A DNA stretch of 64,000 nucleotides from an uncultured virus (IMG/VR IMGVR_UViG_3300020166_000012) (lineage: Duplodnaviria; Heunggongvirae; Uroviricota; Caudoviricetes). A program made the translations under genes and the position numbers. The notes under the pieces were generated by a model. The model had not been told where the DNA came from. It saw only the letters and a list, made by a program, of their open reading frames with translations, and did no database searches. Below, in pieces: positions 1 through 64,000 of this stretch. Numbering within the stretch: position 1 is the first letter of the stretch; each line of letters opens with the position of its first letter. Where the stretch lies: IMG/VR virus record IMGVR_UViG_3300020166_000012; one strand, written 5' to 3'.

Positions 1-270
1 TAGTGCATAACCAGATGGTGCAAAGTTATTATTTGCAGTTATAGTGTTTGATCTATACGCGATCATCCGGTTAACTCCACTTCCACTTTCACACCTGTCG
101 ATCCTAAATGTCAGCCCCATCAAAAACACTTGAAACTTCTCCATAGCATCAGGTAGCTAAATCCTTATCTACTTCATCGAATATAGGTCGTCACCTATCA
201 AGTGCTTATGGTGGAGCTGTCGGGATTCGCACCCGAGTCCAGTATGTGTCCACGTCGCTTCAACGTTAAC
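1..270 (-). ncRNA. ssrA: two-piece (circularly permuted) tmRNA gene, 3'-truncated at window edge
   Basis: Minus strand: acceptor piece ...GAC TCGGG TGCGAAT CCCGA CAGCTCCACCA (CCA ends at 209), 90-nt intervening segment, then GGGGCTG...GATCGAC (starts 118); G3:U70 pair; tag frame 36->1 = ANNNFAPSGYAL. 5' end (about 270) approximate. Confidence 0.92.
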
Positions 271-359
271 AAAGATACTTATAAAAATTTAATGCAAGTT
301 GTAACTTATAATTTTATAATAATCAATTATGTGTTAATTATGTGACAATATAATGTATA

Positions 360-381
360 AAGGGGGATTATCTCCCCCCTT
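360..381 (-). terminator. intrinsic terminator
   Basis: GGGGGA-GATAA-TCCCCC stem-loop followed by a T-rich tract, downstream of ORF 416..793. Confidence 0.6.
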
Positions 382-415
382 ATGTTTTCAAGCTATTTTA
401 ATAGTAAGTATCGAA

Positions 416-793
416 TTACTTAAACATGTATTTAGCTGTTGATGTAGATGCTTTATACATTTTACCATCTGCACCACATTGATAAACATATGGGTATTTT
501 GGCGAACGAGGTTTAAATGCAAGTAGCTTATCGCCATTAGAATTTACAAATTTAGTGATACCATCAAGACGCGCAAACATTTCGAGGTTTTTTTGATCGT
601 GTGATTTAGCCCCTTTAATTTTTGCATTAACTTTGATTTTAACATCATCTACATCAAAAGACATATGTCCTACTTCAATATCAAGATTTGCTTTTGATGC
701 ATACTTATTCATTACTTCTTGCAGTTCAGCACGAAGAGCCCGACAAGTTGCACGATCAAATTTTGTGAATTTTGTTTTAGTCATAGTAGTCAT
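416..793 (-). CDS. hypothetical early protein
   Basis: 125-aa ORF with GAGG RBS and upstream sigma70-like promoter. Confidence 0.75.
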   Translation of the reverse strand: MTTMTKTKFTKFDRATCRALRAELQEVMNKYASKANLDIEVGHMSFDVDDVKIKVNAKIKGAKSHDQKNLEMFARLDGITKFVNSNGDKLLAFKPRSPKYPYVYQCGADGKMYKASTSTAKYMFK

Positions 794-826
794 GATATAT
801 TCCTCTTTGTTTTCATCTTATACACC

Positions 827-855
827 TTTATAGCATATAAGAAAAGGAATGTAAA
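827..855 (-). promoter_or_regulatory. early sigma70-type promoter
   Basis: TTTACA-17 bp-TATAAA with TGn extension; motif recurs before many genes. Confidence 0.7.
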
Positions 856-913
856 CAGTTAATTTGCAATTTTATAATTTTTTTTAAAAATTCACGATAA
901 TGTGTTATTTTAG

Positions 914-1207
914 TTACAACTCATTATCGTGAATATAAAGTTGAATAAGAGCATAGTGCAATACTTTCATTAGATCCTTACGAGCATCATCTCGTGATCC
1001 TTTTTTGCCATATCTATTAGAATACTTATCTACATTGCCCATGCAAAAACCGGTTCCATGCCCACGTTCAATAATAACTTCGGTTGATTGAAATTTGCTT
1101 TGTGAATAATGTCCGGAATATGTTTTATCAATATACTCTCGGAACTCATTAATAAGTTCACCTTCTTTAAATTTATAATCAATTTTTTCCTGGATCTTAT
1201 TCATCAA
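914..1207 (-). CDS. DUF3310-like protein
   Basis: HY...GFCMGNVDKYSNRYGKK...DLMK motif. Confidence 0.7.
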   Translation of the reverse strand: MMNKIQEKIDYKFKEGELINEFREYIDKTYSGHYSQSKFQSTEVIIERGHGTGFCMGNVDKYSNRYGKKGSRDDARKDLMKVLHYALIQLYIHDNEL

Positions 1208-1233
1208 AACACCTTTACGTTTTCTATTCTATA

Positions 1234-1437
1234 TTATACCATATTCTGACGCGCGCGTAAATCAAAATAATACGGATTAAGATTTAATGCTTTGGACTGT
1301 TCTTTTGCTTTTTCTTCGGATCTGCATGTTGTAATACAATAACCCGTTGAGCCACCAAGTTTAATTTCCCATCGAGATTCCCCATTAGGAGTTAATGTTT
1401 TAAAGACACGAAAATCGTTTCGTAGAGATGCTTTCAT
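1234..1437 (-). CDS. hypothetical protein
   Basis: 67-aa ORF in tightly packed operon. Confidence 0.6.
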   Translation of the reverse strand: MKASLRNDFRVFKTLTPNGESRWEIKLGGSTGYCITTCRSEEKAKEQSKALNLNPYYFDLRARQNMV

Positions 1438-1449
1438 AATATATTCTTT

Positions 1450-1686
1450 CTATAAGATTTCCATGCCAGTAAAATATTCTTGCTTCCACCCGCAAGCTTT
1501 AGCATAAGCTTCAACAATTTCACTATATTCTGCGGTTGCCCACATGCCAGCTTTAAGAGCCCATTGTTTCATATCCATTTGAATTGCACTTGATTGTTCC
1601 CCTTGAACCGGTTGTGCTTGATGAATACGAATCAATTCATCAGTGATCGCCGCGGCATAAAGGTTATGATAGATTGGTTGTTTCAT
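1450..1686 (-). CDS. hypothetical protein
   Basis: 78-aa ORF, GGAG RBS. Confidence 0.6.
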   Translation of the reverse strand: MKQPIYHNLYAAAITDELIRIHQAQPVQGEQSSAIQMDMKQWALKAGMWATAEYSEIVEAYAKACGWKQEYFTGMEIL

Positions 1687-1688
1687 TA

Positions 1689-1979
1689 TTATACTCCCAA
1701 ATAATCGGTTTTTAGAATTTCGAGTTGCCCAATAGCGTTTGGATAACGAGTGAGTAAATTTTCAGTATTGTCTAGCAAGTCGTCACGTAAAACATCTAAG
1801 CAGTCTATGATATATGATCGGGTATATACAAAACATTCATTGTACATATCAGCTTCAACAAAAGCCCAATTGATTTTGTTATTATAATCAAAATTCTCGC
1901 GAAGAAAAATCGCGGTATTAAAAGCTTCGACTACATCATTTTTGATGGCCGAACCATTTGCTAGATGATAGATTGTCAT
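1689..1979 (-). CDS. hypothetical early protein
   Basis: Start reassigned to ATG 1979 (AAGGA RBS, early promoter at about 2007-2036). Confidence 0.65.
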   Translation of the reverse strand: MTIYHLANGSAIKNDVVEAFNTAIFLRENFDYNNKINWAFVEADMYNECFVYTRSYIIDCLDVLRDDLLDNTENLLTRYPNAIGQLEILKTDYLGV

Positions 1980-2062
1980 ACTGATTCCTTTATTTAGTAT
2001 ATAATTAATATAACATATATACAAATAAATGTAAACAGCTAAGCGCAATTAAATATTATTTT

Positions 2063-2305
2063 TTAATCATATCCTAAAACTGCGACATATTTGCGCTCAT
2101 TATCTAATAATTCATTTTCGCGGATTTTCCAAGCAAGCTCAAATCCAGATTCGTGGATATAATTTTCATTATTTCCCCAAAGTCTTTCGAAATATGAATG
2201 ATAAAGTTTTTCAACTTCTTGATCTGTCCAAGATGTATCAATAAGTTTGCCTTTAACTAACCAATTAAATCGATTAGCTTCTTTACGTACATATGCTGTA
2301 CACAT
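2063..2305 (-). CDS. hypothetical protein
   Basis: 80-aa ORF, AGGGG RBS, TATAAATA at 2333-2340. Confidence 0.65.
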   Translation of the reverse strand: MCTAYVRKEANRFNWLVKGKLIDTSWTDQEVEKLYHSYFERLWGNNENYIHESGFELAWKIRENELLDNERKYVAVLGYD

Positions 2306-2395
2306 TGCAAATCCCCTTATGGTGTATAAAATTATTTATATAGAAGGGGCCCTTATGTTAGCGCTAGCAAATAATGATAACGCTAACATAAAAGA

Positions 2396-2494
2396 TTAGT
2401 ATAATCCACCCGGAATAAAATAAAAGTCAATTAATATAAGAAATAGTCCAAGCATTACACCTTGCACAAGAGTTTTTATTGTGGTTGTATTCAT
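2396..2494 (-). CDS. small membrane peptide (32 aa)
   Basis: MNTTTIKTLVQGVMLGLFLILIDFYFIPGGLY; not in ORF track. Confidence 0.45.
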   Translation of the reverse strand: MNTTTIKTLVQGVMLGLFLILIDFYFIPGGLY

Positions 2495-2508
2495 ATTATA
2501 TTTTCCAA

Positions 2509-3003
2509 TCATTTATAAAATATATGACTATCAATTTGTTTAGTCACTTTGAAAGATGCTGACCAATATGGGTTAACATAATCAGCATGATAAAATAAAG
2601 CGCCTGCAGTGGGGTCATTTTTATTAAAAGCATAATCATATAATACTGCATGCGAAACTTGCTTAGCTTTTTCCCAAGCTTGGGAATTTTTTGGGTTGTC
2701 AGATTTTCCGTCATGAGTCCAGCTAAACTGTTTATTTTGCCATACAACACCACAGATAGTATTCGGAAACTTTTTAGAATTAACTCTATTTAATGTTACC
2801 CAAACTACTGATGCTTGCCCAAGCACACTTTGATTTCTAGCTTCAAAATATACATTTTGCTGCAAACAATGTATTTCTTTATTTGAAAACGACTTAACGA
2901 ATTCCTTTGCTTCGGCCTGCTGAATTGAAATATATCCGCCAATACACATTGCTGAAGCTAATGCGGTATTAGTAACTCCGGATAAAATGTTAGATATTTT
3001 CAT
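2509..3003 (-). CDS. cell wall hydrolase (SleB/Hydrolase_2 family)
   Basis: CLxxNVYFEAR, NRV...FPNTICGVV, QFSW, GALFYHA...HIFY; N-terminal signal-like segment. Confidence 0.9.
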   Translation of the reverse strand: MKISNILSGVTNTALASAMCIGGYISIQQAEAKEFVKSFSNKEIHCLQQNVYFEARNQSVLGQASVVWVTLNRVNSKKFPNTICGVVWQNKQFSWTHDGKSDNPKNSQAWEKAKQVSHAVLYDYAFNKNDPTAGALFYHADYVNPYWSASFKVTKQIDSHIFYK

Positions 3004-3086
3004 TAAACTGCCTCACTTTTTTCATTATATAATTTATAACACATAATAAAACAAATGTAAACCCCTAAAATACATTTAATTAAAAA

Positions 3087-3311
3087 TTAATCATCAGTTT
3101 TTCCTACCATGCGATTTTCCATCGAGCTTTTAATATCAAGCACAGTTTCTTGTTCAATTATTTTAATAATAGTATTTGTGACATCAATATCTTTTTGAAT
3201 GAAAAACATTTTCATTTGTAGTTTTTTTAGTTCTTCTGTATAAAATTCGAGTTCTTTTTCTTTGCGAATTTTTTGCTCAAGAATATCGGTTATTTGAATA
3301 AGTTCAACCAT
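3087..3311 (-). CDS. hypothetical coiled-coil protein
   Basis: 74-aa ORF, RKEKELEFY. Confidence 0.65.
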   Translation of the reverse strand: MVELIQITDILEQKIRKEKELEFYTEELKKLQMKMFFIQKDIDVTNTIIKIIEQETVLDIKSSMENRMVGKTDD

Positions 3312-3360
3312 TAAATAATTTTATCCCTATTTTAATTTAGTTCACAAAATAAAATGTTTA

Positions 3361-3606
3361 TTACAATATTAACATTAAAAGGGTACCAACAACAACACCC
3401 ATTACAAAACCAGGTGGAACAAATAATGTAGTTTCTTTTTTAGGCAGTTCAGCTTTAATATGATTAGATGGGCTGGGCGAGCTTAAATAACTTTGATATT
3501 GTTTAGGTGTTATTAATTTTACCTTATCAACAGACTTAACATATTGCTGTCTAGATTTGAGCTGTGATAATGTTGATATTGGAGGAGGAGTTACATTTAT
3601 ATGCAT
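3361..3606 (-). CDS. hypothetical protein with C-terminal TM helix
   Basis: 81 aa, hydrophobic C-terminus. Confidence 0.55.
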   Translation of the reverse strand: MHINVTPPPISTLSQLKSRQQYVKSVDKVKLITPKQYQSYLSSPSPSNHIKAELPKKETTLFVPPGFVMGVVVGTLLMLIL

Positions 3607-3723
3607 TTACCGAGATTTACCCTGCCCTCGATATTTTTTATAACCACGTTTTTTATTTTTATTCATAGATGAGGTCGAAACATTTTTGAGACCCTGTGAT
3701 GATTTTTTATTGCCAATAGCCAT
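3607..3723 (-). CDS. small basic protein (38 aa)
   Basis: MAIGNKKSSQG...KKYRGQGKSR; AGGA RBS; abuts next start; not in ORF track. Confidence 0.65.
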   Translation of the reverse strand: MAIGNKKSSQGLKNVSTSSMNKNKKRGYKKYRGQGKSR

Positions 3724-3739
3724 TTTATATTTTCCTTAT

Positions 3740-5104
3740 TTAAATTTTAAAATCTTTGAACCGATCAGCGGTATGTGTCTTATCAAAAGTTGGTGTGTCG
3801 TCAGTAAGTGTTTGTTCATTTTCATCAATATCAAATAATTTCATTTTTGATCTATCGACACCAATTACAAATCGTTTTTTATATGATGGATCATTATATC
3901 TATTCTTCAATTGTTTAACTGCAATTTGACCCATTGATTCAAGTTCTTCAGTAGAAAGCAAAGCAAACATTAGATCAGCAGTTGCAGGCAAACCAAAAGA
4001 TTCGGATGTATCAGTTAAATCAATATCACTACTTCCATAACCGCTACGAGTTGTTTGTGTTGCAGAAACAACTGGAAGATTAAATTCCATTGCTAAGCCG
4101 CGAAGTTCTTCAGCAATTGATTTAATAAGTGTATATGAATTTATATTACCACCAGCTTTCATTCTAGCAGAAGCACAAATATTGAGATAATCAATATAGA
4201 TAATATCCGGTATGAAAGACTTTTTAAGTTTCAATTCATTAAGTAGTGCTCTGAAGTGTGAAGCGTTTGCTTGACCTGTCGGATATTCCTTAATAATCAA
4301 TTTACCATTAGTGCGGCTAGATACTCGATGTACTCTTTCTGCAAACATTGATCTGGTCAGTGTTGGCAATTGATCCATCGGAAGATCTAACAAATTCGCA
4401 TCAATGCGCTCTGCTACACGCTCTTCTGCCATTTCCATAGTAAGATACAAAACATTTTTTCCGGCAGTAAGGTTTGCGGCGGCGCAGTGGCACATGAAAA
4501 GAGATTTGCCCACACCAGTACCGGCCAAAATAATATTAAGAGTTTTATTTGGAAGACCGCCATTTGTAATTGCATTGAAATATGATAAATCGAATGGCAA
4601 TTTTTCTTCATCCCGATGATAGAATTCATACCGTTCATCAACATTTTCAATATAGTCATGGCCAATATTCGTATCAAATGAAACACCGAGTGCTTTGCTA
4701 AGAATATCCGGTAAAGCATTTTTAGTTAGTGTGTCATGTTTACCGTCAATAATACTAATAGATTCCATTACCGCAATAAACAATGCTCTATCTTGGCACC
4801 ACTTTTCGGTAGTGTCATAAAGCCATTGCCCATCAACAGTTTCTTCACTAAACAATGAAGGCAAAATTTCTACTGCATGGCTATGTTGTTCTGCGTTAAA
4901 TGAAGTGCTTTGATCAAGTTCAATTTTAAATGATTCGAGTGTTGGCAATTTATTATATTGCCCAACAAATTTACCTACTTCTTTAAATAATTGCTTATAG
5001 GTTCCTTCAAAATAATCTGGTTGAATAAATGGAAGAACTTTACGCATAAAGTCTTCATTCACAATAATATTTTTAATAATAAGTTGTTCAATATTAATAG
5101 TCAT
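3740..5104 (-). CDS. gp41: T4-like replicative DNA helicase gp41
   Basis: LAGTGVGKS Walker A, IDYLNI, SATQTTR, SESFGLPATAD, QLKNRY. Confidence 0.97.
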   Translation of the reverse strand: MTINIEQLIIKNIIVNEDFMRKVLPFIQPDYFEGTYKQLFKEVGKFVGQYNKLPTLESFKIELDQSTSFNAEQHSHAVEILPSLFSEETVDGQWLYDTTEKWCQDRALFIAVMESISIIDGKHDTLTKNALPDILSKALGVSFDTNIGHDYIENVDERYEFYHRDEEKLPFDLSYFNAITNGGLPNKTLNIILAGTGVGKSLFMCHCAAANLTAGKNVLYLTMEMAEERVAERIDANLLDLPMDQLPTLTRSMFAERVHRVSSRTNGKLIIKEYPTGQANASHFRALLNELKLKKSFIPDIIYIDYLNICASARMKAGGNINSYTLIKSIAEELRGLAMEFNLPVVSATQTTRSGYGSSDIDLTDTSESFGLPATADLMFALLSTEELESMGQIAVKQLKNRYNDPSYKKRFVIGVDRSKMKLFDIDENEQTLTDDTPTFDKTHTADRFKDFKI

Positions 5105-5107
5105 GAA

Positions 5108-5521
5108 TTATTGTAGATTTCCTTCTTCGCGCATTTTAGCGCGGATTTTGGTTGCAGAAATATTATGTATTGCTTCGCCTAAGTCGTGTTCAGTAAAAGT
5201 ATAACCAACACCTCGACCATAGCTAATGTCTACAATGTTTGGTACTTTCATAATAACATATTCTGTACCCTTTGTAAACCCTGCATTGTGCAATCCATCC
5301 TCAATAGCATCACAAACATAATCATAATAAAATGGATTATCATCTTGAGCAGCGGTGCGCCCACCTCCAGCATCCTCACCGATAATGCCTTCAACGTCAC
5401 GTACCATAATAATAACTTGACCAGTTTCAGCAAATGCTTTCTTAAATAGTGCTGTGTGGCCATCATGCCATGGTTGCCAACGACCAAGCATCTGTGCTGT
5501 CGGTTTTTTCCAATCAAACAT
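5108..5521 (-). CDS. HxGH nucleotidyltransferase (cytidylyltransferase-like)
   Basis: GRWQPWHDGH and ISATKIR motifs. Confidence 0.8.
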   Translation of the reverse strand: MFDWKKPTAQMLGRWQPWHDGHTALFKKAFAETGQVIIMVRDVEGIIGEDAGGGRTAAQDDNPFYYDYVCDAIEDGLHNAGFTKGTEYVIMKVPNIVDISYGRGVGYTFTEHDLGEAIHNISATKIRAKMREEGNLQ

Positions 5522-5957
5522 TTTTTACTTCTCCGGTTAAATTAATATGCCTATGAATAGCATCAACCAATGTTTCGTCTGTATCATCAAACCAAGCCGA
5601 AACGTGATAATTTACTTCAGCTGCTTTTGGATTTTGAAATAATTTATTAGTATCACTAAATCGACCTTTAGCAATAGTATCCATCCATACCGTATAATCG
5701 GCATTAAATATATCCCGAGTAATTTCCAATGGACATACAAAATCGCAAATAACAATTCGGTCAGTATTAACTTCATAATCAGCAATATTTTTCATTCGAT
5801 ATGCTTGCCGCAAACGAGCAGCTTCACTAAATTCCCAATCATTAGCCATTTTGCGAATTTCATCGGCATTAAACCAGGCACAATTCAATCGCTTCTGCAA
5901 TCTTTCGGCTAGCCATGTTTTACCAGATCCGGGTAAACCCATAATTAAAATTTTCAT
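5514..5957 (-). CDS. adenylylsulfate-kinase-like P-loop kinase (CysC-like)
   Basis: GLPGSGKT, FNADEIR, DFVCP, FQNP. Confidence 0.75.
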   Translation of the reverse strand: MKILIMGLPGSGKTWLAERLQKRLNCAWFNADEIRKMANDWEFSEAARLRQAYRMKNIADYEVNTDRIVICDFVCPLEITRDIFNADYTVWMDTIAKGRFSDTNKLFQNPKAAEVNYHVSAWFDDTDETLVDAIHRHINLTGEVKNV

Positions 5958-5967
5958 TTTTATACCT

Positions 5968-6267
5968 TTAATTTACATCTTCTATAAGAGCTTCATCATT
6001 TATAATTGCCTGCTCAATAACTGAAACTAAGATATCACCCGCAACAATATTAAAATCAGGACCTTCTTTTAATCCATCTATTGGGCTGCTTACAATACTA
6101 TATTCAAATTGTAATTTGGGATCTTTATCAGGGGTAGTATCATCTATTCGAACTTTACCAAATCGCAAAACAGTTTCAATATAATCCCCCCGTAAAATAC
6201 GTATCAACCAATGTTTATCACTAGTGTCTGGAATTAGTTCATAATCAATTTTTTCTTCGTATTTCAT
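5968..6267 (-). CDS. hypothetical protein (gp40 position)
   Basis: 99 aa directly downstream of uvsX, where T4 has gp40. Confidence 0.55.
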   Translation of the reverse strand: MKYEEKIDYELIPDTSDKHWLIRILRGDYIETVLRFGKVRIDDTTPDKDPKLQFEYSIVSSPIDGLKEGPDFNIVAGDILVSVIEQAIINDEALIEDVN

Positions 6268-7313
6268 TATTCACCTACAATTTCATCCATAGAAACTACA
6301 TCTTTATGGCCGATAGTAAATTGCTTTTTAATAAACTCTTTAAAGTCTGTTTCTGCCATAATACGTGTCCAGAAAGGCTCTTGTAATGTATCAGCAGCAC
6401 GGGCTTTATTAGTAAGAACTTCTCCATCAGCTGGATTAACCCCTTCGTACCAGCCATTAGATGGCTTACGTGCATATCCGCCAGCAATAGCAACTTCTAA
6501 CAATCCAGAATAAGGTTCAACGCCACCCTCCCATGATACCGAGATAGGAATTTTGGATTTTTCTTTGACGGAACGAGACTTTTCAATATTAATAACAAAA
6601 TCATATCCAGTAACTTCTGTACCAGTTTTATTCTGCCGGCGCCCAAGGATCCAAATATCATTTGCTGAATAGTAAATTCCCGTACCACCCGAAACAATAG
6701 CCTTTGGAAATAATCCAATCTCTTGATATGTGTGATTAACAGCCAACATTGAAATATCTTTCATAGCTAGATATGGGGTACACATACGAAACAAACTTTT
6801 TAGTTGTTTGGCGCGCGACATATCTGCAACAGATTTTTCATTCTGAGTATCTTCTATTTCTTTCTTTGAAGCAAGGTTACCAATTGAATCAATAACAACA
6901 ATAACATTATCTTTACGATCCATGCCTTCGAGCTGTGAAATAAGATCAAATTTTAGTTCTTCAACATTAGTAATAGGTGTATGCAAAACTCGGCTTGTAT
7001 CAATATTGAATTGTTCAAAATATGTCTGTGGTGAACCAAACTCTGAATCATAAAACAACATTACTGCATCTTTGTGTTTTTCCATATAAGCGCCGGCCAT
7101 AAGCAACGCAAAAGATGTTTTAAAATGTTTAGATGGTCCGGCAAGTACAAGAAGCCCCGGGGATAGCCCGCCATCCACAGAACCAGATAATGCAACATTT
7201 ACCATTGGTACTGATGTTGATACCATCTCTTTATTATTAAAAAAACTCGATTCTGACAACACTTCGGTTGCTTTAAGTTTTGAGTTCTTTTTTAGCTTAT
7301 CCATAATACTCAT
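6267..7313 (-). CDS. uvsX: UvsX RecA-like recombinase
   Basis: AGPSKHFKT, YDSEFG, DSIGNLASKKE, GGTG. Confidence 0.96.
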   Translation of the reverse strand: MSIMDKLKKNSKLKATEVLSESSFFNNKEMVSTSVPMVNVALSGSVDGGLSPGLLVLAGPSKHFKTSFALLMAGAYMEKHKDAVMLFYDSEFGSPQTYFEQFNIDTSRVLHTPITNVEELKFDLISQLEGMDRKDNVIVVIDSIGNLASKKEIEDTQNEKSVADMSRAKQLKSLFRMCTPYLAMKDISMLAVNHTYQEIGLFPKAIVSGGTGIYYSANDIWILGRRQNKTGTEVTGYDFVINIEKSRSVKEKSKIPISVSWEGGVEPYSGLLEVAIAGGYARKPSNGWYEGVNPADGEVLTNKARAADTLQEPFWTRIMAETDFKEFIKKQFTIGHKDVVSMDEIVGE

Positions 7314-7379
7314 TTAAATATAGTACTCCTAAAAATATTTGATTACGTTTATTATATCATGTGAGAGGTACAATGTAAA

Positions 7380-8201
7380 CTAATTATAATTTACATTTTG
7401 TTCTAATTCGCGATCATTTTTTAAATAATTTCGTCTATAATTATTATTGGCTTCAATAATATTTTCAAGTATTGGAAATTCACTTGTTTGCGATGCAAAT
7501 GCTGCAAATGCTGCTGTATCTTTTGGAAAACATGCACCACCAAATCCACGCTTATTATCAAATCCCGGAACTAATGTATGTGAGCTATTAATACGCATAT
7601 CACTTCCAATAGCAGAAATAATAGTTGAAAAATCGGCGTTAGAGCCATTTACAACATCATAGAATTGATTAAACCATAATACCTTAGATGCTAAAAAACA
7701 ATTTATCCCATATTTCACAAAGCTAGCTTCTACTCCAGTCATATGAAAACTTGGGCAAGGTTTGCAATTACTTAGTTTATTATATAGCTCTTCGAGTTGC
7801 AAAGTTTGTTCTTTATTGCCCCCAAAAATATGCATTGGAGGATTAACAAAATCTTCATTAGCATTTTTCTCTGTGAGGAATTCTGGATTATAAATTACAT
7901 TAATTGAATCTTTTTGAAGTTTTTCAATAATATCTGGTGTAACTGTTGACTTAATCACAATAAGGCCTGTAGCGTTATCTTTTAGCCAATTGACTGTTTC
8001 TTCAACAATACTTCCATCAATTGCTCCATCTTTTCCCATTGGAGTTGGAACAGCAACAAATATTAGATCAAAGTCACCCTCTCGAAGATCATCAATAGTA
8101 TTGCCATGAATAGGATCAACAATAAATTTCGGAGTATTAACAAACCCATATTCAATAGCTTTACCAACAAACCCATGCCCTACGATAGCAATCTTATTCA
8201 T
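7380..8201 (-). CDS. UDP-glucose/GDP-mannose dehydrogenase family (short form)
   Basis: GHGFVG, VPTP, KSTV, NPEFL, GFGGACFPKD. Confidence 0.88.
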   Translation of the reverse strand: MNKIAIVGHGFVGKAIEYGFVNTPKFIVDPIHGNTIDDLREGDFDLIFVAVPTPMGKDGAIDGSIVEETVNWLKDNATGLIVIKSTVTPDIIEKLQKDSINVIYNPEFLTEKNANEDFVNPPMHIFGGNKEQTLQLEELYNKLSNCKPCPSFHMTGVEASFVKYGINCFLASKVLWFNQFYDVVNGSNADFSTIISAIGSDMRINSSHTLVPGFDNKRGFGGACFPKDTAAFAAFASQTSEFPILENIIEANNNYRRNYLKNDRELEQNVNYN

Positions 8202-8241
8202 AATGCATTCTCCTTTAATTAGTATTATTATATACTATTTT

Positions 8242-8913
8242 TTAAACATTGTAAATAGATTTATAATGCTTTCTTGCTTTAATTAAATCTTTTAAATAAT
8301 CATGCGGTTTGGTTATAAAAGTTTGAGGGGCATCGCCATCTACCGTAATAAGAACAACGCTTTGTTTAATCGGAATTCCAGTTCTTTCGAAAAATGCCGC
8401 GGCATAAAATGCACATTGCATAAAATAGTTTTGAATCCATTCTTCTTTTTTGGGTTTTCTTGATGTTTTAAAATCAATAATAGAAAGTTCTCCGGCCCAT
8501 TCGCCAATACAATCAACTTGACCCGCGCATTTAAAATGATCAGAATATAGAAATTCTTCTTGAAACCAAACATTATTAATATTTGCATCAATGATAGGTT
8601 TAATGTCATTAAAAGACGCTACATTATTCGGCAAGACACCCTTTAAATAATCTTCATTATTATTCAAATAATCTTCACATATTTGATGAACTTTTGTGCC
8701 CCGCTTTGATGCTCGGGCAGAAATTTTATTAGCTTCTTCTTCGCCAACTCTTTTGCGCCATGCTTTAATACTATCTTTGCTAAGTTCACTTAATACAGTA
8801 GTAATTGAAGGATAAGTATTACCTTCTGGAGTAAAATACCGCCGCCCCTTTTCAGTTGTTTTGCGAGTAAGCTTTGGTAAAATTATTCCATGATCATAAT
8901 GTGTAATAGGCAT
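8242..8913 (-). CDS. PD-(D/E)XK exonuclease
   Basis: YPSITTVL, RGTKVH, GQVDC...IIDFKTS, QCAFY. Confidence 0.85.
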   Translation of the reverse strand: MPITHYDHGIILPKLTRKTTEKGRRYFTPEGNTYPSITTVLSELSKDSIKAWRKRVGEEEANKISARASKRGTKVHQICEDYLNNNEDYLKGVLPNNVASFNDIKPIIDANINNVWFQEEFLYSDHFKCAGQVDCIGEWAGELSIIDFKTSRKPKKEEWIQNYFMQCAFYAAAFFERTGIPIKQSVVLITVDGDAPQTFITKPHDYLKDLIKARKHYKSIYNV

Positions 8914-9869
8914 TAGTTAACACCATAAAATTCTTTGTACCATGTAATAAAGTTTGCAACGCCAACACTCATCGGTGTAGTTGGTTTATAGCCTAGTTTT
9001 TGAAGTTTAGTGGTATCACTCCAGGTTGCTTGGCTATCCGCAGGATGCATTGGCACTAATTCTTTAATAGCAGTGCGATCAAGATTGTATTCAATAGCTT
9101 CTACAAAATCCGCAAGCTTAACCTGATCACCATATCCAATATTATATATCTCTCTAATATCAGTCTTAGTTAATGTTTCATTAATAACAATTTCAATACC
9201 CTGAACAATATCATCTACATAAGTAAAATCACGAATCATATCACCATAATTAAATAATTCGATTGGTTTTTCATCGATAATATTTTTTGTAAAATCAAAT
9301 AGCGCCATGTCAGGACGCCCCCATGGACCATACACAGTAAAGAAACGCAAACCAATAGTATTGGTAATAGCACTTGCCATAAACTGGGATTCATTTGTAG
9401 ATTTACTAAACCCATATGGATTTAGCTGATAGCCAGTTTTTTCGTCTTCTTTCCATGGTAATGGGTTTCCAACCATAGTGCATGATGTTGATGCGTATAC
9501 AACATTCTCAATGCCGTTATCTTCACATACACTAATAAGATTTTGAGTACCAGTAATATTATTATCAATATACAATTGAGGATCTGTCATTGAATGACGC
9601 ACACCAGCATAACCCCCAAGGTGAACCACCACATCTGGTTTATGTTCCTTCATAAAATCTTCTAGGTCGGGTTTCCATGTTAAATCAGCTACATCAATTT
9701 TAATACCAAAATCTTTGTATAGCTTCACAGTTCGGGCTGTCTTTAATGCCGGATCATAGTAGTCATTAAAATTATCAAAGCCACATACTTCAAAGCCATT
9801 GCTATGTAATGATTGCGCCAAGTGAAAGCCAATGAAACCAGCTCCTCCAGTAATTGCTACTTTAGTCAT
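8913..9869 (-). CDS. NAD-dependent nucleotide-sugar epimerase (UDP-glucuronate 4-epimerase-like)
   Basis: TGGAGFIG, AGVRHS, YxxSK, LRFFTVYGPWGRPDMA, RDFTYVDD. Confidence 0.9.
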   Translation of the reverse strand: MTKVAITGGAGFIGFHLAQSLHSNGFEVCGFDNFNDYYDPALKTARTVKLYKDFGIKIDVADLTWKPDLEDFMKEHKPDVVVHLGGYAGVRHSMTDPQLYIDNNITGTQNLISVCEDNGIENVVYASTSCTMVGNPLPWKEDEKTGYQLNPYGFSKSTNESQFMASAITNTIGLRFFTVYGPWGRPDMALFDFTKNIIDEKPIELFNYGDMIRDFTYVDDIVQGIEIVINETLTKTDIREIYNIGYGDQVKLADFVEAIEYNLDRTAIKELVPMHPADSQATWSDTTKLQKLGYKPTTPMSVGVANFITWYKEFYGVN

Positions 9870-9928
9870 TCAGTGTATCCTTTTAATTATAATATTATTA
9901 TAACACAATAATTGTATTTTGTACATGT

Positions 9929-10294
9929 TTAAAATGTTACTACTCGCCCAGCTACTTTAAAATATAATTCTTCACTACCGTCATCATGTATAACATGACC
10001 GCATGCCATTTTACACTTATTACATGCCGCATCAGGATCTTCAAATAAAAGTTTATAGAAGTTATTCCACTGAGGAGAAGATATAATTTCGAGGGGGGTT
10101 TTACCAGATTTTACATTTAATTCTTCATCAAATAAATTATGGACATTATCTCTTTTGCAATCAAATGTGTCCATCCAGCAACAGGGTAAATAATTTCCTG
10201 AAGCAGTAAAAGCAATACAATTACCCATTGTATAGCGAACATTATTTCCATCTTTATCAAATGGAAAACATTTAGGTCTAATCTCTAATTTCAT
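9929..10294 (-). CDS. stand-alone SPASM/Twitch-like Fe-S protein
   Basis: GNYLPCC and CNKCKMAC cysteine motifs; overlaps the radical SAM gene end. Confidence 0.65.
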   Translation of the reverse strand: MKLEIRPKCFPFDKDGNNVRYTMGNCIAFTASGNYLPCCWMDTFDCKRDNVHNLFDEELNVKSGKTPLEIISSPQWNNFYKLLFEDPDAACNKCKMACGHVIHDDGSEELYFKVAGRVVTF

Positions 10295-11054
10295 TTAAAA
10301 TCTCATTATATTCGTCTACACTATTAATATATAGTTTTTTTGAAAACCCACTGAAGTTTTTTAATGCAGGCGCTGTAGGGGGTTGAAGCGGATTGTCATT
10401 TCGGCCTGGCGCGCCAAATCTAGATGATGTTAATAATTGAAATTTTATTCCATAATCATTTGCCATTTGGATAGCGGTGGGTATATCTTTTTCATTATAT
10501 TCAAATACAATGTATTGCCAAATAACCTCTCCGTGATCTTTTACGTTTTGCGCAACATATTTCATAGCATTGAAAGCAGAATCAAAAGATTGATTTACTC
10601 GATGCAAACTAGTTTTTTGATTTATACCATCTATACCGAAAATCCATTGCATAAAATAATTACCAGAATTAGTAATATCAACCAATTCTTCCCACCATAC
10701 AGTTTTTTTCCCATGGCCAGTTGTATGAAATTCAATAAATTTAAGATTATCAACAGTATTAAGTGCACGCATTAAATCATGCATTTTAGGGTGATACACT
10801 GGATCGGATATTTGTCCACAAAAACAAAGTCTTGTCCATGTTTGTGCCATTTTTATAGCATCATTTATTCTAAGATCACCATATTCAACTTGATATTGTT
10901 TAACAACAGCTTTACCAACAGAATTTTGTCGAGTGCAATATGGGCATTGGAGTAAACATCTATGAGAAGTATCTACATTTATGGTCCGATCTGTCATAAT
11001 TTTTAAGGCGGAAGAATAATAGTTATTCCAATTTTTTAACATACGAGTGGTCAT
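10278..11054 (-). CDS. radical SAM protein
   Basis: CLLQCPYC (CX3CX2C), GQISDP, FGIDG, WQYIVF. Confidence 0.9.
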   Translation of the reverse strand: MTTRMLKNWNNYYSSALKIMTDRTINVDTSHRCLLQCPYCTRQNSVGKAVVKQYQVEYGDLRINDAIKMAQTWTRLCFCGQISDPVYHPKMHDLMRALNTVDNLKFIEFHTTGHGKKTVWWEELVDITNSGNYFMQWIFGIDGINQKTSLHRVNQSFDSAFNAMKYVAQNVKDHGEVIWQYIVFEYNEKDIPTAIQMANDYGIKFQLLTSSRFGAPGRNDNPLQPPTAPALKNFSGFSKKLYINSVDEYNEILNEIRD

Positions 11055-11057
11055 TTT

Positions 11058-11501
11058 TTAAATCTCTATAAATTCATATTTAAGGTCAACTTCACCAAAC
11101 ATAGCGCTAGTGCGGTCAAATACATCTAGCCATTTATCTGGATAATCCATAGCAGGCATAATTACTTTTTTAATTCCAACTTGAATAATCCCCTTGGCAC
11201 ATTCGTTACAAACAGGTAATCCCCAAACATAAAGAGTAGCGCCATCTAATGATACTCCATTATATGTAGCATTATATATTACATTCTGTTCTGCATGGAC
11301 AACATATTGGTGCTTGACAGCTTTATCATTATAACGAATTGCACCATCATATATTCCTCGAGGAAATCCATTATAACCTTGCGCTAATACTTGACCCTTA
11401 TCACCAATAGCAACCGCGCCAATTTGGCGCGCCGGGTCTTTTGACCAAGTGCTAATTTCTTTAGCCAATTTTAAATAACGAAGATTCCAATTTTCACTCA
11501 T
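11058..11501 (-). CDS. cd: dCMP deaminase
   Basis: SKDP, GYNGFPRG, HAEQN, PVCNEC. Confidence 0.93.
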   Translation of the reverse strand: MSENWNLRYLKLAKEISTWSKDPARQIGAVAIGDKGQVLAQGYNGFPRGIYDGAIRYNDKAVKHQYVVHAEQNVIYNATYNGVSLDGATLYVWGLPVCNECAKGIIQVGIKKVIMPAMDYPDKWLDVFDRTSAMFGEVDLKYEFIEI

Positions 11502-11526
11502 TTATATATCCTTGCTAGATTTAAAT

Positions 11527-11670
11527 CTACCCATTATACCCCAGACAAGGAATAAGAAGTGATTGTTTGCAATTATCCGGATAAGCAATAGCCGATCCAA
11601 GAATAGGTAATCCTATCATTATAATGGTAATTAACACAAATGATAAAAATAATCCATTAAAATTATTCAT
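11527..11670 (-). CDS. small membrane protein (47 aa)
   Basis: Hydrophobic N-half, two Cys in C-half; GAGG RBS; not in ORF track. Confidence 0.5.
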   Translation of the reverse strand: MNNFNGLFLSFVLITIIMIGLPILGSAIAYPDNCKQSLLIPCLGYNG

Positions 11671-11721
11671 TTATAGCCTCTAAAATTAAATATTATTTAT
11701 AATTAAACATATACTTATTAC

Positions 11722-11934
11722 CTATACGTTCCATTCTAATTTATCTTCGATAGCCATTGAAACAAATTGATAATAATCTCGGTTTTCATCATCCATTTGG
11801 GCAAAGTATATGGCTGCTCGCCCCATTAGCTCGTGAATCTTACTATCTGGTTCAAGGTGTGCGTTAGGATGGCTTTCCATAAGCATTTGTATTTCATCCA
11901 TGATACCATTTATTTTTTCTTGAATCTTACTCAT
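11722..11934 (-). CDS. hypothetical protein
   Basis: 70-aa ORF overlapping upstream stop. Confidence 0.6.
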   Translation of the reverse strand: MSKIQEKINGIMDEIQMLMESHPNAHLEPDSKIHELMGRAAIYFAQMDDENRDYYQFVSMAIEDKLEWNV

Positions 11935-12376
11935 TTTTTAAACCATTTGAACTATCGTGTTTTTCAAGTTCTGCATGCAGAACACGTCGCCTTAATCCTG
12001 AAGACGAAAACCTATGATCGCGCTTATTAAAGTATAAACTAATATTTCTGCGGCGGCATTCATCCTTACCAGTAAAATCTTTATTTTTATATTCATCACC
12101 GAGGATACGCACATTGATTGGATACATATTAATAATATCTATTAAATCACTTTCAGTACAATATACAATAACTTCATCAACATATTTTACAGCATTTAGC
12201 TGAGAATATCGTTCAACTATTGATTGAATAGGCGAATTTTTTTCTGCGCGGTTTACTGCAGGGTCAACCTGTAAAGCACAAATTAAATAATCACAATTTT
12301 CTTTTGCTTCTCTTAACATGGCAATATGGCCACTATGCAATAGATCAAATGTAGATGCTGTTAATCCAACAATCAT
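11927..12376 (-). CDS. glycerol-3-phosphate cytidylyltransferase-like (TagD family)
   Basis: STFDLLHSGH, YVDEV, RFSSSGLR. Confidence 0.88.
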   Translation of the reverse strand: MIVGLTASTFDLLHSGHIAMLREAKENCDYLICALQVDPAVNRAEKNSPIQSIVERYSQLNAVKYVDEVIVYCTESDLIDIINMYPINVRILGDEYKNKDFTGKDECRRRNISLYFNKRDHRFSSSGLRRRVLHAELEKHDSSNGLKNE

Positions 12377-12394
12377 GCGTATCCTCGTTTTTTT

Positions 12395-12634
12395 TTATTT
12401 TTTACGCAAGGGCGTAAGTAGCCATGAACCGTCATTATTATCGGTCCAAATAATAGTATCACCAATTTTCAAGTTAAGGGCATCCATTAAATCATCCGGG
12501 AAATTTAAATACATTTCACCGTCATCAGTTTCTTCAACTCCTACTTGAAAATCAATTGGTAATTGATTTTGAATATCGCCGGCGCTCGGTTCAAGGCCAG
12601 GTGACAATTTTACGTCAGTATTAATATTTACCAT
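12395..12634 (-). CDS. AbrB/MazE-like DNA-binding protein
   Basis: GEMYLNFPDDLMDALNLKIGDTIIW swapped-hairpin pattern. Confidence 0.7.
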   Translation of the reverse strand: MVNINTDVKLSPGLEPSAGDIQNQLPIDFQVGVEETDDGEMYLNFPDDLMDALNLKIGDTIIWTDNNDGSWLLTPLRKK

Positions 12635-12793
12635 TTAATCTTCCTTTTTCCAAATAGTCCAGGCACCATAAAAGATTGCTGCATAAGCAATCAAATCCAC
12701 CGGTACCAAAATCATAGCAACCCCCGTTGCAATTAAAACTCCACCATCAAGTGTGGTTCTTTCAGTTAGTCTTTGCATTAGCCAATTTGTCAT
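12635..12793 (-). CDS. small membrane protein (52 aa)
   Basis: MTNWLMQRLTERTTLDGG...YGAWTIWKKED fills the gap exactly; not in ORF track. Confidence 0.65.
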   Translation of the reverse strand: MTNWLMQRLTERTTLDGGVLIATGVAMILVPVDLIAYAAIFYGAWTIWKKED

Positions 12794-13137
12794 TACGCGT
12801 GTCCTACCGTTTCTCTTACAATATCATTATGCGAAAATTCTGCCCAATATAATTCAAATGCTACTCCGCTTTCTAAACATTCAAATTGATGATATACACC
12901 GGGCTTAACTTTGGTGTACATTCCTGCTTCAAGAATAGTTTCATCTACTAAATCATAATCGTTTTGCCATACACGAATAAGCATACGTCCAGATTCAACA
13001 TAAAAACCATTCCATTTAAAGGCATGAAGATGTTTAGAACAAACTCCGCCTTTATTCATTTCAATGCGGTGAAATTCTAAAGCACCGTTAGCTTCTACAA
13101 GTTCGGTATTGCCCCAAACTTTTCCAAAAATACCCAT
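12793..13137 (-). CDS. cupin-fold protein (sugar isomerase-like)
   Basis: CSKHLHAFKWNGFYVESG...PGVYHQF. Confidence 0.8.
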   Translation of the reverse strand: MGIFGKVWGNTELVEANGALEFHRIEMNKGGVCSKHLHAFKWNGFYVESGRMLIRVWQNDYDLVDETILEAGMYTKVKPGVYHQFECLESGVAFELYWAEFSHNDIVRETVGHA

Positions 13138-13139
13138 AC

Positions 13140-13265
13140 TTAATCCTTATCTCTCCATACTCTTTTTCCATTTTCAATATTCCAAGTTTTACCTGTGAAT
13201 TTCTTGTGTCCAACATGAGTACCTTTATTCCAAGGAATATTACCCCTTAAAGTTTCAGCAATCAT
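13140..13265 (-). pseudogene. homing-endonuclease-like remnant (NUMOD3-type PWNKG peptide, 41 aa)
   Basis: MIAETLRGNIPWNKG...GKRVW; no catalytic domain. Confidence 0.45.
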
Positions 13266-13266
13266 A

Positions 13267-13485
13267 TTAACTTCCTTTTACTTTTTTCAAAGAGTTTTCA
13301 AAGGCAAAAAACAATTGTTCAAATTTCCATTGATACAATTGGTGCATGCCCATCAATGCGTTTGTAATTTCATCAATAGTAGGATCACGCTCACCGTCAC
13401 ATATCTGTTTATACATGGTTTCCAAATCATCGCAAACCTGCCAACAATGCATAATGCTTTGCTCTAAATCAGTAGTCACAGCCAT
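13267..13485 (-). CDS. hypothetical protein
   Basis: Start reassigned to MAVTTD (13485), GGGAG RBS. Confidence 0.65.
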
Positions 13486-13486
13486 A

Positions 13487-13675
13487 TTAGCATACTCCCT
13501 TAAACATTTCTTTTCGGCCCTCGATGCCAAGTTGAGAATCAAAAATATCTTTGAGACTTATAAGCATCATTGATGCTAGCATTAGAATTTCTTCGCGGCC
13601 ATCACACATTAAAATTGCTTCATCAATGGGGCGAGATAATTCTAGCATTTTAATTTTTACATTAGAGTCGTTCAT
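13487..13675 (-). CDS. hypothetical protein
   Basis: 62-aa ORF in operon. Confidence 0.6.
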
Positions 13676-14357
13676 TATTCCATCTTTCTGCGTCTTGAGG
13701 AGTGTTGATTTCTATTCCATTAAATTCTGTTAATAATACACCAATATCCCATCCAGCTTTAAGCCAGCGCAACTGTTCCAAACTTTCAACGCGTTCTTCT
13801 TGTGGAATTGTTAATGTATTATATAGACTTAAGGCATTTCGAGTGTATCCATAAATGCCAAGATGCCAATCACCATAACCAGTCATGCCGCGGCCAAACC
13901 ATAAAGCTTTATCACCAGCACGAACCAATTTAACAGTATTAGGATCTTCCTGTTGCTCTTTTGGCATTTTAGCTGCCATAGTAGTAACATTATAATGTTG
14001 AAGATGCCATTTAGTTTTTTCAATCATATGCTGCGTTACGTCTGGCATATCACCTTGAACATTAATAAACTGATCATAATGCCCAATGTGCTTAGTAAAC
14101 ATTTGGTTTGTAATTGCACCAGCACATCTTTCGGTACCGTTTTCATATTTTGATTCTTGATCTATCCAGCATGCTCTTGGGCCAAGCTTATTAAAGACTC
14201 TCATATCATCAGTTAAAACATAGGTATCTAACTCAGATTTTTTGCATTCTGCATATACCCGCATAACCATTGTCATACCACCAAGGTCTGTTAATGGTTT
14301 ACCTGGAAATCGGGTGCTATGGAATCTAGCTGGAATTAATATTGCGGTTTTAGTCAT
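13662..14357 (-). CDS. kdsB: CMP-Kdo synthetase
   Basis: IPARFHSTRFPGKPL, GTER, NVQGD, HLGIYGY, ESLEQLRWL, INTP. Confidence 0.93.
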   Translation of the reverse strand: MTKTAILIPARFHSTRFPGKPLTDLGGMTMVMRVYAECKKSELDTYVLTDDMRVFNKLGPRACWIDQESKYENGTERCAGAITNQMFTKHIGHYDQFINVQGDMPDVTQHMIEKTKWHLQHYNVTTMAAKMPKEQQEDPNTVKLVRAGDKALWFGRGMTGYGDWHLGIYGYTRNALSLYNTLTIPQEERVESLEQLRWLKAGWDIGVLLTEFNGIEINTPQDAERWNNERL

Positions 14358-15001
14358 TTGGGGCTAAGCACTTTCATACTTCTAAGTGTTTCAATATCAG
14401 TTAATCCCGTAATTTTAGATATTAAATTTTTAGTAATAGCATCGTTTCTTAAATACAAATTTTCATACGATATACAATGCACATTAACTGCATCTATAAA
14501 TTCGGAATTTTTCTTGTTTAGATCATTTAATATTGTATTAACAGTAGGATAGCTACCTCTAGTTATAATTAAATCCAGGTCCATAATTATTTGTGAAGCA
14601 ATACGAGCCCTACCATCTTCTCGATATAAGAAAAAAGCGTTATAATTGTAGTCTTCCATATGGGCTAAAAGAATTTTTATAAACCAAAGTGGAGTAAATT
14701 CAACCATTACTTTTATATGAATTTTATGAGATAATATGGTTTTAACTGCTAAAACTAGAGATTCCATATTTTTATCTTTTTCATATTGTTTAATAATACA
14801 ATAAAACTCTCCAATTTGATGATCAAATCGTTCATGCGAATAGGGCAAGTGCGGTAATGTATAGCCTAATTCTGATACACTTTTCAATACTGACTGATTA
14901 ATAGAATCTAAATCAATTTCTTTTCTATAATTAATATCTAGCCAAGAAGTAAAACTACTAGATCCAGTACGCTGATTTGAAAATAATATAATAGGATTCA
15001 T
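14354..15001 (-). CDS. sulfotransferase-like protein
   Basis: QRTGSS 5'-PSB-like loop, LYRE...S, SYENL. Confidence 0.55.
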   Translation of the reverse strand: MNPIILFSNQRTGSSSFTSWLDINYRKEIDLDSINQSVLKSVSELGYTLPHLPYSHERFDHQIGEFYCIIKQYEKDKNMESLVLAVKTILSHKIHIKVMVEFTPLWFIKILLAHMEDYNYNAFFLYREDGRARIASQIIMDLDLIITRGSYPTVNTILNDLNKKNSEFIDAVNVHCISYENLYLRNDAITKNLISKITGLTDIETLRSMKVLSPK

Positions 15002-15153
15002 TCTAATTTACCTCTATAAGTTTATTAATTATTAATACATTTATATTAACATATTATAACCCAAAAGTAAACACTTATTTTGAAAATAAATGATACTAAA
15101 ATAACACACTTTATAAGTTTAAAAAAAAAAATTAATTAATTGCGTTTTAGGGG

Positions 15154-15182
15154 TTTACATTCCTTTTCATATACGGTATAAA
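15154..15182 (+). promoter_or_regulatory. early sigma70-type promoter
   Basis: TTTACA-17 bp-TATAAA; near copy of the 827-855 promoter and leader. Confidence 0.75.
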
Positions 15183-15211
15183 AATGTATAAGATGAAACA
15201 AAGGAAACAAC

Positions 15212-15568
15212 ATGACAAATACACATACCGATTATGACAATAACGAATTCTTCAATGCGCTTGCTGTTAAGCTGGCTGATGAGGGGTTTGAAGATACTTC
15301 ATACGGCAATGATACGTGTCCATCACTTGGTTTAGAATTTGATCATGCTGGCCAAGAAGGTTTTATCCAGATTTTTATTGAATATGTAAATCCAGATCTT
15401 CGTGAATATCCACTCGAAGATAGCGAAGATTGTGTTATTATTAATTTCAGCATTGATGGTGATTTTATTCATAGTATGGCTTTAACCCATTTTAATATTG
15501 AAGACACTCTTGCGCTAGTTGAAAAAATGCGCAAATATGTTTTGGAACAAATTCTTACAGTAGAATAA
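15212..15568 (+). CDS. acidic hypothetical early protein
   Basis: Only convincing plus-strand gene; own promoter, AAGGA RBS, terminator; DTSYGNDTCPS motif. Confidence 0.8.
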   Translation: MTNTHTDYDNNEFFNALAVKLADEGFEDTSYGNDTCPSLGLEFDHAGQEGFIQIFIEYVNPDLREYPLEDSEDCVIINFSIDGDFIHSMALTHFNIEDTLALVEKMRKYVLEQILTVE

Positions 15569-15588
15569 TAAGAATTTAATATTTTTTA

Positions 15589-15618
15589 AAAAGCGGTGAA
15601 TTTCGGTTCATCGCTTTT
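15589..15618. terminator. bidirectional intrinsic terminator
   Basis: AAAAGCGGTGAA...TTCATCGCTTTT between convergent genes. Confidence 0.75.
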
Positions 15619-16399
15619 AATCTTTTAATTCGTACTTAAGGGCCGGACCGGATTCATATCCAATAATACTAATATCATCCGGAACAAAACTATAAATGTC
15701 TGTTTGATCAGTAAATTTAATTATTGGTTTAGCATCTAATATAGGGCGCGCAATTTGTTCTTTTGCATTATCAATATGCTCTTCATAGATATGGGCGTCG
15801 CCAACAATCATAGTAATTTTACCAGCTTTTTTATTAGATACTGATGCAAAACACATAAGCATTACAGCCGCAAAAACTGCATCACTTGGCACACCAATCA
15901 TCCAATCACCACTTCTTTGGACCCATAGCATATCTACAATACCATCGTGCTCATAAAATTGATAATTATGATGACAACATGGCAAATTCAAATCATTAAG
16001 ATTATCTGGGCGCCATCCACTAATAACCATGCGGCGGTCATGTGGATTATTAATAAGGCTATCAACCACAGCCGCCATTTGATCAACACCGTTAAAATCG
16101 CGCCATGCATTGCCGTAATCAACATTAATAGATCCATCGGCATTTGCCCACAGATCCCAGTAATTACAACCCCATTTACGGAAATCATCAATGTGTTTTG
16201 GTCCGCGGATCATTGCGGCATATTCACCAATAACACCAGCATAAAACATTTTACGGGTAGTTAGTAAAGGAAATTCTGTTTCTAAATCAAACTCAAGTGT
16301 TTTAAACGGAAGGCTGAGCGTAGTGCCATTACGCCCCTTCCGCTCATAACCATTATTTAGAATTTCTTCAGTAACTTTTAAAAACTGCGCTTCAAACAT
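15617..16399 (-). CDS. thymidylate synthase-family enzyme, probably dCMP-specific
   Basis: FPLLTTRK, DRR, LPCCH, QRSGDWMIGVPSD (Asp at the E. coli Asn177 position), DAHIY. Confidence 0.85.
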   Translation of the reverse strand: MFEAQFLKVTEEILNNGYERKGRNGTTLSLPFKTLEFDLETEFPLLTTRKMFYAGVIGEYAAMIRGPKHIDDFRKWGCNYWDLWANADGSINVDYGNAWRDFNGVDQMAAVVDSLINNPHDRRMVISGWRPDNLNDLNLPCCHHNYQFYEHDGIVDMLWVQRSGDWMIGVPSDAVFAAVMLMCFASVSNKKAGKITMIVGDAHIYEEHIDNAKEQIARPILDAKPIIKFTDQTDIYSFVPDDISIIGYESGPALKYELKD

Positions 16400-16740
16400 T
16401 AATCGATATGCTCCGGTTGATTTAGAAAATTACGACCCGGAATTTGACCATCCATTTCACCACGAAGATATGCAACAATAAATGACGAATAATTAATCAT
16501 ATCTTTAGCGCTATCTTCAAGGCTTTCAAAGTTAGGCTCATAGTCTTTTGATTGCATTGCTTCCATCACAGATTGAATGCGTAACATTTTCATGTGGCAC
16601 ATATCAAGTAGAGTAGCTACACCATTAGGGAAATAATCCGCTTGACGGATTCTGCTATTAGGGTTTTGATAATCATTACCTTTGCGTTCTTGTAGTTCGA
16701 TACATTCATGCAAAACTGCTACACTGGCGCTAACTGTCAT
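16399..16740 (-). CDS. DUF1599/Nmad1-like nucleotide-modification-associated protein
   Basis: KGNDY...KMLR...ESLEDSAKDMINY; stop/start overlap with the ThyA-like gene. Confidence 0.65.
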   Translation of the reverse strand: MTVSASVAVLHECIELQERKGNDYQNPNSRIRQADYFPNGVATLLDMCHMKMLRIQSVMEAMQSKDYEPNFESLEDSAKDMINYSSFIVAYLRGEMDGQIPGRNFLNQPEHID

Positions 16741-16800
16741 TATAAAGTTCTCCGTTAATATTTGATACTATTATAGCATATATTTTTACAATAGTAAACA

Positions 16801-17337
16801 TTAAAGTGGTGTTGGGTTTTTAAAAAAGTTTTCTATATTTACAACATATTTTGCAAATTTACCAGGAATCTTTCTTTTAATTATATCAGAGGCTTTTGCA
16901 ATACCAACAAAAGTGTGGGTAACAATATCCCCTTCTTGCAATAGAATAGCTGTATTACGGTTATCCTTATAGAAAAGAATATGTGACACAAGGCCGGCCT
17001 TTACTGCATCTTTGAAGCTGTCTTTAATTGGAAACCAAATTGAAGAAATACATTTATTATCGATGCGCATATCAGCAATATTATAATCTGGCCAAAAATT
17101 AGCTGCAGTCCCGTATTCTTCGACAGTAGTATCTTTCGGTTTTACAAGTTTATTGTGGAGGAGCCACCATTCCAATAGTTCATAATCAATTCCAAGTTCG
17201 CCCAATTCATAGTTAGATTCGCTTGCTTTTTTATTGCGGTACTCAATAAAATCTTTATCTACAACAATTTTAGCATTATTAATAAGAAGATTTAATTTAC
17301 AAGCAATTTCATTATAATCAATCAAAGTAGGGGACAT
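16801..17337 (-). CDS. hypothetical protein, possible PD-(D/E)XK nuclease
   Basis: Start reassigned to MSPTL; WPDY...IDNK pattern. Confidence 0.5.
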   Translation of the reverse strand: MSPTLIDYNEIACKLNLLINNAKIVVDKDFIEYRNKKASESNYELGELGIDYELLEWWLLHNKLVKPKDTTVEEYGTAANFWPDYNIADMRIDNKCISSIWFPIKDSFKDAVKAGLVSHILFYKDNRNTAILLQEGDIVTHTFVGIAKASDIIKRKIPGKFAKYVVNIENFFKNPTPL

Positions 17338-18109
17338 AGGAATACTCCACAATATCGTGTAAAATGTCTTCAAAATCTTGGAGGTTTACCATATTAGGCC
17401 CATCAGATGGAGCATTATCCGGATTAGGGTGCACCTCTAAGAAGAAGTTAGTAACACCCAAAGCAGCGGCAGCACGAGTAAGACCTGGAACGTAGTCACG
17501 ATTACCGCCAGACGAGCTGCCGTGTCCCCCAGGCTTCTGGCACGAGTGGGTAGCATCAAATACGATCGGTACCCCCAAGTTATCAAGCATGTACTGAAGG
17601 CCATTAAAATCGACCACAAGATTATTATACCCAAAACTAGTTCCCCTTTCTGTAATCCATACTTCTTTAGCGTCTTCTGTTTTGCTAAGGATGCCTTTTA
17701 TATCCCATGGCGCTAAAAACTGACCCTTTTTAATATTAATAATTTTATCAGTCATACAAGCTGCACTAATTAAATCTGTCTGACGACAAAGAAATGCCGG
17801 AATTTGAATTACATCAACTGCTTCATTGTATTTGTAAGCTATTGCAGCAATATCAGTTGTAGAATGCACATCTGTTAAAATTTTAACATTAACCGTTTCT
17901 TTTAATGACAAAAAGTCAAGCATTGTGGGTTCAAATCCCACACCACGTATACCATCAATACTTGTACGATTAGCTTTATCATAGCTAGCTTTAAAAATAT
18001 ATTCAACATCATATTTTGCACAAATATCAGCACAATGCTCAGCAATATCTAATGACATTGAAAGATTTTCATGTTGGCATGGACCGGCAATAATTCGTAA
18101 AGATTCCAT
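17318..18109 (-). CDS. kdsA: Kdo-8-phosphate synthase
   Basis: AGPC, KASYDKANRTS, TDVH, QIPAFLCRQTDL, KKGQF, ERG, DATH, SDG. Confidence 0.95.
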   Translation of the reverse strand: MESLRIIAGPCQHENLSMSLDIAEHCADICAKYDVEYIFKASYDKANRTSIDGIRGVGFEPTMLDFLSLKETVNVKILTDVHSTTDIAAIAYKYNEAVDVIQIPAFLCRQTDLISAACMTDKIINIKKGQFLAPWDIKGILSKTEDAKEVWITERGTSFGYNNLVVDFNGLQYMLDNLGVPIVFDATHSCQKPGGHGSSSGGNRDYVPGLTRAAAALGVTNFFLEVHPNPDNAPSDGPNMVNLQDFEDILHDIVEYSYVPYFD

Positions 18110-18111
18110 AA

Positions 18112-18249
18112 TTATAATTTATCCTGTAATTCTGCAATTCGAATATAAGAATTTTGCAATTGAGCTTGTAAATCATACACATTTTTTTCTAGAATTTGAA
18201 TTTTTATATTCATTTCAGCAAATGCTTTTTCAATATCTTTATTACTCAT
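18112..18249 (-). CDS. small coiled-coil protein (45 aa)
   Basis: MSNKDIEKAF...YIRIAELQDKL; GGAG RBS; not in ORF track. Confidence 0.55.
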   Translation of the reverse strand: MSNKDIEKAFAEMNIKIQILEKNVYDLQAQLQNSYIRIAELQDKL

Positions 18250-18315
18250 ATCAATCTCTCCATATTATATATTATATTTTACTATAATTATCAAAAAAAG
18301 TAAACAGCTATTTAA

Positions 18316-19410
18316 TTAATTCCACCCAATCTTTTCCCACGGAACATCTTTATTGCCAAAATGACCGTACGTACAGTTTTTACTATATTCATAAAAATTA
18401 AACATATCAAATCGGTCAATAATTCCTTTAGGGCTCAGATCAATTTCTTTACGGATAAACTTTTCAATACTTTTACTATAGCCATTGGATTCTACATAAA
18501 TGCTGATAGGTTGTTTAACTCCAATTGCATAGCTTAATTGAATATTACACCAATCAGCCATTTCATCTGCTACAACATTTTTAGCGAGCCAACGTGCCAT
18601 ATAAGCCGCGCTGCGATCTACTTTCGTGGGGTCTTTACCACTAAAAGCACCGCCGCCGTGGGGAGCAAAGCCCCCATAAGTATCAACAATAATCTTACGT
18701 CCAGTAACACCAGCATCCCCATCAGGGCCGCCAATAACAAAATTACCAGTAGGATTAATATGCCATACAGTATTTTCATCAATCATATCTCCTAAACCAC
18801 AATGCAATACGGCACCCCTTGCAAGGGTCCTTGCAGTTTGAATTTCATTAGCGGCATGTTGAGTACTAATAACAATTTGGTCTACCCGTTTAGCTATACC
18901 ACCTTCGTATTGTATACTAATTTGTGATTTTGCATCGGGGCCTAATATATTATCTAATAATCGAATTTCTTTCAATTCTTTAAGAATTTCATGCGCATAA
19001 TAAATAGGAGCCGGTAAATAGGCATCATTATCATTACAAGCATAGCCAAACATAATACCCTGATCCCCAGCCCCAAAATCATCGGTGCCTAATGCAATAT
19101 CAGCGCTTTGTGCATGGATTTCATTGTAAATTTTTAGATTATCCCAATGAAATCCCTCTTGTTCATATCCAATTTTTTTTACTGTATTACGAACAATTTC
19201 TTTAACTTCTTCGTTGCTCACATTAAAGTTTTTTACTTCACCGGCCAACGTTACCATATTAGTAGTTGTAAGAGTTTCAACAGCAACACGAGTTGTCTCA
19301 TCGCCGGCGCGCAATCCCGCATCAACAAGGGCGTCACTGATTTGGTCTGCTACTTTATCGGGGTGGCCGTCACTAACACTTTCACTAGTAAAAATATAAT
19401 TTTGATTCAT
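18316..19410 (-). CDS. metK: S-adenosylmethionine synthetase
   Basis: SESVSDGHPDK, GAGDQG, GGGAFSGKDPTKVDRS. Confidence 0.97.
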   Translation of the reverse strand: MNQNYIFTSESVSDGHPDKVADQISDALVDAGLRAGDETTRVAVETLTTTNMVTLAGEVKNFNVSNEEVKEIVRNTVKKIGYEQEGFHWDNLKIYNEIHAQSADIALGTDDFGAGDQGIMFGYACNDNDAYLPAPIYYAHEILKELKEIRLLDNILGPDAKSQISIQYEGGIAKRVDQIVISTQHAANEIQTARTLARGAVLHCGLGDMIDENTVWHINPTGNFVIGGPDGDAGVTGRKIIVDTYGGFAPHGGGAFSGKDPTKVDRSAAYMARWLAKNVVADEMADWCNIQLSYAIGVKQPISIYVESNGYSKSIEKFIRKEIDLSPKGIIDRFDMFNFYEYSKNCTYGHFGNKDVPWEKIGWN

Positions 19411-19412
19411 AA

Positions 19413-20228
19413 TTATTTCTTTTTTCTAAGTGGTAGGGCAATATCCACATCATCATCAATACATTGTTTACCATATTGTAATTCTACTATATGCGAAGCA
19501 ATTTTAAATGGATTACTTGCTTCATACCAAGATTTAGCTGGAATAACTTGTGGTGGATCTTGTGGAGTTAATATTTTTTTATCTAAACCCCTATGTAGGT
19601 TTAGCTGAGTTTGCCCCTGTATTTGTGTCCAAAGTTCACTTCTATTTTTATGGCGTTGATTCATTAATGACTTTTTAGGCAAAATCATTAATTCTCTTAA
19701 TTTATAATGTAATCCTGTTTTTGGATCCACACCTTCGGCTAATATTCTATACCAGCCCCATTCCTGTAAAGTTTTTGCGCTTCTCCATTCATCAAGAATT
19801 TCAAAAGATGAATTAACTACTTCTCTGCCCACATCAAAAACAAAGGTTACTTGGGGGTTATCAATAAGTGGTTTATTATCTTCGGGTGGTTTGCTATAAC
19901 CATTAGCACATATAATATCAGCTTTAGGATATTCTAGCATTATTTGTTGAATAAATTTAAGAGCAGTATCATCAGCATCCATATCAGAGGTAAAACAAAC
20001 TGCTTTATTTACAAAACCAAGTTCCGCAATAATAGCATGTCTATCTTCTATATCAAGAAACGGCCGACCCCGACGTCGGGTCAACCGCTCATTAGAATGA
20101 ATTCCAACAATAAGCATATCACCAAGGCGAGCTGCTTCTTTTAAGTATTTAATATGTCCTTTATGTAATGGGTCAAACCCACCTGTTGCAAGAACAATTT
20201 TCTTTTTTCTAAACGGTTTTATACGCAT
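19413..20228 (-). CDS. cytidylyltransferase-like plus C-terminal cupin fusion
   Basis: TGGFDPLHKGH; WGWY...SLMNQRH...RSELW...ELQYG (mannose-6-P isomerase-type cupin). Confidence 0.8.
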   Translation of the reverse strand: MRIKPFRKKKIVLATGGFDPLHKGHIKYLKEAARLGDMLIVGIHSNERLTRRRGRPFLDIEDRHAIIAELGFVNKAVCFTSDMDADDTALKFIQQIMLEYPKADIICANGYSKPPEDNKPLIDNPQVTFVFDVGREVVNSSFEILDEWRSAKTLQEWGWYRILAEGVDPKTGLHYKLRELMILPKKSLMNQRHKNRSELWTQIQGQTQLNLHRGLDKKILTPQDPPQVIPAKSWYEASNPFKIASHIVELQYGKQCIDDDVDIALPLRKKK

Positions 20229-21150
20229 ATTCTATAGCCCTGTCTGCTTCTACTTGCAAGTTTCTTGATTCATATATTCGGGCAGTATCGTTATCTAATT
20301 CTCTTATAATATCTGCAATTTCATATGATGTTATTGGGTATTGTCGTCTAATAGCGCTAATTGCTATTGAGCTCATAATCTTATATATCATTCTATATCG
20401 GCCGCTGCCATCAGTAAAAGCCATTGTACGGTATTCATCAATTAATTTCTTTGAAACAAACGGACAATCACGATAACCATCCCAATGAATATTACTTTTT
20501 TCTAATTGGTTAGCTCTAAAACTAACTATTTGTTTTTGTATTTCAGTCGGAAGCCTATCAATAAAATTTGCACTATGTTTTTTTTCTTCATACGGATGCT
20601 TGTCCATTAACCGATAGGGATTAATAGATGCGCCGTCAAGGTTAGAAAAAATAAAATTGTTACTATTAGCATAAGTTGCAGGCACGTAATACATACGAGA
20701 AAGGTCTTTAGTCTGCGTATCTCCGAGTCTGCCGATCTCTGTATTAAGGCTGTGCCAAAAATGTTTGATTCGTGAGCTTTCAACATGCGTTTCAAGAGGG
20801 AAGACGAGGCGAAACTTCGGTAAAGAATTAGTACTGCTAGCAGTGCTATAACACACGTACCGATAATGGCCGAAATTAGTATATAACTCATCTTTTAAGT
20901 TACCCTTAAACTCATGATCGTCAACATCAGCAGCAGCCCAACCTGCCCAAGCCAATACATTAGCATTGGCTCTAGTTGTGCCAGCCTGGTAAGTAGCTGG
21001 AGAAATAAGTTCTGCATCTTTTTTTCCATTTCGTTTAATATCAGACAATTTATATAAAAAGGATTCAAACGCATCAAAATCTTCGAAATCCATTTTTCGA
21101 TGCGTTGCGTTATCAAATATAGATTTAAAAATCGTAGAAGAAATATTCAT
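20209..21150 (-). CDS. AEP-like primase/primpol
   Basis: AADVDD, YSTASS, KFRLVFPL, DLSRMYYVP. Confidence 0.65.
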   Translation of the reverse strand: MNISSTIFKSIFDNATHRKMDFEDFDAFESFLYKLSDIKRNGKKDAELISPATYQAGTTRANANVLAWAGWAAADVDDHEFKGNLKDELYTNFGHYRYVCYSTASSTNSLPKFRLVFPLETHVESSRIKHFWHSLNTEIGRLGDTQTKDLSRMYYVPATYANSNNFIFSNLDGASINPYRLMDKHPYEEKKHSANFIDRLPTEIQKQIVSFRANQLEKSNIHWDGYRDCPFVSKKLIDEYRTMAFTDGSGRYRMIYKIMSSIAISAIRRQYPITSYEIADIIRELDNDTARIYESRNLQVEADRAIEYAYKTV

Positions 21151-21178
21151 GATATTATCTAATTCACCAATTATAAGT

Positions 21179-21598
21179 TTAGTCGTTAAGAAGTGCTTTG
21201 TTTAAATCGCCGTGATTACCTATATGACTCGGAGCTACCCACCCATCCGGCTTAATAAGGTCCGGAAGTCCGAATTTGTTCGGACGACCTTCTTTTACAC
21301 CTGGTGATTTAGCCATATTTGCTTCATACACTCGATCCCACGCGTCATTAGCATCAACACCAAATACATCAAGAGTACCAATAGCAAATACACACAAGTC
21401 AATAAGGCCATCAACAATTTCTTCTGGATCTTTTGCATCCAGCGCGTCAAGTGTTTCGTCTAGTTCTTCTTTGCACATCGACAAGCGGAATTTTAAATAT
21501 TTATCCATCAATTCTTTATTATTACAATTAGCAAGGAACCAATCCCTAACACCAAATTTATTATGCATCATATAGATGTCATTTACCCAGTCACTCAT
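21179..21598 (-). CDS. all-alpha NTP pyrophosphohydrolase (MazG/PRA-PH-like)
   Basis: EELDE...EIVDGLID, ANMAK, KPDGW. Confidence 0.85.
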   Translation of the reverse strand: MSDWVNDIYMMHNKFGVRDWFLANCNNKELMDKYLKFRLSMCKEELDETLDALDAKDPEEIVDGLIDLCVFAIGTLDVFGVDANDAWDRVYEANMAKSPGVKEGRPNKFGLPDLIKPDGWVAPSHIGNHGDLNKALLND

Positions 21599-21630
21599 AA
21601 TATATCCTCTTATTATAATTTATAATACTA

Positions 21631-22368
21631 TTATACCACACCCGCAAACCGATGTACATCAGAATTTTCAATTGCCCAAAGAATCCTTTGGGTATCTTGC
21701 CAGTCTTTTACATGAAATGCTTCTGAACCCGGACGATCCTTAATAGCGGCTTTAAGAGGGAAATCATTACCACCCCAATCCATACTATCTCCGAAGAAAT
21801 AAATGGGGCCACTTAACCGATCTGCTAACTGACGCTTATCAAAACCAATAGGGGCAATATCCAGACCGGTTTCGCCAGCAATTTGGGCAACTACACCTGC
21901 CCCAACAAACCGTTCATTAAAGGCAGAAGCAATTTGCAAACGATCACCGGTATGATAATCCCATTCTACATAAGCGGCTCTTTGTTCAAGATTACAATTT
22001 CTTCCAACAATACTAAAATTAACCAAGCCCGGCCGGTGATCAATGTGCAAGCCGGTTTTATGAAAAAATTTATTTTCCACAACTTGATTATTTAGCCAGT
22101 TTTGAATAGCTTTTGGAAGAACCCAATCCGAACTTTCAATTTCTATTCCTTTTTTCCAAATTGAATTACCAGAACAATTATGAATTTCCCTTACGCTATT
22201 ACATATTTTATCTCCGAGCTGCGCATATGTTTTAGCATAATCGGATCCAGTAATAAGATATACTGTATTATTTTTTACAAAGTTCAAGAAAAATGTTTTA
22301 AAGTCTTTATCCATTTTTTGACGGCTTGGCGTAAGCGTACCGTCCACATCAAAAACATAATTAATCAT
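21631..22368 (-). CDS. HAD IIB hydrolase, phosphomannomutase-like
   Basis: FDVDGTLT, TGSD, NFSIVGR, FFGD...GGND; start reassigned to MINY. Confidence 0.85.
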   Translation of the reverse strand: MINYVFDVDGTLTPSRQKMDKDFKTFFLNFVKNNTVYLITGSDYAKTYAQLGDKICNSVREIHNCSGNSIWKKGIEIESSDWVLPKAIQNWLNNQVVENKFFHKTGLHIDHRPGLVNFSIVGRNCNLEQRAAYVEWDYHTGDRLQIASAFNERFVGAGVVAQIAGETGLDIAPIGFDKRQLADRLSGPIYFFGDSMDWGGNDFPLKAAIKDRPGSEAFHVKDWQDTQRILWAIENSDVHRFAGVV

Positions 22369-24893
22369 TAGCCAAAGAAATCCTCTAGTGTTGCTTTTTC
22401 TTCTACACTCCATCCAATTGCATCTAAAATTGGGGTGAGTGGTTCAATAAAAGTTTTTTCAAATTGTTTATCATAATCCACATATTTGTGAAGATGAAGC
22501 TCTTCCGGCAAATATTCCGGAAATGCAATAACGTTTTCTTTAATAGGATTAGGTAAAGTAAGATAAGTGAATTTAATCTTTTCTCCATTTTTAATCAATT
22601 CAAACTTTTTACTTAAATCATTAGTTTTTATACAGTTATTATATAAAATGCTACCTCTTACATGAATAGGGGTACCTTTATTATATAAAGTAGTTTTATC
22701 TTGCCATTTTTTAATGTCAGAAACAGATCTGGGAAACGATACTTTTTCGGGTGGAAGGGATTTAAATACTTTCTTAAAATCGCTAATATATTTACGAGTT
22801 TCTTCTTCAGAACCATTAATAAGCACATAGAAAATTTCTCTAAATTTATCGCGGACAACTTCGGGTGTTGAAGATTTAATAGCTTCAATGCCCATAATCT
22901 TAAGCTTAGGAACAGAGTATTGCACACCCTCATTATTGTGAACATTTAAAATATACCGTTTTTTCGCAGTCCAAATGCCGCGATCAGCAATTGCTTCCCG
23001 TCCCATTTGCATTCTATTATCATAAGCATTCATTTTTTCAAATAAAGTATTATACGACTTTGCAAGGAATTTTTCAAATTGATCTCGACAAATCTGATCA
23101 ATAACTTTTACTGTGTCTTCAGTGCTAAGTTTTTGCTTAAAGCGATTAACTAATGGTCCAAAGTGAATATATACTGAGTCTGTATCAATAGCAATAACAT
23201 AATCAACATCTTCAGTTTTCATAATTTTATTCATTGCATCATTAACAGCTCTTTCAGCTGAACGAATTGCAAGTTGGCCAGATAAAGTAATACCTTCTGC
23301 AATATCCATATCAAAATATCTAAAGTATTGATTGCCTAGTGCACCATAAAGAGAGTTTAAAAGAATTTTAATAGCCATTTGGCGATTTTCAAGTTGGTTG
23401 ATTTTCTTTTCTAAATCAGCAGATTTATTCTTTTCATATTCAGATTGGGTAGCAAGCATTTCTTTTTTAACTTGAGAACGCTCATTATAATAATCAACAA
23501 TAATTTTAGGAATAACACCCTGTGATTTTTTACTATAGCAACTGCCATTTGCTGCAACAGATAAATCGGCTTCACGCTGGGTATCTCGAATTTCACCGCT
23601 TTGAAGATAATAGTCTACCCCGCTTTGACCTCGTAGCATTGGATCTTTAATCAAAGTTTCGGGTGACATATTATATTGCACAATAAGATTTGGATAAAGC
23701 GAATTCAAATCAAAGGAAACAACCCAATCGTACATGCCCGGAATAGGCTCTTTTACGTATCCACCTGGATATGGAAGCTTATGGCTATTTCTATTAGGAG
23801 GAACAATAATATTATCTTTTGCTAATTTGCGATAGATAATAGAATCCCATATAGCAGTAGTACCAAATGTATCAGAATAGTTAACACCACCCTTATATGC
23901 CATAGTCATAGCAAGAGTAATAAGATCCATTTTTTCATCGATACGGTCAACAAGTTCAACATCTTTAATATTATAATCAATAAATTTTTGATGATTTGCT
24001 TTGTATAAGCCATGAAGATTTCCATATTCTTCATATGAAATTTTATGTTCACCCAATACAACATGAGCAATATGGTCTAGTTTATAAGATTCTTGCGGAC
24101 CATATGAATAACCAAATTTTTGAAATAGTTCAATGTAGTCGAGTTGTTGTACACCCGCAATATCAAATGAAGTTGTTAATTTACCGCGGATATTAATTTG
24201 CCGCTTACCAACCACTCCCCACGGAGAAAGTTTTTTAGCAACAGCCTCGCCGGCAATGCGTGTAATGCGGTTGTAAATATATGGAATATCAAACATACGG
24301 ATATACCAGCCAGTAATAATATCTGGCGTGTTATTTCTCCAGTATTCCATAAACTGAGCAAGCAATTCAATTTCAGAATTACACTTGCGATACTGGATAA
24401 TTTTATCTTTATGTTCACTATTTTCTACATTCCAATCACCAAGACCCCAAGCATGATAAACATTACTTTGATTAGATTTTAATGCAATAGAAATAATTGG
24501 ATGTTCTGCAACATCCGGTTCTGGAAAGCCATCGTCCGAAGCAACTTCAATATCAAAATTGGAAATGTTAACGAGGTTTCTATCAAATGTAATATCATCC
24601 GGAAATTTTTCGGTAATAAATTGTTGAGCGTAATTAGTATTTCCATATACACTAAAGTTATCTACATCTTTATATTGAGCAACAAATTGATATGCGTCAT
24701 TCATATTATCAAATGTAATAGGCGCAACACGCACGCCGTCCAAAGAACGAAGTTCATCCTCTGGTTTAGTGCTTCTTATATAAAGAGTAGGTTTAAATTT
24801 ATGCTTAGTCTCAATCCGAGCACCGCTTTGATTAACTCCTCTATACAGAATTTGATTACCGTGTTTAAAAACTGATGTATAAAATGGTTTCAA
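22368..24893 (-). CDS. gp43: family B DNA polymerase gp43
   Basis: DIEV exo motif, [26 protein letters not shown]. Confidence 0.98.
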
Positions 24894-24994
24894 TTAACTT
24901 CTCCATATGGGATGGTATCATAATATATTTATATTATTATTATTATAGCATAAAAGGGGGGCATTGAACACCCCCCAATTAATATTAGTATTAG

Positions 24995-25216
24995 TTATGT
25001 TTTACTTGAAACAAAGCTATACATTTCTTTAGCTTTTTCCATCAATTCATCCACTGAATACATCTGGTAAGACTCTTGAATATCTTCAAGGCTCTTCTTA
25101 CCTTTTTCCATCATTGCTTCAGCAAACTGAACATTAATTTGCTGCTGTTGATCCATGTACTCTTTTGCAAGTTGCAGCATATCTGCACGGATCTCGAATG
25201 GGTTTTTATTAGTCAT
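24995..25216 (-). CDS. hypothetical protein
   Basis: 73 aa, AGGAG RBS. Confidence 0.7.
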   Translation of the reverse strand: MTNKNPFEIRADMLQLAKEYMDQQQQINVQFAEAMMEKGKKSLEDIQESYQMYSVDELMEKAKEMYSFVSSKT

Positions 25217-25297
25217 AATAGACTCCTTTGTGTGTTATGTGTTTACATGCATAGATCTTCGTATTTAATAGTATGAGCCCTATGCTGACTCGCGCTA

Positions 25298-25510
25298 TTA
25301 TTTCGGGAAGTACTTGTTAAGAATTTCCATATGATCTTCATATTTTGCCATCTCCTCAAGTTCTTTTTCAATTGCGTCCATAACATCAGAGTGTTCGCCA
25401 ACTCCAACTGGATTTGTTAAATAGATTTCAATATTCATTTTATGTTTTTCAACATGTGCTTTAGCATGATCATATGCTGCATTAATCATTTGCAATCTTA
25501 GTGTTGTCAT
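25298..25510 (-). CDS. hypothetical protein
   Basis: 70 aa, NPVGVGEHSD. Confidence 0.7.
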   Translation of the reverse strand: MTTLRLQMINAAYDHAKAHVEKHKMNIEIYLTNPVGVGEHSDVMDAIEKELEEMAKYEDHMEILNKYFPK

Positions 25511-25872
25511 TGTTTTACTCCCATTGATTGTAGATATTCAATAATAACTTGGCGCCCAGATTCTTTCTTTTCTTTGAAATTCATCTTAGTACCTTTAACC
25601 AGTTTTTTAGAATTGGTTAGCCACTTATCTATAAGCTCAGGAGTCCATTGGGGGTTTTCTTCTGCCCATGCTAATAGTTTTTTACTATAACGATAATCTT
25701 CATTTGTTGCTACGCCACGATTCATAACATTCCATAGGTTTGGTCCAGCGCCGTTTTTTGCGCCTTCTTCAATACTATGACAAGATGCACATTTTCTAAA
25801 TGCTTTATCAGCATGCGCTGCGGAACCTGTTACGATAAAAAAAGCAATAAATGCTACTAAGTTTTTAGTCAT
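25507..25872 (-). CDS. class I cytochrome c (c2-like)
   Basis: Signal peptide, CASCH heme motif, GPNL, GTKM axial Met. Confidence 0.9.
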   Translation of the reverse strand: MTKNLVAFIAFFIVTGSAAHADKAFRKCASCHSIEEGAKNGAGPNLWNVMNRGVATNEDYRYSKKLLAWAEENPQWTPELIDKWLTNSKKLVKGTKMNFKEKKESGRQVIIEYLQSMGVKQ

Positions 25873-25921
25873 ATTATATTTCCTCTCAATGCTTAGTATT
25901 TAATATTCTGTAAAATAAATT

Positions 25922-25943
25922 GGGAGGCTAACCGTGGCCTCCC
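25922..25943 (-). terminator. intrinsic terminator
   Basis: GGGAGGC-8 nt-GCCTCCC hairpin with T-rich tail on minus strand. Confidence 0.65.
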
Positions 25944-25966
25944 GCGCACTTATTAAGTAGTGACCC

Positions 25967-26140
25967 TTACTTTTGAAGCTTGGCGTATTCCATCATACAC
26001 TTTTTAGCTTCTTCATGAAAACCATGATTAGCCAAATGAGCTGCTGCTCTAGCATAGCCAATCATTTCCAGTTTATTCATAATATTCTTACCAAGACCGG
26101 CAAAGGGACTGGCAATATAGTTATATGTAATAGCAACCAT
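25967..26140 (-). CDS. small hypothetical protein
   Basis: Start reassigned to MVAITY, GGAGAG RBS; GYARAAAHL. Confidence 0.6.
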   Translation of the reverse strand: MVAITYNYIASPFAGLGKNIMNKLEMIGYARAAAHLANHGFHEEAKKCMMEYAKLQK

Positions 26141-26141
26141 G

Positions 26142-26402
26142 TTACACTCTCCCACGAATTTTGCCATGGTAATCACTAACATTTTGATTAGCTATGGTAT
26201 AAATATCACCACGACTAATACCAATGTCAGATAATTCAGCGTTTGAAAGTTTATTCAACTCCTGAATAGTTTTAGCAACATCTCTTGCCATACGGTACGA
26301 AGCGTGAAGCTTAGTTAAGTAATTGCTAACAACGCTAAAGAGTTGTACGACTGGGGTGATTACCGTCAGTTTCGGTAAGTAGTTGGTTATTGTGTGTGTC
26401 AT
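26142..26402 (-). CDS. DUF1127-family small protein
   Basis: ELNKLSNAELSDIGISRGDI signature. Confidence 0.85.
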   Translation of the reverse strand: MTHTITNYLPKLTVITPVVQLFSVVSNYLTKLHASYRMARDVAKTIQELNKLSNAELSDIGISRGDIYTIANQNVSDYHGKIRGRV

Positions 26403-26823
26403 TTTGACCCTCGTTTTTTCCAATTGAAATTATACGAGGACGCTGATTTTCTGGGACAACATATTTCAGTTCAACTGCTAGAATGCCATCTTGAATATCT
26501 GCTCCATGCACGTAAACGTGCTCAGACAGCCTAAAGGTGCGTTTAAATTTCTTCGTAGAAATACCACGGTGAATAAACTCACGACCCTTTGAAATGTGAT
26601 CCCCCATTACTGTTAATGTTCGGTCTTTGACCTCAATTGACAGTTCATCTTTTGAAAACCCCGCAACAGCCAATTCGATTAGATAATTATCTTCATCAGT
26701 TTTGATTATGTTGTGGGGTGGATAATGATCATTAGCATGTTTAGCAACATGATCAAGCTCATTAAATAAATGGTCAAAACCAATAAATGAGCCACGGGGG
26801 AATAAATTTTGAACGCCTGTCAT
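26335..26823 (-). CDS. small heat shock protein Hsp20 (IbpA-like)
   Basis: IGFDHLF, YPPHNI, ELAVAGF, HRGIS, DGIL; TATAAATA at 26882-26889. Confidence 0.93.
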   Translation of the reverse strand: MTGVQNLFPRGSFIGFDHLFNELDHVAKHANDHYPPHNIIKTDEDNYLIELAVAGFSKDELSIEVKDRTLTVMGDHISKGREFIHRGISTKKFKRTFRLSEHVYVHGADIQDGILAVELKYVVPENQRPRIISIGKNEGQNDTHNNQLLTETDGNHPSRTTL

Positions 26824-26928
26824 AGTTTTCTCCTTTTACAAGCAAGATTGTTAAGTAACCGGTCTATCCGCATTACCATTGTATTTATATAGTATAACAT
26901 ATTTCAGCTATAATGTAAATAATTTTTT

Positions 26929-27678
26929 TTAATTTTTTATGATTTTATCAAATAAATTTTGATTATTTGAAGATACTACATAAGAATATTTTGCGCATAT
27001 AAGAGGTATATCTAATGTTTGTAAACGCTCTACTTCTTTAATTAAAGCAAATAATCTACCGATTGGATTTTTTATAGAATCAAATTCATAATTAATATAA
27101 GGCATAAATTTAAACCCCAAATCTTCCATTAATGGTTTAATATTTGGTATTGAGTACCATAGCATGGGGTGGCCAGTATATAATCCGCGAATTATTTTAT
27201 TACTAATAATATTATTTTCTATAGGAACGTATATACTACTTTTTCTATATCGTTGATTTAAAAAAATAGTACGCGATTTTTCAAAATTCCATTCTTCGAT
27301 CCGCTTACCATCTTTTTCAAAATTAACTGATTTAAAATATCCTTTAGGAATAGCAGTAGCTCTACAAAAAGAAAGAATATCATAAGAATATAAATCATCG
27401 TGATTTCTATAGTTTAACCAATCATAAGTTCGGCCGCGATCTATGGAATTCTTAATATATGTTGAACAAATATTATCATCTAATATTTTTTTATTTTTCT
27501 TTAAAAACTCTATATAGGCTCTAGTTGTAAAAGGTCTATTATATCCAATTGTATTAAAATTAAATAAAAACCGATGGTCATATTGTCTAAAAATATCATA
27601 TCGAAAAGTACTTTGATCTGGAACTAAAGCCAAAGCTTTTCCATAACTAGTAATTAAACCCTTAATATCAAATTTCAT
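26929..27678 (-). CDS. hypothetical protein, possibly glycosyltransferase-related
   Basis: AT-rich 249-aa ORF; E...SNKI...HP...LGFK...FD pattern. Confidence 0.5.
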   Translation of the reverse strand: MKFDIKGLITSYGKALALVPDQSTFRYDIFRQYDHRFLFNFNTIGYNRPFTTRAYIEFLKKNKKILDDNICSTYIKNSIDRGRTYDWLNYRNHDDLYSYDILSFCRATAIPKGYFKSVNFEKDGKRIEEWNFEKSRTIFLNQRYRKSSIYVPIENNIISNKIIRGLYTGHPMLWYSIPNIKPLMEDLGFKFMPYINYEFDSIKNPIGRLFALIKEVERLQTLDIPLICAKYSYVVSSNNQNLFDKIIKN

Positions 27679-27768
27679 AATATACCGATTTATAAAAAAA
27701 TTATCTTTTCACTCTACAATGCGGACAAAAATTATCTTGACCTAGATCTGTCATACATTCCGGACAAG

Positions 27769-28179
27769 TCATTTTTTACCAATATTATATTTTGGACAGA
27801 GTTCCCATTTATCTTTATCTTTAAATGGAATAATTTTTATATGACGTAATGGAGATACTGGAGTTGCCAATTCAGCATTTACAATTTCAATCAATCCCCA
27901 ATCAGACATTAATGTAGCAATTGTATTTCTACGGGCTACATCACTTTCTTCAAGATTTGATTTTTTGCCGTCCAAAAGAAATAATTCTTTGAAATGTACA
28001 ATAAAATATCTGCCTTGTTTATGCAAAATATGGCAAGACTGAAATAGTTTATTTTCTTTTTTTGATGCAATACCAATTCTAGTGAGGGTTTCTCGAATCT
28101 TTAAAAAATCATCGGGCTCGGCAATAGTGATTTCGAGCATCATCTCGGGAGACCACTGCGCAATTTTATTATCTTCCAT
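27769..28179 (-). CDS. regA: translational repressor RegA
   Basis: DFLKIRETLTRIGIAS, CHILHKQGRYFIVHFKELF. Confidence 0.96.
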   Translation of the reverse strand: MEDNKIAQWSPEMMLEITIAEPDDFLKIRETLTRIGIASKKENKLFQSCHILHKQGRYFIVHFKELFLLDGKKSNLEESDVARRNTIATLMSDWGLIEIVNAELATPVSPLRHIKIIPFKDKDKWELCPKYNIGKK

Positions 28180-28271
28180 TCAATCAATCCATATCTTTTT
28201 ATTTGTTATTATATACTATTACTAAAGCATATTATTGTTGCCTATATGGATTATTTATACAAATAAAATAT

Positions 28272-28655
28272 TTAAGGTTTTCTTTTTCCACCTTTAAAAA
28301 GTTTTATTTTTATTTCAGCAAGTTGTTCTTCGGATAGTAAATCTATAATTTGATGGGCTTTTTCATTAGAATATCCATAGTATTCTTTAATTAAATTAAT
28401 ATTATCTTCTTTAGATGCTTTATTCCATTTTGAGAACCGCTTTTTTTTCCGCACAATTTGTCGCAAGAAATCATATTGCAATCTACTATCCAAATGACTA
28501 TATTTGTTCATTTCATTAGCAAACAATACAGTATCATAAAAATATGACAATCCGCGATTAACCATAAATGAATTATAGGCTTTTTCATCTATATCATCGC
28601 ACATAATGTCGATTTTACTAGAAGTAATTGATGTCATATAATCAAAGTGATTCAT
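28272..28655 (-). CDS. gp62: clamp loader small subunit gp62
   Basis: FMVNRGLS, NEMN, KKKRFSKW, YYGYS. Confidence 0.92.
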   Translation of the reverse strand: MNHFDYMTSITSSKIDIMCDDIDEKAYNSFMVNRGLSYFYDTVLFANEMNKYSHLDSRLQYDFLRQIVRKKKRFSKWNKASKEDNINLIKEYYGYSNEKAHQIIDLLSEEQLAEIKIKLFKGGKRKP

Positions 28656-29319
28656 TAATTTTTTCCCATTGCGAGTGTGCTGCTATTTCAATTTCTTTTT
28701 TTACTTCTGGCCAATCGTCAATTAAATCTGTTTTTTGACTCAAATCTTTTGAAAGTTTACTTGCTTTGCTTGGATCAAAAGAAGATATCATTGATGGCGT
28801 TATAATCTTTATATTATTTGATAAAAACTTCACTATAGTATTAAGACGAATAAACGCGTTGACATGCCGGGTATAATATCTAATAGCATCAAAAGATTCC
28901 TTGCGCGTTACTGGTTTTTTTAATTGAGCATAAAAATCTGTTGGTGTTAATACAGCATTAACTGATTTATTAATAAGTTTTAAATTCCAATACTTTCCAG
29001 TCTCACCAGTGGTATCTCTATTAGTCATAGCGACGGAAATTATAAAAGAAGTATAGCACTCTAAATAAGTGGGTGGTTTTATAATTAATATTTTATTATT
29101 AGAAAGAATATTATCTATATTATATTTTTCGTTATGATCGAAATAATCTAATGGCTGTAATTTTGCTATGCAAGCATCAGTAGAACAAAAATCATTTAAT
29201 TTATGAATATTGTACGATTTAAATAATTCATCATAACTTACCAAATTATGAATTTTAGCATAATGGCGTATTACAAAAGAAGATGCTGTTCGGGGTAAAG
29301 AAATAATAGTGGTGTTCAT
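28642..29319 (-). CDS. sulfotransferase-like hypothetical protein
   Basis: N-terminal PRTASS loop, ELF; AT-rich insertion between gp44 and gp62. Confidence 0.45.
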   Translation of the reverse strand: MNTTIISLPRTASSFVIRHYAKIHNLVSYDELFKSYNIHKLNDFCSTDACIAKLQPLDYFDHNEKYNIDNILSNNKILIIKPPTYLECYTSFIISVAMTNRDTTGETGKYWNLKLINKSVNAVLTPTDFYAQLKKPVTRKESFDAIRYYTRHVNAFIRLNTIVKFLSNNIKIITPSMISSFDPSKASKLSKDLSQKTDLIDDWPEVKKEIEIAAHSQWEKINESL

Positions 29320-29358
29320 TTTATATTATATCTCAAATTTAAAATTTTGTAAACAATT

Positions 29359-29952
29359 TTATGTTATAGCCTGTACTAATGTTTGCATTCTCATTACATC
29401 GATTGAAATATCATGTGTAGGGTCATGCTTTACAAAGCCTTCGCATTTTGGTGGGATAAAGGTATTTTTTAAGTCGGTCCCCCAAGATAGACCCTCAATA
29501 AGTGAACGGGTGTCACGAACTTCCCACCAATCATACGGCATCATATGTTCAGTTTGGCGTATAATACTTTCAACAAAAATTGGATCAAATGTATTACCAC
29601 GGGTATATATTTTTTCAATTGAAAATGGTTTATTTAAAATAAAAAAATCATAAAGTTTTGCAATTGATACATCAGAAGGAGTTGGATTAATCTGTTTTTT
29701 TACTGGCGGTATTTGTTCACCCCACCAATCAAGGGTTTCTTTTTCAATCTTACGGTTATACTTTTTCACTTGCTCTTGGACATTAAATTTAATAGTTTTT
29801 GTGGCACGTACTAATTCTGGAAAAGTATATGGTTGAGTAGTAAAGCGGGCTTCACTAAAATTAAGCATTGTCATTGAAACAACAACCCCATTAGTTGTAT
29901 CTCTGGACAATGTTTCAAAATCAAAAATACATGCATTATCTTGCGTTGTCAT
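29359..29952 (-). CDS. dexA: DexA-like 3'-5' exonuclease
   Basis: DFETL, RGNTFD, RDTRS, HDPTHD. Confidence 0.85.
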   Translation of the reverse strand: MTTQDNACIFDFETLSRDTTNGVVVSMTMLNFSEARFTTQPYTFPELVRATKTIKFNVQEQVKKYNRKIEKETLDWWGEQIPPVKKQINPTPSDVSIAKLYDFFILNKPFSIEKIYTRGNTFDPIFVESIIRQTEHMMPYDWWEVRDTRSLIEGLSWGTDLKNTFIPPKCEGFVKHDPTHDISIDVMRMQTLVQAIT

Positions 29953-29962
29953 ATAAAAATCC

Positions 29963-30901
29963 TTACTTAAAATTTACATTAGCCATAATTTCGGTTAAGC
30001 ATGCTACAATATTTATTTCATGATCGGCAACAAATGCATTTTTATACTGGTAATCCGCCAAAATAAGAACCAACTGTGGGATTGTAGATGCATCAACCTT
30101 ATCGTTCATTCTGTCATAGATACCTCTAAAGATTGAGGAAGCATCTGTATCTACATTATTAACTACCCAGTTACGCATCTTTTTAAAATCTTTTGTTTTT
30201 AAAAATAAAAAGAGATCGTCAAATGTTTTATCTGTTAAATTAACTAAAATACCAGCATCAATTTTACCAGAAACAGAATATCGCTGTACTTCATTTAAAA
30301 CTCTCCGCCAATCTGGCGCAAATTTCATAATAAGATTTGCAAGGGCATTTTTCTCGTATGCAACATTTTCTTTTTCAAGAATAGTAATAGTTTTATTCAT
30401 GAATTCAGCTGCTAAGCCAGCCATTTCTTTTTTAGTGGTATTAAATTCATATACACTACAACGAGAATGTAATGGTTCAATAATGCGATTTTTAAAATTA
30501 CATGTTAAAATAAATCGACAATTATTAGAAAATTCTTCAATAAATCCACGCAAAGCGGGTTGAGTTGATTGTGCATTAAGATAATCAGCTTCATCCAAAA
30601 TAACTACTTTGTATCCTCCTTGTAGTGAAACAGATGAAGCAAATTGTTTAATTTTAGTGCGTAGCGTATCAATATTACCTTCTTCACTACCATTAATAAT
30701 AATATAATCTAATTCAAGTTCTTTACACATAGCTTTTGCTATAGTTGTTTTACCTAAACCGGCACTACCAGAAAATAGCATATTGGGCAATTCACCTGTT
30801 GCAACAATTTGCTTAAAAACTGCTTTAAATTCTGGTTGTAGAATTGTATCGTCTACACATTGTGGTCTATATTTTTCGGTCCACAAAAAATCATTGCTCA
30901 T
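29963..30901 (-). CDS. gp44: clamp loader large subunit gp44
   Basis: WTEKYRP, GSAGLGKTT, DEAD, PLHSRC. Confidence 0.96.
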   Translation of the reverse strand: MSNDFLWTEKYRPQCVDDTILQPEFKAVFKQIVATGELPNMLFSGSAGLGKTTIAKAMCKELELDYIIINGSEEGNIDTLRTKIKQFASSVSLQGGYKVVILDEADYLNAQSTQPALRGFIEEFSNNCRFILTCNFKNRIIEPLHSRCSVYEFNTTKKEMAGLAAEFMNKTITILEKENVAYEKNALANLIMKFAPDWRRVLNEVQRYSVSGKIDAGILVNLTDKTFDDLFLFLKTKDFKKMRNWVVNNVDTDASSIFRGIYDRMNDKVDASTIPQLVLILADYQYKNAFVADHEINIVACLTEIMANVNFK

Positions 30902-30939
30902 AATATAATACCTATAACTTTATTCATTCAAGGATAAAA

Positions 30940-30961
30940 AAGAGTGACTTTCGTCACTCTT
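30940..30961. terminator. intrinsic terminator
   Basis: AAGAGTGAC-TTTC-GTCACTCTT. Confidence 0.7.
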
Positions 30962-30965
30962 CATT

Positions 30966-31181
30966 TTATTTTTTTTGTGGGGCTTGTGGGGCTTCTGATT
31001 GTTCCTGTTTCCAGTTTTCTACAATCTGTACTGCATTAGTAGCTTGATCTCTAAGCTGCCCAATAGTACTAAGTTCTTCGCCGCGGAATCCTCCGCGCTG
31101 TGTAACTGTATCAATTACTGCAATAGTGCTCCGAGCAATATTGTTCATAGTATCATAAGCTTGTTTATGGTCGGCCATCAT
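30966..31181 (-). CDS. hypothetical protein
   Basis: 71 aa, QRGGFRGEEL, between gp45 and gp44. Confidence 0.7.
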   Translation of the reverse strand: MMADHKQAYDTMNNIARSTIAVIDTVTQRGGFRGEELSTIGQLRDQATNAVQIVENWKQEQSEAPQAPQKK

Positions 31182-31855
31182 TATTCTCCGTATGTTGATG
31201 TTTTTTCAAGAGCAATCCAATAGGTTAGAGTGCTTTCTGAGTGAGTTAATTTCGAAATTAGTTTAGATGAAATTTCTACGTTATAGGTACCTGGTAGAAC
31301 TTTCAAGTTTGCGATATTAAAAATAAAGTTATAGTTATCTGCGTTTGAGCTACCTTCAACATCAATTGAATAGGTATTTGCGGTGGCATTATCTGAGCTA
31401 GTTACGGTCAAGGTAATGCTGTCTCGGGATCCGGATACAGATACTTCCGAATGTCCAAGAGCGGCTGCGGCGCGCTTAATGCGATTAAGAGTATCGTTAT
31501 CAAGAGTAAACCGCACATCTGCCTCAGGCATTTTTACTTCTTTGGTAGGAGTAGTAAGCATTTCTGGGTCAGAAAAGAAATATTTTACTTTAGATCGGCC
31601 AGTAGAATCACCAATCTTAACAGAATTTTCATCAAACGTAAGTCTTGGGATATCAACTAAATTAAGAACTCCGAGAAATTCATTTAGATCATATACACCA
31701 AAAGCTTGAGGAAAGTTTTCAGGAATTTCAGTACGAGCCAAAATGTTTTTAGCTTCTGAAATAGTATGTACTACATTACCTTGCTGCATAACCAAATTTG
31801 AGTTAATAGTAGAAAAGTTTTTTAGTACTGAAAGTGTTGTTTCGCTTAGTTCCAT
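31181..31855 (-). CDS. gp45: sliding clamp gp45
   Basis: LKNFSTIN, FGVYDLNEFL, YWIALE. Confidence 0.95.
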   Translation of the reverse strand: MELSETTLSVLKNFSTINSNLVMQQGNVVHTISEAKNILARTEIPENFPQAFGVYDLNEFLGVLNLVDIPRLTFDENSVKIGDSTGRSKVKYFFSDPEMLTTPTKEVKMPEADVRFTLDNDTLNRIKRAAAALGHSEVSVSGSRDSITLTVTSSDNATANTYSIDVEGSSNADNYNFIFNIANLKVLPGTYNVEISSKLISKLTHSESTLTYWIALEKTSTYGE

Positions 31856-31911
31856 TATATATCTCCATCATATATTAGTATTATATACTATTTTTTGTGT
31901 AAAGTAAACAC

Positions 31912-33630
31912 TTATGCTAAAATTTTACTAAAATTCTTATCTTTAGTAAATTCAATTTTCTGCTTAAATTTTCCGTCTAAAATTTCTCCTTTATGAGATA
32001 TTACAAAAACATTAGTGTCATCGTCAAGGGTATATAATATTTTCATAAGATTATCTACACCATCATGGTCTAAAGATGAATCGAATGTTTCATCTAAAAC
32101 AAGCAAGTTGGTTGCTACAGAATTTTTCATTTTAGCAATCATACGCCATGTGAAAAGCAATGCTAGATCAATACGTTGCTTTTCGCCCTCACTAAATGAG
32201 TCATATGTGAATGAATCACGATGTCTAGATTTGATTGTTTCAGTAAAACTTTCATCAAGATTAAAGTGAACATAAAAATCTAGGATTTGCAGATATTGAT
32301 TTACAAGTCTATTTATTACTGGAATATATTGTTTAATAACTTTAGTTTTAATGCCGGTATCTTTTAGCATTTCCATCATAACAGCGTTATAATTAAATTC
32401 GTCATTAATACTTAGTTTGGTTTCAAAATACTCTTCTTTTTCATTTTCAAGTGCTTGAAGACTTTCCCAAGACTTTTTAATATCGCCTTCATTACCCTTA
32501 ATTTTAGAAATAGCAGTTGATAATGTTTCAATTTGTGAGCGAATTCTTACAATCTCTCTGTTATTACCAGACATTAATAAAGTCTTATCGCGGATAATAG
32601 CTGTTGAATCATTTAATTTTTCAAGTTTTTCCTCAACTAATTTAGAGTTTTCCTGGGCAATATCTAATGCTGATTGCAATTCTATAGCTTTATTTTTTGC
32701 TTCAGATAATTTTGTTTTAATTAATTCTTCTGGAATACTTTGCGAACATGTTGGACAATTATCATGCTCTTCATAGAATTTGGAATCTTTAACTAATAAT
32801 CGAATTTTTTGGGTAAATTCGCTTTTATAATGCAAAAGGTTTTGCCGCTTATCATGGCAAATTTTTAACGACTCTTCAAGACCATTACTTAATGTTTCAA
32901 TTTCATCAGACATAGTATTATTAAAAGATTGCAATTCTGCAATTTCTGATTCATACAAAGCAATTTCGGCTTGCTTTTCATCGACCTGATCATTATTCAG
33001 ATCCTCGACTTCCCGAATATATTTTTTCTGTAAAGAAATTTTTTCTCTTATCAATTCAAACTGATAATTAATATCTTTTAGTTTATCTTTAAGACCAGTC
33101 TGTTTTTCTTTTAAGATTGAATTCATTTTAGAAAAAATATTAATATCTAACAAATCTTCAATAACATCTCGCCGTTGCTGTGCAGGCAATTGCATAAATG
33201 GTATAAATGAGGATGATCCCAACACAACAATTTGATGAAAGCTTTTATGATTAAGTTTAATAATATTTCTTTCAAGAATTTGTTGATATTCTTTAGCGTG
33301 CGATGATTGATTTATCATTTCGCCGTTTTTCCAAATTTCAAATATTGTTGGTTTAATACCACGCACTACTTTAAATGCTGCTTTACCAATATAAAAATTG
33401 ACCTCGACTAAACAATCCTTATTATTTACAGTATTAACAAGTTGAGGCTTATTAATATTACGGTGAGGTTTTCCGAATAATGCAAATGATAAAGCATCCA
33501 GTAAAGTAGATTTACCTGCACCATTATGACCAACAATAAGTGTTGATTTAGTTTTATTCAAATCAATTTCTGACCAATTATTACCAGTAGACAGAAAATT
33601 CTTCCATCGAATATTTGAAAATACAATCAT
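31912..33630 (-). CDS. gp46: recombination ATPase gp46 (SbcC/Rad50-like)
   Basis: NGAGKST, CPTC hook, FSEGEK, LDE. Confidence 0.96.
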   Translation of the reverse strand: MIVFSNIRWKNFLSTGNNWSEIDLNKTKSTLIVGHNGAGKSTLLDALSFALFGKPHRNINKPQLVNTVNNKDCLVEVNFYIGKAAFKVVRGIKPTIFEIWKNGEMINQSSHAKEYQQILERNIIKLNHKSFHQIVVLGSSSFIPFMQLPAQQRRDVIEDLLDINIFSKMNSILKEKQTGLKDKLKDINYQFELIREKISLQKKYIREVEDLNNDQVDEKQAEIALYESEIAELQSFNNTMSDEIETLSNGLEESLKICHDKRQNLLHYKSEFTQKIRLLVKDSKFYEEHDNCPTCSQSIPEELIKTKLSEAKNKAIELQSALDIAQENSKLVEEKLEKLNDSTAIIRDKTLLMSGNNREIVRIRSQIETLSTAISKIKGNEGDIKKSWESLQALENEKEEYFETKLSINDEFNYNAVMMEMLKDTGIKTKVIKQYIPVINRLVNQYLQILDFYVHFNLDESFTETIKSRHRDSFTYDSFSEGEKQRIDLALLFTWRMIAKMKNSVATNLLVLDETFDSSLDHDGVDNLMKILYTLDDDTNVFVISHKGEILDGKFKQKIEFTKDKNFSKILA

Positions 33631-34688
33631 ACTATTTCTAATGCCTGCGCTTCAATCAATAAATTGTGCATATTCGTTTTAATTCTATTTTTATCAAGAT
33701 CTGTATCAACAGCATCTACATAACTATCAAGCAATGTCGAAGTATCATCAACCGAAATTGATTCGTCCTCAACATTTTCACCAATGAACTCACTAAAATT
33801 TTCAGCAATTTTTAGTTCATAAATCTTCTTATTTTGTATTTTATCAACAAATCGCTCAAATGTAAATAGGTCTTGTTTATTTATTACAACTATTTTTACA
33901 AATTTATAATCTAAATTATCTAATGGATAGTCAGTATAATCATATTTAGAATCATCGTATATAATCTTTTCATGTAAAGTATGCGGATTATGAATAGCTT
34001 CTATTTCTCGAGTTTCGGTATCAATCACATGAAAATATTTTTTGTCATGGGCATCAGACCAAGAAAACTCCATTTGTGAACCCAAGTAATGAATATTATC
34101 ACGACTGGATTTTGTATGAAAATGTCCAGACAAAACAGTTTCAAATCTAGAAAATTCTTTATGATTCATACCATGGGTATTTTTAATACCTCTCATCATT
34201 TCAAAATCATTCAATTCTAAATGGCCACCAAGCCAATCTGCTTTGCATTCTTTTACAAATTTTATAGAAGCATCGTAATTTTCAGTAGTAATCCATGGAA
34301 GCAAGGCCATTTTTAATGAGCCATACTCCATAACACGCGGTTCCATAATAATATGGATTTCATTCATAAAATGACCAAGTAATTCCTTTAATGAGTTTAA
34401 ATCATTTGTATTTTTATAATAAGTGTCATGATTACCTGGAATAATATCCATGGTCATTTTGTTTTCACGTAGCTTATCTAAAAAATGCTTGCGATTATGA
34501 TTAAGTGCTTTAAAATTTACAAATTTGCGATGGTCAAAAAAATCGCCAAGATGTAAAATTTGAGTAATATTGTTTTTTTTACAATATGGGAAAAAAATTT
34601 CATCCCAAAACTTAGCTGAGTTATCAAGGAACACTTCTGAACTATTTCTAATACCACAATGTGTGTCATTAATTACTGCTATTTTCAT
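33627..34688 (-). CDS. gp47: recombination nuclease gp47 (SbcD/Mre11-like)
   Basis: DTH, LGD, GNHD, SGHFH. Confidence 0.95.
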   Translation of the reverse strand: MKIAVINDTHCGIRNSSEVFLDNSAKFWDEIFFPYCKKNNITQILHLGDFFDHRKFVNFKALNHNRKHFLDKLRENKMTMDIIPGNHDTYYKNTNDLNSLKELLGHFMNEIHIIMEPRVMEYGSLKMALLPWITTENYDASIKFVKECKADWLGGHLELNDFEMMRGIKNTHGMNHKEFSRFETVLSGHFHTKSSRDNIHYLGSQMEFSWSDAHDKKYFHVIDTETREIEAIHNPHTLHEKIIYDDSKYDYTDYPLDNLDYKFVKIVVINKQDLFTFERFVDKIQNKKIYELKIAENFSEFIGENVEDESISVDDTSTLLDSYVDAVDTDLDKNRIKTNMHNLLIEAQALEIV

Positions 34689-35278
34689 TCCAAAAATTCC
34701 TGCAAGTCAGAATCAACATTTTGTTTACGTTTAGCTCGAGTTTTTTGAGCTTTTGCAAACTCTTTAATCTCTGTATCGTATACTTTAATTTTATCAATTC
34801 TATCTTTAAGAGTATCAACAAAGTGAGTAGCAACAGAATTTGCGGCATCACCGCCTTCATTTACAAGAAAGGCTTCAACACCAGATTGGGATAAATATTT
34901 TTCTTTAATTTCTTGCTGGCGCTTTTCTTTTGCAATCCGGCGTAAAAAAGCAAACCAAATAATTTGAGTAAAATATGCAAAAGCATTTGGTTTACCGGTT
35001 CGTGTTACGGCATTAATATTATAATTCTCAACTGCTTTAAGACAATTTTCTACCGAATCCATAACCATTTCTTCTCTATACGTATATCGAATAAAATTAG
35101 ATTTATGTGAAAGATTTTCAGCAATTTTTAAAAAACATATTGCAATATAATCTGGTACAACTGGTAATTGCTCGCCGGCCTCGCGAGCAGCATTTACTGA
35201 TTCTACATATGCAACAATAGCAAGAGCAAACTCTTGGTTATTTACGTAGTGTAAATTTTTAGATTTTTTCTTAGCCAT
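34685..35278 (-). CDS. gp55: late transcription sigma factor gp55
   Basis: HYVNN, NFIRYTY, NAFAYFTQI...AFLRRI. Confidence 0.95.
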   Translation of the reverse strand: MAKKKSKNLHYVNNQEFALAIVAYVESVNAAREAGEQLPVVPDYIAICFLKIAENLSHKSNFIRYTYREEMVMDSVENCLKAVENYNINAVTRTGKPNAFAYFTQIIWFAFLRRIAKEKRQQEIKEKYLSQSGVEAFLVNEGGDAANSVATHFVDTLKDRIDKIKVYDTEIKEFAKAQKTRAKRKQNVDSDLQEFLE

Positions 35279-35374
35279 ATTAATATTCTCCTAATATAGT
35301 AATATTATAAACTAATTTACATTAAAAGTAAACAAGTTTTTTTTATATTTTTTTTCAGTTATATGCATTTTAGG

Positions 35375-35545
35375 GGTTTACAAATTTAATATTTGTGATA
35401 TAATAGAAGAGTAAGCTTCTAAAAAGGGAGGATAGTATATCGACATCCCATATATTTTATTGATGCACATATGCATTAGAGGTTTACAAATTTAATATTT
35501 GTGATATAATAGAAGAGTAAGCTTCTAAAAAGGGAGGATAGTATA
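35375..35545 (+). repeat. 65-bp exact direct repeat (35375-35439, 35481-35545), each with a rightward sigma70-type promoter
   Basis: GGTTTACAAATTTAATATTTGTGATATAATAGAAGAGTAAGCTTCTAAAAAGGGAGGATAGTATA occurs twice. Confidence 0.9.
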
Positions 35546-35968
35546 CTAATGCATTGTTGGTTTAGAATTCTTAAAGATCGATACAATTTTTTCTTTATCT
35601 TCTTCACTTAATTCTTCATCAAGTTCATCTAAAGTTTTTTCATTTTCAAGTGGTTGTTCATATTCTTGCATTTCTTCATCCCACTCTTCTTTCATTTTCT
35701 GCAAAGCAAAATAATATTGATCTATTGTTTTAATATGAGGAATACTAGATGCAGTAATGTGATCTCTATTAAGCCCAATGATTCCATTTTCACCTTCAAC
35801 ATATGTCATCATCGGTCTAAAAATATAATATGTTCCCTCTTTTACATTCATTCGAGAAATAATTAAACAGTTTCTAACAACCATATCATTAAGTTCTTCA
35901 TCATCTTCAAGTATTTCTGCTACGATTTCAAGGCCATTAGCAAGAAGAAATTGTCCGTAATTATTCAT
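35546..35968 (-). CDS. hypothetical protein between uvsW and gp55
   Basis: 140 aa, LANGLEIVAEI N-terminus, acidic tail. Confidence 0.75.
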   Translation of the reverse strand: MNNYGQFLLANGLEIVAEILEDDEELNDMVVRNCLIISRMNVKEGTYYIFRPMMTYVEGENGIIGLNRDHITASSIPHIKTIDQYYFALQKMKEEWDEEMQEYEQPLENEKTLDELDEELSEEDKEKIVSIFKNSKPTMH

Positions 35969-37472
35969 TTAAATCTACCATATGTATTTTACAATTAAAT
36001 TGTTCTCGTTTATATATCTTCAATCTTTCTTCAGCATGTACTAAAGAATAATTCTTTTTAGACTTATATTTTAAATTATCTGCAATATCGTATAGCTGAG
36101 TTGTTTTACCATTTTCACTTTTTCTTAACCCCCTGCCGATACTTTGTAAAATTCTGATTTGAGATTTTGAAGGGGAGGCAAATACAATGTTATGCAAGTT
36201 CCTTATATTTATCCCTGTACTAAACGTACCTAAACTTGCCACAATAATTGCATCTTTTTGTGTCTCAACTATTTTACGTATTGCTTCTCGATCGCTAGCT
36301 TCAGTGCCACCCGATACAAAAAAGATCTTGCGTTTTTCATCAGCTTTATTTGCTATTAAAGTATGTAATGGTTTACCATGTTTTTCAACAAACTGATACA
36401 ATACAAGCGTATTACCGTCCAAAGATAAAGACAAATTACTAATAAATTTATTACGCTTTTCATTAGTAACAATAAAGTTAATTTCTTCTTGATAAGATTG
36501 ACCAGATAAAATTTTCTTTGTCTCTTCTTTATATTGCAGCGTTAACAGATTAATGTCTAATTGGGCGAGCGTATTTTTGTCTTGAAGCGTTTTTGTTGTA
36601 GTGACATTTTTAACTTTACCAAATAATCCTTCAAGTGTTAATTTATGAGTTTGTGTACCATCTAGCGTTCCGGTTGTACCAAATCTATACGCAGCCAATC
36701 TGGCTTTATTCATAATAGCTGTTAAAGATTTAGATTTAAATCCATGGCACTCGTCCCCAAACACAGCACCAAATTGTTCGAACCATGCTGGCCCTAATTT
36801 GTAAATAGATTGCCACGTTGAAATATAAATTCTATTATGAATATTAGTTTTTTCTTTACCCGAATAAATCACATGACATTCTTTTTCTACCTGGAATGAT
36901 TCATCGGCAGTCGAATAGTCTGCGAAATCTGCATACATTTGTTGCACTAAGGAGGTTGTTGGAACAATAACTAATACTTTTTGATTAAAATTTTCAAGGT
37001 ACCATCGCATTAAAGCATAAATTATAAGTGATTTACCGGACCCAGTTGGCGACAAAAGAATAGCGCGTTTTTTTCGAATTGCATCACATATTGCATCAAA
37101 CTGATAATCTCTAACTTCAATAGGTTCTCCGCGCCCTTGTAAATTTAATCGCTTAAGAAAATCCATAATTGCTTTTGGATCTATATCATTATATTGCTCA
37201 GGCATGCCATATAAAGAATCTTCATATTCTATGGTATAATTTCTTTTTTCAGCAAATTCTTTTACATATGGTAATAACCCAAGGCCTAGTTCATTTGTTT
37301 GAGCATTATATAGCCTAACTTTACCATCCCATATTTTATTTTTGTATAATGGCATAAATTTATACCCTGGAACAAAAAAACTGAAGAAATCTGATAATTC
37401 TGCGCCGATGCCCCAATCGCAACCAATTAGCATCATTGACTCATTCTTTTTTTGAATTACTATTTTATCCAC
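35961..37472 (-). CDS. uvsW: UvsW RNA-DNA/DNA-DNA helicase
   Basis: RDYQ, SPTGSGKS, DECH, QSIGRGLR; GTG start at 37472 inferred. Confidence 0.95.
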   Translation of the reverse strand: MDKIVIQKKNESMMLIGCDWGIGAELSDFFSFFVPGYKFMPLYKNKIWDGKVRLYNAQTNELGLGLLPYVKEFAEKRNYTIEYEDSLYGMPEQYNDIDPKAIMDFLKRLNLQGRGEPIEVRDYQFDAICDAIRKKRAILLSPTGSGKSLIIYALMRWYLENFNQKVLVIVPTTSLVQQMYADFADYSTADESFQVEKECHVIYSGKEKTNIHNRIYISTWQSIYKLGPAWFEQFGAVFGDECHGFKSKSLTAIMNKARLAAYRFGTTGTLDGTQTHKLTLEGLFGKVKNVTTTKTLQDKNTLAQLDINLLTLQYKEETKKILSGQSYQEEINFIVTNEKRNKFISNLSLSLDGNTLVLYQFVEKHGKPLHTLIANKADEKRKIFFVSGGTEASDREAIRKIVETQKDAIIVASLGTFSTGINIRNLHNIVFASPSKSQIRILQSIGRGLRKSENGKTTQLYDIADNLKYKSKKNYSLVHAEERLKIYKREQFNCKIHMVDLNE

Positions 37473-37935
37473 CGGCTTGAAACATCTTCCATTTAATGAT
37501 ATTACCAATTGATGTATGCCTCCACCGTAAGGTTTCAACAATTTCTTGCAAGGTTTCTACTAAAGTTTTTGAATATGCAATTTTTTCTTCGCTTTGTTGA
37601 ATTTCTTTATCTGAATCATAATAATAATTCATATCACCCTTCATAACTTTAAGGCCATCAAAGGGATCAAATTCCCATCCCCGTTGTTCAATTTCTTCGG
37701 GCGGCATTTTACCATTATAGTATAGCCACTTAATTTTAAGCAAAGATTTTTGATTTATTTGAGATTTTTTTAATTGAAGTTTGGCTAAAGAAAGCCACTG
37801 CAAATATTTAGCATGTAGTTTAGCTGTATCTACTGATGCACTATCCAATTTAGTATCATCAATTACGCTGTCATTTTGCCATTCTATAAGGATTTTTTCA
37901 ATATCTAGTAACAACGGAAACTCCATCTGGTTCAT
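37465..37935 (-). CDS. uvsY: recombination mediator UvsY
   Basis: LHAKYL, KWLYYNGK, IGNIIKW; synteny; TATAAATA at 37946-37953. Confidence 0.88.
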   Translation of the reverse strand: MNQMEFPLLLDIEKILIEWQNDSVIDDTKLDSASVDTAKLHAKYLQWLSLAKLQLKKSQINQKSLLKIKWLYYNGKMPPEEIEQRGWEFDPFDGLKVMKGDMNYYYDSDKEIQQSEEKIAYSKTLVETLQEIVETLRWRHTSIGNIIKWKMFQAGG

Positions 37936-37961
37936 AATATAATAGTATTTATAACGTCTAA

Positions 37962-38693
37962 TTACACCTCAATATGGAAATTATTTATTTCAATTGGAAT
38001 TAAATCCACTAATTGGGCTTCTATATGATCTGTATTAACATCAATATGGTTTATTTTTTCACGTATCTCTATAAAATTATGTATACTATAAAATAGCCAT
38101 TTAAATGTCAAGTATAATATTGAATCATTATAACTATTAAATTGAAAAAAATCTTCATGCATTAAACCAGCAAATCTAACCCCATACCGGTTTAACGAAT
38201 GAAAAATAAAATTATTAATTTCACGGCATGTATTTTCATTATCACGTAGATTTTCAATATAATTTAAATTTTTTAACCTAGTTACGGGTTTTTTACAGTA
38301 AAATAAAAGATTGCTAAAATGATAAAGATTAGACATAGATATAATTGAATTTATAATTTCTTTATCAATAGTTTCATTAATGATATAAAATGTTGGTCGA
38401 TACGACATTATTAATCTTATAGCGGTATTCAGTCTATTAATATCATTTGTTTTTTTGTATTGTAATATAATATCCCGAAAAATTCCGGACTCTATATTAA
38501 AAATTTCGCAATTTTCGCAGTCATTTATATCAACATTATATCCTAATGCTATTAAATTTTCAGTTAATAAATCATATTTAATATATTTTTTATGGGCTTC
38601 TGCAAACCAATTTGTTAAAATTTCACCGCTATTGCCGTTATTAGTCCAAACTATTAATGCTCTATATCGCCGTATATCATTATCTATCATCAT
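37962..38693 (-). CDS. hypothetical protein, apparent paralog of 14354..15001
   Basis: Colinear similarity to the sulfotransferase-like ORF. Confidence 0.55.
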   Translation of the reverse strand: MMIDNDIRRYRALIVWTNNGNSGEILTNWFAEAHKKYIKYDLLTENLIALGYNVDINDCENCEIFNIESGIFRDIILQYKKTNDINRLNTAIRLIMSYRPTFYIINETIDKEIINSIISMSNLYHFSNLLFYCKKPVTRLKNLNYIENLRDNENTCREINNFIFHSLNRYGVRFAGLMHEDFFQFNSYNDSILYLTFKWLFYSIHNFIEIREKINHIDVNTDHIEAQLVDLIPIEINNFHIEV

Positions 38694-38695
38694 AC

Positions 38696-39181
38696 TTAGT
38701 CCCTAAGTTCAAAATATCCTATTTTAAATGTTACTTCAAAAGTAACTACTGGTGCTTCGCTAACGCCCGCTTGAAATGACAAAGGCCCAACAAATGTTGG
38801 TATACAATCAATATATCGAAATTCTTTAACTTTATTATTATGACTTGACATAATAATAGCTGATATATCTACTTGAATTCTTTTTTCTGCATCATTATGG
38901 TGTTTTTCCGTAAGTTCGGTTAACCATTCAAACATTTCTTTATAAGAATTCATATCCTCATCACAGATAACTTCAATAGTCAAATCACCAAATGAAATAT
39001 TATCACCAGTTAATGATATTGATTGAATCCTTTTATACGATACCACAGGTGCATCAATGGTAATTGCAGGATGATCGAATCTTTGTGCAAAAAATTCTAA
39101 ATTACCGTATTCTTTTCTATCTAAAACTATTCTAAAATTAGTTGGTTGGAGATAGTTAATATTGCTAGTTAATTCTGACAT
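38696..39181 (-). CDS. gp3: tail completion/sheath stabilizer gp3
   Basis: NYLQPTNF, DEDMNSYKEMFEW; TATAAATA at 39207-39214. Confidence 0.85.
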   Translation of the reverse strand: MSELTSNINYLQPTNFRIVLDRKEYGNLEFFAQRFDHPAITIDAPVVSYKRIQSISLTGDNISFGDLTIEVICDEDMNSYKEMFEWLTELTEKHHNDAEKRIQVDISAIIMSSHNNKVKEFRYIDCIPTFVGPLSFQAGVSEAPVVTFEVTFKIGYFELRD

Positions 39182-39278
39182 TCCATAATACTCCGTATGT
39201 TATAATTATTTATATGCAAAAATAATACAAAAAAAATGCATTTATATCTATATCTAATTGCTATCTACACCGAATAAA

Positions 39279-39300
39279 AAAGAGGCGCCGAAGCGCCTCT
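39279..39300 (-). terminator. terminator after major capsid gene
   Basis: AGAGGCGC-TTCG-GCGCCTCT followed by a T-run on minus strand. Confidence 0.8.
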
Positions 39301-39339
39301 AGTTGTTCTGTTACCAGAATAATATTATTTAATCTAATC

Positions 39340-40662
39340 TTATGCAGACAAGATATTGTCAACCCGAAAGATTCTGTAATATTGATTACTCTTCGCAGCT
39401 GCTAGACCGTTTGCGGGTGCATCACCTACAAATGGGTTTGATGCCATGCCATAACGAGTTTTGAACCCGATACGTGGCTGGAAGTCATTTTCACCTACTG
39501 CACGAACCATTGTGAGTGGTACGTATGGGCAATAGAAGAGACCTGCATCGTATGCATTTGTACCTTTGTATCCAACAGTGATATAATCAACAGTTGCATA
39601 TGGGTCGATATAAACGCGTGTACGGCCATTAAGAACACCAGCAAAAGTATTACCTGTGTCATCAACTTGCAAGTTAGTTGCGAGTGCTGGAGCATAGTCC
39701 AACATACCTGTTGCTGCCAAAGCAGAAGCTACATCAGAAGATGTGATGATGAAGTTACCACGACCGCGACGTGTTTCTTTTGCGATTTGGTTAGCTTCAC
39801 GTTCAATTTGAACCATCAAACCTTTGAATTTTTCTACTGACCAACGACCATCTGCATCTGAGGACAAGTCAAACACGCCGTTAATTGCTGTGTTAGATGT
39901 ATTTGCCCCAGTTTTAGCTTGGCTGTTGATTGTACGAATAACTTCGCGGTTAATTTCAGCAAGAATCTCTGTTGACAAGATATTTGCCAATTCTGATTCT
40001 GCATCAAGACCGTGAATAGCTTTCAAGTCTTGAGCTAACTCAAGGCTGTATTCTGCTTTCAATGCACGTGTTTTTGCAGACACTGTTGCTTTTTCAATGG
40101 TGAAACCCATTTCAGCAAAAGGATTGCCAGCTGAATCACCAAGGGCTTCGCCTGCAGTTGTAGCCATACCTGTACCAACACCTGGTCCTGTACGATCATT
40201 GTCGATAGAGGAGTCAGAGTTAGAATCAGTAAGACCCAAAAGACCAGATGTATCACCGGTCTGTGAACCTGCGCCGGAGAATGCTGTATTAGCTTCACCG
40301 AAGAGTGCTTCAGGTTGGTTAGTTGCACCAGCATTATAACGTGACTTCATTGCGAAGATCAAGCCAGTTGGGCCAGTCATCGGCTGAACGCCACATACGT
40401 CATATGCCATCATGTTTGGCATTGCGCGACGTACCAAAGAAATCAAGATTGGATCCCAGTTAGAAGCGGAACCAGTATTATTGCCTGGAGCATCTTCTGT
40501 AATGAAACCTTGAGTAGCAGAGCGAGCTTCTGCTAATGATTTTTCTTGGTTTTCTAAAATAACCGCAGTTACGGAACGACGATATGCATCATCGATTTTG
40601 CCTGCAGATTCTTCATTGAGCACTGGTGCCCATTTTTCTGTTAAGTTTTTATAGTTAGACAT
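39340..40662 (-). CDS. gp23: major capsid protein gp23
   Basis: LVRRAMP, GVQPMTGPTGLIFAM, RALKAEYS, YCPYVPL, FQPRIGFKTRYG. Confidence 0.98.
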   Translation of the reverse strand: MSNYKNLTEKWAPVLNEESAGKIDDAYRRSVTAVILENQEKSLAEARSATQGFITEDAPGNNTGSASNWDPILISLVRRAMPNMMAYDVCGVQPMTGPTGLIFAMKSRYNAGATNQPEALFGEANTAFSGAGSQTGDTSGLLGLTDSNSDSSIDNDRTGPGVGTGMATTAGEALGDSAGNPFAEMGFTIEKATVSAKTRALKAEYSLELAQDLKAIHGLDAESELANILSTEILAEINREVIRTINSQAKTGANTSNTAINGVFDLSSDADGRWSVEKFKGLMVQIEREANQIAKETRRGRGNFIITSSDVASALAATGMLDYAPALATNLQVDDTGNTFAGVLNGRTRVYIDPYATVDYITVGYKGTNAYDAGLFYCPYVPLTMVRAVGENDFQPRIGFKTRYGMASNPFVGDAPANGLAAAKSNQYYRIFRVDNILSA

Positions 40663-40679
40663 TCCATAAGTCCTTTAGT

Positions 40680-41789
40680 TTAATTTGATGTTCTTAAAGC
40701 AGTGAGATAGCGATCCATAGAGGCATTGCTTTCTACAATTGAATCGGCCTCTTCAGCTTCTTCTACTGCTTCATTAATTACTTCTTCAGCTTCTTCTACT
40801 GATTTAGAAAAATATGATTCTTTAAGTGTTGCCACTTTTGAAGTAAATGATTCTGCATTATCAAAATCTAGGTTTTCTGCTAGTTTTTCGAGTTTGGCAA
40901 CTTGTGTTTCTGCTAGATCTTTAGCAGCTTCACGAATAATCATTGTACGCTGCAAAGCTTGTACTGATTCTTTCATTGCGATATTTGTAGCAGTCTCTTT
41001 ATTCAAGAGAGCTTCAAGTTCTTCGACTTGTTCTGCTAGATCGTCAACTAAATCAATTTTAGCTTCTGGAACTTCAATATACGATTCAACAAATAAGTCT
41101 TTCATTTTGGACATAAATGTTTCTGCAATTTCGGTTCTTAAACCACGTTCAACAGCTAATTTGTTGTCTTCCATCCACGTTTCAACTACATAATTTAGAT
41201 AGCTATCAATTTTTTCAACTAGTTCGCCTTTAGCTTCAGCAAGACCTTCGGCCATTTCTGTAGCAAAGTTTTCTTCAAGTGCTTCAACTTTTTCAGCATA
41301 AGCAGTTTCAAGTTCAACTGTTTTTTCTGAAATTGTTTCATGTACTCTTGAAGATACTGCTGCTTCAAAAATTGTTGCAGCTTTAGTTTTAAAATCTTCT
41401 GATAGAGATTCATCATTAGTTACAAGCGCATCTAGATCTTCTTTGAAGTTAAGCGGTGCAACTGCAACAACTTCTTCTTCTTCGAAATCAAAAGATTCGC
41501 CCATGAGGTTTTTATAAGAGGCTTGTAAATCAGCCTTTTTCATTTTACCCATTTTATTATACATTGCATTAATGATACCAGCTTTAGTTTTAGGTGCTGG
41601 ATCTTGCTTTGTATTATCTTTTGCTGTATTACCACTTGCATCGCCGCGAGCGGCTTTAGCAGTTACTTCCCCAGCTTTATCTACGCTATCAATAGATTGC
41701 GCTTCAGCGTTCTTTGGATCGTGAGCTTCTTCCACAACTTCGTTGTTTAAGTCGAGCTCCACATCCTGTTCTTGGATTTGATCAGTCAT
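40680..41789 (-). CDS. gp22: prohead core scaffold gp22
   Basis: Acidic coiled coil; LSEDFK, YLNYVVETW, GLRTEIAE. Confidence 0.92.
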   Translation of the reverse strand: MTDQIQEQDVELDLNNEVVEEAHDPKNAEAQSIDSVDKAGEVTAKAARGDASGNTAKDNTKQDPAPKTKAGIINAMYNKMGKMKKADLQASYKNLMGESFDFEEEEVVAVAPLNFKEDLDALVTNDESLSEDFKTKAATIFEAAVSSRVHETISEKTVELETAYAEKVEALEENFATEMAEGLAEAKGELVEKIDSYLNYVVETWMEDNKLAVERGLRTEIAETFMSKMKDLFVESYIEVPEAKIDLVDDLAEQVEELEALLNKETATNIAMKESVQALQRTMIIREAAKDLAETQVAKLEKLAENLDFDNAESFTSKVATLKESYFSKSVEEAEEVINEAVEEAEEADSIVESNASMDRYLTALRTSN

Positions 41790-41800
41790 GTTGACTCCTC

Positions 41801-42454
41801 TTATTTGTTTATCAACGAGAGGAAATTTTCAAACTCACGCAATTGCACTTCGTGCAAATTGCTACGTGAAGCTTCTTTAATTTCAGTCTCTATTTCTTCA
41901 ATTACTTGAGATTGGATGATACCGTTATTCCAAACCCATTCTACACCTTCCATTATTCCATTAACAAAAGCTTCTGGTGCAGATGGATCCTGTACAATAT
42001 CTACAGTGCTCAACATAAAGTCATCTTTGACGTACATTGTCCCACTACGATTCTCAAGACTTCCCATACCACGAGTTGAAACGCCTAACTGAACACCACC
42101 ATCTAGTAAACCTTTTACGATATTACCCATCGGAGTGTCTAAAATAAGCGCTTTTCCCACTACTGAATTACCATTCCATACCATTTCGGTAATTCTGTGA
42201 GAAACTTTATCTAAGTTCACTGTTGGCCCTTCCGGGTGATTTAATTCTCCAACAGCCCTCTTAGTCATTACTTGTTCCGTATTGAATTTATGTATAGCTG
42301 ATTCCATAATTGCTTTTGGATAAATTCTTCCATTACGGTTTTTAGTTTCAGCTTGAGCGAAAATACCCTCAATAACATAATTTTGTTTACCACTTTCAGT
42401 GGATTCTTTAATTAATGAAATTTCTTGGTCAAGGTATTCTGCAATAAGCTTCAT
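41801..42454 (-). CDS. gp21: prohead protease gp21
   Basis: NRNGRIYP, GELNHP, GVSTRGMGS, DPSAP. Confidence 0.96.
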   Translation of the reverse strand: MKLIAEYLDQEISLIKESTESGKQNYVIEGIFAQAETKNRNGRIYPKAIMESAIHKFNTEQVMTKRAVGELNHPEGPTVNLDKVSHRITEMVWNGNSVVGKALILDTPMGNIVKGLLDGGVQLGVSTRGMGSLENRSGTMYVKDDFMLSTVDIVQDPSAPEAFVNGIMEGVEWVWNNGIIQSQVIEEIETEIKEASRSNLHEVQLREFENFLSLINK

Positions 42455-42483
42455 TTTTTATTCCTTTAATTTATAGACTTTAA

Positions 42484-42747
42484 TTAGTCTTGAATATCTT
42501 CTTCATCAAAAAATTCTTCGATTTCTTCATCCGAAATTTCCAAATCATCAGATTCGCCATTAAACATTGTATCTGCTATGGCAACTTTTTTATCTTCTAA
42601 AGCATCATTCATTTTATCTGATACCATATCGTTAAAAATATCCGAAGATGTTTTATAATCATTTCCTAAAATACTATCAATCATTGATTCAATTGGATTG
42701 ACTTCAACTTCAACTTCATCTATTTCAAAATTTTCTTCGTTTTCCAT
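42484..42747 (-). CDS. acidic prohead core protein (gp67-like)
   Basis: Very acidic 87 aa between gp20 and gp21; TATAAATA at 42769-42776. Confidence 0.65.
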   Translation of the reverse strand: MENEENFEIDEVEVEVNPIESMIDSILGNDYKTSSDIFNDMVSDKMNDALEDKKVAIADTMFNGESDDLEISDEEIEEFFDEEDIQD

Positions 42748-42805
42748 AATGTTCTCCGTCTTTGATATTATTTATACATTTAATGTTCTTCACTTAGCAA
42801 AAAAG

Positions 42806-43624
42806 TTAAAGTGAATCAATTAATTCTCTAATATACGTTTCAGTTATAAAGGATTTAATATATTGTTCAGTTGCAATAGATTGTATATATTGCCCATCAA
42901 TAATTCCCTTAAGATATGCAGCATTTGCTGCAGTTTGAATATATGTACTATCTACATATGATTGTATATATTGCTCATTTATAAGATTAGTAATTGATGC
43001 ATCTATTGTAGTGCCATTTTGTTTTATATCAACACCAAGTCCAAAATCTGCTTCACTTGGATTAATTTTTAATTTAATCAATCCGTCAGTTAAATTAGTA
43101 AAGAATAAATTATCATTTGAATCACCGGATATCAAATAATTTCCTATATTAAGACCATCTCCTAGTATAAGATTTCCACTAGAGTCAACTTCTAAATTAA
43201 ATGCTGCACTATCAGCGCCTATTATAGTAATATCCTGGCTATCAGTTGGAGTTATTTCATCTTCTGGATCATCTGCTCTACTAACATTTAATGTAAAAAT
43301 TGATCCAACTGCTTGAAAAATTCCAAGTTGGAGATTCAACATATCCCTAGCAGTAAATGACTGTAATGAGATTGATACCGCTTCAGCTTTGTCTAAGTAT
43401 AGCCGTATACCATATCTACCACTAATATGATATCCATTAAAATATGATCCAACACCAGCCCAGCCACGGACAGAATTTACTAAATTGGTACTATCTAAAA
43501 TTATAGTAAGATCAATATACGGTTCTAAATATGATATTACTATTGCATCCTGTAAAGATGATATTTCACCAACCCGACCACTACTAGTTCTAAATCGTAC
43601 TTTATCTAAATATGCGCTAAGCAA
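42806..43624 (-). CDS. hypothetical, possible virion protein
   Basis: 272 aa, TTG start with AAGGA RBS; C-terminal YIQS repeats. Confidence 0.6.
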   Translation of the reverse strand: MLSAYLDKVRFRTSSGRVGEISSLQDAIVISYLEPYIDLTIILDSTNLVNSVRGWAGVGSYFNGYHISGRYGIRLYLDKAEAVSISLQSFTARDMLNLQLGIFQAVGSIFTLNVSRADDPEDEITPTDSQDITIIGADSAAFNLEVDSSGNLILGDGLNIGNYLISGDSNDNLFFTNLTDGLIKLKINPSEADFGLGVDIKQNGTTIDASITNLINEQYIQSYVDSTYIQTAANAAYLKGIIDGQYIQSIATEQYIKSFITETYIRELIDSL

Positions 43625-43634
43625 GAGTTATTCC

Positions 43635-45158
43635 TTACTCATCGTTGGGCAGATTTTTTTCTACCTCTTCAGCATCTTGGTCATTACTATCTTCAACATC
43701 TTTAGAAAGAATTTTAATTTCTTCTGCATCTAACTTTAAAACAGTTTTCATTACCCATTCTTTAGTAAAATATTCACCAACATATTGACTAAGCATATCT
43801 AATGTTTGTACACGTTCTTTTAATATATCTGACTCTTTTAGCTCTGTAAAATGATTATCACGTGAAAAATCAATAATAACATCATTTTTCCATTGTTCCC
43901 AATCACCTTCGGTAATAATTTTTTTCAAAAGTAATTGTTTTTTTAGAATATTATAAAAAATAATGGAAAATTTTGCTCTTAGTCTATCAATAAATTTTTG
44001 AAACTTAATTTCATCTCGACCAATTTCACTGCTCCTCCCAAGAGAAAACTGCGCTTCTTGCTCTAATCTATTTAATGGTACATTTAATGCTTTATAAACT
44101 CTTTTTTGAAAATAAACAATATCATCAATTTGTCCAAGATTTTCACCACCCGGCAAGGTTGAAATTTCTGTACCACGGCCGCCTTCTCTACGAGGTAACC
44201 AAAAATCTTCAAGCATTGACATATGCTTACGATCATCTCTTAATTCACCGCTATTAGCATCATATACTAGCTTATTGCGATATTTTGCCATAATATTTTT
44301 CATATATTCATCAGCTTTACCTTTTGGTAAATTACCAATATCAATATAAAAAATTCTTCTTTCAGGTGCACGAGCTAATCTGTATATAACTAATGAATCT
44401 TCCATCATTCTTAATTGATTAACTGGCTTTATTGCTTTTTGCAAATTAGAAATAATTTTTGTTCTTGTTTCATCCATCAATCCTGATGTTACATAACTAA
44501 TAGAGTCAGTTGAAAATTTTACTGCATTTTTATTTTGTTGACTTCCAGGCTTATCTTGATAAATATAATATTCTTTTACATTATCAATAATATCAATATT
44601 AGTAAGCGGGTCACGTTTTTTCTTGACTTCTTTTATTTTTCTAATTTTAGTAGAATCGAGGAATCTAATATCTTGAATTCCCATTTTTTCATTTTTTTCA
44701 TCCACAACTAAATGGTGGTATATTCTACCATCAATATACCATCTTCGAAATATATCGTGGGCATTTTCTTTAAAATTCAAAAGATTAAGAATACCATTAA
44801 ATTCTTCCTGAATTTGATTCTTAATATTATCAGCTACTTCAACATTTTCTAAATTCAACTTAACAATACTATTATCATCATCATAAATTATAGATTCATT
44901 TACAATATTTTCAATAGCGTCATCGACCTCGGGATGACTGGCAATCCCGCGGTATTTTAAAATCATTTGAAAATTATCTTTAGCAGCGTTTCCGTCAATA
45001 TCAACATATTGACCATAATGACCGCCTGACGCAGTTACATAACCAGCCCCGTCTTCATCGGTTGCTGGAACAACAGATTTTAGTCTATTATTATCTAATT
45101 TTGACTGGGATGCTTTTTTAATTTCAAACCCAAAAATTTTCAAAGTATTATCAGCCAT
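43635..45158 (-). CDS. gp20: portal protein gp20
   Basis: WYIDGR, RAPERRIFYID, EDFWLPRREGGRGTEI. Confidence 0.97.
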   Translation of the reverse strand: MADNTLKIFGFEIKKASQSKLDNNRLKSVVPATDEDGAGYVTASGGHYGQYVDIDGNAAKDNFQMILKYRGIASHPEVDDAIENIVNESIIYDDDNSIVKLNLENVEVADNIKNQIQEEFNGILNLLNFKENAHDIFRRWYIDGRIYHHLVVDEKNEKMGIQDIRFLDSTKIRKIKEVKKKRDPLTNIDIIDNVKEYYIYQDKPGSQQNKNAVKFSTDSISYVTSGLMDETRTKIISNLQKAIKPVNQLRMMEDSLVIYRLARAPERRIFYIDIGNLPKGKADEYMKNIMAKYRNKLVYDANSGELRDDRKHMSMLEDFWLPRREGGRGTEISTLPGGENLGQIDDIVYFQKRVYKALNVPLNRLEQEAQFSLGRSSEIGRDEIKFQKFIDRLRAKFSIIFYNILKKQLLLKKIITEGDWEQWKNDVIIDFSRDNHFTELKESDILKERVQTLDMLSQYVGEYFTKEWVMKTVLKLDAEEIKILSKDVEDSNDQDAEEVEKNLPNDE

Positions 45159-45177
45159 TCTCTATCCTTACCTTATA

Positions 45178-45202
45178 GAGGAGAAGGATTGTCCTTCTCC
45201 TC
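45178..45202. terminator. hairpin between gp19 and gp20
   Basis: GAGGAGAAGGA-TTG-TCCTTCTCCTC; no clear U-tract. Confidence 0.5.
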
Positions 45203-45234
45203 CATTAGTTTTATTTATTCAATAATTAAGTAGT

Positions 45235-45780
45235 TTATTCTACCTGCCCATTAGCACCGGTAGCATTACTTTCCCAATATTGAATTTGGAATTCCACTGA
45301 GAATTCCTCAACAGTATCATTATTATCATATGCAAGATCAATCGCCGATACGTTTGTTGGGAATGCACCCTTAAATTTGTATCTATAAAGAATTGTTTCA
45401 TCTTTATCTAGCTGTTGAACTTCCATATCCGCTTGATAGTCTAACGGATTAGTGCGGCCAGTATTTGCACTATGTGCATTCATGCCATTCATCCATCTTT
45501 CCATTGCAGATCTGATTCTAAAGTCAGTATCATTGATAATAGTAACTGTCCACGGTTCAAAAGTTCTGTCTCCCGCGATTTGTATTTGACGACCTCTAAA
45601 TCCAATAGGAATATTACCCATTGTTGATGCCGGTAGATTGGCCCCTTTACATAAGAAAGATGTTAATTCAACATCGCCCCCTGCATATGCCGGAAAACCC
45701 ATTACTACTTTAAATAAATTGGGTCTTGCACCACCACCTTTTAATTTTGATTTGAAATCATCGACGCCTAAAATAGCCAT
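45235..45780 (-). CDS. gp19: tail tube protein gp19
   Basis: GGARPNLF, AGDRTFEPW, FPT. Confidence 0.95.
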   Translation of the reverse strand: MAILGVDDFKSKLKGGGARPNLFKVVMGFPAYAGGDVELTSFLCKGANLPASTMGNIPIGFRGRQIQIAGDRTFEPWTVTIINDTDFRIRSAMERWMNGMNAHSANTGRTNPLDYQADMEVQQLDKDETILYRYKFKGAFPTNVSAIDLAYDNNDTVEEFSVEFQIQYWESNATGANGQVE

Positions 45781-45795
45781 TTTATTTTCCTATCT

Positions 45796-47775
45796 TTATG
45801 CTGCGCCAACAACTTCTTCAAACGAAACACCGGAGCGAACAGCTACGAAATTTAGAGTGATGAAGTTAATTGATCTTGCTGGTTTAATGAACATAGAGGC
45901 TACAAATTGGTTAGCATCAATGATCTCGCCGGTATTATTGGTTTCGTCGCATATAACTGAAAAATCAGTGATACCTCTTCTACCTTTAATATCTCTTAAT
46001 ACTGGCTCTACAATATTTAAGAATTCTGCACGAGTAAATTCGTCGTTGAATTCGAAAAGAATATTTTGCGACGCTGCCGCAATAGATCTTTCCAACAACA
46101 AGAAGAGTCTACGAACGTTGATTCTATCAAATGCGGAGGGTCTGTTTAAGTGAGTTTTATCACCAAATAACAATACACCATTTCCTGGAATATTTGCTAC
46201 AGGGTTGATTCCCGCTTTATACAATTCATCTCTTTCTGTTTTAGATGCATTGTATGATAGCCCGGTAACACCCAAATATTGCCCACGGCGTGTACCCGCT
46301 GGTGAATACCAAGCAGCAGCATTAAGATCTGTAGAAGCCATAATACCGGCTGTAGAAGATGCTGCTGGAATATAAATGTATTTATCGTTAAATTTATCAT
46401 AGACTTTTAGATAGTTGTTGTCAACTACTAAATATGAACTACGTGTAAAGGATACATTCGCAAGAATTGCCGCATTAATATTAGCTTTTGCTACACCAAC
46501 TACTGAGTTTCTATTTGGTGATGCAATAACAACGCAATCTTTTCTGCCATTAGTACCTTGTACTTTTGCCACCAAATCATTAACTACGGTTGTTTGATCA
46601 GCAGCAAGGGCCATTCCAGGTGCAATTAAGAAATCTACCAATGTAGTGTCTTTGTCTGCAAATTGGTCAAACCCACTAATATATTGTGCAGTACCCAATG
46701 CCCGGCTATCGCTACCATTTGTTAAAGAAATAGCTTTTGCAGCGCCTGTAAATGTTGCGTGCACAACACCGTTTACAGCTTGAGTTGGTGTAACAACACC
46801 TGGAATATTCGCCATATGAATAAATGCCGAACCTCTGTTAATCACATCTAAAATATAATTGCCAGAGCCATTTGATGTTTTAGCATTAGTTGCAACCGAA
46901 ACAAATGCAAAAGTTTCAAGAACTTTGCCTTTTGTACCAGAAATTACGCCGTCTTCATCAATTACTGCAACGTGTACTTCATCCGTACCAGTTGCGCCAA
47001 CATTACTAGCAAATGGTGATAATCCAGGAGCAGCATCAAATTCGCCTTTAAATGCCCAAGCAGCAAATCCGGTATCGGAGCATACTTCAACTTTTAATGA
47101 ATTGCCAAGTGCGCCAGGATATCTCGCGATAATTTCATGGCTGGCTGCTTTAAGCGTTGATTCTTGAACATCCCAATTATCATCATTTTTAACAAGCGGA
47201 ACTGATGTAGGGGTACGAGCAGTGTCGGCACCATAAGCATTTACAATATCAGACCCTTGGCCACCAGAAATAGTAATTGTTGGATTTGAATTGTATAAAA
47301 ATGGTGTTGCGCCCGGAGTTACTGTGAGCGCTGTAACCGCACCCCCAGAAATTGTAGCTGTTAATGTTGGTGTATCGCCGCTATCAGCAGCGGTAATTGT
47401 TACGGCAGGGGCAGTAACATAATCTTCGCCGCCTTCTGAAACTGTGAGTGTTAATACGAGTCCGTCAGAATCAACTGCAGCTGTTGCTGTTGCTTCAGTA
47501 CCGGCTTCGTATACTTCTCTAACTACCTGTAGGCTATTAGAGTATTTTAAAAAGTATGAAGCTGTATGAAAATCTACTGATGTTTCATCAGAAGGATTTC
47601 CGAAAACGCTTACTAGTGTGCCTTCGTTGCTTACAAGAATTGGCTGGTCAACTGGACCCCAACGAAAATTACCAACCATAGCTCCGGTAGATGAGCTAGC
47701 GTTTGGTACACCGTTGGTTAAGTCAATTTCTCTTGTAACAACTGCTGGTGACACAGATGGATTTCCTATGGCCAT
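45796..47775 (-). CDS. gp18: tail sheath protein gp18
   Basis: WGP, SPAG, FDRINVRRLF, FEFND, KPARSINFI; TATAAATA at 47841-47848. Confidence 0.96.
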   Translation of the reverse strand: MAIGNPSVSPAVVTREIDLTNGVPNASSSTGAMVGNFRWGPVDQPILVSNEGTLVSVFGNPSDETSVDFHTASYFLKYSNSLQVVREVYEAGTEATATAAVDSDGLVLTLTVSEGGEDYVTAPAVTITAADSGDTPTLTATISGGAVTALTVTPGATPFLYNSNPTITISGGQGSDIVNAYGADTARTPTSVPLVKNDDNWDVQESTLKAASHEIIARYPGALGNSLKVEVCSDTGFAAWAFKGEFDAAPGLSPFASNVGATGTDEVHVAVIDEDGVISGTKGKVLETFAFVSVATNAKTSNGSGNYILDVINRGSAFIHMANIPGVVTPTQAVNGVVHATFTGAAKAISLTNGSDSRALGTAQYISGFDQFADKDTTLVDFLIAPGMALAADQTTVVNDLVAKVQGTNGRKDCVVIASPNRNSVVGVAKANINAAILANVSFTRSSYLVVDNNYLKVYDKFNDKYIYIPAASSTAGIMASTDLNAAAWYSPAGTRRGQYLGVTGLSYNASKTERDELYKAGINPVANIPGNGVLLFGDKTHLNRPSAFDRINVRRLFLLLERSIAAASQNILFEFNDEFTRAEFLNIVEPVLRDIKGRRGITDFSVICDETNNTGEIIDANQFVASMFIKPARSINFITLNFVAVRSGVSFEEVVGAA

Positions 47776-47866
47776 GTCTTATTCCTTTGCAGAGAGTAAA
47801 ATTATATGTATTTCATAATAAGGTTATATTCAATTACTATTATTTATAAGAATTTAAGTTTAGACT

Positions 47867-48991
47867 TTACCAATCATTCTGGTGTTCTTCTATAGCCCAA
47901 CTAGAATGAAATGTAGTATCATCAATTACTGTAGATTGCCCATCATCGTAAAAACCGAATGGGACAATATCATCGTCTATTTCTTTCATTCGTTGTTCAA
48001 ACATCAAATCTTTAATACTAATATCAGTTAATTCATTAAAAAATGATGTTCCAACAAAATAAGAAAATAATATTAAATTCATTACTAAATCATCGTGATT
48101 TCCATCAGATGCTTCATATGATTGCCCCCGCGCCGTAAATGTAGAAATTTCTAATATGGTATTTTCATCCATAATATCTAATTTATTATTTTCCATTAAA
48201 TCTTTAAATGAAGAACAACCAATTCTTTTAACTTTGCGTGTCATTAACATACCAAGTGAACCAGACTTTACTGCCGATTCAACAAACATATTTTCATATT
48301 CTAAATCATGATATAAACCATTACATACAACTTGCCCAGCATCATTAGATTCTATAACAACCATTGCTTCATTATATGACATAGCATATTTATAAATAAT
48401 ATTTGGATATAATAATGGAGAAATATGATTATCTCTATATGTAGCTACCTGTTTAAATGGATTTACACTAACATCAATTATAGTAAATGTACTATAGTCT
48501 TGACCCCTACCTTTCGCAACATCTACTGTCATTATATATTGGTGATCTTTTTTAGATTCCTCATATACATAAACATTATCCCGAGTAACGTTTATTGGAT
48601 CTTTTCTTCTAAGAGATAACAAAACTTCGGCACCAATTAAAGTATCGCCCGTTCCAAAAAAAGTGTTATGTGATACAAACCCTTGGTCATGATTATACAC
48701 ACTTCCATTACCTACATTTACCGGATCATAAAAATAGTCACCTTCGTTTATTTTACTGATACGCGATACAATCTTACCTATGTTATCGCCTATGAGCACA
48801 TCCCGGGCATAGACTTCTTTATCATTAATAATGAATCTGTGATCAACCGCGCATTCAACAGCTGTATTGTCTTCAAAAATAAATTTTAAATATTTTTCAT
48901 GCCAATATCTTTTTACTCCATCAAACGATTGAAAACCGGATGGTGTTAAGATTTGTATATTGATGGGAGAACGTGTGTTCGTGTTTTCCAT
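47867..48991 (-). CDS. gp17: terminase large subunit C-part: C-intein (109 aa) plus nuclease-domain extein
   Basis: ...SHN|TFFGTG junction at 48665/48664; VDVAKGRGQDYS, ESND, HDDLVM. Confidence 0.92.
   Translation of the reverse strand: MENTNTRSPINIQILTPSGFQSFDGVKRYWHEKYLKFIFEDNTAVECAVDHRFIINDKEVYARDVLIGDNIGKIVSRISKINEGDYFYDPVNVGNGSVYNHDQGFVSHNTFFGTGDTLIGAEVLLSLRRKDPINVTRDNVYVYEESKKDHQYIMTVDVAKGRGQDYSTFTIIDVSVNPFKQVATYRDNHISPLLYPNIIYKYAMSYNEAMVVIESNDAGQVVCNGLYHDLEYENMFVESAVKSGSLGMLMTRKVKRIGCSSFKDLMENNKLDIMDENTILEISTFTARGQSYEASDGNHDDLVMNLILFSYFVGTSFFNELTDISIKDLMFEQRMKEIDDDIVPFGFYDDGQSTVIDDTTFHSSWAIEEHQNDW
48665..48991 (-). mobile_element. split intein C-fragment
   Basis: ILTPSGF, block B CAVDH, block F FYDP, terminal HN followed by Thr. 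Confidence 0.88.
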
Positions 48992-49656
48992 TCAATAATA
49001 CCCTTTAATGTGACATTTGAGCATTTATAGTGTTCTGCATATTTTCTTGCAAAATGTGATGATGGAGTTTTTTGAAGCCATCCTTTTTTCTTTGCATTTT
49101 CATTGTATTCTTTAATTTCTTTTTCACAATTTAATTTTTCTTTTTCATAATGAGTTCTAATTTCAATTACTTTTTTATCAGAAATTTTCGGTGGTTTCAA
49201 CCTTTTACCTTTTCTAATTTCTGAATGGTGTTGTCTTATTTTTGGATCCTTCCATTGATTCAAAGACAACTGTCTCATTTGTTCTGAGCCCCCGCCTCTT
49301 TTTTTAGCAGACTCACTCATTTTTTTCCGCGATTCTTCTGAGTACAAATATCCTTCAGTAGTAAAATTAGGAGAATTGTGCCCATGTCCTTTTCCAGACC
49401 AAGATTCATTTAAACCATTATTAAACGTGTCTAATTTACGAATCCAATATTCTTCACGTTCATTAATGTAATTTCTATCACTACTTTTTTCTAGTATTTC
49501 TACAGTAAATTCATCTTCGCGAAATCTTTTTGATCTTTTATGGTCTCCCATTCTCTGCTTCATACGTCTGTCTATCGTTATACCAACGTATTGCTGCGAG
49601 TCTGATTTCCTCGTCAACAGATAAACCAGATGTTGATCCTCGTTGGATACACTCAT
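48946..49656 (-). CDS. GIY-YIG homing endonuclease
   Basis: LVY...YVGIT, R...H, EEYWI, GLN, NUMOD3-like SEESRKKMS. Confidence 0.9.
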   Translation of the reverse strand: MSVSNEDQHLVYLLTRKSDSQQYVGITIDRRMKQRMGDHKRSKRFREDEFTVEILEKSSDRNYINEREEYWIRKLDTFNNGLNESWSGKGHGHNSPNFTTEGYLYSEESRKKMSESAKKRGGGSEQMRQLSLNQWKDPKIRQHHSEIRKGKRLKPPKISDKKVIEIRTHYEKEKLNCEKEIKEYNENAKKKGWLQKTPSSHFARKYAEHYKCSNVTLKGIIEWKTRTHVLPSIYKS

Positions 49657-49729
49657 ATAAATTTCCTATAGTTATTTCTGCTATATAGTTATTTATACAA
49701 ATAGTAATTTGGGAAGAACTTTTAAGGCA
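49538..49729 (-). mobile_element. split intein N-fragment (up to 63 aa)
   Basis: QEFGN|CLKSSSQITI...ITIGNLY block A. Confidence 0.85.
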
Positions 49730-50539
49730 ATTACCAAATTCTTGGTCAAATTGCAATTTAGATGTATTTGCAACTGTTTGTTTTTTCCATTCTTTATCTC
49801 GTCCAGGTACATCCCACCAGTCAACTCTAAACGGTTTATAATTATTAGTTTCTTGTACTGCGCCTTCCCATATTTTATGGAAAACATTGCCAATACCATT
49901 AGCAGTTGATGTAATAATAACTTTTGTATCTTTACCTGATGAAACCACTGGATATGTAGATGTATAAAATTCACTAGCTCTTTCAACAAAAGCAAACTCG
50001 TCTAAATACAATAATGAAACTGACATACCACGAATAGATGATCCACTTGTTGCCGCGGCAATAACCCGAGAGTTATTAGAAAATTCTATACTTCCTTTAT
50101 TTAATGCTTTACAGCCAGGCTGCAAAAAGAATGGTAAATTTTCTAGCATAAGAGTAATACGGCCAAGCATTTCGCGTGCCGTTGCGCCCTTATTAGCCAT
50201 TACTGCAATAGTTTTTTCACTATGAAAAATAGCAAACCAAAGAATATATGCTACAGAAGAAATAGATTTGCCTGATTGGCGACACGCTAAAACAATAGAA
50301 AAGCGATTATCATTAAAATGATTAAACATTTTTTCTTGATATGGATATAGCTCAAAGTTAACTAAACCACGATCTAAATGAATTACTTTGCAATAAGTTT
50401 TTGCAAAATAAACCGGGTCATACATACATTTAGCATATTCAGTAATTTCTTCTTTTGTAAATTGCTGAGTAACACCATCACGTTTTACATTTTGATTACC
50501 ATTATAAGAATCATTTAGTTGTTGATTCATTGCTATCAA
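49538..50539 (-). CDS. gp17: terminase large subunit N-part: ATPase extein plus N-intein
   Basis: LYPYQ, RQSGKS, YLDEFAF, TSTANG, QEF. Confidence 0.93.
   Translation of the reverse strand: MIAMNQQLNDSYNGNQNVKRDGVTQQFTKEEITEYAKCMYDPVYFAKTYCKVIHLDRGLVNFELYPYQEKMFNHFNDNRFSIVLACRQSGKSISSVAYILWFAIFHSEKTIAVMANKGATAREMLGRITLMLENLPFFLQPGCKALNKGSIEFSNNSRVIAAATSGSSIRGMSVSLLYLDEFAFVERASEFYTSTYPVVSSGKDTKVIITSTANGIGNVFHKIWEGAVQETNNYKPFRVDWWDVPGRDKEWKKQTVANTSKLQFDQEFGNCLKSSSQITICINNYIAEITIGNLYECIQRGSTSGLSVDEEIRLAAIRWYNDRQTYEAENGRP
49690..49697 (-). promoter_or_regulatory. T4 late promoter inside the N-intein coding region
   Basis: TATAAATA 33 nt upstream of the endonuclease ATG, AGGA RBS in between. Confidence 0.6.
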
Positions 50540-50888
50540 CTTTCACCATATCAATAATATCATTAGCTTTTGCAGCATCATGCAACATTCGCTGTAAATC
50601 TGTAGTAGAACCTAAAAATAAATTATTATTAGTAGTTCCGCCCTCAATGGATTTTTGATTGCCTTTTGAATTATATTCTTTTTTCTTTTTATGTAAATCC
50701 ATTAATCGATCATTTACATCAGAAATATTTTTTATCATCCCAGAAACAACCTCAAAGGCGCGAGGATGCTCTAATGCTTTTGCAACTTCCATCATTTCTT
50801 CAAGTGCATTATTACCCTTTTCAATTAGGTCATAATATGTTTTTCTGGAATATTCAAAATCATTATTTACATTATCAGAATCATTCAT
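50511..50888 (-). CDS. gp16: terminase small subunit gp16
   Basis: EHPRAFEV, NNNLFLGSTTDL. Confidence 0.92.
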   Translation of the reverse strand: MNDSDNVNNDFEYSRKTYYDLIEKGNNALEEMMEVAKALEHPRAFEVVSGMIKNISDVNDRLMDLHKKKKEYNSKGNQKSIEGGTTNNNLFLGSTTDLQRMLHDAAKANDIIDMVKVDSNESTTK

Positions 50889-51654
50889 TAAAATACTCTA
50901 TATCTTCATTAAATCCAAAGTCATTAGGTGGTGTTACATTTTCAGGAGATGGTGTAACAGTTATTCTTGCAATTTTTCCATCAGAATCTGCGGCAGTATC
51001 ACCAAGAATTCCAATATCTGTAATTGCTTCACGAATAAATCCTTGATTATATACTGGCCCATAAAAGAAAGTATTCATTTGAAAGTCTAATGTATATATA
51101 ATAGTTCTTCGAGTTTCCTGAGAGCCTTCAAAATCATCAGAAAATGTTACTGATTGCAAAGTAATAGGAATATCATGTTTAATATCGGTGAATTCACTAA
51201 ATGGTTTTACTGTAATACTATATTGAGGTGCAAAATATGGTATTATTTGTTCTACTATTTGTAAAGCATCATCTTGTGTTTTTGAATATACATTGAGTTG
51301 AAATGAAATCAAATATGGTACAGGTGCCAAAAATTTATTTTTATTAGTTGTACTATCAGTATAACGATAGTAATTATTCATTTTAGGTAATTTTCTTTCG
51401 GCATCATATGATATAGAAGTAATCTCAAAGGACATCCGTGGCAGCTTTAAAGCAACTTTAGTATCTGTTTCTAAATTATCAGTAGTTCTAATTCTTTCAA
51501 GAAACTTAGATCTTGGAGCATAAGCTAAAGGAACCTTGGTTTGGTTTAAAACTTTTCCATTAGCATCAGCCCGTATTACTCTAATATTATTGAAAATTGT
51601 ACCAAAAGTTGCAACAGTTTTTCGGAGTGTTTGATGATAAAAATATTGAAACAT
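50881..51654 (-). CDS. gp15: tail sheath stabilizer gp15
   Basis: VPLAYAP, LPRMSFE, EQIIPYF. Confidence 0.93.
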   Translation of the reverse strand: MFQYFYHQTLRKTVATFGTIFNNIRVIRADANGKVLNQTKVPLAYAPRSKFLERIRTTDNLETDTKVALKLPRMSFEITSISYDAERKLPKMNNYYRYTDSTTNKNKFLAPVPYLISFQLNVYSKTQDDALQIVEQIIPYFAPQYSITVKPFSEFTDIKHDIPITLQSVTFSDDFEGSQETRRTIIYTLDFQMNTFFYGPVYNQGFIREAITDIGILGDTAADSDGKIARITVTPSPENVTPPNDFGFNEDIEYFNE

Positions 51655-52568
51655 TATGTATCCTCCGGATCACCAAATGGATTTGCTTCGCTAAAATCTA
51701 AGAAATCATATACACTATTTGACGTATCAAATTCATCATTCATTTGATAATTATTATTGCCAAAGTCTTCGGTAAGTGATGCGATTGTCCTTGTAATTGT
51801 GCCTTCTGGTCTGTAATTCAAAATAGTGCCACCACTTTCAAATTCTGCCCAAACATCTGCGCTATCATGAGAAAGATTAGTAACTCTTAATTTATTTGTA
51901 TCACTATTATATGCTACCACATCTGCTGTAATAATACTGCCTGACGCAAGCTCATGCTCAATAAATTCACCTGGTAAAAAGTCTGGATTTGTACCTACTT
52001 CATCTGCATTATTTGCTAGTGTTAATATTACACCGTATGATTGATCTTCAATAGAATCAATTGCATTAATGCCAGTATCCATATCCTCATCTGCATATTC
52101 AAATAATTCGCACCGCAATTTAAATGTTGGTAAATGGCTTAACTGATAAAACGGATTTTCATGCTCTACATGCATTATTTCAAACAAAGAATTTGATAGC
52201 GGTAAATAAATTAAATCGCCTTCGTGTGGTCTTAATTCATTTAGTGCATTGTCATCGCGCCGAGCTATTTGTATCCATCTTCTTCTTGAAACCACAAAGC
52301 TAGCTTGATCTCTGATTTCTATTCCGAACCGAGTAAATAGATCACCTTCCCCATCAAAACCATCAGTATTTTCAATATACATTTCTATTTTATATGCACT
52401 ACCAAATCTTGATGCTACGTCTTCTCCAAGTATTTTATCCTCGCCAGTAATACTTCTGGGGAGATAATATACATCTTGTCCGTACATCTTTAAAGATTCA
52501 ATAACAATATCTTCATATAATAATTGTTCTGATCTTACTTTTTGCGAGAAATGAATATTTGTAGCCAT
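51654..52568 (-). CDS. gp14: neck protein gp14
   Basis: YYLPR, EGDLIYLP, FYQL, FSEANPFG. Confidence 0.93.
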   Translation of the reverse strand: MATNIHFSQKVRSEQLLYEDIVIESLKMYGQDVYYLPRSITGEDKILGEDVASRFGSAYKIEMYIENTDGFDGEGDLFTRFGIEIRDQASFVVSRRRWIQIARRDDNALNELRPHEGDLIYLPLSNSLFEIMHVEHENPFYQLSHLPTFKLRCELFEYADEDMDTGINAIDSIEDQSYGVILTLANNADEVGTNPDFLPGEFIEHELASGSIITADVVAYNSDTNKLRVTNLSHDSADVWAEFESGGTILNYRPEGTITRTIASLTEDFGNNNYQMNDEFDTSNSVYDFLDFSEANPFGDPEDT

Positions 52569-52572
52569 TAAA

Positions 52573-53325
52573 TTATCCTACAAAAAAGTCTGCCGGAAAT
52601 TCATATTCCAATCTAATAGTTTCTTCTAATTTTTCAAGTTCCGCTACGGCATCTTCATATAACTGACGGCCATTAAGGCTAACCCCACCCGGTAATTGCA
52701 TACCTTCAAACTTTGAAAGATTGGCCCCCCATTGTTTTTTAATAAGCTGGGTTGCATATTTTTTTAAAAATTTATCATCATAAACTGAAGTAAAAGTTTC
52801 TGGATCAATTGCAGAAGTGCATTCAACAATTAAATACTTTCCGGCCGTAATATCTTTATCAGCAAAGTCGCCACGAATATATAATCTGTTTTGTCTGCGC
52901 GCAAAATTAATCTGTGGTTGGCCAGTTAATTTACTATCTAATAAAGTTAACCATTGCTGCATCTGTTCATAATACGCAAGGTCCCCTGCAAAATTCTGAA
53001 GATCTGTTATATCGTTTAACATCATTTGATATTTTACATCAAACATGCCAGTAGAAGCGCCGGAAGATGATGCCGGCGGAAATAACTTAGTAACATATAA
53101 TACATTTGCAGGTAACGGAATATATTCATTAGTTACGTCATCCGCAGTAACTAAATGCTTTAAATATGTTTTAGTTGTCGCATCACTATGAAAGGTTTGA
53201 TAAAACTCAATGGCTTCATCAATTCTATCCTCTAATTGATCAGGATCAACGTTTACTTCAATGACCGGATCGCCAAGACTTCTGAGACAATACTCTATTA
53301 ATTCGTCTCTATTGGTAATTGCCAT
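52573..53325 (-). CDS. gp13: neck protein gp13
   Basis: LGDPVIEVN, QWGANLSKF...LPGG; TATAAATA at 53359-53366. Confidence 0.93.
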   Translation of the reverse strand: MAITNRDELIEYCLRSLGDPVIEVNVDPDQLEDRIDEAIEFYQTFHSDATTKTYLKHLVTADDVTNEYIPLPANVLYVTKLFPPASSSGASTGMFDVKYQMMLNDITDLQNFAGDLAYYEQMQQWLTLLDSKLTGQPQINFARRQNRLYIRGDFADKDITAGKYLIVECTSAIDPETFTSVYDDKFLKKYATQLIKKQWGANLSKFEGMQLPGGVSLNGRQLYEDAVAELEKLEETIRLEYEFPADFFVG

Positions 53326-53372
53326 GTTAAAAACTTCCTGTTGTAACTTTCTTATTAGTATTTATACTGCAT

Positions 53373-54692
53373 TTATACAAGATGTCTAGTTACTTTTGCT
53401 GCGGCATTATCCAAGCACGTATATAAATAAACTCCATCATAGGAAAAACAGAAAGAGCCACTATCTATAATTACAGGCCCTGTAGATAAAGAAGAAGTAA
53501 TTGTAGATATATCAAAAGGAGAAGTTAATTCTTTTGATCTTATCTTTTTATCATACTGGCAGTAGATATAAAGTCTAGTGCCTAGGGGGTTAAATTTAAA
53601 TGAATAGACATTTCTTGCTAAGTTGCCATGATTTGCATAAAAGTCATATGATATTCCATCTGCAATGGCAGTAGTTACTGCAAAAGGTGAAGTTAAAGTA
53701 TAAGAGCGAATTGCTACGGTAGTTTGGGTTCCTTGAAGTATAAACATTGTTAACCCATCATAACTAAAATCTACATCCCAAATATCATAGGAAGTAAAGC
53801 CTGTATTATAAAGTGATTTATTACTTTCAAGACTCATGCTGGTAACATCATAAGGAGTAGAAAGCGTATAGGTTTTGATATTGGACCCATCAGTTACGTA
53901 CATCTTAGTACCATATTGATTTATACGCAAAGAGTGATTATAGCTAGTAGTGAGGATGGCGGCGGAGTTTGTTGTAGTAACTGCCCCTGTGAGAGAGTAA
54001 GGAGTTGAGAGCTCGTACCTAATAAAGCTATTCATACTGTCATCATAACAATATAAATATCTTCCATCTCTAGTCATGTCAAGCCCAAGTAAACTATCAT
54101 TGCCAAGATCTACGTCTTGATTTTTATTTCCTATAGAAGCCGCTGAAAAGTTCCATGTGGGGACAAAAGTTAAGCTAAACGATCCAGTTGCATTAACTGC
54201 TGAGTTTATGCCGTCAGTGGCACTAAATGTTATACTAAACACTCCTTCATGTGCCGAGTTTGCACTTGGTGTAATAGTAAACACATTATCTGCTTGAGAT
54301 ATAGTAGCGCTATTCCCAAGTACTCCACTAGTAATTGAGTAGCTCCAGGTAAGAGGAAATCCATCCGGGTCTGTTGCATTGGCTGTGATAACTGTTGGGT
54401 TACCGTTTGTTGCTAGGGTATAGTTTGTCTCTACACCACTTACCGATCCAGGTGATAAGTTTTCAACTGTTGCAATTTTAAACCAGCCATTTGTTTTATA
54501 GATATACAAATTATTAGTAGCTAGTACAAATGCTTGATCACCGGTAGTCATTCCGGTTTCTGCAATCAAGGCATCCATATCTGCTAAGGTGCTGACACTA
54601 GATCCAGATTCAACTGGAGCTACATACCGTGATCTAATATTCGCAGAGCTTCCCAATAGCTTTGCTAGGTTTCTTCCGTTTGATATTGGCAT
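53373..54692 (-). CDS. virion/adhesin protein A: shared N-domain plus beta-propeller
   Basis: DPDGFPLTWSY Ig-like domain; YxLSTPYD repeats; TATAAATA at 54725-54732. Confidence 0.75.
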   Translation of the reverse strand: MPISNGRNLAKLLGSSANIRSRYVAPVESGSSVSTLADMDALIAETGMTTGDQAFVLATNNLYIYKTNGWFKIATVENLSPGSVSGVETNYTLATNGNPTVITANATDPDGFPLTWSYSITSGVLGNSATISQADNVFTITPSANSAHEGVFSITFSATDGINSAVNATGSFSLTFVPTWNFSAASIGNKNQDVDLGNDSLLGLDMTRDGRYLYCYDDSMNSFIRYELSTPYSLTGAVTTTNSAAILTTSYNHSLRINQYGTKMYVTDGSNIKTYTLSTPYDVTSMSLESNKSLYNTGFTSYDIWDVDFSYDGLTMFILQGTQTTVAIRSYTLTSPFAVTTAIADGISYDFYANHGNLARNVYSFKFNPLGTRLYIYCQYDKKIRSKELTSPFDISTITSSLSTGPVIIDSGSFCFSYDGVYLYTCLDNAAAKVTRHLV

Positions 54693-54770
54693 TGCTTAAA
54701 TCCTCATGCACCCTTCTTTATTAGTATTTATAGTATTATTTTTACATTAAAATACTATAATCCTGCTGAT

Positions 54771-56498
54771 TCAACTTCCTTTAAAAATATACGCCCTACC
54801 GGAGGCATTACCGTCAGCTTCACCTTCATTCTTACATCCAATTATAATATACTCTTCGGATATGCTTACAGCTTGGCCAAAATTATCAGATACCGGTGTG
54901 TCATAATCATTGGGATTAGCTATAGTATGCAGCAATGTGCCAGTCGTCACATCATAAACATATGCATAACCGTAGCTAGTACCTAAAGGTCCATCTTCGG
55001 CAAACGCACTAATTACAGCAAAGTTACCATCCATAGCGGCATATTGTCCGAATCTATCGTTGGCGCCAGTATCATATGCATTCGGGTTCTTTAATGTGTG
55101 TAGTAATGCTCCGGTAGTTACATTGAAAATATATGCATATCCCTCCGTTGCCCCTCCAAAATCGTCACTAGTTTCGGAAATGGTAGTGAATATTGCATAA
55201 TCTCCAGACAAACATACTTGTGCCCCAATCTTATCGTTTTGTTCAGCACCGTGTGGATTAGGGTTAGCCAATGAACGAATTAAGGTTCCGGTAGTCACAT
55301 TGTAGATATATACTGCGCCGACAGCACTCTCATCTGCAGAATTACGTTCATATTGTGCTGAAACGATAGCATAATTACCATCTATATCAACCCGGTAACC
55401 AAAATTAGCACTTGCTGTTACATAAGTACCAGGATTATCTAATGTGTGTAATAATGCTCCGGTGGTTACATTAAAAATATATGCTTTCCCTTGATAAAGA
55501 CCTACAGCATCATCTTCGGTGTACGCCCCAACAATTGCGTAATTACCTGATATTGCAACAGCAGCACCAAATCTATCGTAAGCGCTAGTAGCATATGCAT
55601 TAGGATTAGACAGTGTGTGTAATAATGCTCCGGTGGTTACATTAAAAATATATGCATTTCCACTTGAGTCCGACTCCCAACTAGACCCTACAATAAGATA
55701 ATCGCCGTCCATGTCAATCATATCATGTGCCGAACCAAAAGCGGCCGCTCCTGCATCAGTTGGATTAGGATTAGATATTGTACGAAGCAATGTTCCGGTA
55801 GTCACATTGTAGATATATATTTTGCCTGTATTGGTATAGCCAGCTTCATCTTCGCCAGTCGCAACAATTGCAGCAAGATCGCCAGACTGAGCAATAGCAC
55901 CGCCGAAGGAGTCGCCTGTTACCGTATCATATGAATTTGGATTATCTAATGTTTGTGTAAGCGTAATAGCATTAAAGCTGACTCCAAAAGATAATGTAAA
56001 GTCGCTAACCGCACTGACAACACCAGTTGCCCCATCAGTAACACTAAATGTAATACTAAATTCTCCAGCATTAGCAGTATCTGTGCTTGGCGTGATGGTG
56101 AACACATTATCTGTTTGGGATACTGTGGCTGTACTACCTAGAGATCCAGTAGTAACTGCATAACTCCAGGTGAGAGGGAAGCCTTCCGGATCATTTGATA
56201 TCGCTGTAATTACAGTTGCCGTTCCATCACTAGCTAACGCATATGCAGATTCAACACCAGAAATTGTGGTAGGTTGAGCGTTTTCGACTGTTGCAACTAA
56301 ATACCAACCAGCACCATTATATAAGTATAAGTTATTATTTGATTGTACAAATGCTTGATCGCCAACTGCCATTCCGGTTTTCGCAATCAAGGCATCCATA
56401 TCTGCTAAGGTACTAACACTAGCAGCTACATACTGCGATCTAATATTCGTAGAGCTTCCCAATAGCCTCGCAAGGTTCATTCCGTTTGATATTGGCAT
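54771..56498 (-). CDS. virion/adhesin protein B: shared N-domain plus FG-GAP-like propeller
   Basis: Repeats of FG..V.ISG.YAIVGA...AYIFNVTTGALLHTL; TATAAATA at 56527-56534. Confidence 0.8.
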   Translation of the reverse strand: MPISNGMNLARLLGSSTNIRSQYVAASVSTLADMDALIAKTGMAVGDQAFVQSNNNLYLYNGAGWYLVATVENAQPTTISGVESAYALASDGTATVITAISNDPEGFPLTWSYAVTTGSLGSTATVSQTDNVFTITPSTDTANAGEFSITFSVTDGATGVVSAVSDFTLSFGVSFNAITLTQTLDNPNSYDTVTGDSFGGAIAQSGDLAAIVATGEDEAGYTNTGKIYIYNVTTGTLLRTISNPNPTDAGAAAFGSAHDMIDMDGDYLIVGSSWESDSSGNAYIFNVTTGALLHTLSNPNAYATSAYDRFGAAVAISGNYAIVGAYTEDDAVGLYQGKAYIFNVTTGALLHTLDNPGTYVTASANFGYRVDIDGNYAIVSAQYERNSADESAVGAVYIYNVTTGTLIRSLANPNPHGAEQNDKIGAQVCLSGDYAIFTTISETSDDFGGATEGYAYIFNVTTGALLHTLKNPNAYDTGANDRFGQYAAMDGNFAVISAFAEDGPLGTSYGYAYVYDVTTGTLLHTIANPNDYDTPVSDNFGQAVSISEEYIIIGCKNEGEADGNASGRAYIFKGS

Positions 56499-56554
56499 TG
56501 CTTAAATCCTCATGCATCTTTATTAGTATTTATACTGCATTTATACATTAAATA

Positions 56555-57880
56555 CTATAATCCTGTGCTGTATTGGTAGACGGCATCAGCGGCATAGCCA
56601 ATAATATACATCTTAGAGTCATCAGGTTTGAAGGTTATTCCGCACGGACTACCATCCTGACTAGTTACGTCAAGGCTAGCATCATCGTATGAAGCGGTGC
56701 TTATATCAAAAGGGGTTGAAAGAGAATATTGGAATACTCTGTTGTTGCTTTGTCCGACTATATACATCTTAGTACCATCAGCGTTGAAGGCTAATCCATC
56801 AGGGGCGGGATCCTGACTAGCCACACTAAAGCTAACATTGTCGTATGACGCTGTATTTAGATTCCACCCTGATGATAGGGAGTATTGGTATACAGTGTCA
56901 TTGTCTCTACCAAGGATATACATCTTAGAGCCATTAGTGTTGAACCATATTCCAAACGGAGTCCCATCCTGCTGATCTACTGTAAAGCTAACATTGTCGT
57001 ATGACGCTGTATTTAGATTCCACCCTGATGATAGGGAGTATTGGTACACTGAGTCGGGGTTGTTGGTACCAACCATATACATCTTAGAGCCATTATAGTT
57101 GAAGGCTATCGACCTGGGGTAGGTGTTCTGCTGATCTACTCTAAAGCTAACATTGTCGTATGACGCTGTATTTACATTCCACGACGATGTCAAGCTATAT
57201 TGGTATACCGAGCTAGGGTTGTTGGTACCAAGGATATACATCTTAGTCCCAGCAGTGTTGAAGCGTATGCCAAAAGGGGAAGTAGTCTGACTAGCTACGC
57301 TAAAGCTCTTGTTATCGTATACCGCTTGAGATATATCGATACCAAAAGCTAATGTAAAGGCACTAACCGCACTGACAACACCAGTTGCTCCGTCAGTAAC
57401 ACTAAACGTGATACTAAATTCTCCGGCATTAGCCTCATCTGTACTAGGGGTAATGGTGAACACATTGTCCGTTTGAGATATAGAAGCGGTTGAACCCAAT
57501 GAACCCGTAGTAACGGCATAACTCCAGGTGAGAGGGAATCCATCTGGATCGGTCGATATCGCTGTAATTGTTGTTGCTGTTCCATCACTGGCTAATTCAT
57601 ACGCGGATTCAACACCAGAAATTGCGGTAGGTTGAGCGTTTTCAACTGTTGCAACTAAATACCAACCAGCACCATTGTACAAGTACAATTTATTGTTTTC
57701 TTGTACATATGCTTGATCGCCAACTGCCATTCCGGTTTTCGCAATCAAGTCGTTTAGGTTTACAAAGCTGCTAGTAGTAGATCCAGATTCAACTGTTAAT
57801 CTATTATTGGGAATATTGCCTCGCAAATCTCCACTAGTCGCAAGAAGATCTGCTAAATTGCGCATTGGTGATCGTGGCAT
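56555..57880 (-). CDS. virion/adhesin protein C: shared N-domain plus beta-propeller
   Basis: Repeats of FN..GTKMY...VYQYSLS...ASYD. Confidence 0.8.
   Translation of the reverse strand: MPRSPMRNLADLLATSGDLRGNIPNNRLTVESGSTTSSFVNLNDLIAKTGMAVGDQAYVQENNKLYLYNGAGWYLVATVENAQPTAISGVESAYELASDGTATTITAISTDPDGFPLTWSYAVTTGSLGSTASISQTDNVFTITPSTDEANAGEFSITFSVTDGATGVVSAVSAFTLAFGIDISQAVYDNKSFSVASQTTSPFGIRFNTAGTKMYILGTNNPSSVYQYSLTSSWNVNTASYDNVSFRVDQQNTYPRSIAFNYNGSKMYMVGTNNPDSVYQYSLSSGWNLNTASYDNVSFTVDQQDGTPFGIWFNTNGSKMYILGRDNDTVYQYSLSSGWNLNTASYDNVSFSVASQDPAPDGLAFNADGTKMYIVGQSNNRVFQYSLSTPFDISTASYDDASLDVTSQDGSPCGITFKPDDSKMYIIGYAADAVYQYSTGL
56827..57250. repeat. intragenic 156-159-bp tandem repeats (propeller blades)
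   Basis: TAAAGCTAACATTGTCGTATGACGCTGTATTTA at 56827, 56983, 57142. Confidence 0.85.
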
Positions 57881-57913
57881 ATTATTGTCCTATTTTAATA
57901 TATGTAATTAGTA

Positions 57914-58213
57914 TTATCCAATCCACACTTGAGTTGGTCCCACCTCGGCCTCGGCAGCAGTATCTCCCCCAATAAAGGGGGAGATAATTGGGGCAAAATT
58001 AATTGCTATATGGCTTTCACTATCAATTATTTCTAGTTGATTAACGCCAATCAACGATAAAACACTTGCGCCTAGTGTACTAGAATCCAGCTCCACAAAA
58101 GTAGATGTTGTTTTTGTTTGACCTGATAATAATATAGTAGATCCAAAAGAATCATCTGATAAATCGAAGGGACTTGCAAGTGACCCCGAATCTCCATAAG
58201 GTATCCATGTCAT
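57914..58213 (-). CDS. hypothetical protein
   Basis: 99 aa in late operon. Confidence 0.6.
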   Translation of the reverse strand: MTWIPYGDSGSLASPFDLSDDSFGSTILLSGQTKTTSTFVELDSSTLGASVLSLIGVNQLEIIDSESHIAINFAPIISPFIGGDTAAEAEVGPTQVWIG

Positions 58214-58218
58214 ATTTC

Positions 58219-59343
58219 TTACTCTGACCTAAAAGCTCGAACACCAAACATGTTGGGCTGGTATTGTAGCGTATATTTTGCACCAGAATCGTCATATATA
58301 ATTTCACTTTGCTTGGTTTGAGTTCCCATTGCAAGATACGACGTATTCGTCCGCTCAACTGGCTCGTAATAATAAAATCCAGCCAGAGTTGTAAACGGTA
58401 TGCCACGATACGGATTAAAATACATTGCTGGTACCAAAGCACCTACTTTAAGTCCATCACCATTAAAAATAGGCTTATAATTATAACTGGTACTATAGTT
58501 ATTGGATGAGTTGTAGTAATACCCAGGGCCCAGCGCCATTGGCGCGTCGTTGCCTGTGAATGCCCCCGTACCGGTATATTGAATATTATTAGCATTGACG
58601 TAATCATACGGGCCATCATCACCATTAGGCCAAGATCCATGCAATGAATGTGTAAAATAATCGTGGTAACTGTTAGTGGTACTGGTACCAAAATAATATG
58701 ATGAGTTATTACTACCGCTATAAAATCCTACCGCCGGAAAAAATGCATTCCCCGTACCTAAATATGATGCTGGCACACTCTGTAATTCGCTAACCCCAGC
58801 AAAATTATTATGAAAACCGCTTCGGCCCCCGTCATGTTCAAACCACAAATAAGCATAGTCAGCAGTGCAAGAAAAATGCCACGTCAAACTTGACTGATAT
58901 ATGCCGCTATTAGGCATCCACATCTGAGCGTTACTGGAAGTAGCATTGCTGCTACTATATGACATGTTTCCTTCATATCTTGCGGTTGCCCCATCATATG
59001 CTTTAAAACTACATTTCAATGCACCATAATAACTCTGCCCTCCATTGTTTGGACTATTTGTAATCACCCTAAAGCTTTTTTGATAACCAGCCTTATTAGT
59101 TGGTGAATTTATTTGAATAACACCGGCCCAGTTACTGTAGGTATTTGATGCTGAAGTAGTAGAACTATCAACCGTCCACCCCCCGGCTTCAGTATTGCTA
59201 ACAACCTGGAACATTGTAGTTCCTGCTGGCTGTGATATACTGGCCCCAGCAGAAGCAGCTGCAACTGCTCGTATGGTTTCAACCATACCTTTCATACCAT
59301 AGCCATTGCTACTGCTGGAAGAGACTTTAAATCTTACATACAT
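58219..59343 (-). CDS. Ser/Asn/Tyr-rich putative virion protein
   Basis: 374 aa in structural region. Confidence 0.7.
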   Translation of the reverse strand: MYVRFKVSSSSSNGYGMKGMVETIRAVAAASAGASISQPAGTTMFQVVSNTEAGGWTVDSSTTSASNTYSNWAGVIQINSPTNKAGYQKSFRVITNSPNNGGQSYYGALKCSFKAYDGATARYEGNMSYSSSNATSSNAQMWMPNSGIYQSSLTWHFSCTADYAYLWFEHDGGRSGFHNNFAGVSELQSVPASYLGTGNAFFPAVGFYSGSNNSSYYFGTSTTNSYHDYFTHSLHGSWPNGDDGPYDYVNANNIQYTGTGAFTGNDAPMALGPGYYYNSSNNYSTSYNYKPIFNGDGLKVGALVPAMYFNPYRGIPFTTLAGFYYYEPVERTNTSYLAMGTQTKQSEIIYDDSGAKYTLQYQPNMFGVRAFRSE

Positions 59344-59344
59344 C

Positions 59345-60436
59345 CTAGTTACCCCCTACAGTTGTAGGAATTAAATAACACATATTTTGTATATTATTTG
59401 ATGATCCCCAGCTTGATCCAGTTTTATATACATTCCAAACAGCATATTGGGTGCCATCATGTGTAATAAGCGAACCTGGCGCAGCGATATCATCTGTTGT
59501 TCTATAAAGAGTCTTCATTCTTCCATTAAACGGATAGGAGGCCGTATCATGGTTGAAGTGAGGGTCGGCATATACTGGTATTAATTGATGAATATGTCCG
59601 GTAGACGTTCTAAGGGGATATACATTCCTAACGGGGACTGGGTTTAAGCTCATATAAAACTGGTTATCGGTAAAATTAACTCCTCGATGATAAGAGCCAC
59701 TGATGTTTGTCGAGGCCTGCTCAGACTGACTGGGATTTAGATATGTCGAGGCTCCAACCCAAAACATTTCATAGGTGGTCGAGTCTACGTTTGGAGTATT
59801 CCATATACTGGTGCGCATATGCGACCCCATGCTAACAAACGGCCCGTGTTTACCTGAGCCTATGGTATCGTATTGATATTCGTTAGCAGCGCTAGCATCG
59901 TACCCAAAAGTCCCTAGGGTTGTCATGTAGCTACCATTATATATCTGTATTACAAATGAGTGTTTGTTGGCCCAAATTAATGTTGTTTCTTGAGGCCAAT
60001 TGGGAAAATACTTCCGATTAGCGGTTGTGTCTACTGCATAATAACCAGTTGAGTTATAGGGTTGCAGGTTACCTCCAGTGCCATTTCCTGCCCTAAATCG
60101 CAACCCATAAGTGCCTGTGGTTACCCACAATTTGTGATTGCTACTATAATTATAACTTGCTGATCTTTCAGCATGGTTAAATTTAAATTGGATATAATTG
60201 TCGCTTCCGTTGGAGGTATTGGCCGCTGTGACGACATCGGTAAATGAGTCTGTGCCATCATTTGTTGTTGGCTTGGAACCAATAATCTGACAAGCACCCT
60301 GGTTAAAATATGTAGTACTTAAACTACTAGTTGATGTCCACGTCCCGTCAAGGATATTTCCGATTGTCTCCGTCCATTCTTTCCACGCAGTGGCCGAATT
60401 GGAAGCAGACGGATTTGCAACTAATTTAATAAACAT
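59345..60436 (-). CDS. putative virion protein
   Basis: Start reassigned to MFIK (GGAG RBS); Thr/Ser/Asn-rich. Confidence 0.7.
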   Translation of the reverse strand: MFIKLVANPSASNSATAWKEWTETIGNILDGTWTSTSSLSTTYFNQGACQIIGSKPTTNDGTDSFTDVVTAANTSNGSDNYIQFKFNHAERSASYNYSSNHKLWVTTGTYGLRFRAGNGTGGNLQPYNSTGYYAVDTTANRKYFPNWPQETTLIWANKHSFVIQIYNGSYMTTLGTFGYDASAANEYQYDTIGSGKHGPFVSMGSHMRTSIWNTPNVDSTTYEMFWVGASTYLNPSQSEQASTNISGSYHRGVNFTDNQFYMSLNPVPVRNVYPLRTSTGHIHQLIPVYADPHFNHDTASYPFNGRMKTLYRTTDDIAAPGSLITHDGTQYAVWNVYKTGSSWGSSNNIQNMCYLIPTTVGGN

Positions 60437-60437
60437 A

Positions 60438-60740
60438 TTAGTCTCCAAGCCCCGGGTTAATATAATTTTGAGGATCATTAATAGTGGGAGATGCTCCCTC
60501 ATCTGTCCCAACAAAAACATATACTCTTTGTGATACATTATCTGCATGCTGGCCAGAAAATTCTACCATACCAATATGATCTTGAATTCGAGATTCGCTA
60601 TTCGAATCATTATACAGATATTCAGAGGCGTCTCTTCGATCCATCATTAAATGATACACGTGTTTTTCATGATCTGGCCAAAGGTCAGAATCACCAGTTG
60701 AGGTAGCGATAAATTGTGCTTCGATTTCTGTTATAGCCAA
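60438..60740 (-). CDS. hypothetical protein
   Basis: 100 aa, GGAG RBS; TATAAATA at 60800-60807. Confidence 0.65.
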   Translation of the reverse strand: MAITEIEAQFIATSTGDSDLWPDHEKHVYHLMMDRRDASEYLYNDSNSESRIQDHIGMVEFSGQHADNVSQRVYVFVGTDEGASPTINDPQNYINPGLGD

Positions 60741-60807
60741 TGTTCTTCTCCGTTCGTATTACGTGGTAATGATACTTACATCATTAAATTTTCTATTAGT
60801 ATTTATA

Positions 60808-62496
60808 TTAACTTAAATTGTATAAAAACTGAACATTTAAGTCAGCTCCGGTATTTGTCGAACCAATGGTCGTAACATCCAGTGTTAAATAATCACCGGC
60901 AACCATCGAAAATGATGTGTTGTTAGTTGCACTAAGAGCTGCTGCTGTTATCTCAGTTGTCGAAGCAGCAGCGCCATTTTTGTTAGCTACCACAGTGACT
61001 GTGGCATCAGCCGCTGTTCCTAATCGCGCAACAACTGAATTCATTGTTAAATCTGCTGGAGCGTACCACCGGACAGTTCCTGTTGTTACTGTCAGTGTAC
61101 CCGCTTGACTCAATGCAAGAGAATATGGTGTTGCTGCTGCGGCTGTTTGCCTAGCGCTGACATAATCGCTATCAATTAATGCAGCAATTCCTACTTCATC
61201 TACACCAGCAGTATTTTCTAACCAAGTAGTGCCATCCCAAACATAAATTGTTTGAGTATTTTTAGCATACACCAAATCTCCAACACTGTTATTTGATAGT
61301 GGCAAGTATGATGCATCATCAACAACTTCCACCGAAGCTACGATAGCAGTACCGTCCGCAGCAACTAGGGTAGCAGTACCCGCAACTTCTTGAATTTTAT
61401 TCTTAAACGAAGGGGTACGTTCTACATAAGTCGCCAAATCTTGAGGAACAAACTTTTGTGTTGCTGCATCAAAGACAATACACATTTGATCTGACAATTC
61501 TGGTACTGGTCTAATTTCAGCTGGGTTTTTCATGCCCTCTTGACCGTGTTGCAAATACAAAACAGGACGGCCGTTATTACTAACTTCTACTTCAAGATCT
61601 TTAACAGAAATCTCTCCACGCATGTTTGAGTGGTTACCACATTGATAGTAGAGCGTATCAGGAGTAGAAGCATCAACAACAATAGTTAATGATCCAGTAT
61701 CAGATCTTGAATTTGTTACACCTGTTGTGTACTCGTAGTTATATTGACCCGACACAAAGTTTGTGCCGTTGTCTGTAGTAAGATATAAAGGGTGCCCTGA
61801 AGCATTCACGCTGAATGTATATGTACCGCCCCTGTACATCGGCCCTAAGTTAGGATTCATACCATGGGCTGCACCCATAAACATATATTTCCCAGCAGAA
61901 TGTGATACGTTATATGTTATATTGGGCGCTGTCAGTTGAGCTGGCGTCGGAATTGAAAATGCATCTGAATCGGGAACACTAACTAAAAGACGTTGTACTT
62001 GTGTACTGGCACCACCATTAATAGAAGAAATATTATCTGTAGCAGTAGTATATGTTACCCACGGTACTAAGTTATCGCTACCAGCACCATCTATCCATTT
62101 TAAAAATAAACTATGTGGCTGATCGTTTGAATCACCGCCCACAGCCCAAGAATCTGAATCAAATTTAGAATAATTATTGATAGTGTAAGTGCCCTTTTTA
62201 TACAAAGGCACAGTAGTTTGAGCTTGGTTTGTAATTGGAATACGAGCATACGGAAGAGCAGATCTTGTCCATGTCCAAAGCCAGGACATATCTTGTCCAG
62301 GCCCACTACTAACTGTTTGTATTTCAAGTGTTTCTGGATTGACTACCAAATCAACATCGCTTAAGCTAGATACTGACAAATCATCCAATGATTGATCAAG
62401 ACTACTCGATCGCAGAGAAACGACTCCATCTGCGTCCCTAGCAAGCAATCCTGCCGGGCCAAATAATTTAGCTAATCCTCTAGCTCTAGATGCCAT
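60808..62496 (-). CDS. virion structural protein with cupredoxin-like domain
   Basis: GHPLYL...YYQCGNHSNMRG; TATAAATA at 62524-62531. Confidence 0.75.
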   Translation of the reverse strand: MASRARGLAKLFGPAGLLARDADGVVSLRSSSLDQSLDDLSVSSLSDVDLVVNPETLEIQTVSSGPGQDMSWLWTWTRSALPYARIPITNQAQTTVPLYKKGTYTINNYSKFDSDSWAVGGDSNDQPHSLFLKWIDGAGSDNLVPWVTYTTATDNISSINGGASTQVQRLLVSVPDSDAFSIPTPAQLTAPNITYNVSHSAGKYMFMGAAHGMNPNLGPMYRGGTYTFSVNASGHPLYLTTDNGTNFVSGQYNYEYTTGVTNSRSDTGSLTIVVDASTPDTLYYQCGNHSNMRGEISVKDLEVEVSNNGRPVLYLQHGQEGMKNPAEIRPVPELSDQMCIVFDAATQKFVPQDLATYVERTPSFKNKIQEVAGTATLVAADGTAIVASVEVVDDASYLPLSNNSVGDLVYAKNTQTIYVWDGTTWLENTAGVDEVGIAALIDSDYVSARQTAAAATPYSLALSQAGTLTVTTGTVRWYAPADLTMNSVVARLGTAADATVTVVANKNGAAASTTEITAAALSATNNTSFSMVAGDYLTLDVTTIGSTNTGADLNVQFLYNLS

Positions 62497-62588
62497 TTTA
62501 AACCTCGATATGTGTAATAATATTATTTATAGTATATAATTTTTTAACTTGCTAAATATGCAAGTATTTCTATGTTATTTACATCTTT

Positions 62589-63662
62589 TTAAACTTGATG
62601 GCCAGTGCCTATAGCGGATCCTGTACTAAAGGATGAGGCAATATTGGTCGCATCACCATCAGAAGCAAAAGAAAATTTATTTGTTGTACTAAAAGTAACA
62701 TATCCGTCAGTGGCTGAATTTTGGGAAGAAGCTACGTAATTGCCAAATGTCAAGTCGCCAATATTAGATGCATTTGCATCAGCAGCAAAAGGAAACTTTT
62801 GGATCCCGGTGGTTCCGACGCTCCCTGCTTGGCCCGAAACATATCCATTTTCTAAACTAGAATTACCTGTCGAATAGCCTGTATTGCCCGTTAAATCACC
62901 AACGTCCGTTGCATTACCGTCAGATGCAAAAGGAAATTTGTCAATAACATTGGCGCTATATCCGCCGGCTCTATAACCATGTGTTGTTGACGCTTGCCCT
63001 GTTGCGGTGTAAGCAGTTGTAGTTAAATCGCCAACGTCCGTTGCGTTACCATCAGCTGCAAAAGAAAATTTGTCAATTATATTAGAAATAGCCGGTACAG
63101 CAACACCACCAGAAGTATATCCTGATACTGTAGATGATGAGCCGGAACCGGAGCGGCGCGCAACAGTTAAATCGCCCACGTCGCTAGAGCTATTAGCAAG
63201 TGGGAAAGAAAACTTTTGGATAACATTCTGAGTACCGTATACAGGCCCTGATGAATAACCATTTTCTCTGCTAGAATTTGCCGCCGCATCGCCGGAAGTG
63301 TATGTTAATGCAGTTGGTCCTACACTCGTAGTAGTTTCAGACGCAAATGGATATATATCAATGCCTGATTGATTACCACCCCCAGCGGAATATCCATAGC
63401 TAGAACCTTGCATCTGACTAATAGTGGGCCCAACAGGAAATTCATCCATTTGTGCCCAACCACTAGCACCTCTATAAATCTTAAAGCTACCAGTATCAAT
63501 CTGATATGCTTGAGTACCAATAGGTACTACAGTGAGTGCTAATGCATCCGAATCAGCATAACTATCTACGCCGGTCAAATCGCCAAGATTAGCAATGTCA
63601 GCAATATCCAGTGTTGACGAGGTGCCCATCAAACCACCTAAATTTCTAGCTCTTGATACCAT
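62589..63662 (-). CDS. Kelch-like repeat virion protein
   Basis: Repeats of GY.SGG...IDKFPFASDGNATDVGDL. Confidence 0.75.
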   Translation of the reverse strand: MVSRARNLGGLMGTSSTLDIADIANLGDLTGVDSYADSDALALTVVPIGTQAYQIDTGSFKIYRGASGWAQMDEFPVGPTISQMQGSSYGYSAGGGNQSGIDIYPFASETTTSVGPTALTYTSGDAAANSSRENGYSSGPVYGTQNVIQKFSFPLANSSSDVGDLTVARRSGSGSSSTVSGYTSGGVAVPAISNIIDKFSFAADGNATDVGDLTTTAYTATGQASTTHGYRAGGYSANVIDKFPFASDGNATDVGDLTGNTGYSTGNSSLENGYVSGQAGSVGTTGIQKFPFAADANASNIGDLTFGNYVASSQNSATDGYVTFSTTNKFSFASDGDATNIASSFSTGSAIGTGHQV

Positions 63663-63682
63663 TTTAAACCTTTTTATATCTT

Positions 63683-64000
63683 TTAAACTTGTTGGCCTGC
63701 CGGAATATCCCGCCCCTGCGTTAGATCGCCAACATCAGTTGCGTTTCCATCGGCGGAAAAAGAAAACTTATCAATCGTGTTTATCGGGCCTCCGCCGCCA
63801 GAAGTATAACCGTTATCTGTACTCGATTGACCCGCGGCGCGGGCGGTTGTTTGAGTCAAATCTCCTACATCGGTTGCATTAGCATCTGATGCAAAAGGAA
63901 ATTTTTCAATTGAATTAGTGGTAGGAACCCCGCCGGATGCATAACCAGATGCCACACTCGATTGCCCCGCGTTGTTGTTTCTTACAGCTGTTAAATCACC
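63683..64000 (-). CDS. Kelch-like repeat virion protein, 5'-truncated
   Basis: Same repeat and GxQV terminus as 62589..63662; frame runs to the window edge. Confidence 0.7.
   Translation of the reverse strand, partial: GDLTAVRNNNAGQSSVASGYASGGVPTTNSIEKFPFASDANATDVGDLTQTTARAAGQSSTDNGYTSGGGGPINTIDKFSFSADGNATDVGDLTQGRDIPAGQQV

Follow-up and report, generated by a model that had tools for sequence, protein, structure and literature searches.

Genes fractured by a split intein have been described by Dassa et al. (2009), who reported a gene half with an N-terminal intein fragment (intein-N), a free-standing GIY-YIG or Vsr-like gene, and a C-terminal intein fragment (intein-C) with the other gene half, in overlapping frames; the accessible text of that source also describes a terminase locus whose break lies at an unusual position and whose intein-C has 122 residues (PMC2677866). 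The AceL-, GOS- and Cat-TerL inteins are characterised, and according to the available part of their description all three use Cys at position +1, with published intein-N fragments of 25 (AceL-TerL), 37 and 30 aa (PMC11766414). A cultured T4-like relative is Aeromonas phage PX29 (GU396103, Straboviridae), in which gp17A and gp17B lie between gp16 and gp18 and are annotated as 'putative N-intein' and 'putative GIY-YIG endonuclease and C-intein'. Here, we analysed 64 kb of DNA (hereafter the window) from a marine T4-like myovirus whose gp17 is likewise a fractured gene. Since the N-intein/GIY-YIG/C-intein arrangement in gp17 is already annotated in PX29, the novelty claimed in the original prediction is overstated, while its statement that fractured genes and atypical TerL inteins were known agrees with the 2009 layout (PMC2677866) and with AceL, GOS and Cat (PMC11766414), as far as the accessible portions of both sources go.

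The sole gp17/TerL gene in the window consists of two ORFs, and the ORF between them overlaps ORF1 by 119 nt (49538-49656) and ORF3 by 46 nt (48946-48991) (Table 1). Pfam assigned Terminase_6N (PF03237) to residues 83-267 of ORF1 (E 2.3e-17) and Terminase_6C (PF17289) to ORF3 (E 1.6e-16). ORF1 reads ...QFDQEFGN followed by CLKSSSQITICINN, and ORF3 runs for 109 aa up to ...GFVSHN and continues with TFFGTGDTL. The ORF coordinates and Pfam matches thus bear out the layout first proposed, namely two gp17 ORFs overlapped on both sides by a 236-aa GIY-YIG ORF, and a 109-aa intein-C ending in SHN, followed by Thr+1 and a 265-aa nuclease half. The lengths first given for the N-extein (270 aa) and the product (535 aa) need adjusting, as ORF1 probably starts at the ATG at 50530 rather than at the listed TTG at 50539, giving 267 and 532 aa, respectively; the database copy of the ORF1 protein (P0045) has 330 aa and fits this ATG. 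The short intein-N was also only partly right: a 25-aa core, equal in length to the intein-N of AceL-TerL as reported in the accessible text of PMC11766414, is present, but it is not bare, because ORF1 encodes 63 residues from Cys1 onwards. A second terminase gene was found neither in the window nor in G001, the nearest record (72.9 kb, 43% complete), where ORF3 and the endonuclease gene are each present once; G001 may be a fragment, so this absence applies to the window and G001 only.

Table 1. Features of the gp17 locus (positions in the window).
Feature	Position	Strand	Description or basis
ORF1	49538-50539	minus	333 aa, gp17 N-half + intein-N
gp17/TerL N-extein, ATPase half, ends ...QFDQEFGN	49730..50539	minus	PF03237; alignment with C48C1 TerL
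Intein-N core, Cys1 to Tyr25, CLKSSSQITICINNYIAEITIGNLY, block A	49655..49729	minus	Residue conservation
TATAAATA, T4-type late-promoter-like motif	49690..49697	minus	Inside intein-N codons C-I-N-N
Shine-Dalgarno-like AGGAAA for endonuclease	49662..49667	minus	Inside intein-N codons I-G-N
Intein-N C-terminal extension, 38 aa, ECIQRGSTSGLSVDEEIRLAAIRWYNDRQTYEAENGRP	49541..49654	minus	DNA shared with GIY-YIG codons 1-39
Middle ORF, free-standing GIY-YIG homing endonuclease gene	48946-49656	minus	236 aa, other frame
ORF3	47867-48991	minus	374 aa, intein-C + gp17 C-half
Intein-C, 109 aa, blocks B, F, G	48665..48991	minus	PDB 6dsl_B CatC homology
Thr+1 codon ACT, first C-extein residue, presumed nucleophile	48662..48664	minus	Also present in intein-free allele
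gp17/TerL C-extein, nuclease/RNase-H-like half, 265 aa + stop codon	47867..48664	minus	PF17289; alignment with C48C1 TerL

At E<=1, neither Pfam nor NCBIfam assigned an intein family to ORF1 or ORF3. These collections miss the short atypical intein form, and homology was therefore drawn from PDB and from relatives. Residues 10-108 of intein-C matched PDB 6dsl_B (CatC, from the solved atypically split TerL intein Cat) with E 4.4e-15, which supports a Hint fold for this fragment, and the PDB search also gave weak matches to DnaE inteins; the intein search suggested along with the original prediction was thus empty at the level of families but succeeded through CatC. Block B reads ECAVDH, with His51 at 48839-48841, and the terminal His-Asn lies at 48665-48670. 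The block-B His is present in all 42 aligned intein-C-nuclease proteins, and the penultimate His and terminal Asn in 40 each, the other two reading TQ. Position -3 of block B is Ala, as in the window, in 30 of the 42 (Ser in 11, Thr in 1), and position -4 is Thr in 21, Ser in 13, Cys in 6 and Ala in 2; CatC has Ser at -3. The reading of CAVDH in place of TxxH was therefore correct, but it is typical of the family. As for the residue at +1, 38 of the 42 proteins have Thr and four have Ser. Tallied over the 80 related loci, Thr occupies this position in 30 of the 42 loci of the window's clade and Cys in one, against Cys in 38/38 of a distant clade. The suggestion that Thr+1 marks a new allele holds in so far as the published TerL split inteins use Cys+1, but within the clade Thr is the norm. 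The combination of Cys1 and Thr+1 is itself ordinary chemistry, given for 12% of inteins in the accessible text of PMC11766414.

In Phage C48C1, whose 535-aa TerL lacks an intein, the sequence reads QFDQEFGNTFFGTGNTL and contains QEFGNTFFGTG, exactly the junction predicted from the two extein ends, and these map to C48C1 residues 267 and 268 (N267|T268). Removal of 49729-48665 would therefore restore a normal gp17 in which the Thr is native to the extein, in agreement with the junction expected beforehand. Contiguous versions also exist in nature, as loci L019 and L031 encode single ORFs of 676 and 720 aa, respectively, both with Terminase_6N and Terminase_6C, and related split gp17 inteins occur in cultured, viable phages (22 phage records). 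Together, the CatC homology, the junction match and the lack of any indel, spliced form or intron (see below) make trans-splicing the best reading. We thus consider it very probable that this fractured gp17 carries an atypically split class-1 intein, accompanied by a free-standing GIY-YIG gene, and that its two halves are joined at the protein level. With the catalytic residues also conserved, dependence of packaging on trans-splicing, as originally proposed, is most likely.

Cat-, AceL- and GOS-TerL share with the window the TerL host gene, the break just after block A, a short intein-N, an intein-C of ~104-115 aa with blocks B, F and G, and Cys1, the block-B His and the terminal (S)HN; here, the ORF1 stop and the ORF3 start fall between blocks A and B. 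The intein-N ends of the window's clade (...IGxLY) resemble those of Cys+1 relatives (...ELY). Cat-, AceL- and GOS-TerL differ from the window at +1, where the accessible description gives Cys for all three (PMC11766414) and 6dsl_B reads ...VSHA|CESRG, and in the encoded intein-N, which has 63 aa and a conserved extension in the window. The insertion site of the window's clade is N267|T268, while seven metagenomic Cys+1 relatives are inserted at 266|267, one residue upstream, in a region lacking the gaps that would anchor a shift of +/-1 firmly. By eye, the PX29 site (QEH|C) is two residues upstream of the window's. The PX29 intein-C is related to ours (tblastn E 1e-4, 29.6% identity), but is followed by Cys+1 (THN|CCRFMG), and its intein-N is 33 aa long without an extension. 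Its GIY-YIG is annotated within the intein-C ORF, whereas that of the window is a separate overlapping ORF, and the PX29 endonuclease was not matched by the window's among the best 15 of 19 records. The TerL of Vibrio phage VP-1 (MH363700, Ackermannviridae) has an intein-C related to the window's (E 4e-10). In VP-1 and the metagenomic loci L044-L047, a GIY-YIG likewise lies between intein-N and intein-C (VP-1 endonuclease: 26.9% identity over 96% of the query); unlike in the window, it is in-frame with intein-N, so that N-extein, intein-N and GIY-YIG form one ORF. The intein of L044-L047 ends in STQ rather than SHN, and the ATPase domain of the VP-1 TerL is interrupted by a second intein, which is contiguous. 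The terminase intein-C of 2009, which ends ...GGILSHN|S in the accessible text of PMC2677866, resembles by eye the VP-1 intein at the ATPase P-loop site, not the window's, and thus its insertion site is probably a different one.

The Cys1 codon (49729-49727) directly follows QEFGN, and nine positions of intein-N (Cys1, L2, S6, I8, N13, I21, G22, L24 and Y25) are invariant in 21 intein-bearing N-halves. Conservation in the 38-aa extension is confined to G35-Y50 (49580-49627), the distal 13 aa being unconserved. In the ORF1 frame, this stretch carries the motif GLSxxEEIRLxAIRWY, kept across homologues with conservative changes and dual-coded with the GIY motif of the endonuclease, and the ORF1-frame stops after IRWY vary in position among homologues. 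Diversity at third codon positions of the GIY frame is 0.27 across the conserved extension versus 0.50-0.55 beyond it. RNA structure may contribute to this silent-site conservation but was rejected as its main cause, given an RNAalifold consensus of -4.07 kcal/mol with 0 compensatory pairs and a single-sequence z-score of -1.73. Where the endonuclease has been lost, the extension is retained in L031, L032-35 and P0043, and only L019 is without it; the remnants in the endonuclease-less L031 and L032 retain conservation in both frames, and comparing such loci thus says nothing about the two frames. Against PDB chains, intein-N with its tail matched no intein but only designed helical-repeat proteins, which we treated as spurious given that no single stretch was significant, and the intein-N of L059 matched nothing.

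The middle ORF carries a GIY-YIG domain (PF01541; E 3.3e-9, 37.3 bits against a cut-off of 22.6), with the catalytic domain at residues 9-77 (49426-49632), while residues 78-236 matched no Pfam family, with no DNA-binding domain named. Full-length homologues at the same position, with all three ORFs open, were found in 32 of the 80 loci (39-75% endonuclease identity), and weaker relatives are annotated as homing endonucleases in phages. The VYLL...YVGIT motifs are kept in 12 homologues, as are downstream Arg, His, Glu and Asn residues, which we take to be catalytic by likeness to I-TevI. The AGGAAA sequence lies 5 nt before the ATG of this gene (49656-49654), and among the listed loci with the same ATG start TAGGNGATTTRTATG is present in 16 of 17, with TTGGGGATTTTTATG in L036. 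Further upstream, TATAAATA precedes the ATG by 33 nt, and of the 11 loci with a homologous endonuclease start, 9 have it at -41. The total of TATAAATA copies in the window is not above chance (20 found, 16.7 expected); only their placement is non-random, with 14 of the 16 minus-strand copies intergenic and 10-192 nt upstream of ORF starts, in a naive binomial comparison that ignores the AT-richness of intergenic DNA. The copy within intein-N may serve as a late promoter of the endonuclease.

These features raise the possibility, which we put forward tentatively and rate somewhat below even, that in this clade intein and endonuclease are interlocked in ways absent from the descriptions of AceL, GOS and Cat. 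Intein-N would end in a functional C-terminal module of ~16-25 aa, with the conserved motif, selected in both frames together with the GIY motif, and the late promoter, Shine-Dalgarno and start codon of the endonuclease would lie inside intein-N codons. The module may increase the affinity between the fragments or act as a chaperone of their assembly in trans. With the endonuclease signals placed inside intein-N codons, neither partner would be easily lost without harm to the other, although losses do occur.

Because the window is metagenomic, its best DNA match in a phage collection being 68% identical and no isolate of the exact phage having been found, the frame breaks could in principle be assembly or sequencing errors, or gp17 could be decaying in a defective phage. 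We regard this as extremely improbable. Contigs of four runs from three studies (two RNA and two DNA libraries) span 47600-50900 free of insertions and deletions, with 1-4 substitutions, all between 50114 and 50417, and one run contig spans the entire stretch with 0 gaps. Five IMG/VR contigs have the same arrangement at 99-100% protein identity, and all or part of the stretch is present in at least 20 runs from 13 studies, of which 11 of the listed 20 are flagged as possible sources of the window DNA and so are not independent. The conservation of three open ORFs in the divergent loci described above also speaks against an artefact. Equally hard to credit is repair at the RNA level, whereby the interruption would be a group I intron with an intron-encoded GIY-YIG endonuclease. 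Terminase introns are known from other phages, such as ICP1 (PMC10448857, accessible text), and residues 11-218 of the endonuclease match NCBIfam TIGR01453 ('group I intron endonuclease'), albeit at 24.9 bits, below the cut-off of 56. Against this reading, a search of 47500-50900 in Rfam was empty at E<=1 (0 matches), the DNA on either side of the endonuclease gene codes for conserved intein blocks that continue the extein frames, and the RNAalifold consensus contains no conserved structure or covarying pairs. No contig of the four runs joins the two sides of 49729-48665; those from the two RNA libraries show the uninterrupted DNA form, though such contigs are no proof of transcription, and a spliced RNA of low abundance could escape them. 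A few low-likeness joints (e.g. 48003-48290 and 48742-49199), with sides of at most 30 letters and in single contigs, were taken as sequence of other organisms. The assembly errors and RNA splicing named at the outset as threats to the prediction thus found no support.

The alternative with the larger, yet still small, probability is a terminase that works as two non-covalently associated pieces, the intein halves being mere docking domains that do not splice, like the mobile-element-derived domains of the split NrdA of phage Aeh1. Fragmented phage enzymes can work without ligation, as stated in the accessible part of PMC3045599, and the conserved extension of intein-N could serve as an affinity module. 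The presence of Ala in place of the block-B Thr in 30/42 relatives also fits such a scheme, as do the two ends in TQ instead of HN, which show that catalytic positions have drifted to some extent in the wider clade. It would, however, leave unexplained why Cys1 (21/21), the block-B His (42/42), the terminal HN (40/42) and a hydroxyl or thiol at +1 (42/42) are retained, which is unexpected if the chemistry is dispensable. Moreover, the +1 residue and both flanks equal the intein-free allele, and in vitro splicing is described for the homologous Cat-, AceL- and GOS-TerL inteins in the accessible text of PMC11766414. We therefore favour protein trans-splicing.

The AlphaFold model of the cis homologue L031, built from an alignment with 100-aa extein anchors, has low confidence (mean pLDDT 57.6, pTM 0.35), with the linker (165-189) and the C-terminal blocks below pLDDT 50; its extension forms a helix (142-149) and a strand (152-154) at pLDDT of about 74-80. 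A search with this model returned gp17 nucleases first and then inteins, namely 6dsl_B (E 0.024, prob 0.99), followed by RadA, VMA, PolII, DnaE, gp41-1 and Hedgehog Hint domains. Predicted as a complex, intein-C and intein-N scored 0.60, against 0.00 for the best of three controls, with at least 73% of contacts agreeing between runs and a partner pLDDT of at least 59. Of 157 solved complexes, 116 pass the mark used, as do 2 of 215 mismatched pairs, and scores of 0.60 or less came from 18 of those 157 and from both mismatches that passed. This prediction lends weak support to the pairing and may reflect only the likeness to the solved 6DSL.

Under protein trans-splicing, a class-1 intein would interrupt the linker motif QEFGN|TFFGTG after its Asn and before its Thr, and would itself have been broken just after block A by the free-standing GIY-YIG gene. 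Two polypeptides would be made, the ATPase half with intein-N (25-aa core and 38-aa extension) and the 109-aa intein-C with the nuclease half. Docking of intein-N into intein-C would complete the Hint fold, whereupon Cys1 would form a thioester that is attacked by Thr+1, the terminal Asn would cyclise and a peptide bond would form. This would yield a gp17 of 532-535 aa with exactly the junction sequence found in intein-free relatives. The endonuclease would be translated from its own Shine-Dalgarno and ATG, possibly after transcription from its own late promoter. Its targets are presumably intein-less gp17 alleles, which it would cleave during co-infection and which would then receive a copy of the entire cassette (homing).

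If this reading is true, the locus is a clean and complete example, in full context, of trans-splicing as a requirement of an essential packaging motor, in an abundant marine T4-like lineage. The related loci can be read as stages of an intein/endonuclease life cycle, with the endonuclease free-standing, fused to intein-N or fused to intein-C, or deleted with the intein either still split or healed into a cis mini-intein. A natural split intein with a peptide-sized intein-N that leaves Thr rather than Cys at the junction would, if fast, be a modest addition to the AceL/Cat toolbox, though it is not cysteine-less, since Cys1 is still required. The dual-coded extension of intein-N is the only feature that may teach something new about the assembly of atypically split inteins.

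The gp17 (TerL) gene of the window is split between two ORFs: ORF1 carries the ATPase half and the intein-N (IntN), and ORF3 the intein-C (IntC) and the nuclease half. The ORF listing and Pfam confirmed this layout as originally predicted, with a GIY-YIG endonuclease gene in between that overlaps ORF1 by 119 nt and ORF3 by 46 nt. By Pfam, ORF1 matches Terminase_6N (E 2.3e-17), the middle ORF GIY-YIG (E 3.3e-9) and ORF3 Terminase_6C (E 1.6e-16), with no intein family named for ORF1 or ORF3. NCBIfam gave nothing more than a 'group I intron endonuclease' match below threshold for the middle ORF. ORF1 reads ...QFDQEFGN-CLKSSSQITICINNYIAEITIGNLY-ECIQRG...GRP-stop, and ORF3 begins MENTNTRSPINIQILTPSGF, with GFVSHN ending at residue 109 and followed by TFFGTGDTLIGAE. 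The true start of ORF1 is likely the ATG at 50530, since its database form (protein P0045) has 330 aa; this would give an N-extein of 267 aa and, after ligation, a product of 532 aa, in place of the 270 and 535 aa first proposed. The first nine codons of ORF3 (48965-48991, MENTNTRS...) precede the part aligned with CatC and lie within the overlap with the endonuclease 3' end. The pattern ME[ND]xNxxS occurs in about one-third of relatives; others lack it and start M(K/Q)ILTP.

Coordinates of the features in the window
Feature	Position (nt)	Strand	Remarks
ORF1, gp17 N-half and IntN	49538-50539	minus	333 aa as called in the ORF listing
Middle ORF, GIY-YIG endonuclease	48946-49656	minus	236 aa; ORF listing and Pfam
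ORF3, IntC and gp17 C-half	47867-48991	minus	374 aa; ORF listing and Pfam
TATAAATA copies	2333, 24926, 26882, 28252, 37946, 39207, 42769, 47841, 53359, 54725, 56527, 60800, 62524, others	minus	
TATAAATA, intragenic copy (one of two)	49690-49697	minus	within the codons for intein Cys-Ile-Asn-Asn; the endonuclease ATG follows 33 nt downstream
Cytochrome c	25510-25872		beyond the 7383-22413 gene run
Hsp20	26338-26823		beyond the 7383-22413 gene run

The fractured gene sits between a gp16-like ORF (50511-50888) and gp18, and no further terminase, intein half or endonuclease copy was found elsewhere in the window. Among the gene products of the window are gp23, gp20, gp19, gp18, gp15, a neck protein, gp43, a gp41-like helicase, UvsX/W/Y, the clamp with its loader, gp46/47-like proteins and RegA; nearly all genes lie on the minus strand. 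The genes at 7383-22413 form a series with sugar-nucleotide and cofactor functions that is uncommon in a phage core: UDP-glucose dehydrogenase-like, NAD-dependent epimerase, two cytidylyltransferases, KdsA-like DAHP_synth_1, SAM synthetase, phosphomannomutase and mannose-6-phosphate isomerase-like.

The frame breaks in gp17 are real. The stretch or part of it is present in at least 20 public runs from 13 studies, all marine or estuarine, and 11 of the 20 runs listed are flagged as possible sources of the window DNA. Contigs of four runs from three studies (two metatranscriptome libraries and two DNA) span 47600-50900 free of insertions and deletions, with 1–4 substitutions, all within the ATPase part. 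One single contig spans the whole stretch, and five IMG/VR contigs share the identical three-ORF layout at 99–100% identity. RNA splicing across the region is an alternative to protein splicing. No joint matching loss of 49729-48665 was present in the contigs of the four runs, two of them metatranscriptomes, although contigs cannot show transcription or exclude rare forms. Rfam returned no matches for 47500-50900 at E<=1, and an RNA intron is thus unsupported.

A split intein, by comparison, is well supported. Searched against solved proteins, the N-terminal 109 aa of ORF3 gave one strong match, 6dsl_B ('Consensus engineered intein CatC'; E 4.4e-15, residues 10-108), with DnaE inteins ranking after it as weak matches. 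In the alignment, block B of ORF3 (ECAVDH) stands opposite KCSDNH of Cat, and the C-terminal VSH pairs with a VSH in Cat. From these sequences, the interruption is identified as an intein and a homologue of the atypical TerL inteins already characterised. The host junction points the same way. One intein-free relative is the 535-aa TerL of Phage C48C1 (Kyanoviridae), whose DNA aligns at 68% nucleotide identity as two segments, passing over ~1.06 kb of the query. Its junction region, ...TSSLQFDQEFGNTFFGTGNTLIE..., is exactly the sequence predicted from splicing of the window gp17, and it shows Thr at +1, the first C-extein residue, to be native to the extein.

The catalytic positions are conserved among relatives. 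Of 63 candidates from a search with ORF3 residues 1-115, 43 proteins passed E<=0.001; we aligned the window protein with 41 of them (n=42), leaving out P0002, from the window's own cluster, and the distant P0044 (501 aa). The block-B His is present in 42/42. At block-B position -3 there are 30 Ala, 11 Ser and 1 Thr, and at -4, 21 Thr, 13 Ser, 6 Cys and 2 Ala. The penultimate intein residue is His in 40 (Thr in 2), the last is Asn in 40 (Gln in 2), and +1 is Thr in 38 proteins, Ser in 4 and Cys in none. A search with ORF1 residues 262-333 found 21 IntN proteins; in the aligned N-halves (P0045, again the window's own cluster, being excluded), Cys1 never varies, and neither does much of the 25-aa core.

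An IntC profile run on IMG/VR matched 209 stretches, 111 of which encode relatives. Among the best 80 of these 111, Group A (L007-L048, 42 loci) shares the N-extein end QE[F/Y][G/L]N of the window and an IntN made of core plus extension; +1 is Thr in 30, Ser in 11 and Cys in 1. Group B (L049-L086, 38 loci) comprises more distant terminases with an IntN of ~30 aa and Cys+1 in 38/38. AceL-, GOS- and Cat-TerL also use Cys+1, with IntN of 25, 37 and 30 aa, respectively, according to the table of a review (PMC11766414); the end of 6dsl_B reads VSHA/CESRG. Thr+1 thus sets the window clade apart from the characterised TerL inteins, but it is not a rare allele: Thr is the norm inside this clade, and Cys1/Thr+1 is ordinary intein chemistry. 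When extein ends were placed on intein-free TerL, the window and L048 inserted between N267 and T268, and seven Cys+1 loci (L054, L059, L065, L066, L071, L075 and L081) between 266 and 267, one residue upstream; local alignments were ambiguous for L077, L080 and L084, and L056 was set aside. Aeromonas phage PX29 (QEH/C...THN/CCRFMG) lies, by eye and in the same gap-free register, two residues upstream of the window site. A shift of the insertion point by +/-1 between clades is plausible, not certain, because the register rests on equal QE-TLI spacing.

Full-length homologues of the window's endonuclease occupy the same place in 32/42 Group A loci. In L019 (2068-4095), a 676-aa TerL ORF holds a contiguous cis mini-intein that has lost the endonuclease as well as most of the IntN extension; in L031 (2451-4610; 720 aa), the contiguous intein retains the extension together with 32 codons from the start of the endonuclease, and ends in SSN. 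Four loci (L032-L035, +1 Ser) have no endonuclease and a still-split intein, with ORFs overlapping by ~20–40 nt in different frames (e.g. 467-1465 for IntN and 1426-2532 for IntC in L032). In L044-L047, a single ORF encodes the N-extein, the IntN and a SegE-like GIY-YIG plus NUMOD3 (Pfam found SegE_GIY-YIG and NUMOD3 on L044, 1927-3501; the fusion is also in L046 and L047), and the intein ends ...PSTQ/T, with terminal Gln and no penultimate His, versus SHN in the window. Vibrio phage VP-1 (L089:334-2550) likewise has its GIY-YIG endonuclease fused in frame to N-extein and IntN; such fusion ORFs span 525–739 aa. In PX29, gene 17B (L090:1817-3616) is annotated as one 600-aa ORF of GIY-YIG, IntC and nuclease. 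Three arrangements of the endonuclease occur across relatives: free-standing, joined to IntN and joined to IntC. Intervening ORFs of Group B include HNH_3 (L077, L080), GIY-YIG (L081) and a weak DUF559/MTES_1575-like match (L085), and 16/24 intervening ORFs scanned had no Pfam family at E<=0.01. Group B also includes contiguous inteins (L056-58, L073) and split ones with almost no spacer (L050, L053, L074, L075). Both VP-1 (after the P-loop, SRQSGK/C...ILSHN/T) and L056:2118-4571 carry a second intein, placed in the ATPase domain of the same terminase. The 'Terminase' IntC printed in the Dassa 2009 supplement resembles, by eye, this VP-1 intein and not that of the window.

The endonuclease start lies inside intein codons: its ATG (49656) in Tyr25-Glu26 and a Shine-Dalgarno-like AGGAAA in Ile-Gly-Asn. 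ORF1 continues for 38 codons past this start, one base ahead of the endonuclease frame. We compared both frames by a simple diversity count across 11 distinct loci with a homologous endonuclease start. Over endonuclease codons 10-27 (GIY...YVGIT core), where the ORF1 frame reads GL(S/P)x(D/E)EE(I/V)RLxAIRWY, third-position diversity is 0.27; many third positions are invariant, these being first codon positions of the ORF1 frame, whose changes are conservative (V/I/L/F, D/E, I/V). Over codons 28-39 it is 0.55, and identity in the ORF1 frame drops to 0.34, as low as in a frame that is non-coding; over codons 41-80, where ORF1 has already ended (0.35), it is 0.50. Stops 3' of IRWY vary in position among loci. 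Selection on both frames predicts such a pattern for intein residues 35-50, and the comparison argues that the distal 13 residues of the extension are probably mere run-on. RNA structure was rejected as the main cause of the third-position conservation (consensus -4.07 kcal/mol, zero compensatory pairs). Most forms without endonuclease keep the extension (L031, L032-35, P0043); it is absent from L019 and hence dispensable in cis. In the predicted L031 model, it forms a helix and a short strand at pLDDT ~74–80, within a poor overall mean of 57.6. The extension may have a function.

The coding strand of the window carries 16 copies of TATAAATA, which resembles the T4-type late-promoter motif. 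Fourteen are intergenic, 10–192 nt upstream of ORF starts (13 within 10–72 nt, one more at 192 nt), in a window that is 10% intergenic; the naive binomial P of ~1e-12 exaggerates the effect, since the DNA between genes is AT-rich. By placement, the set looks like the T4-type late promoters of this phage. The copy within the intein is found at an equal distance in 9/11 loci with a homologous endonuclease start, including ones in which the preceding codon has changed from TGT to CTT, and is a possible internal late promoter for the endonuclease.

The novelty suggested in the original prediction is not borne out by the databases. The PX29 record explicitly annotates N-intein, GIY-YIG endonuclease and C-intein, and related IntC occur in 22 cultured-phage records (Vibrio, Aeromonas, Escherichia, Campylobacter and Desulfovibrio phages), so the kind is already known and present in viable phages. 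Within it, the window gp17, whose reading as a split intein plus homing endonuclease is well supported, stands out by three modest traits: Thr/Ser+1 with a plausibly shifted site, a conserved dual-coded IntN extension and putative endonuclease expression signals in IntN.
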